Origin: a virus
IMG/VR virus record: IMGVR_UViG_3300027969_003010
Span: 6,856 to 70,855 of that record
Strand: one strand, 5' to 3'
Length of the DNA stretch: 64,000 bases
The position numbers and the translations under genes are program-made. Position 1 is the stretch's first letter; every line of letters starts with the position of its first letter. The notes beneath the pieces were generated by a model that was not told the DNA's origin, searched no databases, and saw only the letters and a program-made list of their open reading frames with translations. This document shows, piece by piece, positions 1 through 64,000 of this stretch.

Positions 1-696
1 TGGTTGCCTAGCGTACAACGTTTAGAGATTGTAGGCGGCGAACCATTTTACATTAATCGTTGGAAGTTGCTGTGGGAAGAACTAATTGCAAAGGGACTTA
101 GTAAAAAAGTCAATATGGATATTAGTTCTAACGGAACAATCTATGCCGGTGAAGTCGTTGAGAAATTAGTTAATAATTTTAGAAGTATTGGGCTAGGTTT
201 GAGTATAGATGGCATGGGTCCGTTATACGAATATTTGAGACATCCAGGCAAGTGGGACGAGGTAGAAACTAATATAAAACAGTACCACGAACTACGCAAA
301 CAACTGGACACTAAAAGTTTTAGAGTAAGTATTAGCCACACGATAGGCTGGCTTAATGCATGGGAGCTTCCTGAGTTCCATACTTATATTAAAACACAAG
401 CGCCGCTATTTGTAATATGGAACAATATTATACATTACCCGCAACATATGGCCATTTATATGATTCCTGCAAGTTTAAAACAACGTATAGAAGCTAAGTG
501 GAGAGCATATGATTGGGGCACATATACCAACGACATAGAAGGTATCATAACTTATATGAATAGTCAACAACCTACTGATGTAGAAATACGCAAAGCATAC
601 GAAACATTTAAAACACACGATGCAGTACGTAATGAAAACTTGTTAGACGTTATACCGGCAGAAATTATAGACGAGATTAAACCCTACTATGAATAA
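1..696 (+). CDS. Radical SAM protein, C-terminal part (5' end outside window)
   Basis: GGEPF, SSNGT, LSIDG and YEYLRHPGKW motifs typical of radical SAM barrels. The frame is open from base 1; the CxxxCxxC motif is not in the window. Confidence 0.75.
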   Translation, partial: WLPSVQRLEIVGGEPFYINRWKLLWEELIAKGLSKKVNMDISSNGTIYAGEVVEKLVNNFRSIGLGLSIDGMGPLYEYLRHPGKWDEVETNIKQYHELRKQLDTKSFRVSISHTIGWLNAWELPEFHTYIKTQAPLFVIWNNIIHYPQHMAIYMIPASLKQRIEAKWRAYDWGTYTNDIEGIITYMNSQQPTDVEIRKAYETFKTHDAVRNENLLDVIPAEIIDEIKPYYE

Positions 697-1219
697 GATT
701 TGGATATTTGGTGATAGCTTTGCTTCAAGCAAACATAGTTACGCTTGGACGTCACTATTAGCTGACCGCGGTACAGTTATCAACCAAGCATCTAATGGCA
801 GTAGTGAATACAGAATTTGGAAGAAGTATCACGCAAATAAACAATTAATTACAGATAATGATATTGTAATTTTTTGTCATACTTCTCCAAGCAGAATATT
901 TTTAAAAGATAATTCATCACTTCTGAGTCGCATGTTACCTAGCCATCCGTTGTGCGATTTAATTGTTAATGATATATTTGCCAAACAAGAAAATCGTTTT
1001 ATTAAGATCCTTAAGGAAATTTGGGACGATGAATACTTCCAAGATACGTTTGATATGCTAGTATCCAATTTAAAATCAGTTCCAAACAGTATACATTTAA
1101 ATTTTTTTGAAGCAGGTGTATGCAATACTGCATGGAAAGATTTTCCTGGCGAGATAAACCATTTAAATATAACTGGCAATCAATTAGTATTTCAACATAT
1201 AGTTAAACAATTACCATGA
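689..1219 (+). CDS. SGNH/GDSL-like hydrolase or acyltransferase
   Basis: N-terminal IFGDSF, ASNGSS, C-terminal NHLNxxGN (DxxH-like block); overlaps the upstream gene. Confidence 0.6.
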   Translation: MNKIWIFGDSFASSKHSYAWTSLLADRGTVINQASNGSSEYRIWKKYHANKQLITDNDIVIFCHTSPSRIFLKDNSSLLSRMLPSHPLCDLIVNDIFAKQENRFIKILKEIWDDEYFQDTFDMLVSNLKSVPNSIHLNFFEAGVCNTAWKDFPGEINHLNITGNQLVFQHIVKQLP

Positions 1220-1935
1220 GAATAGTTGCATTTGGAAGCAGTCATACTACAGGATATAACTTAGATGACTTTAAAAATTTAACAGCTAATGCGGTAAGCA
1301 AGTACGCTTTCCCCCAAGTCGTTGCGGATATGTTTAAATGCGAGTGTTTAAATTTAGGCAAAAACGGTAACGGAATAGATCAGATATACACAGATGTATT
1401 TGGGTATCTAGGTCAGCATCAACCTACAGACTTTGTTATAATACAATTACCATCTAATCCCACATGGTTTAAATTGATAACATCCGATGACGATTCAATT
1501 AGTATCATCAATCCAGATAGTTTAGACTTTAAAAATCGTAAATTTCAAAATGCCTTACAACAATATTACGGACTGCTAACTGGTAATAACCACTGGCACC
1601 GATTGTGGTATATAAATTTTTATAGTCTAATTAATTTATTACATTCAAGAAACATTAAATTTGTATGGTTCTTTGATTCATTTTGCGATCCGTGGGGTAG
1701 AATAGATTTGATGATTTCCAGACTTCCTAAAGATGTGCAACACGAAGTACACAATCTAAAAAATGCAAGTCCAGATCCTGCTACTACTCACATTGACAAA
1801 TTATTTGCTGAGCATTTGTCTAAAAATATACCAAATAGTTTAAAACCTTGCGGACATTATGATCAAACTGGACATCGTTTCTGGGCTGAAAATGTTTTAA
1901 TACCATACATACAAGAGAGATTAACACATGACTAA
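1216..1935 (+). CDS. SGNH/GDSL-like hydrolase or acyltransferase
   Basis: AFGSSHTTG, NLGKNGNG, CGHYDQTGH; ATGA overlap. Confidence 0.55.
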   Translation: MRIVAFGSSHTTGYNLDDFKNLTANAVSKYAFPQVVADMFKCECLNLGKNGNGIDQIYTDVFGYLGQHQPTDFVIIQLPSNPTWFKLITSDDDSISIINPDSLDFKNRKFQNALQQYYGLLTGNNHWHRLWYINFYSLINLLHSRNIKFVWFFDSFCDPWGRIDLMISRLPKDVQHEVHNLKNASPDPATTHIDKLFAEHLSKNIPNSLKPCGHYDQTGHRFWAENVLIPYIQERLTHD

Positions 1936-3166
1936 AGTAGCAATGATTGGCTTAGGTAAATTAGGTTTGCCGTGTGCTGAAGTTATGGCTAAGTTTTATG
2001 ACGTTTCAGGCTACGATATAAATCTAGTTGACCCAACTATGACTGTAGCTATTAAACCTTCGATTGAGGCCGCAGTGGCTGATAGAGATTTTATCTTTGT
2101 AGCAGTACCAACACCGCACGATCCAATGTACGGAGGTAGTAAACCTATTGCAGGATTGCCAAGTAAAGATTTTGATTACAGTATTGTGCAGGAAGTATTA
2201 ACTGAAATTAATAAACATGTTACACACGAACAGTTAGTAGTATTAATCAGTACAGTATTGCCAGGTACAGTTCGCGCACATTTGCGTCCATGTATTACAA
2301 ATGCACGATTCATTTACAATCCATACTTGATTGCCATGGGTAGCGTTAAATGGGACATGGTTAATCCAGAGTGTTTAATTGTTGGTACAGAAGATGGCAA
2401 TTGGACTGACGATGCTATGGCTATTGTTAACTTCTACAAACCTATGATGGAAAGAGATGACACAAGAGTTAACATTGGTACATGGGATGAAGCAGAAGCT
2501 ATTAAAGTATTTTACAACACGTTTATCTCTGCTAAGATTGGTCTAGTAAATATGATTCAAGACGTTGCAGAAAAGAACGGCAACATAAATGTAGATGTAG
2601 TAACAGATGCTCTTAAAGCCGCAACACAGCGCATTACAGGCCCACGTTACTTAACGGCAGGCATGGGCGATGCTGGTGCTTGCCATCCTCGAGATAACAT
2701 TGCCTTGCGATTCCTTGCAGAACGTTTAGATTTAGGCTACGATTTGTTTGAAGCTATCATGCACAGTAGAGACCAGCAAGCAAAGAATATGGCTCTTAAA
2801 CTTGTTAAACTTGCTAAGGAGCATAACTTACCAGTCGTTATACACGGTCGTGCATACAAGCCGTATGTTGAGTATACAGTTGGTAGTTATAGCGAGCTAG
2901 TTGGACACTTTGTAGAAGAAGCAGGCATTAGTATACAATATGCAGATCCTTTAACCGGAGATAAAGTCAAAGATGGAACGGTAGCTGTTATCTTAGTAGC
3001 TCACGATCCGGCAATAACTTATGCTGGAACAGGCGTAGAAATAAAAGATGATGCGTTCTATTTTGAATTTGGAGCAGGTAGTGTTGTATTAGACCCATGG
3101 CGAACTATAAATGATGTAGCTGGATGTACCGTTGTGCATTACGGTAATACAAGGATTAAATTATGA
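1928..3166 (+). CDS. UDP-glucose/GDP-mannose dehydrogenase family protein
   Basis: GLGKLG Rossmann motif, VAVPTP, STVLPGT, AEAIKVFYNTF, variant catalytic loop GMGDAGACHPRD. Confidence 0.9.
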   Translation: MTKVAMIGLGKLGLPCAEVMAKFYDVSGYDINLVDPTMTVAIKPSIEAAVADRDFIFVAVPTPHDPMYGGSKPIAGLPSKDFDYSIVQEVLTEINKHVTHEQLVVLISTVLPGTVRAHLRPCITNARFIYNPYLIAMGSVKWDMVNPECLIVGTEDGNWTDDAMAIVNFYKPMMERDDTRVNIGTWDEAEAIKVFYNTFISAKIGLVNMIQDVAEKNGNINVDVVTDALKAATQRITGPRYLTAGMGDAGACHPRDNIALRFLAERLDLGYDLFEAIMHSRDQQAKNMALKLVKLAKEHNLPVVIHGRAYKPYVEYTVGSYSELVGHFVEEAGISIQYADPLTGDKVKDGTVAVILVAHDPAITYAGTGVEIKDDAFYFEFGAGSVVLDPWRTINDVAGCTVVHYGNTRIKL

Positions 3167-3666
3167 AATGGTATACTGGCCGTATAGACCCATTCTGGGG
3201 AACTAAACATAGAGATCTAGAATATCGCCGTGGTAGATATAATAATCTTAAAGATTTAGAAACATGGGAACAGCTAGGTCTTAAACTCAATGCGGCAGGC
3301 GGCGATGTATATGATATGAAAAATATTATGCCTGAATGGGCTAATCCGTTTTTTACACTATTCAAAGGTATAAATGTTGGTATAAGTTTTTTTAGAATGA
3401 ATACAGGCGATATACTTCCTACACATCAGGATACATACGAAGTATATCGTAAAGTTAACAACATTATTGACCCGTCAACAATTAACAGAGCCATAATATT
3501 TTTAGAAGATTGGCGACCCGGGCATATTTTTGAAATAGCAGGAAGTCCAATAACTAGTTGGAAGGCTGGAGATTATGTTGTGTGGAATTATGATGTTGCA
3601 CACATGGCGGCAAATTTGGGAATACAACCAAGATACACCATGCAAATAACTTTTACAAATGTTTGA
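3163..3666 (+). CDS. Putative 2OG-Fe(II) oxygenase (cupin fold)
   Basis: HQD...H iron-ligand triad (LPTHQD, HMAAN) followed by RYTMQIT. Confidence 0.65.
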   Translation: MKWYTGRIDPFWGTKHRDLEYRRGRYNNLKDLETWEQLGLKLNAAGGDVYDMKNIMPEWANPFFTLFKGINVGISFFRMNTGDILPTHQDTYEVYRKVNNIIDPSTINRAIIFLEDWRPGHIFEIAGSPITSWKAGDYVVWNYDVAHMAANLGIQPRYTMQITFTNV

Positions 3667-4249
3667 TACAGTAACAAAATTTGAAAGCGCAATAGCAGAG
3701 TTCTACGGAGCTCCGTATGCTGTTGCCACTGACTGTTGTACCCATGCTATTGAGCTATGCTTACGACTGACTAAACCATCCAATGTTGCCTGTCCAAAGA
3801 ATACGTACCTAAGTGTTCCTATGACGTTTGCAAAATTAGGAATAGATTGGCAATTCATAGATCTACAATGGCAAAATTATTATTATCTTACTAATACAAA
3901 TATTATCGATGCCGCTGTATACTGGCAAGCTGGTGGATTTCAAAAAGGATACTTTAACTGTCTAAGTTTTCAATTTAAAAAACATTTAAATTTAGGTCGA
4001 GGCGGAATGATACTAACTGACGACAAAGAAGCCGCAATACAATTAAAAAAGATGAGCTACGACGGACGTACTCCTAGCATGCCGTGGATGGATCAAGATG
4101 TTGACACGCTGGGTTATCATTATTATATGACTCCCGAAACAGCCCAACTTGGGTTAGATAAATTAGAGCAAGCTAAAAATACACAGTCACGTAACTGGAC
4201 TTATCAGGATTATCCAGACATTTCAACTATGAAGGTGTTCAATGTTTAG
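3659..4249 (+). CDS. DegT/DnrJ/EryC1/StrS PLP-dependent aminotransferase (short, 196 aa)
   Basis: AVATDCCTHAIEL, IIDAA, SFQFKKHLNLGRGGMI (PLP-lysine region), GYHYYM. Confidence 0.85.
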   Translation: MFDTVTKFESAIAEFYGAPYAVATDCCTHAIELCLRLTKPSNVACPKNTYLSVPMTFAKLGIDWQFIDLQWQNYYYLTNTNIIDAAVYWQAGGFQKGYFNCLSFQFKKHLNLGRGGMILTDDKEAAIQLKKMSYDGRTPSMPWMDQDVDTLGYHYYMTPETAQLGLDKLEQAKNTQSRNWTYQDYPDISTMKVFNV

Positions 4250-5210
4250 TAAGAATGAATGGGATCCACTTAAAAAAGTAATAGTAGGTGTTGCAGACTA
4301 TGCAACAATACCTCCATTAGATATTAGTTTACGTACTGTTAATTACGCAGATGTTAAAGACACAACTGTAATCAAATCAGGGCAATATCCAAAGCAGGTT
4401 ATTGACGAAGCTAATGAAGACTTAGAAACACTTGCTAATTTTTTAAAAGGTTGTGGGGTAGAAGTTTTACGTCCTACGCCTGGGCCTGTGGAATACTACA
4501 ACTATTGTCCTAGAGATACAACAATTGTTTATAAAGATAACGCTATTGTTGCGCCCATGACTATTAAGGCTAGACGCAACGAATATCAGCATTATGCACA
4601 GCATTTAACGAACATTCATACAGTACCAAACTACCAAGGCGATGACATTTATAATTTAGAATGTTTAGGAAATAAGGATACATTAGCATTACATAATACA
4701 CATCCTAAATTTGATGCGGCAAATGTAATAAGGGCCAACGATGATCTATTGTATCTTGTTTCAAATACCGGTAACAAGTTAGGCGCACAATATTTGCAAG
4801 AGCTGTTGAATGTCAAAGTACACACGTTAGAAAATGTATACAGTTATATACATATTGACAGTACTATTGCATTTTTACGTGAAGGATTAATGTTATTAAA
4901 TTCAAGTAGGATCAAAGACGTAAACGTATTGCCAGAGCCGTTTAGAAGTTGGGACTATATCATGTGCCCAGAACCTATTGATATTGGACATTACCCAGGG
5001 TACTGTAATGCTAGCACCTGGATAAATGTAAATTTACTAAGTGTAAATCCAAACTTAGTTATATTAGAAGAACATCAGCATAATTTAAGAATAGAATTAG
5101 AAAAGAAAAATATAGATTGTGCAATGCTACCCATGCGACATGCTCGTACATTGGGCGGATGTTTTCATTGTGTAACATTGGATCTGGTTAGAGATCATGC
5201 AAATCATTAA
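4242..5210 (+). CDS. Amidinotransferase (glycine / inosamine-phosphate amidinotransferase family)
   Basis: NEWDPLKKVIVG, YCPRD, FDAAN, HIDST, C-terminal GGCFHCVTLD with the catalytic Cys. Confidence 0.9.
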   Translation: MFSKNEWDPLKKVIVGVADYATIPPLDISLRTVNYADVKDTTVIKSGQYPKQVIDEANEDLETLANFLKGCGVEVLRPTPGPVEYYNYCPRDTTIVYKDNAIVAPMTIKARRNEYQHYAQHLTNIHTVPNYQGDDIYNLECLGNKDTLALHNTHPKFDAANVIRANDDLLYLVSNTGNKLGAQYLQELLNVKVHTLENVYSYIHIDSTIAFLREGLMLLNSSRIKDVNVLPEPFRSWDYIMCPEPIDIGHYPGYCNASTWINVNLLSVNPNLVILEEHQHNLRIELEKKNIDCAMLPMRHARTLGGCFHCVTLDLVRDHANH

Positions 5211-6459
5211 TAAACTAAAAAATTTATTGCCTGGTCGTGTCCCGGCAAATGATTTTCAACGAGAATTATTATGGGGCAATCTTCCATTTATAGAAGATAA
5301 TCATGCATACTTAAAATATGTAATGAAAAAATGTTTTTTTGCAAAATTCAAATATCCTTATATATTGTATACCTTTCATAGTAGGATTCTAGAGTTAGAA
5401 GAATTTACATTAGATCAAAGGCAATTAGATGCATTAAAAAATCAAACACTATACATTTTTTTGTACGAACCTATTTCATTTTTTGTAGATAAATTTAATA
5501 GAGGATTCTATAGCGAATTTACTAGTGATATAGATCTTAACATGTTAAAGTCATATGAGTTAGATAGTGTAGAAATTTTTGCAAAGAAATATAATTTAAA
5601 CATAGTCGTCTGCACTTGCGAATACGAAATAGAATTGCTACAACCTCAATATAAACATTTTAAACTGGTGTGTTTTGATTCTTTTATAAGACGTGGACAA
5701 CGACAGCGTCCTAATCCAATACAACACTTGTTTCCAAATTTATCTAAAATTAACAAAAAGTTTTGGTCAGGTAATTGGCGCTATACATTGCACAGACATA
5801 TCATAATGTCGTATCTTACTAATTTCGAAGGTAATTACAGTTGGCATTTTAATGCTAACCCTGATAATATAGAACATAACGAATGGTTCAATGTTAAAAT
5901 AATTCCCCAACATCTTTACGAAAAATTAAAAATTGGATCAAACAAATTACTAACTACTAATTATTCCATTGATCACGGAACCTTACAAGTTGAAGCTAAC
6001 GAATTGAATCGAGCATACAAACCTGGAGACCATCCTCACACAGGTAATGACAACAAACTTTGGGAATCATACGATCAATCGTTCTGTGCTATTGTAACAG
6101 AAACTCGATTTGCCCAACCGTTTGCTAACTTTAGCGAAAAAACACTTTTAGCAATTCGAGCCCAGATTCCATTTATTGTTGTTGCTCCGCCTAAAACTTT
6201 AGAGTACATTAAACAGTTTGGATTTAAAACGTTTGACAAATGGTGGGATGAAAGTTACGATCAGGAGCAGGATCACGCAAAAAGAATGATTAAGATTTTG
6301 AATTTGATTGAGCATATTAGTTCAAAACCCTTAGAGGAACTAATCAAAATTCGAAAAGAAATGAAGTATGTACTCAAACATAACTATAAAATCAACCAAA
6401 AAATACAATACAATACGACATATAAGTTGACAAACGGGTCCGATAGTGTTATACTATAG
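5197..6459 (+). CDS. Hypothetical protein, possible glycosyltransferase-like C-terminal domain
   Basis: IVTETRF...FSEKTLLAI...PFIVV...GFKTFDKWWDESYD resembles GT-B-like nucleotide-sugar-binding ends; lies in the sugar cluster; very AT-rich. Confidence 0.45.
   Translation: MQIINKLKNLLPGRVPANDFQRELLWGNLPFIEDNHAYLKYVMKKCFFAKFKYPYILYTFHSRILELEEFTLDQRQLDALKNQTLYIFLYEPISFFVDKFNRGFYSEFTSDIDLNMLKSYELDSVEIFAKKYNLNIVVCTCEYEIELLQPQYKHFKLVCFDSFIRRGQRQRPNPIQHLFPNLSKINKKFWSGNWRYTLHRHIIMSYLTNFEGNYSWHFNANPDNIEHNEWFNVKIIPQHLYEKLKIGSNKLLTTNYSIDHGTLQVEANELNRAYKPGDHPHTGNDNKLWESYDQSFCAIVTETRFAQPFANFSEKTLLAIRAQIPFIVVAPPKTLEYIKQFGFKTFDKWWDESYDQEQDHAKRMIKILNLIEHISSKPLEELIKIRKEMKYVLKHNYKINQKIQYNTTYKLTNGSDSVIL
6427..6455 (+). 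promoter_or_regulatory. Sigma70-type promoter
   Basis: TTGACA-17bp-TATACT upstream of the ORF at 6486, which has an AGGAG RBS. Confidence 0.75.
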
Positions 6460-6485
6460 GCTAAGTTAAACAAACAGGAGCAGAA

Positions 6486-7691
6486 ATGGCTACTAAAGCA
6501 CCAGTAAAAAAGTCACGCATTACTAAAAAACAAGTAACCGCACATCGTACTCGTGCCGTTAAAGATCATAGCCCAGTTTGGGAAGGTTGCGAAACTTGGG
6601 ACGCAGACACATTCCATCGTCATTTTAAACGCTCAATGGATTTCTACCGGTTGGAAAGCGACATTAAAAGTTACAAACCTGCTGTTGCTAAATGGATGGA
6701 AACTGTTGGCTGTGCCAAGGCAGACATTACAGCATTTAAGAAAGTTAAAGATTCGCGTGTTGGTACCACAATGGGTGCTGTTGCCTGTTGTTTGAATCGC
6801 GGAATGACTCCGCTACGTGCTGATTTTAATCAAGGACGTGATACTGCGGCTTGGTTGCGAGCAGAGATTGTCAAAGTAATTGCGGCTGGTAAAGACGACA
6901 TTGATGAAGTTGAAGCCAAAGCACTTGAGGCCGCAAAACCAGCAGTGTATACTCCTTCAATCCAAGAGCGTGTTCGCGATGCGGCATACCGTATGACTGA
7001 AGAAATTGAAAATGCTATCGAAAGTTTCCAAGCTGATGCTGAAAACTTTGATCCAAAAGCATTTAAAATGTTGAATATGCTTAAAGCAGTTGAAGCGAAA
7101 GCCGCTCATGCTCGTATTATTAAAGAATTCTACAGTAAAGATTTAGCCGAGTTGGAAGAGCTTGCTAGCGGTAACGCAGATGAGCAATTGAAAGAAGGTT
7201 ACAGCCATCGTAGCCGTAAACAAATTAAGAACTTAATTGCGTTCTATCAAGAAATTATGGCGGCTTGTACTATGTTAGCACAAGAAGCTAAAGTTAATCG
7301 TGCGCCACGTGCTAAGAAAACAGTACCAGCAGAGAAGTTGGTTGCTAAACTCAAGTATAAAAAGACTGATGAGCCACTGAAACTTGTATCTATTAACCCA
7401 GCTGACATCATTGGCACTAGCGAACTGTGGATCTTTAACACTAAGACACGTAAGTTGGGCAAGTATGTTGCCGCAGAGTTTAACGTATTGGGTGTAAAAG
7501 GCACTACAATTACAGGATTTAATGAGCATACTAGTGTACAAAAGACTATTCGTAAGCCTGAAGAAAAGCTCAAAGAGTTCAAAGCCGCAGGTAAGGTACA
7601 GTTGCGTAAGTTCTTAGACGACATTAATGCTACAGACACTAAAATGAACGGTCGCATTAACGAAGATACTATACTACTTAAAGTAGCATAA
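6486..7691 (+). CDS. Hypothetical protein (401 aa, basic)
   Basis: Long ORF with its own promoter, RBS and terminator. Confidence 0.8.
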   Translation: MATKAPVKKSRITKKQVTAHRTRAVKDHSPVWEGCETWDADTFHRHFKRSMDFYRLESDIKSYKPAVAKWMETVGCAKADITAFKKVKDSRVGTTMGAVACCLNRGMTPLRADFNQGRDTAAWLRAEIVKVIAAGKDDIDEVEAKALEAAKPAVYTPSIQERVRDAAYRMTEEIENAIESFQADAENFDPKAFKMLNMLKAVEAKAAHARIIKEFYSKDLAELEELASGNADEQLKEGYSHRSRKQIKNLIAFYQEIMAACTMLAQEAKVNRAPRAKKTVPAEKLVAKLKYKKTDEPLKLVSINPADIIGTSELWIFNTKTRKLGKYVAAEFNVLGVKGTTITGFNEHTSVQKTIRKPEEKLKEFKAAGKVQLRKFLDDINATDTKMNGRINEDTILLKVA

Positions 7692-7695
7692 TTAG

Positions 7696-7723
7696 AAGCC
7701 CAGTTAATCCTGGGCTTTCTTTT
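7696..7723 (+). terminator. Rho-independent terminator
   Basis: AAGCCCAG-ttaatc-CTGGGCTT followed by a T-rich tract. Confidence 0.75.
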
Positions 7724-7747
7724 GGCTTTTATGTTTGTGTCTTTTAG

Positions 7748-7755
7748 TATAAATA
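7748..7755 (+). promoter_or_regulatory. T4-like late promoter
   Basis: Exact TATAAATA 18 nt before a structural gene. Confidence 0.65.
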
Positions 7756-7773
7756 TACAAAAGGACTGCATAC

Positions 7774-9264
7774 ATGAGCCAACTATTCACGATATTAGAC
7801 GATAAAATTGTTATTAACAAGGCCCTACTACGTCATGTAGAAGGCCCTACTTCCCTTACTGGATCGCTAGAAATTATAGGCGGCGCTAGCATACAAGATA
7901 ACTTGGTTGTAAAAGGCAAAATTTATGCTGATTCAATCGAAGTTAATCAAATTATTAATAAAGGCGCAACCGGCGACGGCGCGGCTTTTAAAGCAGACGA
8001 CGAAGCAAGTTTGAATGGCCAGGGTGTTACATGGAATGTAGGCGAAGAACAAAGCACACTCGTGTATCGTCCCGGGAACAGATTATATACTAACCTACAT
8101 TTAGATTTAGAGCGCGATCGTGCTTACAAAATTGATAACATTGAAGTACTAACTGGCAACACATTAGGTAGCAGTATTAGCCGTTCAAGTTTGCGTCAAT
8201 TAGGCCCATTAAACAATTTGATTGTTAATGGCAATGTTGAAATTGGACAGTTTGTTTACATCGATAGCGACACAGGTCGCGTTGGATTTGGCACAGAAAG
8301 TCCTAACGGTTCATTTAGTATTGTTGATAACGGTGCAGAATTTGTTATAGGAAGTCCAAATAGCGGAACCGTAAACGTAGGTACTTACAGCAACCACGAT
8401 GTAGCAATTACTACAGATAATATTCCCCGTATTACAATTAAAACTGGTGGAGATATACACGTTGGAAATGTTACTAGTCGAGGTGCTAAGTTAGTTGTAC
8501 ACGGTACAATCCAAGCAGAGAATATTGTTACTGAAACAAAAATTGAAAGAACAGATAGCGTTAAATTCTTAGCAACAGACGGATCAGTATACGGCATTGG
8601 TCTACAATGGACAGGCTCAGGCAACATTAAACAATTGATTTTACGTCCAGATCCAAATAGAATATGGTCGAGCGAGCACATTGAACTTGCCCGTGGCCGT
8701 AGTTTGATGATTAACAACAATCCTATTATAGATGAAACTACTATAGGATCAACAGTAACCCAATCAAGTTTAACATCACTTGGTGATCTAGGAACACTAA
8801 CAGTATTAGGCAATACATTATTATCAGGTTCTACATCTGCACAGTCTATAAATGCTAAAGAAATTAACTTTGGTGAAGGCAGTCAATTGGTGAAGGTTAA
8901 CGATAGAGGTATTACCACTAGCTTGGGCTTTAACCTAACAGTTGGCGAACAGAACATCATTTATGCCGATAGCGGAAGCATCACAATTGGTTCTTCTGAA
9001 AATACTCGTAGACAAATTCGAGCATTTGGAACATTGAGCGTCAACGTAAACAATCCAGATCCAGAATTACAGTTTGCAGTAGCTGGTAACATTGGCTTTG
9101 GTGGACGAAAATTCATTACAGGTACGAGTGCGCCTGAACAAGGCAATTACAATGTTGGCGACATTTGCTGGAGCAATATTCCACAAATTGGTGGCAACGT
9201 TGGATGGATCTGCTGTAACGCAGGATCTCCAGGCATGTGGTTCAAATTCGGAATGATAAGTTAA
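7774..9264 (+). CDS. Virion structural / tail-fibre-like protein
   Basis: Gly-rich beta-strand character, internal duplicated segment (SSLRQLGPLNNLIVNGN / SSLTSLGDLGTLTVLGN), C-terminal GDICW...GWIC...PGMW motif; follows a late promoter. Confidence 0.6.
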   Translation: MSQLFTILDDKIVINKALLRHVEGPTSLTGSLEIIGGASIQDNLVVKGKIYADSIEVNQIINKGATGDGAAFKADDEASLNGQGVTWNVGEEQSTLVYRPGNRLYTNLHLDLERDRAYKIDNIEVLTGNTLGSSISRSSLRQLGPLNNLIVNGNVEIGQFVYIDSDTGRVGFGTESPNGSFSIVDNGAEFVIGSPNSGTVNVGTYSNHDVAITTDNIPRITIKTGGDIHVGNVTSRGAKLVVHGTIQAENIVTETKIERTDSVKFLATDGSVYGIGLQWTGSGNIKQLILRPDPNRIWSSEHIELARGRSLMINNNPIIDETTIGSTVTQSSLTSLGDLGTLTVLGNTLLSGSTSAQSINAKEINFGEGSQLVKVNDRGITTSLGFNLTVGEQNIIYADSGSITIGSSENTRRQIRAFGTLSVNVNNPDPELQFAVAGNIGFGGRKFITGTSAPEQGNYNVGDICWSNIPQIGGNVGWICCNAGSPGMWFKFGMIS

Positions 9265-9273
9265 CCAATACCA

Positions 9274-9301
9274 TTGACCTTTACGTATAAAAGCGTATAA
9301 T
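9274..9301 (+). promoter_or_regulatory. Sigma70-type promoter of queD
   Basis: TTGACC-16bp-TATAAT; predicted transcription start about 9308. Confidence 0.65.
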
Positions 9302-9308
9302 TACTATA

Positions 9309-9351
9309 TGCGGACTAAGACGCTCATCCCGCAATATAAACTCTGCGTGTC
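9309..9351 (+). ncRNA. Candidate preQ1-I-like riboswitch / H-type pseudoknot in the queD 5' UTR
   Basis: Stem TGCGG/CCGCA, 15-nt loop ending CTCATC, A-rich linker AATATAAAC, loop ACGC complementary to downstream GCGT; sits between the promoter and the RBS of queD. Confidence 0.5.
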
Positions 9352-9374
9352 ATTGCTTATTCAAGGAGAATACA

Positions 9375-9857
9375 ATGGCAAAATTTTACTCAACAAAAAC
9401 TTACGGTAACGACAGAGGCTTATCCTGCTGTTTTAGACAATGGCGTAGCACACACAGCCATTGCTCATTACTGCACGGATATTCAATTGGTATCAAACTC
9501 ATATTTGAATGTGATACACTGGACGACAAAAACTGGTGTATGGACTTTGGTGGACTTAAAGGATTTAAAGAGTGGGCAGATCATATGTTTGATCATACTT
9601 TGGTAGTTGCCCAAGATGATCCTCAACTAGAAATGTTCAAGCAAATGGCTAGTTTAGGTTTGCAGGATCAAAGCGGAGTGTGTGATTTACGCATTGTACC
9701 TGCTGTAGGCTGTGAAATGTTTGCCAAACTTGCTTTTGACAAAATGGCTGAACTATTGTCTGCGGGAAATATGACCTATCCAATCAATCCAACAGTTAGG
9801 ATCAAATCAGTTGAAGTATTTGAACACGGAGCCAACTCGGCCATCTACGAAAGCTAA
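9375..9857 (+). CDS. queD: 6-carboxy-5,6,7,8-tetrahydropterin synthase / 6-pyruvoyl-tetrahydropterin synthase
   Basis: HCSLLHGY, MDFGGLK, FDHT, GCE, VEVFEHGANSA; AAGGAG RBS. Confidence 0.88.
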   Translation: MAKFYSTKTYGNDRGLSCCFRQWRSTHSHCSLLHGYSIGIKLIFECDTLDDKNWCMDFGGLKGFKEWADHMFDHTLVVAQDDPQLEMFKQMASLGLQDQSGVCDLRIVPAVGCEMFAKLAFDKMAELLSAGNMTYPINPTVRIKSVEVFEHGANSAIYES

Positions 9858-10008
9858 ACTTTGGCGCATTTGGGCTAAGGCTTTAGGAGAAAAATCAGGC
9901 AGTTCGGACGAGGAATCGGACCGAATTGCTTGCATTCGTACTGTAATTGTGTTAATATATGTTATCACAAACTTTTTTATAATCGCAGGCGTCATAAGGC
10001 ATTGGTAA
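9811..10008 (+). CDS. Small membrane protein
   Basis: C-terminal hydrophobic helix; stop overlaps the uvsE ATG (TAATG); exact start uncertain. Confidence 0.6.
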   Translation: MKYLNTEPTRPSTKAKLWRIWAKALGEKSGSSDEESDRIACIRTVIVLIYVITNFFIIAGVIRHW

Positions 10009-11036
10009 TGGGCAAAATAGGCTTCGCATGTAAATGGATCGACCATCCTGATCAAGTAAACGGCATCAAGAAAGACGACGGTGCTAAACAATACAACACT
10101 GGTACAACTACCATAAGTTGGTTAAATAGACAGTCGAAAGACGTAGCAGAGCAAAAGCTCTGGGATCTAATGGTCCAAAATCTAGCGGCTACACAAAAAC
10201 TTGTAGACCGTGTGGGAGAACTCAATGAAAATCTTAGGATGGTTCGCCTTAGTAGCGACATTCTTCCTGCTTATACCCAGCCTGATTGGAGTTATTTTTG
10301 GCGCCGCCCTGACGTTGTCAGCTATCTTGAGCGCAATTTTAGCCTTATTGGTCTTAGTGCTCGTACAAGCAATACCCGTCTTTCTATGCATCCTGGCCAG
10401 TTTGTTGTTCTTGCTAGTATTAACGAAGGTATTGTTGGGAGAAGTATAGAAGAATTTGAATATCATGCTGACATGGCTCGTTACATGGGCTACGGCAAGA
10501 AATTCCAAGACTTTAAAATTAACGTACATATCAGTGGCAAACTAGGCCCTGATGGTATTCGTGAAGCTTATAAGAAATTAAGCAACGAAGCACGTAACTG
10601 TATTACAATTGAAAATGAAGAAAACTCATGGGGTCTAGATGACTGTTTATCTATTAGCGATATCGTTCCTATTGTGCTCGATATTCACCATCATTGGATT
10701 CGCGAAGGGGAATATATCCTTCCAACAGACAATCGTGTTAAGCGTGTCCTGGATAGTTGGCGTGGTCTGCGCCCTACTATGCATTATTCAGTTAGTCGTG
10801 AAGATTACCTTGTGGGCCATGACCAACTTATCGCACCTGTTCATGCCCAACTACTTCTAGATGGGTATAAGAAACAAAAGCTGAGGGCACACAGCGACTT
10901 TTATTGGAATCAAAAAACAAACGAATGGGCAATAACTTTTCTAAACCAGTTCGACATAATGTGCGAAAGCAAGGGCAAAAACCTCGCCAGCATGGAACTG
11001 TACAATCAAGCCAAAAGCTATCTCGAGAACAACTAA
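10008..11036 (+). CDS. uvsE: UV DNA damage endonuclease (UvsE/UVDE)
   Basis: IGFAC start, RLSSDILP, RLSMHPGQF, INVH, TIENEE, VLDIHHH, HYS, AHSDF; likely start is the ATG at 10008. Confidence 0.9.
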   Translation: MGKIGFACKWIDHPDQVNGIKKDDGAKQYNTGTTTISWLNRQSKDVAEQKLWDLMVQNLAATQKLVDRVGELNENLRMVRLSSDILPAYTQPDWSYFWRRPDVVSYLERNFSLIGLSARTSNTRLSMHPGQFVVLASINEGIVGRSIEEFEYHADMARYMGYGKKFQDFKINVHISGKLGPDGIREAYKKLSNEARNCITIENEENSWGLDDCLSISDIVPIVLDIHHHWIREGEYILPTDNRVKRVLDSWRGLRPTMHYSVSREDYLVGHDQLIAPVHAQLLLDGYKKQKLRAHSDFYWNQKTNEWAITFLNQFDIMCESKGKNLASMELYNQAKSYLENN

Positions 11037-11158
11037 TACATCGGTTGGAAACTCTTAGAGAAGAGCTAGAAGAAAATCCTAATTTGAATGAACAGCGTCA
11101 AGCTCGTATTCAAGAGGATATGGCTCGATACTCTGAGCAATTAAAACGATTTGAATAA
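10904..11158 (+). CDS. Hypothetical coiled-coil protein (start uncertain)
   Basis: Fills the gap between uvsE and a terminator; overlaps the uvsE 3' end. Confidence 0.35.
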   Translation: MESKNKRMGNNFSKPVRHNVRKQGQKPRQHGTVQSSQKLSREQLIHRLETLREELEENPNLNEQRQARIQEDMARYSEQLKRFE

Positions 11159-11184
11159 TAGGGCATTGCGCCCTATTATTATTT
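11154..11184. terminator. Bidirectional terminator
   Basis: AATAATAGGGC-attgc-GCCCTATTATT between convergent genes. Confidence 0.75.
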
Positions 11185-11385
11185 TGCCGCTTTTGGAGTA
11201 CGAGGCTTTTTAGCCGCCGGTGCTTTCTTAGCCGCTGGCTTTTTAGCTGGCGCCATTGATTCAACAACTGCCTCAACTGCTTTGTCAGAAACGGTGCTTA
11301 CAACTGGTGCTTCTACTTTGTAAGGCACTTCTGCTACTACTTCCGCAGGTTTGCCTGTAAAAAACTCTTTAATTTGTTTGAACAT
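11179..11385 (-). CDS. Small protein with Lys/Ala/Pro-rich (histone H1-like) tail
   Basis: PAKKPAAKKAPAAKK tail; AGGAGG RBS and TATAAATA (11408-11415, minus strand) upstream. Confidence 0.7.
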   Translation of the reverse strand: MFKQIKEFFTGKPAEVVAEVPYKVEAPVVSTVSDKAVEAVVESMAPAKKPAAKKAPAAKKPRTPKAAK

Positions 11386-11418
11386 TTTATGTTCCTCCTT
11401 AGTGATTTATTTATACAG

Positions 11419-11706
11419 TTATAATTGGCTAATTGTTTTTAAACTACTGGCCGGAATGTCCCACACTTTACGTGCTTCTACTCCTTTAGTTTGTGCAAAC
11501 TTTTTAGGGTCGCAGTCTGCACATACGTGGTAAAAGTTGTTGTTTATCCGTTTAGGATCCATTGATCCTTTATCTCGATATATTACTTCACTGCAACTAT
11601 CACATTGTAATACTACTACTGTCTTTTTACGGGCATAGGTATGTGTTTTACCACGGCTACTTGAGCGTACATGGTGTGATTCTCTAAACTCGGTGCGTAT
11701 GAACAT
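11419..11706 (-). CDS. Small putative zinc-binding protein
   Basis: CDSC and CADC pairs; GTAAATA motif upstream on the minus strand. Confidence 0.65.
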   Translation of the reverse strand: MFIRTEFRESHHVRSSSRGKTHTYARKKTVVVLQCDSCSEVIYRDKGSMDPKRINNNFYHVCADCDPKKFAQTKGVEARKVWDIPASSLKTISQL

Positions 11707-11765
11707 ATACTATTTACATTAAGATTATAAAATTCGTTTGATAAATATTGTATCGAGGGCACACT

Positions 11766-12089
11766 GTGATTACAATTTCTGATTCAGCAAAAACAAAGAT
11801 TAAAGATTTACTGTACGAAGAAGGTAATCCTAACTTGGCATTACGCACTTTTGTACAAGGCGGGGGCTGTAGCGGATTTAGCTATGGATTTACCTTTGAC
11901 GAAATTACAAACGAAGACGATTTTGAAATACCCTTAGACGAATTTAAAGTACTTGTAGACAGTATGAGTATGACATATCTGCAAGGTGCAGAAATAGATT
12001 ACAAAGAAGAACTCATGGGCAGTTCTTTTACAATTAAAAACCCAAATGCAAGTACTACTTGCGGATGCGGTTCTAGCTTCGGAGTTTAA
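11766..12089 (+). CDS. erpA: A-type Fe-S cluster carrier (ErpA/IscA/HesB family)
   Basis: GGGCSGFSY and CGCGSSF motifs; probable GTG start after GAGGG. Confidence 0.88.
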
Positions 12090-12094
12090 TAAAC

Positions 12095-15000
12095 ATGGCA
12101 CGTCAAGAAATAGACATTGGTATACAAGGTAATGACGGAACAGGCGATAGTATTCGTGACTCGTTCCGTAAGGTTAATGATAACTTTGCTGAGATTTATG
12201 CAGTTTTTGGATCTGGAGGTACAATTCCATTTACAGCATTAAGTGATGCGCCAAGCTCTTATACTGCTAATCAAATATTCATTACAAACAGTTCTGGTAC
12301 AGGAATTCTTGCTAAGACACTTGCACGTCGTGGTGGAGTAACTTTTGACGAATCTGTAGCCGGTGTATTAACTATTGTTGGTACTCAAAGTAACTTGGCC
12401 GCAGACCCAGCGCCACGTTTAAACGGGCCGCTAAACGTTAATAATCTAGCTATTGGTAACATTCCTGATCCAAGCGACACACTAGTTGCATCATTTAATT
12501 CAACCTATTCAAGCCTTGGTATTACTACTACTATTGATAAACTTGCAATTAGCAAAGGATATGCCGATACCCACTACGTGGGCAAGGGTGACGGCAACGT
12601 TGTAGTAGGTGCGTTAAAATTACGTGACGAGCCACTAACTCCTGAATTAACAGATTCAGCTTATGATGCAACATTGAGCAGTAACTACCTAAGTAACGAA
12701 GCATTGCCACGTAAATCAGTTGTTTATCGCGGTGGTGATACCATGCTAGGTAAACTTACACTAAGCGATCACCCTGCTCCGGTAGCAGGATTTGGTACAC
12801 CTAACAGTGCTGATGATAAACAGGCCGCTACAAAATTTTATGTTGATAACGAAGTATTTGTCAGCTCAACAAACTTGTATGTTCGTACAGACGGCGATGA
12901 TACACAATTAAAAACACCTCCTGGCCGTGAAGGTCGCAACTGGGCACACGCCTATAAGACCATTGGAGCGGCCGCTTTACAAGCTGAAACTTTACAAAAT
13001 CTTGCAAATTTAGAACCTGGACCTTATCGTCAGAAAATTGCATATACTATTAGCCCTAATACGTTTAATTCTACTATTTCTACAGTAACTCGATCTGGTG
13101 GAAATACTGGTATTGCTGGGTATGAAGATGCGGCTTTTTTGCTTGGTGCTAACAAAGCATTTATTCAATCGGAAACTATTGCTTACATTAACAACAAATA
13201 TGTTAACATATTCACATATGACCAAGCAAAGTGTCAGCGCGATGTACAAATTATTTTAAATGCTGTTGCTACTGACCTTGTTATTAGCTCCAACTTTAAT
13301 AGTTTGCAAGCCGCTACTTCTTACTTTGAAAGTCAAGCGGCAAGTGTTATAAACAGTCAATTAGTTCAAACTATTGACGGTATTAACTATGCTAGAGATC
13401 AAGTGCTGGCCTTTGCATATAATTCATCAGGACTTACTACATATCTTAACACTGTAATCGATGCATTAAACTATGATATGACTTTGAATTCTAACTATCA
13501 AAGTACTGTTGCCGCTCGATATTTTCCTTATGCAAACACTGGGTTAAGTGTTACTGAAATAGTAGGAGCATTTGGACAGCTTAAATTAGAACTAGCTAAT
13601 ATTGCTAAGAATAACGGACTTACTGTTGATTTAGCAGTAACTCGATTTAATAATTTACTAAACAGTATGATTATTATAGTCCAAGGCGGAATTGAACCAA
13701 CTATTAATATGTCAGCAACTAGTGTATCTAGTACTGCTAAACAAAGTGCTAGAACACTATTATTAAACAATATTGCATTTGTACAAGCTGAAATTATTGC
13801 ATGGTTAGCCGCAAACTATCCTAAACTTGCATATAGTCAAACTACTTGTAAGCGCGATGTTAAGTATATTATAGAGGCGGTGGCATACGATCAACTATAT
13901 GGAGGAAATAGTCGTACTGTCTATGCTGGACAACGTTATTGGGCTAATGCTGTAAGACAAATTGCCTATAGTGAATTAGCCGCTACTAAGGGTGCCTATG
14001 GATATTTAAAAACATTATTACAAGCAGTCATCAGTAATAATAGTCCATCGCAAGTCTATCAAAATAGTGTTATTCAGTATCAAAATCAAACCTACACTGG
14101 TGGCAGTGGGCAGATTGCAACTGTTTCTAATTTAATATCATTAATAGCAGGAACAACTATTGCTACAGCATCGACAAACTCTAGTACTGGAATTTCCACT
14201 ACTAGTACGTCTAACCTTACTGTTGGAATGCCTGTCATTATTGATAACTCTACTCCAATCACAGTTACCGGATTCCAAACTAAATCAGGTTCAGGTCCAT
14301 ACTTAGTAACCTTGATAATACCAACACAATTAACTGCTCCAATAGCTGGTACATCGTTTACTGTTAGTGGTAATGTAACTACTGGTTATAACGGCATAGT
14401 TACAGTTTTCAGTGCTACAACAACTTCTATAACATTAAGTTATTCAGCTAATCCAGGTTCATGGGGCGGCGGCACAACTATTATTACTCCATATTTTGGA
14501 GGTCTTATTGCTGGCGGAACTTACTACGTTATAGAAATTACAAATGCTACTCAATTTAAATTAAGTACAAGTCTTGGCGGTACCGCGGCAACATTAACTA
14601 ATGCATTAGTTTATACAAATATAACATGGAATGGATTACTAACTGCTAATACTCCTCCTGCAATTACTCCTCCAACTTATTCTGCTGGTGCAAGTCCATT
14701 GCCAACAGTGTACACTAATGTGAATAATAATAAAGGAACTGCAACTACTGGTCCAATTTTTAATGTAATTACATTTGTTAATAACACATATCCATACATT
14801 AACAATGCTCCTGCAATTGCACAACTTACAACTTTATTTAAATTTGTTACTGATACGCTTTCTGGTGGTTTATCAAATAGAGAACTGGTATCGTTAACTA
14901 AGCCAACTTCTACATCTACATCGGCATTTAGTGCTAGTAAATTACTTTTAGCTAACCGTGAATTTATTGCGGCGGAAACATTAGGGTGGATTAAACAGAA

Positions 15001-18000
15001 TTATAATTCGTTAACTTATGTTGCTACCGATGGACAAATACAATGGGAAAAGGATTTAGAAACTTTTGTAGAAGCAGTGGCCTACGATTTAACTTACACA
15101 GGATTAAGCGGATCAACTACCGCTGGTAATCAATTCTGGACTAGTGCAATAGTAAACGGATCTGTAGTTTATACCAGCACAATCGATCCTATTGAAAGTA
15201 CAGCTAAAATAGCCAGTATTAACTATGCTCGAGATATGGCCCAGAATATTATTGGTAATGATCCTCCAAACAACTTATATCAAAGTCTATTACCAAAAGT
15301 TGCTACTTTTTCAACTAAGACTGGAACAGCTCCGTGTTTAGTTACATTAGATATTCCTGCAAGAGTGATTCCAATTCAAGTAGGAGCAACTATTACTGTT
15401 ACTGGAAACTCAAATGTTTCTTACAATGGAAATTGGGCAGTAACAGCAAGCACAGGTACTACTGTAACATTATCCTATGCCGGTGATCCAGGAGTGTGGA
15501 GTATTGCGACCACAACCTATTTCAATATTGGACAAACTACTAGCGGAACATATATAGACGGTGCAAGTAGTGTGACCTCAATGAACGAAAAGTGGGATAG
15601 ATTATATAGTGTTGTTAATACAAACCCGCCAAATTTAGTTACAACAGGCCCTGATTTTGCAAACAGTTCGTATGCTAGTACTGGTTATGTTGCTGTACGA
15701 AATGTAATTGTATCTAATTCGCTTACCGTTGCTCAAGCAACTACCACGTATTTGAACAACAAATTCAAAGGCGGTTTTAGTTATAACGAAGCAACCTGCC
15801 GTCGTGACGTTGGTTATATTGTCGATGCTATGATTATTGATTTATTAACTGCTGGAACATATCAAAGTATCAATGCAGGTAAAAGCTATTATAGAAATGC
15901 CAGTGCTAAATCTGTGGCCATTGGCACACAAAATACAGAAACTATTGACGGTATTATATATGCTAGAACTCTAGCATTACAAGTATTAAATCAAACTACA
16001 GCTAGTCGTTATCAACTGTTGGTTACTCAAACACCAACTAACGGCAGTAAAAATGCAAATCGAGGATATAGTGCAACAGCTACATATTCAAGTGCTTCAA
16101 GTACTACATTGACTGTATCAGGAATTAGTGGAACTATTAAAGTTGGTATGACTGTTACTGGTACAGGTTTTATTTCTGGACAAGTTATTACCGCAGTTAA
16201 TGGAACAACTCTTACAATAAGTAGCGCGGCCGATAGTACACCAAGCGGTACACTGACATTTACGCTTACTGCTATTACAACTTTTACCAATAACTATAAT
16301 ACAATGTTAAGCATTGTACAAAACGGTATTGGTGTTGCACCAACACCTGATTTTGGGTCAGGAATTTATACCATTACATTTAGCAATGGTGGCAACGGGT
16401 ATGTTGACCAATGTCCACCCGGCGACTTTAATATCCTTCCAGGTAAGATTCTAGCAGGAGTGTCAAGCAAAGCTACTGCTAATATTTTAAGTTATACTCC
16501 TGGTGGATCTGGCCCTAATGACACTATTACTTGTCAGCTGTTAACTCCTGGATTCTTTGATGATATTAATCATGAAGAATTAGAATATGCTGAAAGTGTC
16601 GGCGCAAATCAAATTGTTATTTTTGTTGAGGCTGGAGTTTATCAAGAAGACTATCCAATTCGTTTATCGCCTGCGGTGTCAATTAAGGGTGACGAATTCC
16701 GTAGAACTATTGTTCGACCTAATGATCGTATCAGTCAAAGCCCGTGGCGCAAACTGTTCTTCTACCGAGATTCAGTTATTGATGGATTACAAATTGGACC
16801 TATTGATACTGGTACTGATTATGTTCCAACTACAACCATTGTTGGATTTGTAAGCACTACTAGCGTTGGCGGTGGTTTATATAATGTACTCTTTAATATT
16901 CCAACACAAACATATTTGCCAAACACAAGTTTAACTTATACAATTGCAGGAAATGCTACCTTACCGTTTAACGGAACATTTACATGTGTTGCAAGTACAT
17001 TGTCAACTATTACACTTCGTTATCCTAATGATCCAGGAACATTTAGTACTACAAATGCTACTACAATTAGCCCATTAGTTACAGCCACAATTAGTGGAAC
17101 TGTTGGTAAAATTATTATTACTTTAAGTAGCAATAGTCAAGCAAGCGTAAACTGGTTAGGATATGTATTCCAATCTGATGTATTAGATTCTAATGGCAAA
17201 CCTGGTTTAGCGGTTGTTGACAGTGTGTCCGGCAACTTTATGAACTGTACCGTAATGTATCCGTTTACTCAAACGGCTGTTGCAACTACTAACTCACTTG
17301 GCGGCTCATTTATTGTAGGCGAAACAATTACGCAATCGGGCGGTGGAACTACTGCTACAGGTGTAGTAATTTCTTCAACTTCAACCAGTATAACATATAA
17401 AGTTACTTCTGGAATTATGTCCAACGTTAATGGTGCAATTACTGGTAATACAAGTAGTGCAAGTGCTAGTGTAAGTTCAATTACATTTGGTGTTCTTGCT
17501 CCAACTAGCTGGCACTTATATACAACTAAAAATTATGGACGTCATTACTTAACAGACCCGTTAGATATTAACAGTACTCCTAAAAACAATAAAGATATCG
17601 ACGTGTTCCTATGCGGCGACGGTGTGCGTGTTAACAATATTACTGGGCAAGGCCACGGCGGCTTTATGATGGTGCTTGATCCAGAAAATCAAATTAAATC
17701 TAAGTCACCGTACGGCCAAGTAGCTACCAGCTTCTCACGTAGCCAAAACAAACAGGTGTTTGCTGGCGGACAATTTGTTGACGGATTTGCTGGACGACTA
17801 TTTGGCCAAATCACTGTAGCAAGTGCAGACGGATACACACTAACTGTTACCGGTGGAATTAATAGTGGTTTAGATGTACGTGCCCCACAAACCCCATGTG
17901 CTTTCTTTGTACGCGGTGGACGATATCAAGTCAACACAGTAAGCAATTATGCCCAAACATTTGACGTTAACGGAAACGTTATTGGCGGTAGCATTACATT

Positions 18001-21000
18001 GAATCTTGGTGCGGCCACGCCGTGGCTAGGTGGTACTGGCCAAAATATTAATATTGAAATGGCTGGTAACAAATCCATGCTTGCCAATGACTTTGCACAG
18101 ATTAATGATTTAGGTTATTCAATACTTGCAACCAACGGTGGTATTACTGAACAAGTTTCAACATTTACTTACTATTCATGGACAGCATTCTGGGCATTGA
18201 ATGGTGGACAAATTCGTTCTGTTGGTTCATCATCAGCGCACGGACAGTATGCGTTACGTGCTACTGGTTATGATGTAACTGAAAAACCAGATAGTGTAAC
18301 ACTTGCACAAAACTTAATGCAAACTGCACGTATCTTTAACCCAACTAACTTGCCAGGCAGTATCACTCCTAACGCATTCTACGGAAAAATGAACACAACT
18401 AGTGTTAGTGTTTATATCTACGGTTACGATTATTTTCCAACACAGATTAGTGAATTAGAAATTGATCATACATTAGCAGGTAAAGGCCTTGTACGTTATC
18501 AAATTAACAGCGTAAGTCATACAGGCGTTTACGTACCAACAGGAAGTGTTGGTAGTAATTTTTATTATGTAACTGCTACATTTGCATCTGGTAGTACAAG
18601 CAGTACCACTATGACAGTTAGTTCTACAACTGGTATTAAGGCTGGGATGTCTGTTACTGGTACTGGATTTACTCAAGGTCAAAAAATTGCTCTTGTTAGT
18701 TTAGATGGAATTACTTTAACATTAACTGGTGCTCCGGATTCTACTCCAAGCGGAACATTAACTTTCAGTGACACTATAACAGTTAGTGGATCAGTATTAG
18801 GTGGAACTTCTAGTACATTCAGTGCCAACAGTACTATATCACTAAATTATCTTTCAAGTGTAGGAACACTGGCCGCTATTAAAACAAGTCCGGCGTTGTT
18901 AATACAAGGATACTTGAGCAAAACTGGTACTGGGCCATATTTGGTAACATTCCAAATTCCAACACAATTAAGTGCGCCTACACCAAGTGCTGGTTATGTA
19001 GTTAGTGGTAATGCTAATACAAACTATAACGGTTCATTCACTGTCCAATCAAGTTCAGTAAGTACTATTACAATTAGTTATGCAAGCGATCCAGGAACAT
19101 TTAGTACTACAAATTACACTGTTATTATGCCGCCGGCAACAACAGCCGCAACATTCTTAAGAAAGACAGGATCGGGCGCAAACTGGTATGTTACTTTTGT
19201 AATCAGTGCAGTAACTACTCTTCCACTAGTAGGAGGACAATTTACTATTGCTGGTAATACAACTACAGCGTATAACGGTACATTTGTTTGCGTTGGTAGC
19301 ACATTAACCAGTATAACATTACGTTATACATCAGACCCGGGTTCAAGCGGCGGAAGTGCAACTACATACAATTTCAACGGTTGTACTATCAGTGGCCCTA
19401 ATGTTCCATTTGGCGCTACCGCTTTGGCAACAACTAGTGGCAATACAATTATTTTAAGTGCTAACGCAACTGCATCAGGGTCAGGATTAACATTTAGTTC
19501 TAATGCAGGTAACGATTTAACTGCTTATGTTACTGGAACAACTAATACCGCAGTATCTACATTTACCTATAAAGGTATTCCAGTTGCAGGCGGTAGTGCT
19601 ACATATACCAATTTGTATCAAACTTCAAGTAGTGCTATTGGAGTTTATGCAAACTTTAATATTAACATAACTCCAAACTTTGGAGGCGGCACAATTGGTA
19701 CCATTGCAGGATCAGGAACTTCTGGTGCACCATGGACTGCTACTATTACAGGTATGACTTCTACTTCTGGTATGTTGGTAGGTAACACATTAAGTGCTAC
19801 TGCCGGTACCGGTACGTTATACGGAGGTACTCCAACTACTATTGTTATTACAAGTATTGTATCAAGCACAAGCATTACCTATGCTGTAGTTGGAGGTACA
19901 ACTCCTACTGCTGGTACAGTTACATCTATTATATCTGCCAGTGCGTTTACTAGTGCAACAATTGGCGGACAAAACGTTCTGTTACTAACACTAAGTACCA
20001 GTGGTTCAGGTGGTGTAAGTAGTACAGGTCTTGCGTCTCCGTTATATGATGGCCAACTTGTACAACTACGTGTTTTACAAAACTTTAAGTTTTACGAAAT
20101 TGATAACGTTAACCCAACTCGTCCAAGTACTGCGGTACAATTTACTGACAACTTAGGTAGCATCTATCGTGTTTTAACATATAACTTAACAGAAGCTACA
20201 AATGAAATATTGCCGGCTAATCAGGCTATTCTAAGTACTGACCAGTCTTTTGCATATTATCTATTCCAAGCAGATACTGCTAACGTTACTAAGACCGATC
20301 CAATTGATGGCGGTGCAAAGACCATGGGTGCTACACCAGGGGATACACGAATTGCGGTTACCGTATTTGGACCACAGGCAAGTATTGACCAAGTTAATAA
20401 AGGAACTTATGCATTTGCGTTTGGCGGTAAAGTACATCAAATTGTAAATTACACACCGCCAGTAACAACAACTATTATTACAGGTTATAACCCAACAGGT
20501 AGTTCTGGAACTACACTTGTAGTTGGAGGAACATTTACAGGCACAATAACTAGCGGTTCTGCATCAATAACTAGCGTGGCTAGTTTTACTGGGCTAGTAG
20601 TTGGTGAAAGTATTAGAGGATTTGGTATTCCAGCTGGTACTACTATTATTAGTATTAATACTGGAACAAGTAGCATTAGTTTAAGTTCAGCAGGTGTTGC
20701 TAGTAGTTCTGCTACATTCTTATACGGTGGTGCCGGCAACCTTGTTACTGGTATGACTGTCAGTGGTAATGGATTTATTAATGCACAACAGATATTAACT
20801 ATTAATCCTAATACTATTGCATCTTTTGCTATTGCTGATTCCGTGGGTACTATTACTGTTACTAGCGGAACTTACATAGTAGGTGAGGCAATTACAATTA
20901 GCGGAACATTTGGTGGTGCTGGTACACTAGTAGTTGGTGGTACAACATATGGTGCATCCAACACTGCTAATATGACTGCGGGAGTTATTTTCTACATTGG

Positions 21001-24000
21001 TAAAGTAAACAGTGGAACAAGTATTCAATTGTCTAGCACATACGCTAACGCAATTGCTGGTACTCCAACATTTATTACAAGTACTACTGGAACCCCAACT
21101 GGATTAACTTATTCAAGAATCAGCAATAACGTTGTGTTAAGTATAGCTCCAACCAGTACACCAAGTGGTAGTTTAACATTTACCAAAGCAACAATTCCTT
21201 ATATTACATTAGGTGATATCAAATATAGCATTACAAGTACAAGTGCAACACCTATTACAGTTACTAGACCAATAAGCAGAGGTCAAGTGGCGGTTACATA
21301 TCAACCAACAGGTAGCGTTACAGGTAACACTGTAAGTGGAAGTCCTAATATTCTTGGCGTATCTAGCTTAACTAATATTGTTGCTGGTTCAAGTATTCAG
21401 GGTGCAGGTATACCTAGTCAGTATGTTGTAACTGCTGTTAGTACAACAAGTCCAAGCACTATTAATCTAGTTGATGGAAGCGATGTAGTAGTTGGTAATA
21501 CAATTACGTTTGATCCAAGTCAACCAAGTTTTGGTGGAATTCCAGTTAAAGGTGGATTAAACAGTTCAACAACTTATACAACTGTCACTGGTACCAGTGT
21601 TACTAGTGCGGCAACATATACGGCTGTAGTAACCAAATCTAGTAGCGGTAAAGGTACTGGTGCAAAATTTACTGTTGTAAAAACTGGCTCTGGCACTTCA
21701 TACAACGGTGCAGTTACAATTACACTAGTTTCGCAAGGTGCGAACTATGCATTAACCGATACTATTACAATTAGTGGAGCAGTGTTAGGTGGTGGTGATA
21801 GTACTAACGACATGACATTTACGTTGGCTACTGCTGTTAACCAAGCGGCTTATTATGTTGTCAGTAAATCAACTAACGCAATAACTATTGCAACAACATT
21901 AGGCGGCTCTGCATTAACAAACATTACTACTGTAGCGGCAACAAGCACCATTGCTAGTTTTGCATTTGCTGATACTGTTGGTACTGCTACTGTTACAAGT
22001 GGAACATACACAATAGGTCAAGCTATTACTTTAACAGGAACTCCAACTGCTGGCGGCATTACTACTCCAGCGTATGTTACTGGAACAACTTATTATGTTG
22101 GTAAAGTAACTAGTGGAACTAGTATTCAACTTACTAGCTCATGGGTTAAAGCAACTCTTGCTATTCCAGTATTTGATTTATCAACTACTATTGGCACATT
22201 AACTCCAGGTGTAACTGCTACATTAACACAACCGTCTATTAATGGACGTACAGATAATTTGGTTATAAGCACAAGTAGTACAACAACATTTACAGCTACT
22301 CCTGATAATTCCAGTACTACTTTGACATCGGTTAGTAGTTTTGCTAACTTAGTAGTAGGTGCTACCATTACTGGAACTAATATTGTTGCTGGTACAATCA
22401 TTACAGCATTGAATGTTGCTGGAAGTACTATTACAATGAGTTCTGCCGCTAGCGGTGCGCCCGGCCCAGTTCTTATTACATGTTCAACAAACACTATTGT
22501 AACTAGTGCAAATTCAACAGCTACCGCAACAGATCAATTTATCACTTATAACAATTTAAGTACAACAATTAAAATTTTTACAAACGAAAGAAGTCAGTTT
22601 ATTGTTGCAGGAATGACTATATTTGGTAGCGGATTTACTAGCGGACAAACTGTTACTTCAGCAACAGTAAGTACAGCCGGCGATAATGCTACTGTTCTTG
22701 TTATTAGTGCGCAACCTGATAGTACACCATTTGGAACATTAGGATTTACAACTTTAACTAGTAACAGCGGCCCTTGGTACACAACATTACAAATACCAAC
22801 TCAAAGTGTTGCTCCTGTAGTTGATACATTCTATTCTGTAACAGGCAACGGTAATAGTGGTTATAATCAATTTGTACAATGCGTAGGTAGTTCAACTACT
22901 AGCATTACTTTAGCATACAGTACTGATCCAGAAACTGTAACTATAACTACATATAACCCAACTGGTTCTAGCGGCACAACAATGAAAGTTGCAAGTACTA
23001 CTGGTATCAACATTGGAGATTTAATACGTGGTGGTGGCACTGGTGGTTTCTTCTTAGGCCAAACTGTTACTGCAATTGTTGACGGTGTTACATTAACTAT
23101 TAGTGCTCCTCCAAGTGGAACACCTAATGGTAACTTGACATTTAATGATCCGTTCTTAGTGGCCGCACCAACTACTATTACTCCAATTATTACTGGTATT
23201 AGTCGTGCAATGAGTACTGTAACATCAACTCCGTTACGTGCTGGTTACTTGCAAGGAACAGCCGCACAGATTACTACACGTATTAGTACTTGCCGTTGTT
23301 CAGCACATGACTTGTTGGACATTGGTACTGGTGGTTACAATACTACTAACTACCCATATCAAATTTATGGTAACCCTTATCAAAAGGCAGATCAAACTAA
23401 AGAAGTGTTAGAAGAAACAGTTGGTCGTGTGTTCTATGTGACCACTGACCAAAACGGTATCTTCCGTGTAGGTCGATTCTTTACAGTTGACCAAGGTACT
23501 GGTACAGTTACATTCTCCGCATCCATTGCGTTGAGTAACTTGGACGGTTTAGGATTCAAGCGTGGTGTTACAGTTAGTGAATTCTCAACAGACAGTTCAA
23601 TGACAAACAATGCATCAGATACTGTGCCAACACAATCTGCGGTACGTGGATACATTGACAACAGACTAGGTGTACAACACTCAGGTGCTACAACTCCAGC
23701 TACATCGTTGATTGGTTCAGGATATATGAACCTAAGCGGACAGTTACCAATGAAAGGTAACCTGTCAATGGGCGGATTTACTATTGGTAGTGTAGGAACT
23801 CCAATCTTAAATACCGATGCAACAACTAAAATTTATGTTGACAACGTTGTTAACTCTCGAGATAGTTTGTACAAGTTAAAAGATACTGCGGCAAATATGC
23901 AGTTAAATTTTGCCAATGCACAACTCCCCGTATGGAGTTTTGCAACTACAAATAACAATTCAACAGCTGGTGCATGGACTAATGCAGGATTTGATATTTC

Positions 24001-25927
24001 CAGTGATGTTACTATTTCCTATGACGGTGCTATACTATTAAGTACTATTCAAGGTGCAGTGACAGCCGCCACTTACGCTAGCGGTGGTACAGCAACTAGT
24101 GGTTCATTTACTGGGGTAATCAGTGGCAATGTATTAACTGTTTCTGGAAGTCCAGGCGTTACAATAGTTAAAGGAATGGTGTTAACTGGTGGATCGGTAG
24201 TTGCTGGTACTTATATTGTTGACACTGGTTTAACTACTACATCAGTTAATGGTACAGGTAACGTTGGTACATATCTAGTTAATATTAATCAAACAGCCAC
24301 TTGTACTGGTGGTACTGTTAATCTATTAACATTAAACAGTTCAACAGGTATTGTTACTGGAATGGTTATTAGCGGAACTGGTTATACATCTAGTCAATAT
24401 GTAACTGGTATTACCAATACAACTGTTGTTACTACAAGCTCTGCTTACGACACAACACCGAGTGGTACACTAACATTCACACGTAATGGCGCAGTTAATA
24501 ACGGCAAGGTAAGTTCAACGGCCGCTATTGCTCAAAGCAAATTAGCAATGACGTTGGCAACTGCTACAATTTCAGCTGTTCCAACACTAGTCAATGTTAA
24601 CGCAGGAAGTTTTGTTGTAGGCAAACGTTATAGAATCTTAAGTCCAGGTAATACTAACTGGGCAACTCCAGGAACAGCTAACTGGGTAGGTGCTAATGCG
24701 GCTACTGCTGGAACAATATTCCAAGCAGTATCGGCTGGCGCAGGCACTGGCACTGCTACAGATATGGATGCGTTGCAAGCCGCAACTGGTGTAAGTCAAT
24801 ACGATAGTAGTCAATTTACTATAACTGACGGTTGGGTAACATTAAAAACATCAACTAGCACAAGTGACGGTATTCCTAATACCAAGTTGCAATGGGTTGC
24901 GGCAAATAGTTTGTTGGCAAATACTTCTGGGGTAAACGGTGCATTAGCGGTTACAACTTCTACAGCGTTGGTGTACAACGGTGACGGTGTTCGTAATGCC
25001 GATATTGCAAGTAACGGAAATACCACAACTATTCCAACATCCAGTGTAAACGCACAAGCTACTACAACAGGCGCTGTTATTAGAACAGCGGCTAAAACAT
25101 ATGGTTGTATTGGTATTACTGCAACTGGAGCAATATATAGTTTAGTTCAAACTGATGTTGGTGGTAACATTGATGTTAAGGGTATTAAAATAAATTCACT
25201 ACCAAGCAGTGGAAATATTATACAAGTTCCAAGTACAACTTTAGAATTTTACACACCGGGTAATATTAAGTTTTTAACTTCAGCAGGAAACTCAACTGCT
25301 ACTAATACATTCTTTGGTACCAGTGATTTCAGTAGTAGCGGAGCAGTGCTTAAGAGTGTATCACTAAGTGCAGGCGCGGCAGGCACTGATGGTTACATAA
25401 CCGGAGCATGGCATTTAAATGCTAGTAGTTCGTTTGACACTTCATTAGGAGTGTTAAAATCAACTGTGATAACAACTGGTGCTGACAATTCTAACGGAAC
25501 AATACAAGGTATTTGGACACTGGTGGGTGCAAGTAAGTTACAAGCTACATACGCCGACTTAGCAGAATATTACGAAGGTGATCAAGAATACGAACCAGGA
25601 ACTGTTCTAGTATTTGGTGGCGAGAAAGAAGTTACTACTACTGATGCAATGAACGATACACGTTCAGCAGGTGTTGTAACAACTAATCCAGCATACGTAA
25701 TGAACGATGGACAAACTGGCATACGTGTTTGTTTAGCACTTGCAGGTCGTGTTCCATGTAAGGTAGTAGGTCGTGTTAAAAAAGGCGACATGCTAACAAC
25801 ATCAAGTACACCGGGATATGCTGTTAAAGCTACTGATCCAAAATTAGGTAGCATTATTGGTAAAGCCCTAGAAGATAAAGACAACGGCGAAGCTGGAATT
25901 ATCCAAGTTGCTGTAGGGAGAGTATAA
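12095..25927 (+). CDS. Giant (4610 aa) tail fibre / baseplate-associated structural protein
   Basis: N-terminal T4 gp9/gp10-like motif (GNDGTGDSIRDSFRKVNDNF), several repeat families, Thr/Ser/Gly-rich, C-terminal ADLAEYY...GRVPCKV autoproteolytic chaperone-like domain. Confidence 0.8.
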   Translation: MARQEIDIGIQGNDGTGDSIRDSFRKVNDNFAEIYAVFGSGGTIPFTALSDAPSSYTANQIFITNSSGTGILAKTLARRGGVTFDESVAGVLTIVGTQSNLAADPAPRLNGPLNVNNLAIGNIPDPSDTLVASFNSTYSSLGITTTIDKLAISKGYADTHYVGKGDGNVVVGALKLRDEPLTPELTDSAYDATLSSNYLSNEALPRKSVVYRGGDTMLGKLTLSDHPAPVAGFGTPNSADDKQAATKFYVDNEVFVSSTNLYVRTDGDDTQLKTPPGREGRNWAHAYKTIGAAALQAETLQNLANLEPGPYRQKIAYTISPNTFNSTISTVTRSGGNTGIAGYEDAAFLLGANKAFIQSETIAYINNKYVNIFTYDQAKCQRDVQIILNAVATDLVISSNFNSLQAATSYFESQAASVINSQLVQTIDGINYARDQVLAFAYNSSGLTTYLNTVIDALNYDMTLNSNYQSTVAARYFPYANTGLSVTEIVGAFGQLKLELANIAKNNGLTVDLAVTRFNNLLNSMIIIVQGGIEPTINMSATSVSSTAKQSARTLLLNNIAFVQAEIIAWLAANYPKLAYSQTTCKRDVKYIIEAVAYDQLYGGNSRTVYAGQRYWANAVRQIAYSELAATKGAYGYLKTLLQAVISNNSPSQVYQNSVIQYQNQTYTGGSGQIATVSNLISLIAGTTIATASTNSSTGISTTSTSNLTVGMPVIIDNSTPITVTGFQTKSGSGPYLVTLIIPTQLTAPIAGTSFTVSGNVTTGYNGIVTVFSATTTSITLSYSANPGSWGGGTTIITPYFGGLIAGGTYYVIEITNATQFKLSTSLGGTAATLTNALVYTNITWNGLLTANTPPAITPPTYSAGASPLPTVYTNVNNNKGTATTGPIFNVITFVNNTYPYINNAPAIAQLTTLFKFVTDTLSGGLSNRELVSLTKPTSTSTSAFSASKLLLANREFIAAETLGWIKQNYNSLTYVATDGQIQWEKDLETFVEAVAYDLTYTGLSGSTTAGNQFWTSAIVNGSVVYTSTIDPIESTAKIASINYARDMAQNIIGNDPPNNLYQSLLPKVATFSTKTGTAPCLVTLDIPARVIPIQVGATITVTGNSNVSYNGNWAVTASTGTTVTLSYAGDPGVWSIATTTYFNIGQTTSGTYIDGASSVTSMNEKWDRLYSVVNTNPPNLVTTGPDFANSSYASTGYVAVRNVIVSNSLTVAQATTTYLNNKFKGGFSYNEATCRRDVGYIVDAMIIDLLTAGTYQSINAGKSYYRNASAKSVAIGTQNTETIDGIIYARTLALQVLNQTTASRYQLLVTQTPTNGSKNANRGYSATATYSSASSTTLTVSGISGTIKVGMTVTGTGFISGQVITAVNGTTLTISSAADSTPSGTLTFTLTAITTFTNNYNTMLSIVQNGIGVAPTPDFGSGIYTITFSNGGNGYVDQCPPGDFNILPGKILAGVSSKATANILSYTPGGSGPNDTITCQLLTPGFFDDINHEELEYAESVGANQIVIFVEAGVYQEDYPIRLSPAVSIKGDEFRRTIVRPNDRISQSPWRKLFFYRDSVIDGLQIGPIDTGTDYVPTTTIVGFVSTTSVGGGLYNVLFNIPTQTYLPNTSLTYTIAGNATLPFNGTFTCVASTLSTITLRYPNDPGTFSTTNATTISPLVTATISGTVGKIIITLSSNSQASVNWLGYVFQSDVLDSNGKPGLAVVDSVSGNFMNCTVMYPFTQTAVATTNSLGGSFIVGETITQSGGGTTATGVVISSTSTSITYKVTSGIMSNVNGAITGNTSSASASVSSITFGVLAPTSWHLYTTKNYGRHYLTDPLDINSTPKNNKDIDVFLCGDGVRVNNITGQGHGGFMMVLDPENQIKSKSPYGQVATSFSRSQNKQVFAGGQFVDGFAGRLFGQITVASADGYTLTVTGGINSGLDVRAPQTPCAFFVRGGRYQVNTVSNYAQTFDVNGNVIGGSITLNLGAATPWLGGTGQNINIEMAGNKSMLANDFAQINDLGYSILATNGGITEQVSTFTYYSWTAFWALNGGQIRSVGSSSAHGQYALRATGYDVTEKPDSVTLAQNLMQTARIFNPTNLPGSITPNAFYGKMNTTSVSVYIYGYDYFPTQISELEIDHTLAGKGLVRYQINSVSHTGVYVPTGSVGSNFYYVTATFASGSTSSTTMTVSSTTGIKAGMSVTGTGFTQGQKIALVSLDGITLTLTGAPDSTPSGTLTFSDTITVSGSVLGGTSSTFSANSTISLNYLSSVGTLAAIKTSPALLIQGYLSKTGTGPYLVTFQIPTQLSAPTPSAGYVVSGNANTNYNGSFTVQSSSVSTITISYASDPGTFSTTNYTVIMPPATTAATFLRKTGSGANWYVTFVISAVTTLPLVGGQFTIAGNTTTAYNGTFVCVGSTLTSITLRYTSDPGSSGGSATTYNFNGCTISGPNVPFGATALATTSGNTIILSANATASGSGLTFSSNAGNDLTAYVTGTTNTAVSTFTYKGIPVAGGSATYTNLYQTSSSAIGVYANFNINITPNFGGGTIGTIAGSGTSGAPWTATITGMTSTSGMLVGNTLSATAGTGTLYGGTPTTIVITSIVSSTSITYAVVGGTTPTAGTVTSIISASAFTSATIGGQNVLLLTLSTSGSGGVSSTGLASPLYDGQLVQLRVLQNFKFYEIDNVNPTRPSTAVQFTDNLGSIYRVLTYNLTEATNEILPANQAILSTDQSFAYYLFQADTANVTKTDPIDGGAKTMGATPGDTRIAVTVFGPQASIDQVNKGTYAFAFGGKVHQIVNYTPPVTTTIITGYNPTGSSGTTLVVGGTFTGTITSGSASITSVASFTGLVVGESIRGFGIPAGTTIISINTGTSSISLSSAGVASSSATFLYGGAGNLVTGMTVSGNGFINAQQILTINPNTIASFAIADSVGTITVTSGTYIVGEAITISGTFGGAGTLVVGGTTYGASNTANMTAGVIFYIGKVNSGTSIQLSSTYANAIAGTPTFITSTTGTPTGLTYSRISNNVVLSIAPTSTPSGSLTFTKATIPYITLGDIKYSITSTSATPITVTRPISRGQVAVTYQPTGSVTGNTVSGSPNILGVSSLTNIVAGSSIQGAGIPSQYVVTAVSTTSPSTINLVDGSDVVVGNTITFDPSQPSFGGIPVKGGLNSSTTYTTVTGTSVTSAATYTAVVTKSSSGKGTGAKFTVVKTGSGTSYNGAVTITLVSQGANYALTDTITISGAVLGGGDSTNDMTFTLATAVNQAAYYVVSKSTNAITIATTLGGSALTNITTVAATSTIASFAFADTVGTATVTSGTYTIGQAITLTGTPTAGGITTPAYVTGTTYYVGKVTSGTSIQLTSSWVKATLAIPVFDLSTTIGTLTPGVTATLTQPSINGRTDNLVISTSSTTTFTATPDNSSTTLTSVSSFANLVVGATITGTNIVAGTIITALNVAGSTITMSSAASGAPGPVLITCSTNTIVTSANSTATATDQFITYNNLSTTIKIFTNERSQFIVAGMTIFGSGFTSGQTVTSATVSTAGDNATVLVISAQPDSTPFGTLGFTTLTSNSGPWYTTLQIPTQSVAPVVDTFYSVTGNGNSGYNQFVQCVGSSTTSITLAYSTDPETVTITTYNPTGSSGTTMKVASTTGINIGDLIRGGGTGGFFLGQTVTAIVDGVTLTISAPPSGTPNGNLTFNDPFLVAAPTTITPIITGISRAMSTVTSTPLRAGYLQGTAAQITTRISTCRCSAHDLLDIGTGGYNTTNYPYQIYGNPYQKADQTKEVLEETVGRVFYVTTDQNGIFRVGRFFTVDQGTGTVTFSASIALSNLDGLGFKRGVTVSEFSTDSSMTNNASDTVPTQSAVRGYIDNRLGVQHSGATTPATSLIGSGYMNLSGQLPMKGNLSMGGFTIGSVGTPILNTDATTKIYVDNVVNSRDSLYKLKDTAANMQLNFANAQLPVWSFATTNNNSTAGAWTNAGFDISSDVTISYDGAILLSTIQGAVTAATYASGGTATSGSFTGVISGNVLTVSGSPGVTIVKGMVLTGGSVVAGTYIVDTGLTTTSVNGTGNVGTYLVNINQTATCTGGTVNLLTLNSSTGIVTGMVISGTGYTSSQYVTGITNTTVVTTSSAYDTTPSGTLTFTRNGAVNNGKVSSTAAIAQSKLAMTLATATISAVPTLVNVNAGSFVVGKRYRILSPGNTNWATPGTANWVGANAATAGTIFQAVSAGAGTGTATDMDALQAATGVSQYDSSQFTITDGWVTLKTSTSTSDGIPNTKLQWVAANSLLANTSGVNGALAVTTSTALVYNGDGVRNADIASNGNTTTIPTSSVNAQATTTGAVIRTAAKTYGCIGITATGAIYSLVQTDVGGNIDVKGIKINSLPSSGNIIQVPSTTLEFYTPGNIKFLTSAGNSTATNTFFGTSDFSSSGAVLKSVSLSAGAAGTDGYITGAWHLNASSSFDTSLGVLKSTVITTGADNSNGTIQGIWTLVGASKLQATYADLAEYYEGDQEYEPGTVLVFGGEKEVTTTDAMNDTRSAGVVTTNPAYVMNDGQTGIRVCLALAGRVPCKVVGRVKKGDMLTTSSTPGYAVKATDPKLGSIIGKALEDKDNGEAGIIQVAVGRV

Positions 25928-26454
25928 TGGCTAAACAAGTAATTAACACTGGCACTGCGGCAAATGCCAAAAACGGTGATCCGTTGCGCACGGCTTTTAC
26001 AAAAGTAAATGCAAACTTCGATGAACTGTACACAGCTATGAATGCCGATGTGCAAATCCCAACACAGACTGGCAATGGTGGAAAGTTTTTAACTACTAGT
26101 GGTACTGTACTAAGTTGGTCAGACCCTTCCTTACAATCAAAAGCTGTTAGAAATGTTGGCTCAGTGGCCGCGGCTGGAACTGTTACTTTAGATTACAGTA
26201 CAGATTCCGTTGTACGTGCTACAGCAACAGGGTCTACTATAACGATTGCCCACTCTAATATAACGTCAGGTAAGGTAGTAGAATTAATACTATCAAATAC
26301 TAGTGGTGCGGCTTGTACAGTGACAGTAGGAGTTGCAGGAACAAATACTATTAATAACAGTACAACCTATGCCATTGGTAATAATACTACACATATTTTT
26401 ACAGGTAGAAGCTTTGGAACAACAACCACTGACGTTTACGTTACAGTAGTCTAA
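25927..26454 (+). CDS. Structural protein with gp9/gp10-like N-terminus
   Basis: INTGTAANAKNGDPLRTAFTKVNANFDELY. Confidence 0.7.
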   Translation: MAKQVINTGTAANAKNGDPLRTAFTKVNANFDELYTAMNADVQIPTQTGNGGKFLTTSGTVLSWSDPSLQSKAVRNVGSVAAAGTVTLDYSTDSVVRATATGSTITIAHSNITSGKVVELILSNTSGAACTVTVGVAGTNTINNSTTYAIGNNTTHIFTGRSFGTTTTDVYVTVV

Positions 26455-26484
26455 TACGGTAAATATACTAAAGAGAGCGCAAAC

Positions 26485-27273
26485 ATGCCAATTCAAACGA
26501 TTAATATAGGAAATTACGCAAACGACGGGTCGGGTGATGACTTGCGTACAGCATTTAGAAAAGTTAACGAAAACTTTAGTTTGCTTGGAACTGATATTCC
26601 AATCTCCCAAGCATCGAACTTAGGTATTAATACTATTGTTGTTAATCGTTTTTTAACTAAAACAGGCACAGGCCCGTTTTTAGTTACACTAATTATTAGC
26701 CAACAAAGTGTTATACCAACAGCGAATCAGTACTTCTATCTAACTGGCAACACTAATACATTATATAACGGACACTGGTTCTGCACTGCTAGTTCTTCAA
26801 CGCAAATTACATTGCGTTATCCTACCGATCCTGGTGTTTATGGAACTGCTGACGGTACAACTATTAGTGCTACTGTTGGTATTTTTAAAGATAAAAACGA
26901 CACCACAGCAGAATTCAAAAGTATAACCAGTAGTGACAACAGTATTAACATTGTTCCTGGCACAAACATCATTGACTTAAAAAGCGGTGCCGGAGTTATA
27001 AATGATCCAGCTCCTGTATTAGGTGGCGATTTAAACATCAACGGTCACAGATTAATTGATGCAGTTGGCACAGGTGATGTGCAAACAACAGTGTATGGTA
27101 TTAATGTCAAAGTGTTAGATGCAATGTTTGCCATGTTAATGCAAACAAACAGTTTTAATGTTGATATGGGTATTATTGTAGGAAATTATAATACTATAGA
27201 TTTAGACATGGGATATACTTCAGCCGGGTTAGGGCCAATAGTTAATAATAATTTAGACTTTGGCACTTTTTAA
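26485..27273 (+). CDS. Structural protein with gp9/gp10-like N-terminus
   Basis: INIGNYANDGSGDDLRTAFRKVNENF; carries the TKTGTGPFLVT repeat and a PVLGGDLNING motif similar to segments of the giant protein. Confidence 0.7.
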   Translation: MPIQTINIGNYANDGSGDDLRTAFRKVNENFSLLGTDIPISQASNLGINTIVVNRFLTKTGTGPFLVTLIISQQSVIPTANQYFYLTGNTNTLYNGHWFCTASSSTQITLRYPTDPGVYGTADGTTISATVGIFKDKNDTTAEFKSITSSDNSINIVPGTNIIDLKSGAGVINDPAPVLGGDLNINGHRLIDAVGTGDVQTTVYGINVKVLDAMFAMLMQTNSFNVDMGIIVGNYNTIDLDMGYTSAGLGPIVNNNLDFGTF

Positions 27274-27298
27274 TTGTCTGGTAGACAGGAAATAAAAG

Positions 27299-29926
27299 AT
27301 GCTTAATATTTGGACACAATCTTCCGGATACACATTCCCTGGGGTCTCTGGACTCACTGGTAACCTTGCCCTTGACGTTGCAAAAACTACATTTGACGGT
27401 AGATCAACAACGTTTGACGCTGGGACTTTCCAAGAACGAGTGATTGTTAACATACCATTACCTACCACAGGTAGTTTAACAGGAATTACTTTTAAAATAA
27501 TTTCAGGTAGTTTGCCGCCAGGTTTACGAATTGAAGGTGCATTTATTGTTGGCAATCCTTATAATGTTGCTAGAACTACAACTTATACATTCTGTATACG
27601 TGCCCAACAAAACAACACAGTTGCTGACAGAACATTTAATATAATTGTTAACGGCGGACAACTACCTGCTTTTGTTACTCCCAGCGGATTACTGCCTGTT
27701 GGGTTGCACGGACAAAAATATACGCTAGGTAAATCTCCTGTTGATTATCAACTAAGTGCAGTTGATCCCGATGGTTTAGAAATTACATATTTTATAAATT
27801 CCGAGGATGGCAAACTACCGCCAGGTGTAACGCTGTCTCCTTCTGGAAAACTCTCAGGCATTGTTAATCCTGTAGAAACACTGGACGTGAGAAAAACAGG
27901 TGACGGTACTTTTGATAACACATTTTATGATACATCATTTTATGACTTTGGCCTAAGAAGCACTAGCGGGTATGACAGTTTTATTTTTGATACTGTAAAT
28001 TTTGATTACAGTATACCAACTAAAACACCAAAAAGTTTAAATCAAACTTATGAATTTCTTGTTAGTGCATCGACAGGAAGTGTAACTGTTAAACGTAAAT
28101 TTTCTATTTTTGTTATTGGGGAAGAAAGTTTTAAGGCAGACTACACACAGATTACCGATGACAGCGAATTATTTACAGCAGACGTAACTTTCTTAAAAGA
28201 ACCTATATGGTTAACCAACGGAAATCTTGGTGTATGCAGGGCGGATAACTATGTAACATTTGCGTTAGAATGTATAAACATTGTTGACGATTTTCCTATT
28301 GTGTTTACTATCGATAATACAAATAACTTGCCGCCAGGCATGACTTTTAATCCAGTTAACTCAACTGTATATCTTGCTGGTCGTATTCCTTTCCAACCGT
28401 CTATTGCAAAAACATATACATTTACTGTTACTGCAAGTAGAGTAGGCGAAGATGTACAACCCTCAGTTTCAATAAAAACATTTACATTGCGTGTTCTTGG
28501 AAATATCGATAACGATATTTTCTGGGACAGTGCTTATAACATTGGAAACATTCCTGCAAATTTTATTTCTGATTTGCAAGTAGTAGCTCGTTGTAGTTCA
28601 GATTCTAATTTAATTTATACTAAAACTTCAGGTACTTTGCCGCCTGGGTTATTATTAGCAAGTGATGGGGAAATAACTGGTAAAGTTAATCAATTTGGTA
28701 CTGCAAACATTATTAGAATTACAACAATAGATAACGGTGATTTTACATTGGATCAAAAAGGAACATCCTTGTGGCCAAAGCCCACAGTTCCTGCATGGTG
28801 GCAACTTCCTGGAAACGTTGGTTATACGTGGCAAGCGGTAGCTGGATTAACTGGCGATATCCCAATTAAAGTAAACACCACTATAGATAGCTCGCACCAG
28901 TATGATATAATTGGCATACGCGGATTAATACTGTTTGATTCTCAGAATACTAATTTTAGTATCGACGGCGGAACTACAACTTTTGATAGAAATTATAAAT
29001 TTACAGTATCAGTCAAAGATCAGTTTGGACTAACTGCTAGTACTAAAGATTTCTTAATAACAGTTACAACTCCAAATCAAAAGTTATACAGTAACATTAG
29101 AACACAACCATTACTAGAGCAAAGTAGAAGAGCAATTTGGACAAAGTTTATTACAAATACGGATATATTTACAACATCGAGTATATTCCGTCCAAGCGAT
29201 CCAAACTTTGGAGTTAGTAAAGATTTATCCATGCTAGTATATGCTGGCATAGAAACAAGCAGTGCGGCCGAGTTTTTAGGAGCAATGGGTTTAAATAATA
29301 AACGCAAACGTTTTAAATTTGGAAATCTGCAAAAAGCAAGTGCCATTAAAAACGGTGAAGTAATGTACGAAGTAATTTACTTGGAAATTATTGACCCGTC
29401 AGAATCAAATGGTGTTGCTCCGGGTAAATTTATAACAAATAATGTCCGAGATCAATTTAAATTAACCGGAGACATAAGCGGAGAAATTTGGGCAAGCCCT
29501 GCAACCGCAGAAGGTATTACTAAAATGCAACTTGCAGAAGCTTGGTTAGATCGTCCTATAAATGATGTAACAATTGACAGCACTGGATACAACATTTCTG
29601 ACAGCTCAACAAATAAACACTATATAAACAGTATTTCAAATTGGCGCAAAAACTTATCAGAAGTTGGTGATACTGAACAAAACTATTTGCCCTTATGGAT
29701 GCGTAGTGTTCAACCCGGACAAAAACAACAATTAGGTTTTAAACTAGCAGTTCCGCTATGTTATTGCAAACCCGGAACTGCTGATGATATTATGATTAAT
29801 ATCAAATATAGCAATTTTGACTTTAAATTGCTGGATTATACCTCAGATCGCTACATCATAGATGCGATTACCGGATATTCTAGCGATAAATATCTAGTGT
29901 TTAAAAATCACAGTAGCATAGTGTAA
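27299..29926 (+). CDS. Putative baseplate/virion protein with repeated Ig-like domains
   Basis: Four LPPG(L/V/M) repeats (three as G(S/K/T)LPPG), each followed by a YxFxV-like strand. Confidence 0.65.
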   Translation: MLNIWTQSSGYTFPGVSGLTGNLALDVAKTTFDGRSTTFDAGTFQERVIVNIPLPTTGSLTGITFKIISGSLPPGLRIEGAFIVGNPYNVARTTTYTFCIRAQQNNTVADRTFNIIVNGGQLPAFVTPSGLLPVGLHGQKYTLGKSPVDYQLSAVDPDGLEITYFINSEDGKLPPGVTLSPSGKLSGIVNPVETLDVRKTGDGTFDNTFYDTSFYDFGLRSTSGYDSFIFDTVNFDYSIPTKTPKSLNQTYEFLVSASTGSVTVKRKFSIFVIGEESFKADYTQITDDSELFTADVTFLKEPIWLTNGNLGVCRADNYVTFALECINIVDDFPIVFTIDNTNNLPPGMTFNPVNSTVYLAGRIPFQPSIAKTYTFTVTASRVGEDVQPSVSIKTFTLRVLGNIDNDIFWDSAYNIGNIPANFISDLQVVARCSSDSNLIYTKTSGTLPPGLLLASDGEITGKVNQFGTANIIRITTIDNGDFTLDQKGTSLWPKPTVPAWWQLPGNVGYTWQAVAGLTGDIPIKVNTTIDSSHQYDIIGIRGLILFDSQNTNFSIDGGTTTFDRNYKFTVSVKDQFGLTASTKDFLITVTTPNQKLYSNIRTQPLLEQSRRAIWTKFITNTDIFTTSSIFRPSDPNFGVSKDLSMLVYAGIETSSAAEFLGAMGLNNKRKRFKFGNLQKASAIKNGEVMYEVIYLEIIDPSESNGVAPGKFITNNVRDQFKLTGDISGEIWASPATAEGITKMQLAEAWLDRPINDVTIDSTGYNISDSSTNKHYINSISNWRKNLSEVGDTEQNYLPLWMRSVQPGQKQQLGFKLAVPLCYCKPGTADDIMINIKYSNFDFKLLDYTSDRYIIDAITGYSSDKYLVFKNHSSIV

Positions 29927-29965
29927 CGAACGATAAATACACAGTAAAATATATAGGATGATAGT

Positions 29966-31264
29966 ATGCCAAACCCAACCGCAAGTTTAATCAACTTTGG
30001 CTCAGTAGATGCCACATACCCTGTTGCAGGGCAGGACAATAATAGCCAAGGTTTTAGAGATAACTTTGGTGTTATTAAAACAGGACTAGGTCAAGCTAGT
30101 ACTGAACTTACCGCACTTCAAAATAATGCGGCTTTTAAGAACTCAGCTAATGATTTCGGCCAAAACGTTCTTTCAAACGCTGTTTATAAAACTTTTTACG
30201 GTGTTGCAAAAAGTTTAGGAACTGCCGTTACTAATACAGATATTAGTTTAACTGACGGACCTTTGCAATATATTACGCTAGGTGCGAATAATACATTAAC
30301 ATTTAAAAATTGGCCTACAACAGGCAAATATGCGGCTGTGCGTTTGATGATTCAAGGCGACCAGACTGCTGTTCGCGTTCCTACTTTTTCAACAGAAAAT
30401 GCAGGTACCATTCGTTACGACACGGCATTTCCAACATTACCTGGAACTACTACTAAAGGAATTACAGTTGGTGGTGAAAGTTTAGCAACTGCTACTGTTA
30501 GTAATCCGGGCTCAGGTTATACGCAGGCCGCTACCGTTGTATTTTCACAAGGCGGACTACAAAATGGTGGTACACAAGCAACTGGTACTGTTACCTACAC
30601 TTGTATAACTGCGCTAATTACTGGCGCTGGATATTCAGGTAACGGATACAAATTAAACGATCAAATTGTTGTCAATGCAAGTTCTGGTATTATTTTAACA
30701 GTTAGTTCATTAAATCAAACATTTAAGGCTAACACAACTAATACTGGTACAACCTTAAACGGTATAACTGATTTTAGAAACATTGCGGCTGGTGTAAGTA
30801 TTACTGGTGCAGGTATCCAGGTTGGAACTACTATTAATTCATTTAGTGTATCGTTAGGCACTATTGAAATTTCATTGCCTGCTCAAGCAACTGCATCAGA
30901 CGTTACTATTACTTACAGTGATGGCACGTTAACTGGCCCAATTGGTGGTTTAACAGTTGCAAGTGGCGGAACTTTACCGTTGCCATTAGGAACAGGATCT
31001 TATTCAACAAGTCCATTATTTGGTATAGGTAACGGTGCCCGTGTTGTTATGACGTTTGGTGTTGGTGCTATCAATATTACTAGTTTTGGTGACGGTTACA
31101 CAACATCTCCTACAGTATCATTCAATCCAACTGGCGGCGGATCAAACACAGTTATTGCTACTGCTATTACAGCACTAACAGCTGACAATCCAAAAGTAGT
31201 TGAAGCATGGACTATAGACGGCGGTTCTAACGTATATCTTCGTTACATTGGCGAATATAATTAA
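29966..31264 (+). CDS. Virion structural protein
   Basis: YPVAGQDNNSQGFRDNF N-terminus, NPGSGYT / GDGYTTSPTV repeats; late promoter motif upstream. Confidence 0.65.
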   Translation: MPNPTASLINFGSVDATYPVAGQDNNSQGFRDNFGVIKTGLGQASTELTALQNNAAFKNSANDFGQNVLSNAVYKTFYGVAKSLGTAVTNTDISLTDGPLQYITLGANNTLTFKNWPTTGKYAAVRLMIQGDQTAVRVPTFSTENAGTIRYDTAFPTLPGTTTKGITVGGESLATATVSNPGSGYTQAATVVFSQGGLQNGGTQATGTVTYTCITALITGAGYSGNGYKLNDQIVVNASSGIILTVSSLNQTFKANTTNTGTTLNGITDFRNIAAGVSITGAGIQVGTTINSFSVSLGTIEISLPAQATASDVTITYSDGTLTGPIGGLTVASGGTLPLPLGTGSYSTSPLFGIGNGARVVMTFGVGAINITSFGDGYTTSPTVSFNPTGGGSNTVIATAITALTADNPKVVEAWTIDGGSNVYLRYIGEYN

Positions 31265-31488
31265 TGCATCCACTTGTTAGTGATTTATCTGGATTAAAAG
31301 ATCAAGAGATACACAGTAAGATTAATGATCTTACTAAAAAGTATTTCATGACTCGTAATCCAGATCTTCAAAGACAAATGGCGGCTGTATTAGACGATTT
31401 ACGTATTGAGTTAAGCGAACGTAATCGTAAGTTAATTGAGCAACAAATGAAAGATAAAAACCTTGACAATTTAATCAAGCTCAGTTAA
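31264..31488 (+). CDS. Hypothetical protein
   Basis: Translationally coupled (TAATG), helical. Confidence 0.65.
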   Translation: MHPLVSDLSGLKDQEIHSKINDLTKKYFMTRNPDLQRQMAAVLDDLRIELSERNRKLIEQQMKDKNLDNLIKLS

Positions 31489-31491
31489 AAT
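31463..31491 (+). promoter_or_regulatory. Sigma70-type promoter
   Basis: TTGACA-17bp-TAAAAT just before the DnaE-fragment gene. Confidence 0.55.
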
Positions 31492-31498
31492 ATAGGCT

Positions 31499-32008
31499 AT
31501 GCGCCTAGACAAATATTCAAATCCAGTTTTTAATGAAATAGACATTTTTGATGCCTTATATCAAGGTTATCAATTTGATGTGCATGATACCATGCTTATC
31601 GAACGTACTGATGCTATCAAACAACTAGAAACTGAAATTGGTTTCAAATTCCTTGAACCTTACGAAACTCATTTTGAAATAAGAGATTACGATGCGGCTT
31701 GCCAAAGTAATTGGAATATGCCCGAGGAGTATAAAACCTTGGATATCGAAGAGTGGATTTGGACGCAAACACCGCCATGGGATCCACAACATACTAGAGT
31801 AACAGAAGAACTGGCGGCTTTTAAAGAACGTAATATGCTCAATTTGTTACGTTGGTTAAAATACTTCGTAGATACCATGAGAACAAATAATGTAGTATGG
31901 GGAGTAGGCCGAGGGTCTAGCGTTGCTAGTTACATATTGTATTTGATAGGTGTCCATAAAATTGACAGCATTAAATATAATTTAGACTGGCAGGAATTCT
32001 TAAGATAA
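31499..32008 (+). CDS. DNA polymerase III alpha (DnaE)-like fragment, 169 aa
   Basis: RVTEEL...WGVGRGSSVASYILYLIGVHKIDSIKYNL matches the DnaE GPGRGSAAGSLVAYxLGITxIDPxxYxL block; ends before the catalytic PDxD. Confidence 0.75.
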   Translation: MRLDKYSNPVFNEIDIFDALYQGYQFDVHDTMLIERTDAIKQLETEIGFKFLEPYETHFEIRDYDAACQSNWNMPEEYKTLDIEEWIWTQTPPWDPQHTRVTEELAAFKERNMLNLLRWLKYFVDTMRTNNVVWGVGRGSSVASYILYLIGVHKIDSIKYNLDWQEFLR

Positions 32009-32034
32009 GTAATAACATAATCCAGGAGATTAAA

Positions 32035-32256
32035 ATGGGAATGAAAGAACAACCAAAAAAAATTTATCGCACTATGCAAGGTAAAGAAGTTGACATGGGT
32101 AAATTAGTTAACCAAAATGAAATGACTATTGCTGTGGGCAATATGCGTGTTAATGCCCGCGGTGATAAAATTGGAGCAGGCGGCAAAATTGTTAAAACTC
32201 GCGAAGAACTATTAGCAGAGCGCCAGCAATCTAACGATCCATCGGGCGGTGTATGA
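32035..32256 (+). CDS. Hypothetical protein
   Basis: AGGAG RBS; ATAAGTA motif upstream. Confidence 0.7.
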   Translation: MGMKEQPKKIYRTMQGKEVDMGKLVNQNEMTIAVGNMRVNARGDKIGAGGKIVKTREELLAERQQSNDPSGGV

Positions 32257-32681
32257 GTTTAGCAATTAAATCAGGTTTATCTACTAGAATAAAAGGCAAA
32301 CTTATTCCAATCCGTGATAATGTATTAATCACAGATATGAACTTTGATGCTAGAATATCCAAAGGCGGCATTGTATTACCAAGCGATGACGGCAAAAGTG
32401 AAGGTGTCAGACACCGCTGGGGTCGTGTTTGGGCAATTGGGCCAGAACAAAAAGACGTAGCAGTAGGTGAATGGATTCTTCTTGAACACGGAAGATGGAC
32501 ACGTGGTGTTATCATCGAAGAAGAAGATGGTACTGAAATCACTATTAGACGTGCGGATATCAAAGCCATTTTAGCGGTAAGTGACGCAATGCCTTCCGAA
32601 GATACATTTGGTGTGCATGGACAAGTTACACATCAAACATTTGATCCAAGCACATTTAGTCGTCCTAGCTTCGAACAATAA
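32253..32681 (+). CDS. GroES/Cpn10-like co-chaperonin
   Basis: LIPIRDNVLI, SKGGIVLP, GRVWAIGP, VAVGEWIL, DIKAILAV. Confidence 0.8.
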   Translation: MSLAIKSGLSTRIKGKLIPIRDNVLITDMNFDARISKGGIVLPSDDGKSEGVRHRWGRVWAIGPEQKDVAVGEWILLEHGRWTRGVIIEEEDGTEITIRRADIKAILAVSDAMPSEDTFGVHGQVTHQTFDPSTFSRPSFEQ

Positions 32682-32697
32682 AATATTTCTTTTGAGC

Positions 32698-32736
32698 AAC
32701 AGGGCTATTGACTAGCCCTGTTTTCACCTGTATACT
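32698..32736 (+). terminator. Terminator hairpin fused to a sigma70 promoter
   Basis: AACAGGGCTA-ttgac-TAGCCCTGTT+TT; TTGACT (32708-32713)-17bp-TATACT (32731-32736). Confidence 0.7.
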
Positions 32737-32757
32737 TGATATAAATGGAGAAGTCTT

Positions 32758-32898
32758 ATGTTTATATTTAATATACTACTAACAGCAATCGCTGTATATT
32801 TCGCCATACAAGAATACAATAATGCTAGAATTGGCTGGGCTATGTTCTGGGCGGCATTAGTAGGCTGGGACATTCACACATTAATTTATACTCTATAA
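32758..32898 (+). CDS. Small membrane protein (46 aa, not in the ORF track)
   Basis: GGAG RBS; MFIFNILLTAIAVYFAIQEYNNARIGWAMFWAALVGWDIHTLIYTL. Confidence 0.6.
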   Translation: MFIFNILLTAIAVYFAIQEYNNARIGWAMFWAALVGWDIHTLIYTL

Positions 32899-32907
32899 GG
32901 AAATAAT

Positions 32908-33144
32908 ATGAGCACACATCAGGAAGCTGTAAACGATATTAAAAAGGCAAAAAATGTAATTGACCACATTCCAGAAACATCTACACAACACTATCCAGAT
33001 GCAAAAAAGCATCTTTATATTAGTCTTGTAAAAAGCATTATCCGCATTGGAGCAGGTGGTTGTTTAATTCAAGGCAATTTGTTGTTTGCCGGCGGCTTGT
33101 TAATTTTTGCTGAAATACTTGGCATTGTCGAGGAACTGGTATGA
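32908..33144 (+). CDS. Small membrane protein
   Basis: AAGGA RBS; hydrophobic C-terminal half. Confidence 0.65.
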   Translation: MSTHQEAVNDIKKAKNVIDHIPETSTQHYPDAKKHLYISLVKSIIRIGAGGCLIQGNLLFAGGLLIFAEILGIVEELV

Positions 33145-33365
33145 TAACAGACGACCAACTTGGCGAATTATATTCCAAAAACTTAGCATTTGTAGATTCA
33201 CTATGCGGCGAGTATGGTGCTATGGAAGTGGCCGCTATTATGATGACCCAAGCATTGACCATTTATAAATCAGCAATGTCTGAGCAAGACTATAATAATA
33301 TGGTTGATAGTATCTCAGCAAGTAGAGACAAAGTTAAAACATTTGAAAGGCCGGTAATACAATGA
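33141..33365 (+). CDS. Hypothetical protein
   Basis: ATGA-coupled at both ends. Confidence 0.65.
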   Translation: MITDDQLGELYSKNLAFVDSLCGEYGAMEVAAIMMTQALTIYKSAMSEQDYNNMVDSISASRDKVKTFERPVIQ

Positions 33366-34276
33366 TTGAATTATGGGTAGAAAAATATCGGCCAAGTACT
33401 ATAGACGGATACGTCTGGCGTGATGGCGGGCAAAAACGCCAAGTAGAAAGTTGGATTAAAGACAAGTCAATTCCACACTTGTTGTTAAGCGGACCGCCAG
33501 GTATTGGCAAAACAACAATGGCTAAGATGTTGGTTAACGAAATTGGCATTGAAGATGCTGATGTACTAGAAGTTAACGCAAGTCGTGAAACTGGCATTGA
33601 TTTTATTCGTAACAAAATTGTTCCGTTTATCAGTAGTATTGCATGGGGTCCATTTAAGGTTGTGTTACTAGACGAAGCAGATCGTCTAAGTCCACAAGCA
33701 CAGGACTCGCTTAAAGGTATTGTTGAAGAGTACAGTAGCTTTGCTCGTTTTATTCTTACTTGTAATAATCCTAACATGGTTGTGCCAGCATTGCACAGTC
33801 GTTGCCAACAATTTCACTTTACTAAATTAGATCAAACAGAATTTACAGCTCGTTCAGCAACAATATTAGTAGAAGAAAATGTAGAGTTTGATCTTGAAAC
33901 TTTGGATTTGTATGTGAGTGCTACCTATCCAGATTTGCGTAAATGCATTAATATGCTACAGCAAAATACAAGCGAAGGTGCATTACACGCTCCTCACAAG
34001 GAAGATGCAAACAGTTTAGATTACAAGTTTGAAATGGTCGAATTGTTTAAAGCAGGCAAAATTGATGTAGCACGTAAACTATTATGCGGCAAAGTAAGAC
34101 CTGAAGAAATGAGTGATATTTTCCGTTGGTTGTATGATAACGTGGAATTATTTGGCGACGAACAAAAACAATTTAAAGCAGTTCATATTATCAAACAAGG
34201 TATGATTGATCACACACTTGTAATGGATCCGGAAATTAACCTTGCATCGGTGCTGGTTAGACTTACTAACATATGA
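33362..34276 (+). CDS. Sliding-clamp loader ATPase subunit (T4 gp44 / RFC-like)
   Basis: LWVEKYRP, GPPGIGKT, NASRETG, LLDEAD, SRC motif. Confidence 0.93.
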   Translation: MIELWVEKYRPSTIDGYVWRDGGQKRQVESWIKDKSIPHLLLSGPPGIGKTTMAKMLVNEIGIEDADVLEVNASRETGIDFIRNKIVPFISSIAWGPFKVVLLDEADRLSPQAQDSLKGIVEEYSSFARFILTCNNPNMVVPALHSRCQQFHFTKLDQTEFTARSATILVEENVEFDLETLDLYVSATYPDLRKCINMLQQNTSEGALHAPHKEDANSLDYKFEMVELFKAGKIDVARKLLCGKVRPEEMSDIFRWLYDNVELFGDEQKQFKAVHIIKQGMIDHTLVMDPEINLASVLVRLTNI

Positions 34277-34761
34277 AAGAAAAGTTTGTAAATGCCTATA
34301 TGGATGTGGCCGAACGCTTTGCTGAATTAAGCTCGGCACGTAGACTTCATGTAGGTGCTATTGTGGTTAAGGATGATAGAATAATATCTATCGGCTACAA
34401 TGGTATGCCAGCAGGTTGGGACAACAATTGCGAGAATACCGAATACGTTGGCAGTGACGAACAAATCCCTTCTCCAGATGAGATGAAACGATTGGGATTC
34501 ACTGGTACTGACCAGGGGTGGTATCGTTTAAAAACTAAACCAGAGGTACTTCATGCTGAAACCAATGCAATTGCCAAGTTGGCTAAATCTAACGAATCTG
34601 GTATGGGTGCTACTATGTTTATTACCCATGCTCCATGTTTGGACTGTGCCAAACTTATCTACCAAAGTGGTATTGGCAGTGTTCTATATAGGAACTCTTA
34701 TAGGGATACTAGTGGTGTCACGTTTCTTGAAAAGTCGGGTATTCAAGTAACGCAGATATAA
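34273..34761 (+). CDS. dCMP deaminase
   Basis: GYNG, HAETNAI, THAPCLDCAK. Confidence 0.92.
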   Translation: MKEKFVNAYMDVAERFAELSSARRLHVGAIVVKDDRIISIGYNGMPAGWDNNCENTEYVGSDEQIPSPDEMKRLGFTGTDQGWYRLKTKPEVLHAETNAIAKLAKSNESGMGATMFITHAPCLDCAKLIYQSGIGSVLYRNSYRDTSGVTFLEKSGIQVTQI

Positions 34762-34791
34762 AAATAGGGGCAACAACGCCCCTATCCTTTT
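34761..34791. terminator. Bidirectional terminator
   Basis: ATAGGGGC-aacaac-GCCCCTAT between convergent genes, A-run upstream and T-run downstream. Confidence 0.7.
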
Positions 34792-34800
34792 GACGTTGGT

Positions 34801-35517
34801 TTAATCACCGTACAGCGATAACACCTCCTTGACTGCATTGTGACGTTCAATATCTTTGTGGTCAAATTGCACAATGTCAATATGTTTTAGTGTTTTGCTG
34901 GTCAACAAGCCGCAAAAGTTCACTAATCCATTATCATTGACACGATCTGCTTGCGCCAAATCTCCTGTCACTACCATTTTAGACCCTTCTCCCAATCGGG
35001 TCAGTAGCATTTTCATTTGATTAGTTGTCGCATTTTGCATTTCATCTGCAATAATATAGGCATTCTTGAATGTGCGTCCACGCATGTATGCTAGCGGACT
35101 TATTTCTATCACTCCTTCTTCTAACATCTTAGCGATGTCTTTAGTTTGATAATATTCGCCCAAGACGTCAAATATAGGTCTTGTCCAAGGTGCCATTTTT
35201 TCATTTAGCGTACCTGGTAAAAAGCCTAAGTCTTCATCTACGGACACGGCGGGTCTTGTAACAATGATCTTATCAACTAAACCTTCCTGAAACTGCTTGA
35301 TACCATTCTGCACGGCTAGCATGGTTTTACCCGTGCCGGCTGGGCCAATAGCCAAGACGATACTTTTGGTTTCATCCTGTAACTTTTGTAGATATGTTTG
35401 CTGGTTGGGGCTTCGCGCATACAGACTTACTTTCTGCTTTTTCTGCGGAAGATATGGTTGAAAATCTAACACGTTAACTTCTGACGTAAAACGTTTTTTC
35501 ACTCTATTCTTACTCAT
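34801..35517 (-). CDS. phoH: PhoH-family ATPase
   Basis: GPAGTGKT, GFLPG, YMRGRTF, DEMQN, VTGDLAQ. Confidence 0.93.
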   Translation of the reverse strand: MSKNRVKKRFTSEVNVLDFQPYLPQKKQKVSLYARSPNQQTYLQKLQDETKSIVLAIGPAGTGKTMLAVQNGIKQFQEGLVDKIIVTRPAVSVDEDLGFLPGTLNEKMAPWTRPIFDVLGEYYQTKDIAKMLEEGVIEISPLAYMRGRTFKNAYIIADEMQNATTNQMKMLLTRLGEGSKMVVTGDLAQADRVNDNGLVNFCGLLTSKTLKHIDIVQFDHKDIERHNAVKEVLSLYGD

Positions 35518-35679
35518 TGTTTAATGTCTCCTACATTGGGGATGTAAGAACGACTGTAGTGACCGCCCGATGACTACCGTTCGTCCTACATAGTATTTAC
35601 AGAATACACAGAATAATAAAGTAATACGTTATGATTTCGAACCAGCTAAATAAGTATAGAAGCTTCTAGGACAAAAATA

Positions 35680-36282
35680 ATGCATGATATCATAGATGTT
35701 ATTACAAACATACAAGAATTATACGAAAACAATAGTAGTCTAGCCGCACTTAAAGACTTTGAGCGTGTGCTGGATGAGATGGATATGTACGTATATAAAA
35801 ACTGGCTCGACGGCGAATTAGCGTACGGCCCTAAAGTAGAGCGTCACTGGGTCACTGCTGGCTTTATGTGGCCTCGAGATAAAATGCCAGACCCTATGGC
35901 CGCAAAGCGTTTGATGGAAATCGGTTGTAAAATTGGCTATCAAAAAACTCATTTGATGGAAGCTCGAGAAATTAAAAAACCAGACGATATTCGTCCTGGT
36001 ACAAAGAAAGGCAAGATGGACCGTAAACCAATTTGGATGGTCGAAATCACTATGCCTAGAAAACTAGTATCTGACATTTACAAAGGCTATATGAACAGAA
36101 TGCGCGAAGAGTTAGGCAATGAAGGTATGCAAACTCAACCACCAACTCCGTTAGATACTAATGCGGCAATGCAAACAAATACTGCACCGACTGCTCCTAT
36201 GACTGGCGGTATGCCAGGCGGGCAACCAGGCGGCGTACCTGGAACTCCACCGGCAGGCGCTGGTGCACCGATGGTAGCATAA
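35680..36282 (+). CDS. Hypothetical protein with low-complexity Pro/Gly/Met tail
   Basis: ORF after a CTAAATAAGTA late-type motif. Confidence 0.75.
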   Translation: MHDIIDVITNIQELYENNSSLAALKDFERVLDEMDMYVYKNWLDGELAYGPKVERHWVTAGFMWPRDKMPDPMAAKRLMEIGCKIGYQKTHLMEAREIKKPDDIRPGTKKGKMDRKPIWMVEITMPRKLVSDIYKGYMNRMREELGNEGMQTQPPTPLDTNAAMQTNTAPTAPMTGGMPGGQPGGVPGTPPAGAGAPMVA

Positions 36283-36283
36283 T

Positions 36284-37027
36284 ATGATTATTAGCGAAGC
36301 ACTTAGAGCCAAAGATCTTAGAAAACTTGTCAAAAATATTTTTGAAATAGACAATTATAAGAGTAAAATTGGAGACGACAGAGATACTGTAGTTTTAACA
36401 TTTACAGTAGATACTAAAGATCCTGCGGACGATTTAGAAAACTTTTTAGAAATGGGTTATGACTTTATCTTAGATTCAGAAGCAACTACTGGAGAACTTG
36501 ATGATGGGAAGTATCGGGTATTTGTAGAGATTGAACGTAGTCGTCATGTCTCAGAGCAAATAGTTGAAATATTAGACGGCGTCAGTAAACTGACTGGAAT
36601 TGATAATTTTAGATTTCGTTACCATAAAGAATTTAAAAGCCAAGAAGCAACTAAAGAAAATTTAGAAAAAGCAATACCTGCTGATGGTGATGCTTACGAT
36701 ATTGCAATCCAAAACGAAGGGCTTAATAATTTTAGTAAATTCTTTTCTAATAGTTATGTTGACGATATCACATTGTTAAGCGAAACAATTACACTAAAAC
36801 GTATTCACAAAGATCCTATTACTTTGAAAATTGTTGATTTCGGATCTAAACAAGAAATGCATGAGCAAACAAAAGGCCCAATTATGCTAGAAGGTAACGG
36901 CATGGCTGAAACTATCTATCTAACAAAATATATTGGCAATTATAATATAAACAAAGTTGGTTCGAAGTTTATATTAGAAAAAGAAGGTTATGCTTTAATA
37001 TTGGAGAAAGCACATGGCGGATTTTAA
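36284..37027 (+). CDS. Hypothetical protein
   Basis: 247-aa ORF tightly packed in an operon. Confidence 0.75.
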   Translation: MIISEALRAKDLRKLVKNIFEIDNYKSKIGDDRDTVVLTFTVDTKDPADDLENFLEMGYDFILDSEATTGELDDGKYRVFVEIERSRHVSEQIVEILDGVSKLTGIDNFRFRYHKEFKSQEATKENLEKAIPADGDAYDIAIQNEGLNNFSKFFSNSYVDDITLLSETITLKRIHKDPITLKIVDFGSKQEMHEQTKGPIMLEGNGMAETIYLTKYIGNYNINKVGSKFILEKEGYALILEKAHGGF

Positions 37028-37643
37028 ATTTAATTTTACAAAGGACAAGTTGAAAGCTATCATTGGTAATAACCCTTATCTTGATGACTGGTATGAATCT
37101 TTATGTCAAATACTTCCCGATTATGATATTGACACAGTACCACGTGTTGCGGCATTCTTGGCGCAGACAGCACACGAAAGTGGTAACTATCGTGCAATTA
37201 AAGAAAACTTAAATTACAAAGCAGAAAGTCTTTGTAAAGTGTGGCCAAGATATTTTCCAGATATGGCCACTGCCAAGTCTTATGAAAAACAACCAGAACG
37301 TATTGCCAACCGTGCATACGGAAATCGTATGGGTAATGGCCCAGAAGAAAGCGGTGATGGTTGGAAATATGCAGGTAAAGGTCTTATCCAACTAACTGGC
37401 AAAGACAACTACACACGTTACGCACAAAGTTTAGAGATTAGCGTAGAAGAAGCTAGCGAACATTTGACAACATTTGAAGGTTGTGTACAAAGTGCGGCTT
37501 GGTTCTGGGAAGCCAACAATTTGAATCAGTGGGCAGACAGCGCCGATATACTAACAATGACCAAACGTATTAACGGTGGCACTATTGGTTTAGAAGATCG
37601 TATCAAGCATTACAATCATGCAATGCATGTATTAGAAGGCTAA
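37014..37643 (+). CDS. Endolysin, glycoside hydrolase family 19
   Basis: AAFLAQTAHES, ENLNY, GKGLIQLTGKDNY, SAAWFW, TKRINGG. Confidence 0.92.
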   Translation: MADFKFNFTKDKLKAIIGNNPYLDDWYESLCQILPDYDIDTVPRVAAFLAQTAHESGNYRAIKENLNYKAESLCKVWPRYFPDMATAKSYEKQPERIANRAYGNRMGNGPEESGDGWKYAGKGLIQLTGKDNYTRYAQSLEISVEEASEHLTTFEGCVQSAAWFWEANNLNQWADSADILTMTKRINGGTIGLEDRIKHYNHAMHVLEG

Positions 37644-37646
37644 ATC

Positions 37647-38099
37647 ATGGAACAGTTTCAGTGGATGTTTAGCATTATACCAGATGCAATATTGAACTGG
37701 GTATACTGGGGCATCATTGCTGTGGGGTTGACTGGTGTTGTGGCTGGATGGTTAGGCCAATGGATTCCAGTATACGGAAAATATACTGGAATATTAAAAC
37801 CAATTGGTATTGCTGTTCTTGTGCTAGGTGTATGGTTGCGCGGTGGCTACGATACTGAATTAGCATGGCGTGCCAAGGTAGCAGAAGCTGAAGCAAAAGT
37901 AGTGGCCGCTGAAGCTAAGTCTAAAGAAACCAATACTGTTATACAAACACAGTATAGAGACAAAGTAAAAACTGTCAAAGAAATACAGATAGTTGTACAA
38001 GAACGTATTGTTAAAGAAGCCGCAAAAATGGACGCAGAGTGCAAAGTTGATCCAGAAGCTATTAGTATTTTAAATCAAGCCGCAGGAGGTAAGAAATGA
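37647..38099 (+). CDS. Putative i-spanin (Rz-like)
   Basis: N-terminal TM segments then a coiled coil; lies between endolysin and a lipoprotein. Confidence 0.7.
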   Translation: MEQFQWMFSIIPDAILNWVYWGIIAVGLTGVVAGWLGQWIPVYGKYTGILKPIGIAVLVLGVWLRGGYDTELAWRAKVAEAEAKVVAAEAKSKETNTVIQTQYRDKVKTVKEIQIVVQERIVKEAAKMDAECKVDPEAISILNQAAGGKK

Positions 38100-38362
38100 A
38101 ATATATTATCATTGCACTAATCCTATGTTTAACTGGTTGCGCTAGTACTGTTCCAGTAACTATGAATTTTCCACAAGTTCCTGAAGAGTTAAAAACAGCT
38201 TGTCCAGACTTAAAAACTATCCCCGAAGGCACTACTAAACTAAGCGAAGTTGTTAGTAGCGTTAGTGAAAACTACGGACAGTATCAAGAGTGTAAAATTA
38301 AGATAGATGCGTGGACACAGTGGTACAATAGTCAAAAGAAGATATTTGAAAGTATTAAGTAA
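38096..38362 (+). CDS. Putative o-spanin (Rz1-like lipoprotein)
   Basis: Signal peptide with LTGC lipobox, Pro-rich segment, two further Cys. Confidence 0.75.
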   Translation: MKYIIIALILCLTGCASTVPVTMNFPQVPEELKTACPDLKTIPEGTTKLSEVVSSVSENYGQYQECKIKIDAWTQWYNSQKKIFESIK

Positions 38363-38939
38363 CATGGGTACTAGGCCGTATACTAAATTAAATGATATCA
38401 AATTAGATATTACTTTGGATAGTATTGTAGTAGAAATTGGTAGTGAAAATGGCGAAGGAAGTTCTTTATGGTTATACAATTGGGCTAAAGAGCGTAATTT
38501 AGAATTTTATTCTATAGATGTAGAACACAGTAAAAGAGAAACAGATTATCCAGACATAAATTGGATAGTTACAAATTCTGGAAGCGACTGGTGTAAGAAT
38601 ATTTTACCTAGTTTAAATAAAAAAATTAAAGTGTTATATCTAGATAATTTTGATTGGATTTCAGATTCGAATAAATCAGAATCGTTTATTCAAAAACAAA
38701 TTGAAGATTATGCTAAACGCGGTGTTATGATGAATAATCAAAATTGCCAAGACGAGCACCGATTACAAGTAGAATATTGTTTGCCATTTTTAGATGAACA
38801 ATCAGTTGTAATTATGGATGACACATATTATGCCAACGATACTCAATTGGTTGGTAAATGTGCTACAGCGATTCCAGTATTACAACTACACGGATTTCAA
38901 ATGTCTGGCACAGAATATGCCATTAGAGGATACAAATGA
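38363..38939 (+). CDS. Putative class I SAM-dependent methyltransferase
   Basis: VVEIGSENGEGS, YSIDVE, VLYLD, VIMDD; likely ATG at 38363. Confidence 0.6.
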
Positions 38940-39337
38940 AAAAATTATTAGTAATTTTAGCAGTATGGGGATTGTCGGGTTGTGCATTGATTGATGCATA
39001 TATGATGGCCAGATTTGACAACAACGAATACATGTTGATCAATCGTGTACGCACACAGGCAAACTTAGGCGCGGCCAAGTGCGGGAAACCCGAAGTGGTT
39101 GAAGAAGTAGATAGCATATGGCGTACCACTATAGAGTTAAAAAATTACACACAGTCAATTCCACGCAATGAGGAAGCAACTAAAATGAGCGCAGAACTAG
39201 CGGAAATTGTTAAAGGGTTAAGTGATCGTTACAAAGGCACTGAACCAGTTAGCTTGATGTATTGTACTACAAAATTTAGCAGTATTGAGCGTAATGCTGT
39301 TACTATTCAAAACGTTATAGGGAAGAAACCAAGATGA
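38936..39337 (+). CDS. Lipoprotein of unknown function
   Basis: Signal peptide with LSGC lipobox. Confidence 0.7.
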   Translation: MKKLLVILAVWGLSGCALIDAYMMARFDNNEYMLINRVRTQANLGAAKCGKPEVVEEVDSIWRTTIELKNYTQSIPRNEEATKMSAELAEIVKGLSDRYKGTEPVSLMYCTTKFSSIERNAVTIQNVIGKKPR

Positions 39338-39582
39338 GTGTGGAACAACAATTAGAAGCCTTGTTTAATACAGGCGACCCAAGTTTACAAGATCTAGCTA
39401 CTCGTGCTAACGATTTAAAAAAAGCCTTAGAATCTGGACAAATTAGCAAAGGCGAGTTTATGGAAATGCTACAAGATTTAGCCCATGAAAAGAATATCAA
39501 CGAATCAGCACACGATTTACAAGTAAAAATAGCAGTTAATGCGGCTTTAGAGGCACTGGTTAATGTAGCAAGTATGTACTAA
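39334..39582 (+). CDS. Hypothetical protein
   Basis: ATGA-coupled, helical. Confidence 0.65.
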   Translation: MSVEQQLEALFNTGDPSLQDLATRANDLKKALESGQISKGEFMEMLQDLAHEKNINESAHDLQVKIAVNAALEALVNVASMY

Positions 39583-39610
39583 ATATATTATAAAGACAAA
39601 GGAGCGAACT

Positions 39611-40081
39611 ATGTCAGAAGTAACGAGCGAATCAAAGAAAGAAGATTGGATGAATTCAAAATGGCGTCCAATGATGGGTTGGATGTATATGGTTGTCTGT
39701 ATGATGGACATGGTTATATTTCCAATCTTATGGAGTCTATTGCAGACATTTACCCATACACAAATTACTCAATGGAATCCACTAACACTACAAGGTGCTG
39801 GCTTATTCCATATTGCTATGGGAGCAGTCCTTGGTATTGCGGCATTTGGTCGTACACAAGAAAAATTAGGCGGAGCAAACAATGGCGGAGCACAAGTACC
39901 AACACCTGCGCCTACATTTAGTCCTGCACCAGCGGCACCTGCGCCTAGTTTTAGTAGCGCACCATTTGTTGCTCCAGCAAGTACAAGTTTTGCACCAGCA
40001 CCAAGTTGGGGTACAACACCAGTAGCAACAACAGCAAGCGGTAAGAAGATTGTGCCAGACGCTGATCAGCCAGCAATTTAA
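39611..40081 (+). CDS. Putative holin (3TM holin-like)
   Basis: WRPMMGWMY, TM helices, VLGIAAFGRTQEK; within the lysis region. Confidence 0.7.
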   Translation: MSEVTSESKKEDWMNSKWRPMMGWMYMVVCMMDMVIFPILWSLLQTFTHTQITQWNPLTLQGAGLFHIAMGAVLGIAAFGRTQEKLGGANNGGAQVPTPAPTFSPAPAAPAPSFSSAPFVAPASTSFAPAPSWGTTPVATTASGKKIVPDADQPAI

Positions 40082-40093
40082 TAGGAGAATAAC

Positions 40094-40216
40094 ATGTTAG
40101 ATACATTATTATGGATAGCAGTAGGCGCATTTGTAGGTTGGAATTTTCCACAGCCGTTTTGGGCAAAGATTATTCAAGAAAAAATTCAAACCATGTTAGC
40201 TAAGAAAGGAGTATAA
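40094..40216 (+). CDS. Small membrane protein (40 aa, not in the ORF track)
   Basis: AGGAG RBS; MLDTLLWIAVGAFVGWNFPQPFWAKIIQEKIQTMLAKKGV. Confidence 0.65.
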   Translation: MLDTLLWIAVGAFVGWNFPQPFWAKIIQEKIQTMLAKKGV

Positions 40217-40217
40217 T

Positions 40218-40433
40218 ATGAAATTAATTTTAGCATTAGTAGCAAGTTTAGCATTAGTTGGTACAGCGTATGCTGGCGGTGAAATGAAAGAAGTTTGTAC
40301 ACCAAAAGTAGACAAAGCAGGCAAGCCAGTAAATGATAAAAAGACTGGAAAGCAAGCTCAAGATTGTAAAAAAATCAAAGTACACAAGAAAGTAGAAGGC
40401 GAAAAAGTTCCAGAACCTGCCAAGAAAAAGTAA
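40218..40433 (+). CDS. Small secreted basic protein
   Basis: Signal peptide (AYA cleavage site), Cys pair, Lys-rich. Confidence 0.7.
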   Translation: MKLILALVASLALVGTAYAGGEMKEVCTPKVDKAGKPVNDKKTGKQAQDCKKIKVHKKVEGEKVPEPAKKK

Positions 40434-40441
40434 TCAAAAAC

Positions 40442-40470
40442 TTGACAGGTCTCCTTTAAGATAGTATAAT
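40442..40470 (+). promoter_or_regulatory. Consensus sigma70 promoter of dnaJ-def-clpA
   Basis: TTGACA-17bp-TATAAT. Confidence 0.8.
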
Positions 40471-40503
40471 TACTATTATTAACTGGGACCTGTTATTACG
40501 ACT

Positions 40504-41349
40504 ATGACTGATTATTACCAAACACTAGGAGTTAGCGAGCAAGCTAGCTCAGAAGAAATTAAGCGAGCATATAGAAGCTTGGCCAATAAACATCATCCTG
40601 ACAAGGGCGGTGACCAAGCTATGTTCAAAAATATAAGCGTTGCCAACGATGTATTAAGCGACCCACAAAAACGTGCGGAGTACGATCAGCAACGTCGATT
40701 CCCACAAGGACAGCAATTTCATTTCCATACTGGAAATAATCCATTTGGAGATATTTTTGGCGGAGCAAGTCCATTTGGAGATATTTTTGGCGCAATGCAT
40801 AGACAACAAGCACGTCGAAATAGAGATTTGAATATACAATGTCAAGTTACTTTATTAGACAGTTATCTTGGCAAACAACTAGAAGCACAATATCAATTAC
40901 CTAGTGGTCGTACACAAACTGTTGTTATCAACGTACCTGCTGGAATATCACACGGTGAAACTATCCGTTATCAAGGGCTGGGAGACGACAGCGTACAAGG
41001 TGCGCAACGTGGTGATCTTAATGTAACTATTATTGTTATGGGAGATCCAAACTTTGAACGTAGAGGAAATGATTTATATACTACCGTGGAACTTACACCT
41101 ATCGAATCTTTAATTGGTTGCAGAAAATCTGTTAGAACAATTAGTGGTCAACACATTGATATAGACATACGCCCTGGGGTAGACACTGGAGTTGAGTTTG
41201 CTAGTGCTGGACAAGGTTTTGTAGATATACAGCGACATGTCAAAGGAAGGTTTGTAACAGTTGTTAAGATTAGATCTAAACCAATAACCGATCCAGAATT
41301 AGTAGCAAGACTGAGACAATTAGATGCTGAAATTACACAAAGAGGATGA
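40504..41349 (+). CDS. dnaJ: DnaJ/CbpA-type co-chaperone (no zinc finger)
   Basis: DYYQTLGV, HHPDK, G/F-rich region, C-terminal GDL and FERRGNDL. Confidence 0.88.
   Translation: MTDYYQTLGVSEQASSEEIKRAYRSLANKHHPDKGGDQAMFKNISVANDVLSDPQKRAEYDQQRRFPQGQQFHFHTGNNPFGDIFGGASPFGDIFGAMHRQQARRNRDLNIQCQVTLLDSYLGKQLEAQYQLPSGRTQTVVINVPAGISHGETIRYQGLGDDSVQGAQRGDLNVTIIVMGDPNFERRGNDLYTTVELTPIESLIGCRKSVRTISGQHIDIDIRPGVDTGVEFASAGQGFVDIQRHVKGRFVTVVKIRSKPITDPELVARLRQLDAEITQRG
40740..40792 (+). repeat. 23-bp direct repeat, 30-bp period (PFGDIFG x2)
   Basis: TCCATTTGGAGATATTTTTGGCG at 40740 and 40770. Confidence 0.8.
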
Positions 41350-41812
41350 TCCAATTCTTAAGCAACCAGCAGAACAATGGGACTTTGAGAACCATGTTAA
41401 TGCGGCTGTTATAGAACGTGAGATGCTAGATCTGATGAAAGCTAGCAATGCTATTGGCCTGGCTGGAAATCAAGTTGGTTTGTTGCGCAAGGTGTTTGTT
41501 ATGCGTACTACAGACGGACGTGAGTTTGGATGTTTTAATCCATGGATCATGTTTGGCGATAACGACAAGATAGAAGGCGAGGAAGGTTGTTTAAGTTTTC
41601 CAAATCTCTGGCTTAAAGTCGCACGACACAATAAAATTACTGCCAGCTATCTTGACAATACAGGCAAACCGTGTATAATAGAATTAGAGGGCATTGATGC
41701 AAGATGCTTCCAACATGAACTGGATCATTTAAATGGGGTAACATTTACAGAATATGTAAGTGATTTAAAATTAAAGATGGCACGGAAAAAACAAAGGAAA
41801 TTAAATGGTTGA
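41324..41812 (+). CDS. def: Peptide deformylase
   Basis: IGLAGNQVG, EGCLSFP, QHELDHL. Confidence 0.93.
   Translation: MLKLHKEDDPILKQPAEQWDFENHVNAAVIEREMLDLMKASNAIGLAGNQVGLLRKVFVMRTTDGREFGCFNPWIMFGDNDKIEGEEGCLSFPNLWLKVARHNKITASYLDNTGKPCIIELEGIDARCFQHELDHLNGVTFTEYVSDLKLKMARKKQRKLNG
41652..41679 (+). promoter_or_regulatory. Internal sigma70-type promoter, probably for clpA
   Basis: TTGACA-16bp-TATAAT inside def. Confidence 0.5.
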
Positions 41813-44090
41813 ACCAAGCGACAATCTACAAGCGGTTTTTGAAAAAGCTATTGAAACAGCTAAAAATCTTAACCACGAATATTTAACTATCGAACACTTG
41901 TTGTTTGCTATGTTGTGCGAAGAATCCTTTGCAAATGCTATTCAGGGATACGGAAGTGATCCAGAATATATTAAAAAGAATCTTGAACATTATCTAAAAA
42001 ATAAATGTGACGAAATTACTGCTGGCGGGCCAGTAGCAAAACCAAAGAAAACTCAAGTAGTTGAACGTGTTCTTAATAAGGCATTTACACAAGTCTTATT
42101 CAACGGACGTCAACGTATTGAGAGTACAGATGTATTTCTAGCTATGATGAGCGAGAAACGTAGCTGGGCGCACTTTTATATTCAGCAAGCTGAAATTGAT
42201 AAAGAAAAATTCGCCGATTTCATTAATAATAACTTAGAAGGCGAAGCTGAAGAAGAGATGGAACAAGGTGACATTCAAGGTAACAAGGCGCTAAAAGCGT
42301 TTACAACAAATCTAAACGATAGTGTTAAGAAAAATAAAATTGATCCAGTTATTGGAAGGATTGATGAATTAGAAAATATTGCGCTAGCCATGGGCCGTCG
42401 AAGTAAAAATAATGTGATCCTTGTTGGTGACCCAGGTGTAGGTAAGACTGCTATTGCAGAAGGACTTGCTTATAACATTGTTAAAGGTGCTGTTCCAGAT
42501 TTCCTTAAAGAGTATCAAGTATATAATTTGGACATCAGTGCTATGCTTGCTGGTAGTAAGTACCGCGGCGACTTTGAAGAACGCTTTAAGCTAGTACTCA
42601 AAGGATTGGCTAAGAAAGGCAAGACTATCTTGTTTATCGATGAAGCACACATGATTAGCGGTGCGGGCAGTGCAAGTAACTCAGCTAACGACTTGAGCAA
42701 CATGATGAAGCCTGCACTAAGCAAAGGCACTATCAAAGTTGTAGCAAGTACTACATGGGAAGAGTATCGTAAGCACTTTGAAAAGGATCGTGCATTGATG
42801 CGCCGTTTCCAACGTATTACTGTTGACGAGCCAACACAAGAAGTTACTATGCAGATTCTTAAAGGTATTAAAAAATACTACGAAGAACATCATAAAGTTA
42901 AAATTAAAGACGAAGCATTACAGGAAGCTATCAAATTGTCTGTCAAGTATCAAGCAGATAAGAAATTACCAGATAAGGCAATTGACTTAATTGACGTTGC
43001 ATGTTCACGGTTTAATCTAAAAATGCCTGATAGCGAACGTATTGTTAACAGTGAAGGCATACGGTTTGAACTTGCTAAGATGGTTAAAATTCCAGAAGAA
43101 GTTGTTGCCGAACAAGAAAGCGAAGGACTTGTTAATTTACAAGATCACCTGTCAAAAGAAGTATACGGTCAAGATACAGCCTTACAAGAAGTTGTGGACA
43201 AGATTGTTGTTGCACAAGCTGGATTGAAATCAGAGAACAAACCCATTGGATCATTTGTATTCATGGGCCCAACTGGTACAGGTAAAACTGAAACTGCTAA
43301 GGCACTTGCTAAACACATGGGCACTAAACTGTTGCGTTTTGACATGTCAGAGTATCAAGAAAAACATAGCATCTCTAAGCTGATTGGTAGTCCTCCGGGT
43401 TATGTTGGCTTTGAAGAAAATGCTGGCTTGTTGATTACACAAATTCAAGAAAACCCTAATGCTGTTCTACTGTTTGATGAAGTTGAAAAATCACATCCAG
43501 ACGTAAGCACGATATTGTTACAAATGATGGATAACGGTTTTATTACTGGTTCAAATGGTAAACAAGCTGACTGTCGTCAACTTATCCTTATCCTAACAAC
43601 AAACGCTGGCGCACAGTCTGCTGAAAAGAACGCAATTGGCTTTGGTGCACAGGAAAAAGACTATAGCGATGCAGATTTGAAGAAATTCTTAACACCGGAG
43701 TTCCGAAATCGTTTAGATGGTATTATTACATTCAAGAAACTTGGCAAACCAGTTATGGTTAAGATTGTCAACAAGTTCATCGACGAAATGCGTGAGCAGG
43801 TTAAAACCAAAGGCATCCGTATTAAAATTAATAACGAAGCAATTGATTGGTTAATTGAAAAAGGCTTCGATGCTAAGATGGGTGCTCGTCCGTTACAACG
43901 CACCATTGACAAGGAAATTAAACGTGACCTTGCTCGTATGATATTGTTTGGCGAACTCAAGAACGGCGGATGGTTACATATTAGTGTAGAAGAGGATAAA
44001 ATTTTGCTTACAGCAAAAATTAAAACTCCAAAACTACCGCTAGTTGTAACTGAAGCTGAGACGGTTACTATAACAGAAAATGAAGTATAA
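41805..44090 (+). CDS. clpA: ATP-dependent Clp protease ATP-binding subunit ClpA
   Basis: Clp N-domain, two Walker A motifs (GDPGVGKT, GPTGTGKT), IGSPPGYVG, IGF ClpP-docking loop, no long ClpB middle domain. Confidence 0.92.
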   Translation: MVEPSDNLQAVFEKAIETAKNLNHEYLTIEHLLFAMLCEESFANAIQGYGSDPEYIKKNLEHYLKNKCDEITAGGPVAKPKKTQVVERVLNKAFTQVLFNGRQRIESTDVFLAMMSEKRSWAHFYIQQAEIDKEKFADFINNNLEGEAEEEMEQGDIQGNKALKAFTTNLNDSVKKNKIDPVIGRIDELENIALAMGRRSKNNVILVGDPGVGKTAIAEGLAYNIVKGAVPDFLKEYQVYNLDISAMLAGSKYRGDFEERFKLVLKGLAKKGKTILFIDEAHMISGAGSASNSANDLSNMMKPALSKGTIKVVASTTWEEYRKHFEKDRALMRRFQRITVDEPTQEVTMQILKGIKKYYEEHHKVKIKDEALQEAIKLSVKYQADKKLPDKAIDLIDVACSRFNLKMPDSERIVNSEGIRFELAKMVKIPEEVVAEQESEGLVNLQDHLSKEVYGQDTALQEVVDKIVVAQAGLKSENKPIGSFVFMGPTGTGKTETAKALAKHMGTKLLRFDMSEYQEKHSISKLIGSPPGYVGFEENAGLLITQIQENPNAVLLFDEVEKSHPDVSTILLQMMDNGFITGSNGKQADCRQLILILTTNAGAQSAEKNAIGFGAQEKDYSDADLKKFLTPEFRNRLDGIITFKKLGKPVMVKIVNKFIDEMREQVKTKGIRIKINNEAIDWLIEKGFDAKMGARPLQRTIDKEIKRDLARMILFGELKNGGWLHISVEEDKILLTAKIKTPKLPLVVTEAETVTITENEV

Positions 44091-44718
44091 AGAGACACGT
44101 AGTTTATTTTTAAGAAAATACCAGTACAAAATAGCACTGGTATGTTCAAGTGCAACTCTGTTCAGGGGAGGCGATATTGATAATGTCGTTATGGAATTGG
44201 CAAAAATTGATGTTAAGCACCCTGAACATTTTTCCTATTGGGCCAGTCGAATTAAATCTACCGAAGACTTAGAATACGTGAGATCGTTGTGTCAGGATTT
44301 AAAAAAGATTACAGACTACGAGTTACGTGTAGAACAGCCCATTATCAACATTTACACTAACGATATTAAATCAGTTAAGTTATTTGAAAAGAAATACCCT
44401 GATACTATTAAGTTTATCAGTAAACCAGCAGAAAATAGTGTATTAACTAGCGATACTATCATCATGAATAAGATGAATTTTGATTATCGCATTACCATGG
44501 GCGCAACTAAACAAGAATACAGTACATTTGTGGAATGGGCTGAAAATAATGCTAAAATCAAGCTAACTAAAAGCTGTACACGAGATTTGAACCGTAACAA
44601 AAGTTGGGGAGGTACACACTTCTATGTAACGGGCGATAACAACTTACTCATGACTAAGATGCATTTAGGCGGTACTATAAGCAAGGTACAGCGTATTATA
44701 CACCAGGCCGAAGTATAA
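44080..44718 (+). CDS. Hypothetical protein
   Basis: 212-aa ORF overlapping the clpA stop. Confidence 0.7.
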   Translation: MKYKETRSLFLRKYQYKIALVCSSATLFRGGDIDNVVMELAKIDVKHPEHFSYWASRIKSTEDLEYVRSLCQDLKKITDYELRVEQPIINIYTNDIKSVKLFEKKYPDTIKFISKPAENSVLTSDTIIMNKMNFDYRITMGATKQEYSTFVEWAENNAKIKLTKSCTRDLNRNKSWGGTHFYVTGDNNLLMTKMHLGGTISKVQRIIHQAEV

Positions 44719-44737
44719 AAGACATTTTGTGTATTAC

Positions 44738-44775
44738 GATAAATACTCTAACTGCCCCAGTTAGGGTATTTTTTT
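44738..44775 (+). terminator. Terminator overlapping a late promoter
   Basis: 14-bp stem AAATACTCTAACTG-ccc-CAGTTAGGGTATTT plus T-run; GATAAATA at 44738-44745. Confidence 0.7.
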
Positions 44776-44792
44776 GATAAACGGGCCAAAAT

Positions 44793-45167
44793 ATGCGTAT
44801 AAATGAACTTTGCGAAAGCGTTGACTTAGAATTAGGTAAAGAAGCCAAGGACCCAAATGATCCACACGGATTAGGGTTTGATTTAAAGGACGACTTAATA
44901 TTCTTTATGCATCACGATGATGATGCATATCGCCGTCATACGTTTCCAGCTATATTAAAAATTAAAGACCAATTAGATGCTGGTAAAAAACCAGATTACA
45001 AGTTATTTGACAAAGCTGTTAAAGAAGCATACAATAAGTATTGTACTAAATTTCAAATAAGAGAACTACCTTACGAATTAGAACAAGGCATGTTAGATGA
45101 AATGTGCCAACATATCTATGAAGAGGAATGTGGAAAAATTAAAGACGGGCATTACAAGGATCAATAA
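44793..45167 (+). CDS. Hypothetical protein, putative virion internal protein
   Basis: MRINELCES N-terminus; follows a late promoter. Confidence 0.65.
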   Translation: MRINELCESVDLELGKEAKDPNDPHGLGFDLKDDLIFFMHHDDDAYRRHTFPAILKIKDQLDAGKKPDYKLFDKAVKEAYNKYCTKFQIRELPYELEQGMLDEMCQHIYEEECGKIKDGHYKDQ

Positions 45168-46382
45168 GTGTTACTCAGAGAATTATTTGTTCGAGAAGTT
45201 GCTGAGGAAAAGGCGCCAGTACAACTAGGGCGGCCATTCAACCATCCCGAACACTGGGTGATCTTTCACGGTGTAAGCGGCGTCCTTGAAGCACTACAAC
45301 ATTTTGACGAAATCAAAGCAGAGCCCAAACAGTTACGATTCAAGTGGGATGGCAATCCTCAGATCTATTGGGGCAGAGAACAAGCGGGCGGCCCATTAAT
45401 TTTAGCAGGACATAATGGTTGGGGCAAAGGTGGTCGCAACACTGGCACCACAATGGATGATTTTACTAGTCCAGAAGCTGTTAAGAATTTTATTCTTAAC
45501 AAAAGCGGGGAAGGTGCAAAGGGACAAGAGATAACTCCTGAGCGCAAACGTTTTGCAGAAGAGTTTGCAAGTTTATATCCTACATTTGACGCGGCCACTC
45601 CTAAAGACTTTGTAGGGTTTATATATGCAGATGCTATTTTTATGCCTGCTACTAAACCTAAAGTGGATGAAAGTGGTGTATACAACATGCATCCTAACCC
45701 GCATAGTGCTACCGGGTATCATGTTAGCAAAGACAGTGAGTTAGGTAAACGTATAGCAGGTGCAAAACTTATGATTGCGGCTCACGGCACATTTGATACA
45801 TTTGGAGCCCCGGATGCTGAACAAAAACCTAAAGATGACTTTAGTGATTTTAACGGAACACCCGGATTAATTGTATTAGATCCAATTTATAACGGCACTG
45901 CACCGTCTAATGCAAAAAGTGGTGAAGAACTTATTGCTAAGAAAGATGTGGTATCAAAACAAACATGGTTAGAACAGAATGGTCAAAAAATTGATCAATT
46001 TGTTGGCAGTGTTTCCCGTACAGACAAGAATGGAATTTTTTATCCATTCTTGAATCAAAAAAATGCGGCTGGTACATTTGAACAAATTAACTCAAAGGTG
46101 TTTTTTGATTGGATGGCAGAACCTCAAGCAAATGGTAAACCTCGTGTGTCGTTACCCAAGCAACAAGTAATATATCAACTAGAACAACAAACTGGTGCTT
46201 TGGACGAAGTATTTCATGCTATGAAAGTTATTAGAGATATTAAACACGACATATACAAAATAACAAACGATACACACGATGCTGATGTTTGGGCCACAAA
46301 CAGCGAAGGTTTTGTTCGCTATGCTCAACCGCATCACAAACATGGTAATATGAAAATTGTTGCACCAGGGTGGAAAAATTGA
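45168..46382 (+). CDS. Putative ATP-dependent ligase-fold nucleotidyltransferase
   Basis: FKWDG (motif I KxDG), IYADAIF (III-like), EGFV (IV), MKIV (V); GTG start. Confidence 0.5.
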   Translation: MLLRELFVREVAEEKAPVQLGRPFNHPEHWVIFHGVSGVLEALQHFDEIKAEPKQLRFKWDGNPQIYWGREQAGGPLILAGHNGWGKGGRNTGTTMDDFTSPEAVKNFILNKSGEGAKGQEITPERKRFAEEFASLYPTFDAATPKDFVGFIYADAIFMPATKPKVDESGVYNMHPNPHSATGYHVSKDSELGKRIAGAKLMIAAHGTFDTFGAPDAEQKPKDDFSDFNGTPGLIVLDPIYNGTAPSNAKSGEELIAKKDVVSKQTWLEQNGQKIDQFVGSVSRTDKNGIFYPFLNQKNAAGTFEQINSKVFFDWMAEPQANGKPRVSLPKQQVIYQLEQQTGALDEVFHAMKVIRDIKHDIYKITNDTHDADVWATNSEGFVRYAQPHHKHGNMKIVAPGWKN

Positions 46383-47707
46383 AAGCATATCACTTAACAG
46401 AATCTGAACAAGATCAAGCGGCTATTATATTTGGTCGATTTAATCCTCCGCACTTTGGTCACAGAGCCGCGTGGGATATTGCGGCTGAATTTCCTATTTG
46501 GTACGTTGGCACAAATCAAAGTACACAGGGTCCTAAAGATCCCCTTCCATTTGATATCAAAATGGAAGCTATGAAAACGTTTATGCCTGAATTAGAAGAT
46601 CACTTAGTAGCAGAACAAAGTTGGTTTACTCTAGCATCGATGGTTTATAAACAACATGGTGCTGTTACATTGCACATTGTTACAGATGCAAATGATGCAA
46701 AAATATTTGTACCTGCACTACAAAAACAAAACGGTTTGGAAGGCCCGCACGGATTTTACAAATTTAACGATATCGTTTGGGCTGAAGCAAAAAGACAAAG
46801 CGAAGCAAGCAAGGTTAGACAAGCAGTTAAAGACAATAATCCACAAGACTTTGAAACATATTCAGGAGTATCTGCTAATACAGAAGTAGCAGGACATCCT
46901 TATTTCACCTTAGTAAGACATTTTATGATGCCTTACATGCAAGCTGAAATAGATAAAGAAAAGCAAAAAGCCGAAAGAGAAAGACTTAAAGCTGAAAAAG
47001 AACAACAAAAAGCAGAGAAGGCCGCTTTGAAACAACAAAAAGCAAAAGGTCCAGCGCAAGAGTTAGCAGAGTCACAGCGTATGAGTGCGCAAGTTAAATT
47101 ACAACGTGCATGGGAACGCGAGCAAGCTAAATCAACTGCTAGTCGCCAACGTGCTGACCAAGCTAAAGCTGAGTTTGAAAAAGAATGGAAAACCAAGCAA
47201 GAAAAAGAAAAACAAAGTGTGGCAGAAGTAAAACAACGTTTAGACCCTAAGTGCTGGAAAGGCAAACACAAAGAAGGTACTAAGATCAAAGGCGGCATCA
47301 GAGTTAATAACTGTGTGCCTAATGAAGGACGAATACGTATTGGTCAGGCGCTAGAACAAATTTACGAAGCTAAAGCTCGTGAATCATTAAAGAAATTTGA
47401 ACAAGATGCAATCCCAGGCATGACTGTATATGACTCTTTAAATAATAGTGATTCGTATGCTTCTTATAGATTCGGAGTAGCACTAGCACCGAGCCCAGAG
47501 TTCACTGACATGTCTAAGAAAAGTGCTCTAGCAAATTCTTTTGCTATGATTGATTACACTGATGCAGATGCACAAATTCGCAAAGGCGCTGAAAAAACAA
47601 TGGGTGTTAAATCAAGTTCCAGTACTTCGGCCAAATCCAAAGAGCTAGAAGATACCAACAAACTAAGCCCAGTTGCCGCAACTAAACGTAATAAATACGG
47701 TATATGA
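46379..47707 (+). CDS. Cytidylyltransferase-like (HxGH) nucleotidyltransferase fused to low-complexity/virion modules
   Basis: FGRFNPPHFGH, KDPLPFDIK; then a charged coil and a CWKG...NCVP module; probable TTG start at 46379 (ORF track gives GTG at 46370). Confidence 0.7.
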   Translation: MKAYHLTESEQDQAAIIFGRFNPPHFGHRAAWDIAAEFPIWYVGTNQSTQGPKDPLPFDIKMEAMKTFMPELEDHLVAEQSWFTLASMVYKQHGAVTLHIVTDANDAKIFVPALQKQNGLEGPHGFYKFNDIVWAEAKRQSEASKVRQAVKDNNPQDFETYSGVSANTEVAGHPYFTLVRHFMMPYMQAEIDKEKQKAERERLKAEKEQQKAEKAALKQQKAKGPAQELAESQRMSAQVKLQRAWEREQAKSTASRQRADQAKAEFEKEWKTKQEKEKQSVAEVKQRLDPKCWKGKHKEGTKIKGGIRVNNCVPNEGRIRIGQALEQIYEAKARESLKKFEQDAIPGMTVYDSLNNSDSYASYRFGVALAPSPEFTDMSKKSALANSFAMIDYTDADAQIRKGAEKTMGVKSSSSTSAKSKELEDTNKLSPVAATKRNKYGI

Positions 47708-47997
47708 AACAATACAGAATTACAAGCCAGGATTTAAATCAAGATAGTCCAGATGACTGCTATCTTGCGCCAGACGATCCTGTACAAGAATTAAAAATAC
47801 TATCAGGTATGGGCGGACTGGGTGGCAATGCTAGACTGCACGAGTATCGTGCAAGCCAAGGAAGCAATATCAGCGTTACCGGCAACGAAAACGGACGCAT
47901 ACAGCGAGAAAAAAACATACAACCAGGAACTCCAGAATGGTTTAAACTATGGTTCGGTTTACCGTACATGACTGGAGAAAAGAAAAATGAGAGCTAA
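47704..47997 (+). CDS. Hypothetical protein
   Basis: Coupled ORF; NIQPGTPEWFKLWF motif. Confidence 0.7.
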   Translation: MKQYRITSQDLNQDSPDDCYLAPDDPVQELKILSGMGGLGGNARLHEYRASQGSNISVTGNENGRIQREKNIQPGTPEWFKLWFGLPYMTGEKKNES

Positions 47998-48337
47998 AGA
48001 ATTTTTAAAAGAAACCAATAAAACAGGACAAGTACGTAACGGTTTGAAACAAAGCGGCCCTTATGCCAAACGCTACGACGAGCTGGATACATTTTACGAT
48101 ATGTATCGTTTAGGTATTGCTTTAGCAAACGACAAAGCACCTAGTCGTGGTGTGGTGTCAAATAGCCCAACAGTTTGGGTTCGTAATGATGAAGAAGCTG
48201 AAATGCTGACAAATGCAGAACGTACCATGGGAATTAAAGGAACTGTAGTAGTGCCGCAAGGCGACAGTGACGAATACCCTGATACTAACGATACAAGTCC
48301 CGTAGCAAGTATCAAGCGCAATAGGTACGGTGTATAA
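47987..48337 (+). CDS. Putative internal head protein
   Basis: MRAKEFLKE N-terminus; paralogous to the C-terminus of the 46379 protein. Confidence 0.7.
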   Translation: MRAKEFLKETNKTGQVRNGLKQSGPYAKRYDELDTFYDMYRLGIALANDKAPSRGVVSNSPTVWVRNDEEAEMLTNAERTMGIKGTVVVPQGDSDEYPDTNDTSPVASIKRNRYGV

Positions 48338-48549
48338 TGCGAGCTAAAGAATTTATTAGCGAAACTGCTAGTGCAGGTGCTACTAGCTCAGGAAGCATAG
48401 CGACCGTAGTAAATCCCAACATTGCAGGTGGTGTAAACAACGCCAAACCACCTAAAATTATGCAGAAAAAGCATAAAAACGGCACTGCCGTTAATGCCTT
48501 AGATATGATGGGAGTCAGCCTATTTGGCGGCGAAACCATTAAAAGATAA
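48337..48549 (+). CDS. Putative internal head protein
   Basis: MRAKEFISE N-terminus. Confidence 0.7.
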   Translation: MRAKEFISETASAGATSSGSIATVVNPNIAGGVNNAKPPKIMQKKHKNGTAVNALDMMGVSLFGGETIKR

Positions 48550-48575
48550 ATATTACAAGTTAACGGAGTCCTCAA

Positions 48576-49631
48576 ATGGCCAAACAAGATCTATATAAAA
48601 CAGCTCAACAAAGTACTAAACTTTTCAAATTAATCCAAGATGAAAATCTATTAGAAAGTTGGGTTAAAAACAAAATTATCAGTGCCGCAGAAGATATTTC
48701 TACGGTATATCAGTATTTGAACTACGAAAAACAGTTCAAAGAATACAGTCAAATGATTGCTGAAAGTACAAACCTAAGCGAGGGCAAACGTGCTTTGTTA
48801 ACTAGCAAACTTGCAGAAGCTAAAGAAAAAGTTAAAGAGCTTAAGAAAAAAGCCGCCAAAGAAAAGTCCGAAAAAATGGACGAAGATAAAGACGAAATGA
48901 AAGTTGGCGATACAAAGAAAACACGCACAGGTGAATTGACAAAGACTAGCACAGGTGTTGTACATAAGAACACTAGCTACCATGATGACGGTGATGAAAT
49001 TGCTTCAAACGCTAAATCAGGTAAAGGTGTTAAGAGCCATGCTAAAGCGCAGTCAGCCGCTGAGAAGAAAGAACAAGCTCCAAAATTAAAACAAAGTCCT
49101 AAGAGTGCTAAGACATGGGGCATGAAAGACAACGAGAAATTTGACAACCGTGATAAAGAAGTTGATGAAGGTTCATACTTAGGTAAGAAATTAACTGCTG
49201 AAGCTAAGATGTGCCCAATTTGCAAGAAAGATCCTTGCAAGTGCGGTAAAGGTAATACTAAAAAGAAAACTGTTAAAGAAGCTGACTTAGGTAAGCACAA
49301 CAACGGTAAGACAACTGGATTCAAAGCAGTTGCTAAAGCCGCTGGTGGTGGTGAGAAAGGTAAAAAAATTGCTGGCGCACAACTAGCTAAAATGAAAGCA
49401 TCTGGTAAAATTAAAGAAGCTATTGCTCGTGCTAAAGATGTATTAGAAGGCAAAGGCAAGAAAGGCGACGGTAACTTAGCTAATAATGCTAAACCTTACG
49501 ACAAAGTAACACGCGGTGATGTTATCGCTGGACGTCTTGGTAAAGACGAAAAAGGCGGCAAGAAAGAAGTTGTTAAGGAATCTACAGAGCTAGATCGCAT
49601 GAAAACTATCATGCATCGTTTAAACGGATAA
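48576..49631 (+). CDS. Lys-rich putative prohead core / internal protein
   Basis: Highly charged, many xxE sites, GATAAATA upstream. Confidence 0.65.
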   Translation: MAKQDLYKTAQQSTKLFKLIQDENLLESWVKNKIISAAEDISTVYQYLNYEKQFKEYSQMIAESTNLSEGKRALLTSKLAEAKEKVKELKKKAAKEKSEKMDEDKDEMKVGDTKKTRTGELTKTSTGVVHKNTSYHDDGDEIASNAKSGKGVKSHAKAQSAAEKKEQAPKLKQSPKSAKTWGMKDNEKFDNRDKEVDEGSYLGKKLTAEAKMCPICKKDPCKCGKGNTKKKTVKEADLGKHNNGKTTGFKAVAKAAGGGEKGKKIAGAQLAKMKASGKIKEAIARAKDVLEGKGKKGDGNLANNAKPYDKVTRGDVIAGRLGKDEKGGKKEVVKESTELDRMKTIMHRLNG

Positions 49632-49635
49632 TACT

Positions 49636-50469
49636 ATGGACATGAAGAAAATTCTTCAGGCCTTAGATAGTACCGCAAGTAAACCAGTAGAAGGGTCTGA
49701 CAACATGAAGCAATTTCTGTCCATAGTGACAGAAGGTGCCAATCCGCATAAAGTTACATTGCCTGTTCAAATGGCCATGCAACATTATGCGGAGCCAGTT
49801 GTTGCTCAGCCAAAAACAATTAAAGAAGTTAAAAAGACAGCAATGTCCAGCATGTTGTATCAATACTATACAAATGCAGAACATCGATTAGCCGAAGAAG
49901 ATAACACCAAAAAAGAAATTATTAGTGAACAAGCTAGACGTATTGCAGATCGTATTCTTAAAAGAAAAGAAGAGAAACCCGTGGCGGAATCATTCAATCC
50001 CGAATATGATGACGAAGCTGGTATGGCTCAGGGCAGTTTGCATACATTGAAGCGAGCAGTAGACGGGTTAATGAACACCATTGAAGATAAAGAAAATCTT
50101 CCAGAATGGTGTCAAGAAAAAATTTCCCTAGCTGAAGATTATCTTGTTACTGTTTGGGATTATTTACAAAGCGAAGAAGCACAAGGTATGCAGGAAGGTC
50201 GACGTAATTACGATGACAACCGCACAGGTTTTGGTCGGCGCGAACGTGAAGATGACGAGTATCATGTTCCAGATCCTGTAGACAATCGAATAGCATATAA
50301 AGTTATTGCCACTGTAACTACACAAGATGGCGGTGAAGAAAAGAAAGGTGTCACAGTAAAAACTACCGGCGGTCCAAAACATGCTGAAACAGTTGCTACA
50401 AAACATTTAGAAAATGCTGGTTTACAAGTAACTGGCATTGTTAGTGTACACGATACGGGCCCGGTGTAA
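49636..50469 (+). CDS. Putative internal head protein
   Basis: Shares the LxxWxxxKIxxAxxxxxxVxxYL module with the 48576 protein. Confidence 0.65.
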   Translation: MDMKKILQALDSTASKPVEGSDNMKQFLSIVTEGANPHKVTLPVQMAMQHYAEPVVAQPKTIKEVKKTAMSSMLYQYYTNAEHRLAEEDNTKKEIISEQARRIADRILKRKEEKPVAESFNPEYDDEAGMAQGSLHTLKRAVDGLMNTIEDKENLPEWCQEKISLAEDYLVTVWDYLQSEEAQGMQEGRRNYDDNRTGFGRREREDDEYHVPDPVDNRIAYKVIATVTTQDGGEEKKGVTVKTTGGPKHAETVATKHLENAGLQVTGIVSVHDTGPV

Positions 50470-50472
50470 AAT

Positions 50473-50919
50473 ATGGATGAATTAGTCAAAGCAATGAAGA
50501 TAGCGTTTGCTAGTGAGAATGTCTACTATGTTAAGGCATCATCATTCCATTGGAATATAGAAGGACACAATTTTCCTCAATATCATACTTTACTAGATAC
50601 CATCTATACGGAAGTATACAATGCACGTGACGGGTTTGCTGAAAATATTCGTAAACTAGGTTCATACGCACTTGGTAGCAATAGTTCATATATCAAATAC
50701 AGCGCAATACAAGAAAGTAATGAAGTACCAGAGCCACAAGCTATGCTTGCCGAACTACTAGCAGATAGTGAAAAAATTGCTAATTTTTTAAAAATTGTAT
50801 TCGATCTTGCAGAGCAAAACGGCGAGCACGGGCTAAGTAATTTTATAGCTGATCGACAAGATGCACATAAAAAACATGCATGGATGTTGCGTAGTACATT
50901 AAAGACAACAGGAATATAA
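50473..50919 (+). CDS. dps: Dps / ferritin-like DNA-protection protein
   Basis: FHWNIEGHNFPQYH, DGFAENIRKLG, HKKHAWMLRS. Confidence 0.88.
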   Translation: MDELVKAMKIAFASENVYYVKASSFHWNIEGHNFPQYHTLLDTIYTEVYNARDGFAENIRKLGSYALGSNSSYIKYSAIQESNEVPEPQAMLAELLADSEKIANFLKIVFDLAEQNGEHGLSNFIADRQDAHKKHAWMLRSTLKTTGI

Positions 50920-50923
50920 TATT

Positions 50924-53767
50924 ATGGATTTAAGAACACTTCTTAATAAGCTAGACAAGCTAGATAGTCATCAGGTGTTGATGGAAAGCAATACTATTCG
51001 TGAAGAAATACTTTCAGCAGAATTGCAATTGTTAAAAGAAGCATACTCTGCGTTAATGGAACGAGCTCTTAAGAGAGAACTTGATGCATTACGTAATGTT
51101 AAAGATGTAGAACTACGCAAAAGCAAGTTAGCCGCACTAGCATCAAAGAACGGTTACCCTGGAATATTTGATCCAGTTACTGGTAAGTGGGTCGATAACG
51201 AAGGAAATTTTGCTTGGTTTGGGCCTTATCAAGCAGAAGTTGAAAAGATGATGGACGATGGGCTTGTTCCTCCTGAAGCACAAACTAGTGCATTCTGGGG
51301 ATTAATGGGCAAAGATAAAGCTGAAGCAATAAAAATAAGTACTGCAAATGCCAGTAGATTTGAAATGATTGACGGTGCAGACGAAATTATAGATAAAGCA
51401 AATCAAAGTAAGCCAGCAATGGATGAATCTTTTGCCAAAGGATCGTTAGCACGAGCATTAACAGAAGATTTTGGTTATTCATCTAACTATCTCATAGAAG
51501 CTATTAGTACTACTGAGCATTTAAAATTAAAAGCATACATTGAAAAACTTAATAATCCTGAATATAAAGACGATGGTGAAGTTCAAAAAGTAATTTTTAA
51601 ATATCAAGAATATGTAAAATATCGCGATTTACTAATTGCTAAGATTAAAGAAGCATTAGCACGATTCACAGCTAAAAAGGCGCCGGCGCCAAAAGCGGCT
51701 GAAGCTGGGGCAAGCACGTTTAGTACTAATCCACTGGATTATAAAGGGGATGCCGCAACCACAGTTAACTATGGTGCATTTGGAGAACCTAAACTTAATG
51801 AATCTCGCGGTGCGCTAAAAGAAGAATTCTACATTGTTCCCCATAAAGATAATACATCAAGCGTTGTGCATTTTTATTTAGACGAAAGTGGCAATGTAGT
51901 TGGATACGTTGTTACTGAAGATATCGAGGCATTAGGGCGTGGCGCATTAGATGGTTTAACGTTTGGATGGGGCGATAATGCTGTTGCAGGGATTATTTCC
52001 ATGTACAAAGGCACTCCTTACGGTGCAGAACTAATTAAACAAATTAAAGCATCCGAAGAAGCAAAATCTCGTGCGCCAGTTTGGTATTACGGTGGAATGA
52101 TTGCTGGTGGTGCTGGCTGGGGTGGAACCAGTTTAGCCGGCAACTTGGCGGCCGCTGGCGTAAACGTGGCTAGTGATTTTGTTAGAACTCCTGTAAATGA
52201 TAAAATTAAACAACAGTATAAAGATGATCAAGCAAAAAAACTTAAAAAAGTTCAAGGAACTGTTGGTGCAGAACCAACAGGTGTGCCTGATGCTAACACT
52301 GTTAATGCTGTAAAAACAAAGGCCGCACCAGTTACAGCAAAAGTTAATACACCAGCACCTACAGGTGAAATGGGAGAAGTCTTTACAGCGTTTGGTGCTA
52401 AAGACATGAATGGTCTTTTTGTTAAATTAAAAAGCCAAGGTGTGAAAACTATTGACCAATTAGGTGATGCTATTGGAAAAGCTCTAAAGATCGAACCAAT
52501 GACTGTGGTAAAGCCAGGCGGTGCACCTGTTGCAGAATCAATAACTTATTCTAGCATGAGCGAAAGCGAGCGCATGGCTTATTTGCGTAATCGTCTAAGC
52601 AACATAGAACAGACTGAACAGTTAGATGAAGCTATTCCTGGATTGGGTTGGCTATTTGGCAAAATACTTGGTACCGGTGGAACGGCCGTTATTAAAGGGT
52701 TAGCAGGAATTGAAAAAGTTTTTGGTAAAGGCGTTAAAGAAATAGCACTACCTGGTGCAGGCGCGGCTAAACAAATTTGGAGATTAGAAACTACTGGAGT
52801 AAACGCTGGTAAATGGTCCGCTGTTGTAACTAGAAACCGTGTTCGTACTAGAGTATTTAAAACTGCTGACGAAATAGCCGATGATCTAAAGAATGCATTA
52901 CACAGTGGGTTTGTACCAAAAGCTAGACCAGGTCAACCTACATTACCTGCGGCTCCTCCATCCGGATGGATAAATCCTGGATCACAAGTTGCAAGTGCTG
53001 AATTAAATGGTGTGAAATACATAAAAGATGCAGACGGTAAGTGGTACATGAAAAATTCCTCTACAGGAGTCCACGTACCAGTAGTTGACAGAGCTGTGTT
53101 ACAATCATTAGAGCAGGGTGCTATAAGAACAGGTATGCTAGGTCAATTAGCCGCAAAATATCCAAGACTTGCGGCTGGATTTAAAGGTGTTGGTTCAATA
53201 CTTAAATTTGGTTGGAATAACAAGTGGTGGATTGCGTTGGCCGCTATTATTGCGGCTGGATATTGGGCATGGTCAAACAGACCAGAAGAACCACCTGTGC
53301 CACCTGAACTACCACCGGGAGCTGATGCAGAAGCAGAACCAGGCGGATTACCTCTTGCACCAGGTGGGTTAGAAGGTGGAATACCACCAAACGCAGACGG
53401 CACATGTAAAGACGGCTATACTCTTGATCCTGTTAAAAAACTATGTATGCCTGGAATACCACCAAACGCAGACGGCACATGTAAAGACGGCTATACTCTT
53501 GATCCTGTTAAAAAACTATGTATGCCTGATAAGAAAAATAACAAGGAACCTGGTGAGCAAGATGGTAAAAAAGTATCTCCGGAAGTGCAACAATCAGCTG
53601 ACAATCTTCGAAAATTGTTGCAACAATTAAAAGACATGTATCCAGCAGATAAAGAAACTAGAGACATTGAGGCTGAAGTTGAGGATGCATTGAAAGGTAT
53701 TCCTGTTAGATCAAGTGCGCAAGAAGTCAATCCAACATCTACACCAAATAATCGCTATAATTTCTAA
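50924..53767 (+). CDS. Large hypothetical protein (947 aa) with a TM segment; possible ejected virion protein
   Basis: WWIALAAIIAAGYWAW TM helix, GALDGLTFGWGD motif, Pro-rich linker, duplicated Cys module. Confidence 0.7.
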   Translation: MDLRTLLNKLDKLDSHQVLMESNTIREEILSAELQLLKEAYSALMERALKRELDALRNVKDVELRKSKLAALASKNGYPGIFDPVTGKWVDNEGNFAWFGPYQAEVEKMMDDGLVPPEAQTSAFWGLMGKDKAEAIKISTANASRFEMIDGADEIIDKANQSKPAMDESFAKGSLARALTEDFGYSSNYLIEAISTTEHLKLKAYIEKLNNPEYKDDGEVQKVIFKYQEYVKYRDLLIAKIKEALARFTAKKAPAPKAAEAGASTFSTNPLDYKGDAATTVNYGAFGEPKLNESRGALKEEFYIVPHKDNTSSVVHFYLDESGNVVGYVVTEDIEALGRGALDGLTFGWGDNAVAGIISMYKGTPYGAELIKQIKASEEAKSRAPVWYYGGMIAGGAGWGGTSLAGNLAAAGVNVASDFVRTPVNDKIKQQYKDDQAKKLKKVQGTVGAEPTGVPDANTVNAVKTKAAPVTAKVNTPAPTGEMGEVFTAFGAKDMNGLFVKLKSQGVKTIDQLGDAIGKALKIEPMTVVKPGGAPVAESITYSSMSESERMAYLRNRLSNIEQTEQLDEAIPGLGWLFGKILGTGGTAVIKGLAGIEKVFGKGVKEIALPGAGAAKQIWRLETTGVNAGKWSAVVTRNRVRTRVFKTADEIADDLKNALHSGFVPKARPGQPTLPAAPPSGWINPGSQVASAELNGVKYIKDADGKWYMKNSSTGVHVPVVDRAVLQSLEQGAIRTGMLGQLAAKYPRLAAGFKGVGSILKFGWNNKWWIALAAIIAAGYWAWSNRPEEPPVPPELPPGADAEAEPGGLPLAPGGLEGGIPPNADGTCKDGYTLDPVKKLCMPGIPPNADGTCKDGYTLDPVKKLCMPDKKNNKEPGEQDGKKVSPEVQQSADNLRKLLQQLKDMYPADKETRDIEAEVEDALKGIPVRSSAQEVNPTSTPNNRYNF
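53378..53527 (+). repeat. Perfect 75-bp tandem duplication (GIPPNADGTCKDGYTLDPVKKLCMP x2)
   Basis: Identical copies at 53378-53452 and 53453-53527. Confidence 0.92.
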
Positions 53768-53774
53768 TTAAATG

Positions 53775-53825
53775 GCAATCTTTTTCGTCTAAAAGATTGC
53801 TATTGTTAGATAACTAGTATATAAT
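53775..53825 (+). promoter_or_regulatory. Hairpin overlapping a sigma70-type promoter
   Basis: GCAATCTTTT-tcgtct-AAAAGATTGC; TTGCTA-17bp-TATAAT (53797-53825). Confidence 0.55.
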
Positions 53826-53849
53826 TAGGCTATAGTTAAGGAGACTTAC

Positions 53850-54107
53850 ATGTCAGGACGTTCATACGGTGCAGAAGAAAAGGCAAAATTGGAAAGATTA
53901 ATCAGTGAAGGCAGTACAGTACTACGCGAAATTGAAGATTTATCAGAAGGCTTAAAAGAAACAGTTAAGGCAGTAGCAGAAGAACTAAATGTAAAACCCA
54001 GCGTTATTAATCGTGCAATTAAAATTGCACATAAAGGCGATTGGACTAGTCACAATGAAGATTGGGCAGAGATTGAAGCTATTTTAGATATTACAAAACG
54101 TATCTAA
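53850..54107 (+). CDS. Small dsDNA-binding protein (T4 DsbA / GapR-like)
   Basis: Coiled coil LREIEDLSEGLKETVKAVAEELNVKPSVINRAIK; AAGGAG RBS. Confidence 0.55.
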   Translation: MSGRSYGAEEKAKLERLISEGSTVLREIEDLSEGLKETVKAVAEELNVKPSVINRAIKIAHKGDWTSHNEDWAEIEAILDITKRI

Positions 54108-54128
54108 TAAGTATATAACGAAAGGCAG

Positions 54129-54173
54129 GCGGGCCATAATCCGCATATAGGTATTTGCAAGCCGTAAATTGCA
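54129..54173 (+). promoter_or_regulatory. Twin hairpins with GCCRTAAW loops in the DNA polymerase leader (candidate translational operator)
   Basis: GCGG-GCCATAAT-CCGC and TGCAA-GCCGTAAA-TTGCA directly before the GGAG RBS. Confidence 0.6.
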
Positions 54174-54185
54174 TATGGAGAATAA

Positions 54186-56855
54186 ATGAGCTATGTAGAC
54201 GCATGGTTTGACCGTAATAACGATGTTATTAAAGTTGTCGAACGCAACAAAAAAGGTGAAAGGGAATTCAGAGACATTCCTGTACGCCACACATTTTACT
54301 ATAAAGACGCCCGTGGGAAGTATCTTTCAATTTACGGTGACGCTCTAAGCAAAGTTGTAGTTAAGAGTACTAAAGAACTACGCAAAGAACAAGCAATCAA
54401 TTCAGGTAAACAATTATTTGAATCTGATATTAATCCAATATTTGTCACATTAAGCGAAAATTATCTTAATGCGGACGCTCCAAAACTAAACGTAGCGTTT
54501 TTCGATATTGAAGTGGACTTTGATCCAGAAAGAGGCTATAGCACACCAGACGATGCGTTCATGCCTATTACTGCTATCGCTGTTCACTTACAATGGATGG
54601 AAACTATGGTTTGTCTAGCAGTTCCTCCTAAGACACTAACTATGGAAGAAGCTACCGCTATGGTTGAAGAGTTTCCAAATACTATGCTGTTTAAAACAGA
54701 AGCAGAAATGTTGGATGTATTTTTAGATTTGATTAAAGAAGCAGACATATTAACTGGTTGGAATTCAGAAGGTTATGATATTCCTTATACTGTCAACCGC
54801 GTTACTAAGGTACTGAGTAAGGACGATACTAGACGGTTCTGTTTGTTTGATCAATATCCTAAACGCAGAGAATATGAAAAGTTTGGGCGGCAATCAGTTA
54901 CATATGATCTAGTGGGTCGTGTACACCTGGACAGTCTTGAACTGTATCGTAAGTACACTTATGAAGAACGCCATAGTTATCGATTGGATGCTATTGCAGA
55001 ATATGAGTTGGGCGAACGTAAAACACAATACGAAGGCACACTGGATCAACTTTATAATCATGATTTTAAAAAGTTCATTGAATATAACAGACAAGACTGT
55101 GCGCTTCTTGATCGCCTAGACAAGAAGCTTAAATTCCTTGACCTTGCTAACACACTGGCACATGAAAATACTGTGCTACTGCAAACTACTATGGGTGCCG
55201 TGGCTGTAACTGAGCAGGCTATTATTAACGAAGCACATAGACGTAATATGCAAGTACCTAATCGTACTAAAATGGACGACCGTGAAGAAAATACTGCGGC
55301 GGCTGGTGCGTATGTTGCATATCCTAAAGAAGGCATTCACGACTGGATTGGTTCATTAGACATTAACAGTCTATATCCTAGTGCCATTCGTGCGCTTAAC
55401 ATGGGCCCAGAAACTATTATTGGTCAGTTACGTCAGACAATGACACAAGAGTATATCGATAATAAGATGGCAAAAGGTTCTAGTTTTGCGGCAAGCTGGG
55501 AAGGTATCTTTGGATCACTAGAATATACTGCTGTGATGAATCAAGAGATTGGCACAGACATTACTATCGACTGGGAGAATGGCCAGACTGATGTTATTAG
55601 TGCGGCCGAAGTTTATAAGTTAATATTTGACAGTCATCAGCCCTGGGTACTAAGTGCTAACGGTACTATCTTTACTTACGAAAAGGAAGGTATTATTCCC
55701 GGCTTGTTAAAGCGTTGGTATGCTGAACGTAAAGAGATGCAGGCCAAACTCAAAGACTGTATTAAGACTGGCAACAAAATTGAAGAAGAGTATTGGGACA
55801 AACGACAGTTGGTCAAGAAGATTAATCTAAACAGTTTGTATGGTGCTATTTTGAATCCTGGTTGTAGATTCTTTGACAAACGTATCGGACAGTCAACTAC
55901 ACTAACAGGTCGTCAGATTGTTAAACACATGGCGGCCAAAGTAAATGAAATTGTTGCCGGAGACTATGACTATCGCGGTAAAGCTATTATCTATGGCGAT
56001 ACAGACTCATGTTATTTTTCAGCATATAAGACATTACAACAAGATATTGATGCTGGTAATATTGAATGGACTAAAGAAAATGTGATTGCACTATATGATA
56101 ATATTGGCGAGGAAGTTAATACAACCTTTCCGCAGTTTATGTTGGATACATTTCACGTGCCAAAGACCCGTGGTGAAGTTATTAAAGCGGGTCGTGAGAT
56201 TGTAGGTAGTAAGAGTTTGTTTATTACTAAAAAGCGTTATGCCGTGCTGTACTATGACAAAGAAGGCAAACGGGCAGACGTAGATGGTAAACCTGGTAAG
56301 ATCAAGGCCATGGGCTTGGATTTGAAGCGTAGTGATACGCCGGAATTTATTCAGAACTTTTTAAGTGATGTACTTGAAAAGGTCTTAACAGGAGCCACCG
56401 AAACTGATGTATTGGCACACATAAGCGAATTTAGATTGAGATTTAAGAGTCGGCCGGGTTGGGAAAAAGGTAGTCCAAAACGTGCTAACAAAGTTACTGA
56501 ATATCAAGCTAAAGAAGCAAAAGCTGGTAAGGCTAATATGCCAGGGCATGTCCGTGCTAGTATTAATTGGAATACATTGAAGCGTATGTTTGGCGACAAG
56601 TATAGCATGAATATCACAGACGGACAAAAAGTAATTGTTTGCAAACTAAAACAAAATCCTATGGGCTTTACATCGGTAGCATATCCTGTAGATGAGTTAC
56701 GTTTGCCACAATGGTTTAAGGACATGCCGTTTGATCATGAAGAAATGGAACAGACTATTATTGATAACAAATTAGATAACCTAATCGGAGTATTGAAATG
56801 GGACGTTCGCAGTACTGAAGAAAAGAACACTTTTAATTCACTATTTGAGTTTTAA
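54186..56855 (+). CDS. Family B DNA polymerase (T4 gp43-like)
   Basis: Exonuclease FFDIE, GWNSEGYDIPY and YNRQD; polymerase DINSLYPS, KINLNSLYG, YGDTDS, KKRY. Confidence 0.96.
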   Translation: MSYVDAWFDRNNDVIKVVERNKKGEREFRDIPVRHTFYYKDARGKYLSIYGDALSKVVVKSTKELRKEQAINSGKQLFESDINPIFVTLSENYLNADAPKLNVAFFDIEVDFDPERGYSTPDDAFMPITAIAVHLQWMETMVCLAVPPKTLTMEEATAMVEEFPNTMLFKTEAEMLDVFLDLIKEADILTGWNSEGYDIPYTVNRVTKVLSKDDTRRFCLFDQYPKRREYEKFGRQSVTYDLVGRVHLDSLELYRKYTYEERHSYRLDAIAEYELGERKTQYEGTLDQLYNHDFKKFIEYNRQDCALLDRLDKKLKFLDLANTLAHENTVLLQTTMGAVAVTEQAIINEAHRRNMQVPNRTKMDDREENTAAAGAYVAYPKEGIHDWIGSLDINSLYPSAIRALNMGPETIIGQLRQTMTQEYIDNKMAKGSSFAASWEGIFGSLEYTAVMNQEIGTDITIDWENGQTDVISAAEVYKLIFDSHQPWVLSANGTIFTYEKEGIIPGLLKRWYAERKEMQAKLKDCIKTGNKIEEEYWDKRQLVKKINLNSLYGAILNPGCRFFDKRIGQSTTLTGRQIVKHMAAKVNEIVAGDYDYRGKAIIYGDTDSCYFSAYKTLQQDIDAGNIEWTKENVIALYDNIGEEVNTTFPQFMLDTFHVPKTRGEVIKAGREIVGSKSLFITKKRYAVLYYDKEGKRADVDGKPGKIKAMGLDLKRSDTPEFIQNFLSDVLEKVLTGATETDVLAHISEFRLRFKSRPGWEKGSPKRANKVTEYQAKEAKAGKANMPGHVRASINWNTLKRMFGDKYSMNITDGQKVIVCKLKQNPMGFTSVAYPVDELRLPQWFKDMPFDHEEMEQTIIDNKLDNLIGVLKWDVRSTEEKNTFNSLFEF

Positions 56856-56856
56856 T

Positions 56857-57630
56857 ATGAAAATTATAATTGCAGGGTACGGATTTGTTGGTAAGGCAGT
56901 GGCTAGTGTGTTACAAACTAAACACGAACTGGTCATTGTTGATCCAAAATATAACGATAATAAAATTACAGACCATATAGATGCAGATGGCATTATCATT
57001 TGTGTGTCTACTCCTACTACTGAAAATGGCATTTGCGATGTAAACAATATTGCCAATGTAATAGATCACGTTCCATTTTTTATGCCTGTAATGATCAAGA
57101 GTACATTAACTCCTCCTAATGTACAAGGATTTAAAGAAATATACGAAAATCATAGTATTGTATACAGCCCAGAATTTTTAAGAGCCGGTACTGCCAATAC
57201 AGATTTTGCCAATCAAAAATATATTATCATAGGCGGCGAAGATCCAGAAGGATTTTGGCACGAACTATTCACTACTACATTGCCTAATTGTAAAATGGTT
57301 TTTCAATGCAGTGAGGAAGAAGCATGTATGATCAAATACACTGTGAATTGTTTTCTTGCTCTTAAAGCCAGTTACTTTAATCAAATAGCAGATATTTGTG
57401 ATAACAATAAAATGGACTATGATATAGTAAGACACATTGTAAGTCAAGATACTAGGATTGGTGCAGGACATACATTAGTGCCGGGCCCAGATGGACAGCG
57501 AGGATGGGGAGGTGCATGTTTCCCCAAAGACACTGAAGCATTTTTACAATGGACTAAAACTATTGAGATGCCAGCAACATTGGTGGAATCATCTATCCAA
57601 TACAACACTAAAGTAAGAAAAAACTCTTGA
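56857..57630 (+). CDS. UDP-glucose dehydrogenase-like protein (lacks the C-terminal domain)
   Basis: GYGFVG, CVSTP, IKST, SPEFLR, GWGGACFPKD. Confidence 0.85.
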   Translation: MKIIIAGYGFVGKAVASVLQTKHELVIVDPKYNDNKITDHIDADGIIICVSTPTTENGICDVNNIANVIDHVPFFMPVMIKSTLTPPNVQGFKEIYENHSIVYSPEFLRAGTANTDFANQKYIIIGGEDPEGFWHELFTTTLPNCKMVFQCSEEEACMIKYTVNCFLALKASYFNQIADICDNNKMDYDIVRHIVSQDTRIGAGHTLVPGPDGQRGWGGACFPKDTEAFLQWTKTIEMPATLVESSIQYNTKVRKNS

Positions 57631-57655
57631 CTTTAAACAAAAACCTAAATATAAT
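57627..57655 (+). promoter_or_regulatory. Sigma70-type promoter
   Basis: TTGACT-17bp-TATAAT; an overlapping CTAAATA late-type motif. Confidence 0.7.
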
Positions 57656-57673
57656 ACACATAAGGAGATTCAT

Positions 57674-58405
57674 ATGAAAGATATTTTACAGGACTTAGTA
57701 GCACATACGCATAGTCTAGGATTTTTACTGCTAGTTAAAATTTCTAGCACAGACGCAGAAACAGTTATTGAAGGCATGGCAGAAGACCGTAGTGTTATTT
57801 TGCAAGCCAAAACAAACAAGCCAGTTAGCAATTTTGAAGGCACATTTGGTATGCCTAACTTGAACAAGTTAGATTTGCATTTGAAGTGCCCAGAATACAA
57901 AGAAGGCGCAAGTATTGAAGTAGTTACACAACAACGTAACGGCGAAGATATTCCAACAGGACTACATTTTGAAAATGCATTTGGCGACTTTAAAAACGAC
58001 TATCGTTTTATGAACGCAGAAATTATTAATGAACAAATGAAAACTGTCAAGTTCAAAGGCGCACAGTGGAACATTGAATTTGAACCTACAGTGGCCAGTA
58101 TTCAGAAATTGAAATATCAAGCGGCCGCACACACTGAAGAAACTACATTCCAAGTAACAACTAAAGATGATAACTTGATTTTTAGTTTTGGTGATGCAAC
58201 AACACATGCTGGTAGTTTTGTATTCCAAGCAGGTGTAACAGGTAAGTTAAAACAAACGTGGGCATGGCCAGTTAGCCAGTTGCAAAGTATTTTGAATTTA
58301 ACTGGTGACAAGATGGTTCGTATTAGTGATGCAGGTGCATTACAAATTACTGTAGACAGCGGACTTGCTGAATACAATTACATTCTTCCAGCACAAGCTA
58401 AATGA
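57674..58405 (+). CDS. Putative DNA polymerase sliding clamp (gp45-like)
   Basis: 243 aa, alternating beta/alpha pattern, next to polB, clamp loader present in the window; assignment is mainly by context. Confidence 0.6.
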   Translation: MKDILQDLVAHTHSLGFLLLVKISSTDAETVIEGMAEDRSVILQAKTNKPVSNFEGTFGMPNLNKLDLHLKCPEYKEGASIEVVTQQRNGEDIPTGLHFENAFGDFKNDYRFMNAEIINEQMKTVKFKGAQWNIEFEPTVASIQKLKYQAAAHTEETTFQVTTKDDNLIFSFGDATTHAGSFVFQAGVTGKLKQTWAWPVSQLQSILNLTGDKMVRISDAGALQITVDSGLAEYNYILPAQAK

Positions 58406-58569
58406 ACCAAGTAGATCCAAAAATACTCGAATTAGAAAGACAGATACAGTTCTTAAAGGAACAAGTTATTCGTCTTTCTAAAATGTGTGAGTACTTAGAT
58501 CGTGAACGGGTCCGTTCAAAAAATGACATAGGTCAAATCGTACAAGAAGTACGGGCAAGGAGAGGATAA
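58402..58569 (+). CDS. Small coiled-coil protein (55 aa, not in the ORF track)
   Basis: ATGA/TAATG-coupled on both sides; MNQVDPKILELERQIQFLKEQV... Confidence 0.6.
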   Translation: MNQVDPKILELERQIQFLKEQVIRLSKMCEYLDRERVRSKNDIGQIVQEVRARRG

Positions 58570-58829
58570 TGTTTTTACAAGAATGGGTTAAATCGCATCT
58601 TAGCCAACTAGAAATGGTTGGAGTTATTATGCGTATTATTAGTTTTAGTTTAGTATCATGGTTAGGTCCAGCAAGTCCGTTTATGTTTGTATGGGTCTTT
58701 AATACTATCGATGCTGTACTATTAACATACTGTGCAACAATTAGAAAAGATCCAGCTTATACGTTATTAAACGGTTTTTGGATTATTGTAGGGCTGGTAG
58801 GTATTGCTAGGGCAGGTGGATTACTTTAA
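58569..58829 (+). CDS. Small membrane protein
   Basis: Three hydrophobic segments; coupled to the TGT-like gene. Confidence 0.65.
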   Translation: MFLQEWVKSHLSQLEMVGVIMRIISFSLVSWLGPASPFMFVWVFNTIDAVLLTYCATIRKDPAYTLLNGFWIIVGLVGIARAGGLL

Positions 58830-60532
58830 TGAATAAGAACTTAACAGCGGCACAGAATGACTATGCTTACTTCTTGCCAGCAACAAGTGGTTTCTATAGT
58901 ACATATATAGGCAAACAACGCTACAGTAACTATGTAGATCCTGCTCGTATACCTAAGAGCTTTGGCCCTATGGGTATTGAAGCAATGAACTATTTGAATC
59001 CCAATGCGGCATTTTACTTTGACCATTGTTTGTATTCAGCTGGACATGCTAACTTAGATTTGAATAAACCCGATCCTAGTGAAGATATGTTTCGTAACAG
59101 AGACCGTAGCACCAGTTGGGTGTTAGGTGACTCGGGTGGCTTCCAGATTGGTAAAGGTGTTTGGGAAGGCGAATGGAATGATCCAAACGGCCCAGTAGTT
59201 GCACAGCGTATGGCGGAAGCAGTTGCTAAGGGTATTGAACTAGTTCCACAAGTACATCCTACGGGTCATCCTAAGACTGATAAGAATGGCAATCCAAAGT
59301 ATACTAAGATCGATCACGTTAAGTTGTATCAAGATAAACTAGATGCGGCACAGAAAAAACGTGAACAAGTATTAACTTGGATGGATGCATTAATGGATTA
59401 CGGTATGGTGCTGGATATTCCAGCATGGGTTGGTCGTAGTCCCGTGGGTGCTAAGAATAGTGGTGTTGGTAATTATCCACAGGCGGTTGCGGCTACCAAA
59501 TACAATAACGAATACTTTATCAAACATCGCACAGGTGCTTGTAAATTCTTAAATGTACTACAAGGCGAGAATCACGCACAAGCAGAAGATTGGTATCAGC
59601 AAATGAAAGACTTTTGTGATCCAACAAAATATGAACGTCCGTTCAACGGTTGGGCCATGGGTGGTCAGAATATGTGTGATGTGGATTTAGTATTACGTAG
59701 ATTAGTGGCATTGAAGTTCGATGGACTCCTTGAAAAGGGTCATCAAGACTGGATGCACTTCCTAGGCACCTCTAAATTAGAGTGGGCATTGTTATTAACT
59801 GACATACAACGAGCTATAAGGAAATATCATAATGAAAACTTTACCATCTCTTTTGACTGCGCCTCACCGTTCCTTGCCACAGCAAACGGTCAAATCTATG
59901 TCCAAACAGAAATCAAAGACAGAGAAAAATGGCTCTACAGAATGTTGCCGTCTCTTGATGACAAAAAGTACAGCCAGGATACAAGACTCTTCCAAGACGT
60001 AGTAGTACAAGATAAACACTTTACTAGTTTTACCACAAGTCCATTAATGGACGGTGTCGAAGTTAAAGACATTTGTATCTACGGTCCAAATGATCAAAAT
60101 AAAATTGGTAAAGTTGGTAAGACCAGCTGGGATAGTTTTACATACGCAATTATGATGGGCCATAATGTGTGGTTGCATTTGAACAGCGTACAAGAAGCTA
60201 ACCGCCAGTATGATGCTGGCTTGTGCCCAAGTATGCTGGTAGATGAAAGATTCAATCGTACATATTTTAAAGATGTAGTTGATGCTATCTTTAGTACAGA
60301 CGACAGGGCCATTGCTGAAGAGATTATCGAAGCATATAGTAAATTTTGGATGGCTATTCCAGGCACACGTGGCGCAATTGGTAAGAAAACAGTTAACGCT
60401 AGTACCATGTTTGCCAACTTGTTTGACGAAGTGGGCTCAAATAATGTACAATTAGAAGAAGAAGTAGATTTTGACGAATCTGCAATTGACAAACTAGACG
60501 ATTTAGAAGCAAGCGTCCATGACATTACCTGA
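58829..60532 (+). CDS. tRNA-guanine transglycosylase-like protein (DpdA-like DNA base-exchange enzyme)
   Basis: TGT barrel motifs in order: GDSGGFQ, MVLDIP, VLQG, GWAMGG, HFLG, SFDCASP, HN; no CxCxxC zinc site. Confidence 0.8.
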   Translation: MNKNLTAAQNDYAYFLPATSGFYSTYIGKQRYSNYVDPARIPKSFGPMGIEAMNYLNPNAAFYFDHCLYSAGHANLDLNKPDPSEDMFRNRDRSTSWVLGDSGGFQIGKGVWEGEWNDPNGPVVAQRMAEAVAKGIELVPQVHPTGHPKTDKNGNPKYTKIDHVKLYQDKLDAAQKKREQVLTWMDALMDYGMVLDIPAWVGRSPVGAKNSGVGNYPQAVAATKYNNEYFIKHRTGACKFLNVLQGENHAQAEDWYQQMKDFCDPTKYERPFNGWAMGGQNMCDVDLVLRRLVALKFDGLLEKGHQDWMHFLGTSKLEWALLLTDIQRAIRKYHNENFTISFDCASPFLATANGQIYVQTEIKDREKWLYRMLPSLDDKKYSQDTRLFQDVVVQDKHFTSFTTSPLMDGVEVKDICIYGPNDQNKIGKVGKTSWDSFTYAIMMGHNVWLHLNSVQEANRQYDAGLCPSMLVDERFNRTYFKDVVDAIFSTDDRAIAEEIIEAYSKFWMAIPGTRGAIGKKTVNASTMFANLFDEVGSNNVQLEEEVDFDESAIDKLDDLEASVHDIT

Positions 60533-60764
60533 TGAAAGATATCGAGCAGTTGTTCAGACTCAAAAGTTTTTACTTGAGATTTTGAATACTCCTCGAGTTC
60601 CAAAAGCAATCAAAGATCAAGCAAGAAGTTGTTTGCGTCATTATCCTAGCGACTGGGACATGAAACGTGCGGCTGACGGTGCACCAGATGTATTTCAAGA
60701 ACGTATGGAAGATGTAACTAGAATGTTTAAATCCTACGAGGAAAAGAAAAATGAGCAAGCGTAG
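60519..60764 (+). CDS. Small hypothetical protein
   Basis: MTLPDERYRAV...LRHYP; overlaps both neighbours. Confidence 0.7.
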   Translation: MTLPDERYRAVVQTQKFLLEILNTPRVPKAIKDQARSCLRHYPSDWDMKRAADGAPDVFQERMEDVTRMFKSYEEKKNEQA

Positions 60765-61635
60765 TCTAGTAATTGGCATGGGTATTGGTAACTTGTACAA
60801 AGATGTACTGACAAAACTTGGCCACAAGGTAGTCACAGTTGACAAGGACACTAGCAAAGGTGCTGATTTTGAATCAGTAGATTCAGCTTTGGTAGTACAC
60901 GGCTTATTTGATACTGTACATATCTGTACTCCCAACTTTACACACTTTGAAATTGCGGCCAGAGTTGCTCCGCACAGTAAAATTGTGTTTATTGAAAAGC
61001 CCGGTGTTGCTACAAGTGATACATGGTCTAAACTTGTAACTACATTTAAACAAACACGTTTCATAATGGTTAAAAACAATATGTGGCGTGACAACATAGC
61101 TGAATTAACTGAACTAGCAGGCCGGGCTAAAACTGTAAAAATACGTTGGATTAGAAAGAATTGTATTCCTAGTCCAGGCAGTTGGTTCACAACTAAAAAA
61201 TTAGCATTTGGTGGAGTTAGCAGAGACTTAATGCCACACTTGTTGAGTTTATATGTGGCCATGAATCCTGATTGGAAACATGAAAAAATGTCTGGTCAAA
61301 CTGCCATGCAATGTTGGGAATTAAAAGATATTGAAAACACAGAGTATGGCACTGTTGATCCCAATGGCACTTACAATGTTGACGACATGTGTGTAATCAA
61401 CTTTGGTAACAAATGGCGACTTGCGGCCAATTGGCGTAGTCAGGATGAAGAAGATAGTTCTATAGTGTTTGTCATGCCAGACAATGCAATAGAACGATTT
61501 GAATTAGGGTGGTGCCCAGAAGAAGCATATCATAATATGATTGTGGATGCTATTACTAACATGGATAATTCTGATTTTTGGTTACAGCAATATGCTGTTG
61601 ATACATGGATACATGAGAGAATAGAAAAACTATGA
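60751..61635 (+). CDS. Gfo/Idh/MocA family NAD(P)-dependent oxidoreductase
   Basis: IGMGIG, ICTPNFTH, FIEKP, GGVSRDLMPH. Confidence 0.88.
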   Translation: MSKRSLVIGMGIGNLYKDVLTKLGHKVVTVDKDTSKGADFESVDSALVVHGLFDTVHICTPNFTHFEIAARVAPHSKIVFIEKPGVATSDTWSKLVTTFKQTRFIMVKNNMWRDNIAELTELAGRAKTVKIRWIRKNCIPSPGSWFTTKKLAFGGVSRDLMPHLLSLYVAMNPDWKHEKMSGQTAMQCWELKDIENTEYGTVDPNGTYNVDDMCVINFGNKWRLAANWRSQDEEDSSIVFVMPDNAIERFELGWCPEEAYHNMIVDAITNMDNSDFWLQQYAVDTWIHERIEKL

Positions 61636-62513
61636 CACGCTGTTTACAAACAACAGGGCACGGCTTCTTTGAAGAAGTAGAGTACGACAAACCGGAACCT
61701 ACTTCAGATCAAATTGAAGTACGAGCCGTAATGACTGGTGTATGTCGCAGTGACATCGATATGATGATGGGAAACTTTGGACCATTGCCACTCAGTATGC
61801 AAGGGCATGAAGGATTGGGACAAGTCACACGAGTTGGTTCATTAGTTACCGGTGTTAAAGAAGGCGACTATGTTGCTACACGTGGTGAACCTGCGTATGC
61901 GGATTATTACAATGTACGAGATGAGGAATTTGTAGTGGTACCAGAAGCACATCCTCGCTATATACTAGAACCGGTAGCATGTGGTATTAACTGTATTGTT
62001 GACGATTTTAAAAATAGAGCCAATACTAAAACTATTATCTTAGGTAGTGGTTTTCTAGCGTGGGTAGTTTATAACGCATTAAAGCTGTATTTTCCTAGAA
62101 TGGAAATCGACATACTAGGCTCTAGTAATCAAGAGCTGTGGGGCGATAAACTGTTGCTTGGTACTAGTGAAAGCTATGATAATGTTATTGACTTGAGTGG
62201 AAAATATGATTTAGGTACAGACATTGGCCTAAATAATAATGCCTTAATTGTAGATGCTGTGGGTAAAGCAGTAAGTAGAGAAGAAGCACAGGCACAACTT
62301 TGGAAAGCCTGTGCTACTGTTAAACCAAGTCCAAGAACACCAAAATTTATTGATGCCATGATCCGAGCACGTTATATGATTGAAAACGGTGAACTAGAGG
62401 TTGATAGTTTTTGGACTCAGTGTTATAATCGTAACACTGAATGGCAACAAGCATTTGCGGATGGTGTGGATCGTCCAAATGGTTACAGCAGAGGTTATAT
62501 TAAATGGGACTAA
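61632..62513 (+). CDS. Zinc-dependent medium-chain alcohol dehydrogenase
   Basis: GVCRSD, GHEGLG, LEPVACG, LGSGFL; structural-zinc lobe absent. Confidence 0.88.
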   Translation: MTRCLQTTGHGFFEEVEYDKPEPTSDQIEVRAVMTGVCRSDIDMMMGNFGPLPLSMQGHEGLGQVTRVGSLVTGVKEGDYVATRGEPAYADYYNVRDEEFVVVPEAHPRYILEPVACGINCIVDDFKNRANTKTIILGSGFLAWVVYNALKLYFPRMEIDILGSSNQELWGDKLLLGTSESYDNVIDLSGKYDLGTDIGLNNNALIVDAVGKAVSREEAQAQLWKACATVKPSPRTPKFIDAMIRARYMIENGELEVDSFWTQCYNRNTEWQQAFADGVDRPNGYSRGYIKWD

Positions 62514-63019
62514 ACACTGAAGAACGGCAAGGTGTTGTTTATTTTACAGGTTACGAAGTCGAGCATACTATCTGTCACGGTATGTTTACATTGTTTGTTG
62601 TAGGCACACCGCCTATTGAAGAAATTCTTACAAAAGCTAAAGAAGCTGGTGTAAAACATATCTACTTTGGCACTAGTCAAAGTTTTAATCCAACGGCAAT
62701 CAGCCACGAAGAATATCGAGCATGGGATAATGTTATTATTCCTTGCTTAAAGAAAGATTATTGGGTGACTCTTGATTTTGACAGCAGTCACAACGAAGGT
62801 GTACTTGAATCTGGATACAGTGAATATCCCCGATTTGTACCAATGATTAGTGTTAAGTTACCTTACATCAATCAACACAACTACAATGCCACACTCAAAC
62901 TGGATGACCGAACTTGGGGTGCTACCAATCCAGGTGTGTGGACACATCAACTACATGACCTAATGAGTAAAGACAAGTACACTCATTGGGATCAATACAC
63001 ACAAGACACAACTTTATGA
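62504..63019 (+). CDS. Hypothetical protein
   Basis: FTGYEVEHT, HIYFG, TNPGVW; coupled within the operon. Confidence 0.7.
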   Translation: MGLNTEERQGVVYFTGYEVEHTICHGMFTLFVVGTPPIEEILTKAKEAGVKHIYFGTSQSFNPTAISHEEYRAWDNVIIPCLKKDYWVTLDFDSSHNEGVLESGYSEYPRFVPMISVKLPYINQHNYNATLKLDDRTWGATNPGVWTHQLHDLMSKDKYTHWDQYTQDTTL

Positions 63020-63612
63020 AACCCAAGATTAAAACATTAAAAATTGCCGAACAATTGATCGGACAAACTTTGCCTCCTACATACGGCGGTGCTAGTGGAA
63101 GAGGTTTAGAATTGTTAATGATTTCTTTGGGAATTCCGTTACAAAACGGATCAGGTGCTGATTGGAAACTGTTTGGACTAGAAGTTAAGTCTCGCAACCT
63201 TGAAGCAACAAGTCCACAAACTATTGGAACTATACTTCCAGAAAATATGGTGGTAACAGATTGGACAAACAGTTTGGTAGCTGAAAAATTTCAACAACAG
63301 TTCAGAGTACACACAAGAAACAATGTAATTGTATCAGCCAGAGTGTATGATTTTTCACCAAAGTTCATACAAGATAAACTAAGTAAAGCGTGGAATATAC
63401 TCAAAGATTGCGTAGAACTAGAACTAGTTGCTCAGGCAAATGATCCAACTCATGAATTACCATTGTATATTCCTGGCACACGCTATGGTTATTTAGAAAG
63501 ACAAGAAAATATACGTTCCTATCATTTTAGAATGTCCTCTACAGCTATGGAAGAACTAGAAGGCATGGCATTGTCAACCCTTAGCTCACTTTTTGAAGAA
63601 ACAACAGTATGA
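63016..63612 (+). CDS. MutH/Sau3AI-like PD-(D/E)xK endonuclease
   Basis: GRGLE...GADW...LEVKS, resembling the MutH active site; ATG at 63016 overlaps the upstream stop. Confidence 0.6.
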   Translation: MKPKIKTLKIAEQLIGQTLPPTYGGASGRGLELLMISLGIPLQNGSGADWKLFGLEVKSRNLEATSPQTIGTILPENMVVTDWTNSLVAEKFQQQFRVHTRNNVIVSARVYDFSPKFIQDKLSKAWNILKDCVELELVAQANDPTHELPLYIPGTRYGYLERQENIRSYHFRMSSTAMEELEGMALSTLSSLFEETTV

Positions 63613-64000
63613 TTATTAAACAAGACATTAGACCTAACAAAATGATTTGGGTTACCTTTCGTAAGGAAGGCATACATAAATACCCGGCGGCGCTGACTGA
63701 TCCAGCGTTGGCTACAGGAGATGAATATGACGTATCGTTTTTGGGTTACCCTCATCGCCACATCTTTCATTTCAGGGTGTGGATCAATGTGCTCCACAAT
63801 GATAGAGACATCGAGTTTATCCAGTTCAAACGATGGCTTGAATCGCTGTATAATGGTCAAGGTTCCGTTTTGAGCCTTGACTACAAGAGTTGTGAGATGA
63901 TGTCAGACGATCTGTTTGACGTTATTTCCAATAAGTATCCAGGTCGCGAGATCTGGATTGAAATCTCCGAAGACGGAGAAAATGGTTCGTTTATCAAATA
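63609..64000 (+). CDS. Putative T-fold (QueD/QueF-like) protein, 3' end outside window; not in the ORF track
   Basis: MIIKQDIRPNKMIWVTFRKEGIHKYP...HRHIFHFRVWI...DRDIEFIQFK...SCEMMS...IEISEDGENGS resembles the H..HxH / DF / SCE / VxE pattern of PTPS-like proteins. Confidence 0.55.
   Translation, partial: MIIKQDIRPNKMIWVTFRKEGIHKYPAALTDPALATGDEYDVSFLGYPHRHIFHFRVWINVLHNDRDIEFIQFKRWLESLYNGQGSVLSLDYKSCEMMSDDLFDVISNKYPGREIWIEISEDGENGSFIK

What the first reader, a model, noticed from the sequence alone, without database searches (positions are those of the whole stretch)
58829..64000. DpdA-like transglycosylase in one coupled operon with two dehydrogenases and a T-fold protein: candidate undescribed 7-deazaguanine DNA hypermodification
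Seen in sequence: a TGT-fold protein with all catalytic motifs, followed by overlapping genes for a Gfo/Idh/MocA oxidoreductase, a Zn alcohol dehydrogenase, an unknown protein, a nuclease and a QueD/QueF-like protein. The block sits just downstream of polB and the clamp, and a separate queD is at 9375. Established: phage DpdA enzymes swap G in DNA for 7-deazaguanines (preQ0, preQ1, ADG, G+) supplied by FolE/QueD/QueE/QueC, and the pathways I know do not use a Gfo plus MDR dehydrogenase pair. Inference: the pair may make a new side chain (a redox-modified C7 group or a sugar/cyclitol adduct), or a different base for exchange.
Basis: partly seen in the sequence, partly recalled or inferred. Interest (0 to 1): 0.88.

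Follow-up and report, generated by a model that had tools for sequence, protein, structure and literature searches.

The report
Phage 7-deazaguanine cluster with dehydrogenase cassette
This is the front half of a jumbo-phage gene cluster that swaps guanine in DNA for a 7-deazaguanine base; most of its parts are catalogued, but an added dehydrogenase pair and conserved unknown genes hint at an unidentified extra modification.

Summary
ORF 58829-60532 folds as a tRNA-guanine-transglycosylase barrel (pLDDT 90.9; Z 18.5) and keeps both catalytic Asp motifs. It is followed by overlapping genes for a Gfo/Idh/MocA enzyme, a Zn-MDR dehydrogenase, a 171-aa unknown and a QueD-like protein.

The two flanking genes are not new. 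Their PA5oct orthologues are listed as DpdA3 and DpdL in Cui et al. 2023 (Supplementary Data S1). The window stops at the contig end. Relatives continue with a GT4-like glycosyltransferase, a phosphoribosyltransferase, FolE and QueE. Two near-complete relatives have no QueC, which marks the CDG/7-deazaguanine branch.

The dehydrogenase pair is accessory:
- 56 of 58 close loci have it, but only 8 of 78 more distant loci do.
- It is always Gfo plus MDR together, directly upstream of p171.
- The p171 sequence type tracks the pair better than DpdA3 does (2 versus 5 state changes).
- PA5oct carries the same trio 25 kb from its DpdA3.

In relatives, the same slots hold radical-SAM enzymes, 2OG oxygenases and a flavin halogenase.

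Verdict: a known kind of system with an undescribed tailoring variant. The chemistry is unknown. PA5oct, a cultured phage whose modified G has not been identified, makes it testable.

The parts
9375..9857 (+). QueD/PTPS-family protein (CxxxHGY variant, as in the ACP17 and phiST QueD). Supplies CPH4 for the deazaguanine pathway.
   Evidence: Pfam PF01242 E 1.5e-14. NCBIfam QueD E 2.2e-8, below its cut-off. Alignment A4.
56845..57630 (+). Truncated NDP-sugar (UDP-glucose) dehydrogenase-like protein, 261 aa, overlapping the end of polB. It has the N-terminal and central domains only.
   Evidence: Pfam PF00984 E 3.1e-21 and PF03721 E 1.9e-13. phrog_9148. Found in 71 of 80 close loci.
57674..58405 (+). 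Conserved 243-aa protein (phrog_12062). It always lies between polB and DpdA3. Its PA5oct homologue is annotated as a structural protein. Clamp identity is not shown.
58569..58829 (+). Small hydrophobic 86-aa ORF abutting DpdA3. It is poorly conserved: tblastn found it in 1 of the rows visible.
58829..60532 (+). DpdA-type DNA guanine transglycosylase with a TGT-fold barrel. Its PA5oct orthologue is listed as DpdA3. Invariant residues include D101 and S102 (DSGGFQ) and D343 (FDC). The acidic tail after about residue 512 is modelled with low confidence.
60519..60764 (+). 81-aa BPSL0761-family protein of unknown role. It follows DpdA3 in 72 of 80 close loci. In more distant loci a DUF465 protein sits in the same slot.
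   Evidence: NCBIfam NF041728, 68.5 bits against a cut-off of 35..
60751..61635 (+). Gfo/Idh/MocA-family NAD(P) oxidoreductase and first gene of the accessory pair. The Rossmann GxGxG, EKP (82-84) and D159-x3-H163 motifs are conserved across 56 distinct homologues.
61632..62513 (+). Zn-type medium-chain dehydrogenase/reductase and second gene of the pair. C38, H59/E60, E113/C117 and GSGFLA (138-143) are conserved across 50 distinct homologues. There is no structural-zinc Cys loop.
62504..63019 (+). p171, a conserved protein with no known family. It is a core member of DpdA-DpdL clusters in this phage group and in ACP17. Its sequence type tracks the presence of the Gfo/MDR pair.
62986..63612 (+). 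p208, a sporadic insert with no family match. It is present in the window and in 7 of 80 close and 2 of 80 distant loci. Other loci carry HNH or GIY-YIG homing endonucleases in the same slots, so it is probably a mobile gene.
63609..63998 (+). DpdL, a QueD-like protein and predicted CDG decarboxylase with the signature FLGYPHRHIF. It is cut by the contig end one codon before its stop.
   Evidence: phrog_17812 E 9e-32. tblastn to ACP17 (54%), PA5oct (55%) and phiST (31%). Alignment A4. Motif definition from the paper. Listing.

Best explanation
The block is the 5' half of a roughly 12-kb 7-deazaguanine DNA-modification cluster of an uncultured jumbo phage distantly related to Pseudomonas phage PA5oct.

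Shown or strongly supported:
- FolE, QueD and QueE, with no QueC, make 7-carboxy-7-deazaguanine.
- The 567-aa TGT-fold enzyme, a DpdA whose PA5oct orthologue is listed as DpdA3, is the best candidate to exchange guanine in DNA for the deazaguanine base.
- The last ORF is DpdL, the QueD-like protein proposed to decarboxylate CDG to 7-deazaguanine.

Inferred:
- The conserved neighbours go beyond plain dDG. These are p171, a GT4-like glycosyltransferase and a phosphoribosyltransferase. The last two lie just past the contig end.
- Gfo, MDR and a matched p171 variant form an accessory tailoring cassette.

The mechanism I commit to, with odds of about 0.3 for this specific chemistry:
1. Gfo oxidises a hydroxyl of a sugar or polyol unit.
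2. MDR reduces a keto intermediate, giving an epimer or polyol.
3. p171 handles that altered unit.
4. The glycosyltransferase attaches it to the deazaguanine base or its precursor.
5. The phosphoribosyltransferase may recycle the guanine that the exchange releases.
For: Transglycosylase:
- AF2 model with pLDDT 90.9.
- All top 50 Foldseek hits are TGT, best E 3.9e-8.
- VIA Z 18.5, rmsd 4.4, 302 residues aligned to 2ash.
- hhalign to E. coli Tgt gives 90.9% and pairs DSGGFQ, LDIP, LQG, GWAMGG, FLG and FDC with the Tgt motifs.
- D101, S102 and D343 are invariant in 72 sequences.

Known-family listing:
- PA5oct QCG76197.1 is listed as DpdA3 and QCG76199.1 as DpdL. They share 33% and 55% identity with the window proteins.
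- The window protein carries the DpdL motif LxxxHRHxF.

Pathway:
- FolE and QueE are found in 4 of 4 longer relatives.
- QueC is found in 0 of 4, two of which are at least 96% complete.

Core cluster:
- DpdL is present in 36 of 36 and 59 of 59 loci that reach far enough.
- GT is present in 36 of 36 and 56 of 59.

Links to other phages:
- The p171 homologue in ACP17 lies directly upstream of its DpdA2.
- GT lies within 3 kb of DpdL in Phosso, BCSR5, BUDD and X1.

Cassette:
- Gfo and MDR never occur singly except at contig ends, and always in the order DpdA3-Gfo-MDR-p171.
- PA5oct has Gfo-MDR-p171 contiguous.
- The pair's presence needs 2 state changes on the p171 tree against 5 on the DpdA3 tree.
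- Catalytic motifs are conserved.
- The closest solved relative of Gfo is the glycoside 3-oxidase DgpA, E 6.7e-9.
- The nearest cellular look-alikes of MDR are ribulose-5-phosphate reductases, score 0.95. This is a lead only.

Other tailoring enzymes occupy the same slots in relatives.

PA5oct DNA resists five restriction enzymes in a pattern that suggests modified G. The base was not identified.
Against: - No chemistry was measured for any phage that carries p171, the GT or the pair.
- phiST makes dDG without p171 or a GT: neither search found a phiST hit. These genes are therefore not needed for the known product and could serve something else.
- 7-deazaguanine has no obvious hydroxyl for a glycosyltransferase.
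- The GT assignment is weak. Pfam Glycos_transf_1 matched 3 of 32 members and Glyco_trans_1_2 matched 5 of 32. The PDB profile hit had E 0.34.
- In PA5oct the trio lies 25 kb from DpdA3, so adjacency is not required.
- The loci are relatives of one phage group. Shared ancestry inflates co-occurrence.
- The trees are FastTree only and contain long branches.
- The subfamily label is shaky. hhalign gives 84% to phiST DpdA3, only 8% to RHph_I1_18 DpdA3, and 96% to ACP17 DpdA2.
- The DpdL decarboxylase activity is itself only predicted. Heterologous tests failed.
Confidence: 0.6

Rival explanations
1. This is a plain dDG system. DpdA3, DpdL, FolE, QueD and QueE replace G with unsubstituted 7-deazaguanine, as in phiST. 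Gfo, MDR, p171 and the GT-like gene are passengers with other roles, such as host sugar metabolism or glycan work, and have drifted into a recombination-prone region.
For: - phiST has dDG with DpdA3 and DpdL alone.
- A vibriophage with full 7-deazaguanine substitution is reported.
- The pair is absent from 70 of 78 distant loci.
- In PA5oct the pair is unlinked from DpdA3.
- The region also holds homing endonucleases.
- Other sugar-type genes are scattered through the contig.
Against: - p171 sits between DpdA3 and DpdL in 78 of 80 distant loci, and inside the tight ACP17 que cluster.
- GT follows DpdL in 36 of 36 and 56 of 59 loci, and in several isolate lineages.
- The genes overlap, with no terminator between them.
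- The p171 type covaries with the pair.
- Expression of ACP17 DpdA plus DpdL alone gave no dDG.
Confidence: 0.25
2. The two dehydrogenases act directly on the C7 substituent of the deazaguanine. An example is stepwise reduction of a carboxyl or formyl group to hydroxymethyl. The result is a new C7 side chain that DpdA then inserts.
For: - A Zn-MDR is the classic aldehyde/alcohol enzyme.
- CDG carries a carboxyl group, and there is no QueC to convert it.
- A hydroxymethyl group would give the GT an acceptor.
Against: - The GT is core and the pair is accessory, so the acceptor must exist without the pair.
- No carboxylate-activating enzyme was seen next to the pair.
- The nearest relatives of Gfo act on sugar hydroxyls.
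- DpdL, the predicted decarboxylase, is present in every locus that reaches far enough.
Confidence: 0.1
3. The route is pre-replicative. The phosphoribosyltransferase turns the free deazaguanine base into a nucleotide. The phage polB, which is always adjacent, then incorporates it. The TGT-like enzyme only proofreads or tops up.
For: - A PRTase lies in the cluster. Pfam PF00156 gives E 3.9e-15 in the closest relative and 2e-11 in PA5oct.
- The cluster always abuts polB.
- DpdA3-type phages reach 100% replacement.
Against: - Cui et al. argue for post-replicative insertion in all DpdA-encoding phages.
- The transglycosylase keeps both catalytic Asp residues under strong conservation.
- tblastn detected the PRTase in only 11 of 35 distant loci that reach far enough.
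Confidence: 0.08
4. The 567-aa protein is a tRNA-guanine transglycosylase that modifies phage or host tRNA.
For: It has a TGT fold and TGT catalytic motifs.
Against: - There is no hit to Pfam TGT. Only 2 of 72 family members reach E 0.043.
- No Cys is conserved at 90% or more, so there is no sign of the TGT zinc site.
- The orthologue is listed as DpdA3.
- It is always linked to polB and DpdL.
- PA5oct DNA itself is restriction-resistant.
Confidence: 0.02

Closest known systems
Cellulophaga phage phiST dDG system (DpdA3 + DpdL + FolE/QueD/QueE; Cui et al. 2023, PMC10516641)
   Same: Both have a TGT-superfamily transglycosylase and a QueD-like DpdL with the LxxxHRHxF motif. Both have FolE, QueD and QueE without QueC, next to the replicative polymerase genes.
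   Different: - The phiST DpdA3 is 259 aa and only weakly related (hhalign 84%).
- phiST gave no tblastn hit for p171 or the GT-like gene.
- phiST gave no hit for Gfo or MDR.
- The phiST product, dDG, has been measured. The product here has not.
Pseudomonas jumbo phage PA5oct (Wroclawvirus) cluster EST35_0316-0322 plus EST35_0362-0364
   Same: It has orthologues of DpdA3 (33%), DpdL (55%), Gfo (31%), MDR (36%), p171 (43%) and p243 (34%). It also has the GT-like gene, a PRTase and QueE, and shares the synteny polB-p243-DpdA3. Its DNA behaves as G-modified.
   Different: - In PA5oct the GT lies between DpdA3 and DpdL.
- The Gfo-MDR-p171 trio is 25 kb away.
- It has no p81 homologue near DpdA3.
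Acidovorax phage ACP17 cluster (QueD, FolE, p171-like, DpdA2, GT-like, DpdL, QueE)
   Same: It has p171 (33%), the GT-like gene (36%) and DpdL (54%) in one tight cluster with a DpdA. hhalign of the DpdA families gives 96%.
   Different: - Its DpdA is listed as DpdA2.
- It has no Gfo or MDR.
- Its genome is smaller, at 156 kb.
DgpA, a Gfo/Idh/MocA glycoside 3-oxidase of gut bacteria
   Same: It is the closest solved sequence relative of the window Gfo protein (7xr9, E 6.7e-9, residues 38-215). It oxidises the 3''-hydroxyl of a sugar already attached to an aglycone (abstracts in the listing).
   Different: - The similarity is low and partial.
- DgpA works with a C-C lyase, DgpB/C, in catabolism. 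No such partner was seen here.
Bacterial Dpd system (DpdA/DpdB/DpdC) and tRNA TGT
   Same: They share the fold and the catalytic Asp pair.
   Different: - There is no PADLOC hit (PADLOC's coverage of the bacterial Dpd proteins is recalled, not checked).
- There is no Pfam TGT hit.
- No DpdB or DpdC was looked for or seen in the window annotation.
- The zinc-site cysteines are not conserved.

Membership tests
TGT superfamily (tRNA-guanine transglycosylase fold) | (beta/alpha)8 TGT barrel | tested here: met
   AF2 pLDDT 90.9. Foldseek top 50 are all TGT, best E 3.9e-8. VIA Z 18.5, rmsd 4.4, 302 residues aligned.
TGT superfamily (tRNA-guanine transglycosylase fold) | Two catalytic aspartates (E. 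coli Tgt D89 in DSGGFQ and D264 in FDC; residue roles recalled) | tested here: met
   hhalign pairs GDSGGFQ with TDSGGFQ and SFDCASP with MFDCVMP. D101 and D343 are invariant in 72 sequences.
Canonical tRNA TGT (Pfam PF01702) | Match to the family profile above its cut-off | tested here: not met
   The window protein has no hit. Only 2 of 72 family members match, at best E 0.043.
Canonical tRNA TGT (Pfam PF01702) | CxCxxC...H zinc site (recalled) | tested here: inconclusive
   No Cys is among the invariant or 90%-conserved columns of A1. The structural positions were not mapped.
Phage DpdA, subfamily DpdA3 (Cui et al. 2023) | Homology to proteins the authors list as DpdA3 | tested here: inconclusive
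   The PA5oct orthologue QCG76197.1 is listed as DpdA3 and shares 33% identity over 81% at E 2e-66. However, hhalign gives 84% to phiST DpdA3, 8% to RHph_I1_18 DpdA3 and 96% to ACP17 DpdA2.
Phage DpdA (any subfamily) | Encoded together with 7-deazaguanine synthesis genes | tested here: met
   QueD is in the window. FolE and QueE are in 4 of 4 longer relatives. Neighbourhoods of homologues are shown.
Phage DpdA (any subfamily) | Exchanges guanine in DNA for a 7-deazaguanine | not testable with these tools
   Biochemistry is needed. Cui et al. could not show activity for DpdA3 in E. coli.
DpdL (predicted CDG decarboxylase) | QueD-like protein homologous to phiST CGPG_00067 and the ACP17 DpdL | tested here: met
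   tblastn gives 54% identity to ACP17 and 31% to phiST (E 3e-8). The PA5oct homologue is listed as DpdL. The fold was not modelled here.
DpdL (predicted CDG decarboxylase) | LxxxHRHxF in place of the QueD CxxxHGH motif | tested here: met
   The window protein has FLGYPHRHIF. The motif is as defined in section 16 of the paper.
DpdL (predicted CDG decarboxylase) | Decarboxylates CDG | not testable with these tools
   This is also unproven in print.
Gfo/Idh/MocA oxidoreductases | N-terminal Rossmann domain profile above its cut-off | tested here: met
   PF01408, 35.1 bits against a cut-off of 24.
Gfo/Idh/MocA oxidoreductases | EKP motif and Dx3H catalytic motif (recalled) | tested here: met
   E82-K83-P84 and D159...H163 are conserved in at least 95% of 56 distinct homologues.
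Zn medium-chain dehydrogenases/reductases | GroES-like ADH_N domain above its cut-off, with catalytic Zn ligands (ligand roles recalled) | tested here: met
   PF08240, 41.9 bits against 23.5. C38, H59, E60, E113 and C117 are conserved in at least 95% of 50 distinct homologues.
Zn medium-chain dehydrogenases/reductases | C-terminal Rossmann domain (PF00107) | tested here: inconclusive
   There is no Pfam hit, but a conserved GSGFLA motif is present.
GT4 glycosyltransferases (gene beyond the contig end, in relatives) | GT-B/GT4 profile match | tested here: inconclusive
   All matches are below cut-offs. Glycos_transf_1 matched 3 of 32 members and Glyco_trans_1_2 matched 5 of 32. PA5oct and ACP17 copies gave E 1e-3 to 2.5e-4. 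The PDB profile hit to WlaC had E 0.34. Depositors annotate the Phosso, PAC2 and PhiXhv copies as glycosyltransferase.

The most novel reading that the evidence does not exclude
A very large group of environmental jumbo phages, with PA5oct as a cultured member, uses 7-deazaguanine as a scaffold for combinatorial DNA hypermodification. The core genes are DpdA, p171, DpdL, a GT-like gene and a PRTase. A swappable tailoring slot can hold the Gfo-MDR-p171 cassette, radical-SAM enzymes, 2OG oxygenases or a flavin halogenase. On this reading, the DNA carries glycosylated, redox-remodelled, hydroxylated, alkylated or even halogenated 7-deazaguanines that have never been described. The window's lineage would carry the sugar- or polyol-remodelled version.
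Probability: 0.35. Interest if true: 0.9.

Novelty: new variant of a known kind. Interest (0 to 1): 0.68.

Why it matters
Eight 7-deazaguanine DNA bases are known, and none carries a sugar, polyol or halogen. In this phage group the DpdA/DpdL genes are embedded in a conserved set of unexplained genes, with a variable slot of redox, radical and halogenating enzymes. That is the usual signature of an arms race over a DNA mark.

The family is abundant. The search found 933 clusters at 50% identity. In the 90%-identity database, 7580 of the 8000 scored candidates matched.

There are cultured members. PA5oct carries the dehydrogenase trio. ACP17 carries p171 and the GT but not the pair. A single LC-MS comparison could therefore show whether a new class of modified guanine exists. 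It could also explain why DpdA plus DpdL alone failed to give dDG in E. coli. The answer bears on restriction and CRISPR evasion, on sequencing artefacts in jumbo-phage metagenomics, and on enzymes for DNA labelling.

Tried and rejected
- Sequence-only identification of the 567-aa protein failed. It matched no relevant family in Pfam, PHROGs, NCBIfam or PADLOC and gave no PDB match. Megablast of the block against phages gave nothing.
- I considered that p171 might be a degenerate QueE. Three QueE structures appear among the best fold matches (Z 6.2, 6.0 and 5.7 with 125-129 residues aligned). These Z values are in the noise range. hhalign of p171 against QueE gives 0.6%, and the PDB profile search finds no QueE. 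Rejected for lack of support.
- Foldseek for p171 gave a best E of 0.043. The Atlas gave only sub-0.9 leads to TIM-barrel glycosidase fragments.
- The search for homologous proteins for p171 listed only relatives of 78% identity or more, so it added no depth.
- Tests of the 243-aa protein as a clamp gave nothing. There was no BLASTP alignment to the RHph_I1_18 clamp and no PDB hit.
- The nuclease reading of p208 found no support.
- FolE, QueC and QueE were not found in the 70.9-kb contig. This is uninformative, because the record is about 19% complete.
- No complex prediction or read mapping was attempted.

Full report
**What is there.** The window is bases 6856-70855 of a 70,855-base IMG/VR virus record that CheckV rates 19% complete, and the window ends at the contig end. 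On the + strand, after a T4-type polB (54186-56855; phrog_262 E 1e-197), lie these genes:
- a truncated NDP-sugar-dehydrogenase-like gene (56845-57630)
- a conserved 243-aa gene
- two small ORFs
- the block of the finding: 567 aa, 81 aa, 294 aa, 293 aa, 171 aa, 208 aa and an open-ended 130 aa

Each junction in the block overlaps by 1 to 34 nt. No terminator-like site lies within it. Pfam supports the Gfo/Idh/MocA and Zn-ADH assignments above their cut-offs, and the QueD at 9375. It also missed the 81-aa BPSL0761-family ORF.

**The 567-aa protein is a TGT-fold transglycosylase of the DpdA kind.** No sequence library names it, but the family is very large. In the 90%-identity database, 7580 of 8000 scored candidates had E <= 0.001, and all 120 listed were at least 72% identical. 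Among the 50%-identity representatives, 933 clusters had E <= 0.001 and 137 had E <= 1e-30.

I aligned the window protein with 71 of the 150 listed representatives, picked by hand for near-full length (A1). The AlphaFold2 model has mean pLDDT 90.9. Three results support the fold and the catalytic residues:
- All top 50 Foldseek matches in the PDB are tRNA-guanine transglycosylases, best E 3.9e-8.
- VIA-align gives Z 18.5, rmsd 4.4 A, 302 residues aligned to 2ash.
- hhalign of A1 against E. coli Tgt (90.9%, E 1.1e-6) pairs GDSGGFQ, LDIP, LQG, GWAMGG, FLG and SFDCASP with the Tgt motifs. D101, S102 and D343 are invariant.

No cysteine is conserved at 90% or more, so the classical zinc site does not seem to be kept.

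**Both flanking families are already catalogued.** tblastn finds homologues in 13 phage records: 11 PA5oct-like Pseudomonas jumbo phages at 33% identity, Sinorhizobium phage Phosso, and Vibrio phage 2.275.O. In PA5oct the homologue EST35_0316 lies after polB and the p243 homologue, with QueE 4 kb downstream. In the Vibrio phage it lies beside QueF-like, YhhQ, QueC, Gat and FolE genes.

I read Supplementary Data S1 of Cui et al. 2023 (PMC10516641). It lists PA5oct QCG76197.1 as DpdA3 and QCG76199.1 as DpdL, with FolE, QueD and QueE and no QueC. The window's last ORF is 55% identical to that DpdL, 54% to the ACP17 DpdL and 31% to phiST's. It carries the published DpdL signature LxxxHRHxF, as FLGYPHRHIF. 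The 131-aa copy in a relative shows that the window copy lacks only one codon plus the stop.

The subfamily label is less secure than the superfamily. My profile comparisons give 96% to the ACP17 'DpdA2', 84% to phiST DpdA3 and 8% to RHph_I1_18 DpdA3.

**What lies beyond the contig end.** I fetched two sets of related loci.
- Set A is the best 80 of at least 595 confirmed IMG/VR stretches found with the 567-aa protein (72-96% identity).
- Set B is the best 80 of at least 589 found with an alignment of p171 homologues, with PA5oct first.

The order in set A is polB, ugd-like, p243, DpdA3, p81, Gfo, MDR, p171, (p208), DpdL, GT-like, PRTase, FolE, QueE, all on one strand. DpdL and the GT-like gene are present in 36 of 36 set-A loci that reach 2.5 kb past p171. 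In set B, DpdL is present in 59 of 59 such loci and the GT-like gene in 56 of 59. FolE is present in 32 of 35 set-B loci that reach 7.5 kb.

In the closest extending relative (L017; its DpdL is 100% identical), Pfam confirms a phosphoribosyltransferase (E 3.9e-15), a 2OG oxygenase and FolE. Four longer relatives, two of them 100% and 96% complete, have FolE and QueE but no QueC. The pathway therefore stops at CDG. This is the branch that gives dDG in phiST according to Cui et al..

**The dehydrogenase pair is an accessory cassette tied to p171.**
- In set A, 56 of the 58 loci holding both DpdA3 and p171 have Gfo then MDR between them. The two exceptions are L082 and L083.
- In set B, only 8 of 78 such loci have the pair.
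- Neither gene occurs alone, except in six loci where the contig ends in or just after Gfo.

Among isolates:
- Full-length Gfo hits are confined to the 11 PA5oct-like records; 11 of 18 records reach at least 80% coverage.
- MDR hits at 36% identity are the same 11 records. Four records labelled Listeria match at about 20% (three of them over at least 80% of the query), and one 'Bacteriophage sp.' record matches 22% of the query.

In PA5oct, Gfo, MDR and p171 are contiguous (EST35_0362-0364), 25 kb from DpdA3. p171 also has a homologue in ACP17, directly upstream of its DpdA and inside the que cluster.

Both enzymes look competent. The Rossmann, EKP and Dx3H motifs of Gfo are conserved in at least 95% of 56 distinct homologues (33-92% identity). 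So are C38, H59/E60, E113/C117 and GSGFLA of MDR in 50 distinct homologues (35-92% identity). The motif roles are recalled, not tested.

On FastTree trees of 114 distinct rows (50 with the pair, 64 without), the presence of the pair needs 2 changes on the p171 tree and 5 on the DpdA3 tree. Shuffled labels give a mean of 37 and a minimum of 29 in 200 shuffles. Five loci without the pair have DpdA3 74-77% identical to the window's but p171 only 44-49% identical. Three loci with the pair have DpdA3 60-70% identical but p171 73-74% identical. Gfo, MDR and a matched p171 variant therefore seem to move together. Two caveats apply: the rows are kin, and the trees are quick ones with long branches.

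**What p171 and the GT-like protein are.** The p171 model (pLDDT 86.1, from 42 sequences) has no convincing fold match. Foldseek gives a best E of 0.043. The best VIA Z is 6.7 to a STAS protein. QueE structures appear at Z 5.7-6.2, within the noise range. hhalign does not support homology to QueE.

The GT-like protein is 37% identical between PA5oct and ACP17 and about 40% identical to the relatives' copies. Its Pfam matches to GT4-type families are all below cut-off. Some depositors annotate it as a glycosyltransferase. It lies within 3 kb of DpdL in Phosso, BCSR5, BUDD and X1 as well. phiST, the one DpdL phage with a measured product, gave no hit for p171 or the GT.

**A variable tailoring slot.** I clustered the 256 unassigned ORFs found between DpdA3 and the GT in sets A and B into 56 groups, and scanned 28 representatives. 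They include:
- four radical-SAM proteins, one with a B12-binding domain and one with a SPASM domain
- five 2OG-Fe(II) oxygenase-like proteins
- HNH and GIY-YIG homing endonucleases
- a 513-aa flavin-dependent tryptophan-halogenase-family protein (E 8e-99), in the two loci L030 and L031

The halogenase sits between MDR and p171 in a tightly packed run.

**What is in print.** I saw the following of each paper:
- Cui et al. 2023: abstract, passages, section 16 and the spreadsheet supplement. It does not contain 'glycosyl', 'sugar' or 'dehydrogenase'.
- The END-nuclease preprint (PMC12191111), passages only. [quoted passage not shown] The authors infer a modified G and note QueE and PTPS genes. 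In the passages shown they did not identify the base.
- A 2026 jumbo-phage review, passages only. It speaks only of predicted deazaguanine incorporation.
- The MIJ3 paper. A term search found no mention of deazaguanine, queuosine, restriction, dehydrogenase or glycosyl.

The searches found no paper that links a Gfo/MDR pair, a glycosyltransferase or p171 to DpdA.

**How it most likely works.** Shown or well supported: this is a CDG-branch deazaguanine pathway with a DpdA-type transglycosylase and DpdL. Inferred: p171, the GT-like enzyme and the PRTase take the chemistry beyond dDG, and the Gfo-MDR-p171 cassette remodels a sugar or polyol unit.
- The closest solved relative of Gfo is DgpA, which oxidises the 3''-hydroxyl of a glycoside.
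- The nearest cellular look-alikes of MDR are ribulose-5-phosphate reductases. This is a lead only.
- The PRTase may recycle released guanine. This is pure inference.

The main rival is that the DNA carries plain dDG and the extra genes do something else. No calculation here can separate the two readings. One LC-MS experiment on PA5oct, ACP17 and phiST can.

Noticed in passing
L030:12704-14245 (also L031:11298-12839): A 513-aa flavin-dependent halogenase (Pfam Trp_halogenase, E 8e-99) sits between MDR and p171 inside the deazaguanine cluster. Two 2OG-Fe(II) oxygenase-like genes follow before DpdL. The pyrrole ring of 7-deazaguanine would be a plausible halogenation substrate.
   Followed up: partly
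L098:6668-7804; L106:6088-7635 and 10345-11553; L129:8501-9502; L139:9504-10091; L149:7396-7974: Radical-SAM enzymes (one with a B12-binding domain, one with SPASM) and 2OG-Fe(II) oxygenases occupy the slots between DpdA3, p171, DpdL and the GT-like gene in distant relatives that lack the Gfo/MDR pair.
   Followed up: partly
L005 (contig bases 2302-7551) and window 1-5210: Four tandem radical-SAM genes, the last a twitch/SPASM type (NF033640, E 6.5e-88), are followed by unknowns. After those come a 412-aa NDP-sugar dehydrogenase and a DegT-type aminotransferase that appears split or truncated (196 aa). This may be a second modification or glycan cluster.
   Followed up: no
window 12095-25927: One open reading frame of 4610 aa, not examined.
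   Followed up: no
window 32253-53767: A run of host-like proteostasis and iron genes: Cpn10-like, DnaJ, peptide deformylase, a ClpB-type AAA+ protein and ferritin-like proteins. dCMP deaminase and PhoH lie nearby.
   Followed up: no
window 56845-57630; L045:18569-19444: Truncated UDP-glucose-dehydrogenase-like proteins (261-291 aa, no C-terminal domain) recur next to the cluster. One lies after polB and a second lies just before FolE in a complete relative.
   Followed up: no
L001:10419-11383 (PA5oct EST35_0320, EST35_0321): PA5oct has a short NAD-epimerase-like protein (172 aa) and a phosphoribosyltransferase (144 aa) between DpdL and QueE. The epimerase-like gene recurs in 9 of 80 set-B loci.
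   Followed up: partly
L003:8723-9835 (Vibrio phage 2.275.O NVP2275O_469): The DpdA homologue of this phage is followed by a 370-aa protein with a weak amidoligase-like match. That gene sits beside QueF-like, YhhQ, QueC, Gat and FolE genes. This is a different, preQ-type context for the same transglycosylase family.
   Followed up: no
L001:608-5834 (PA5oct): The PA5oct polB is annotated in two pieces split by a Hef-like homing endonuclease. The window's polB is a single 889-aa ORF.
   Followed up: no
window 31499-32008: A 169-aa ORF matches only a piece of the DNA polymerase III alpha NTPase domain (E 6e-10). A similar 'DnaE-like' fragment is annotated near the Phosso DpdA homologue.
   Followed up: no
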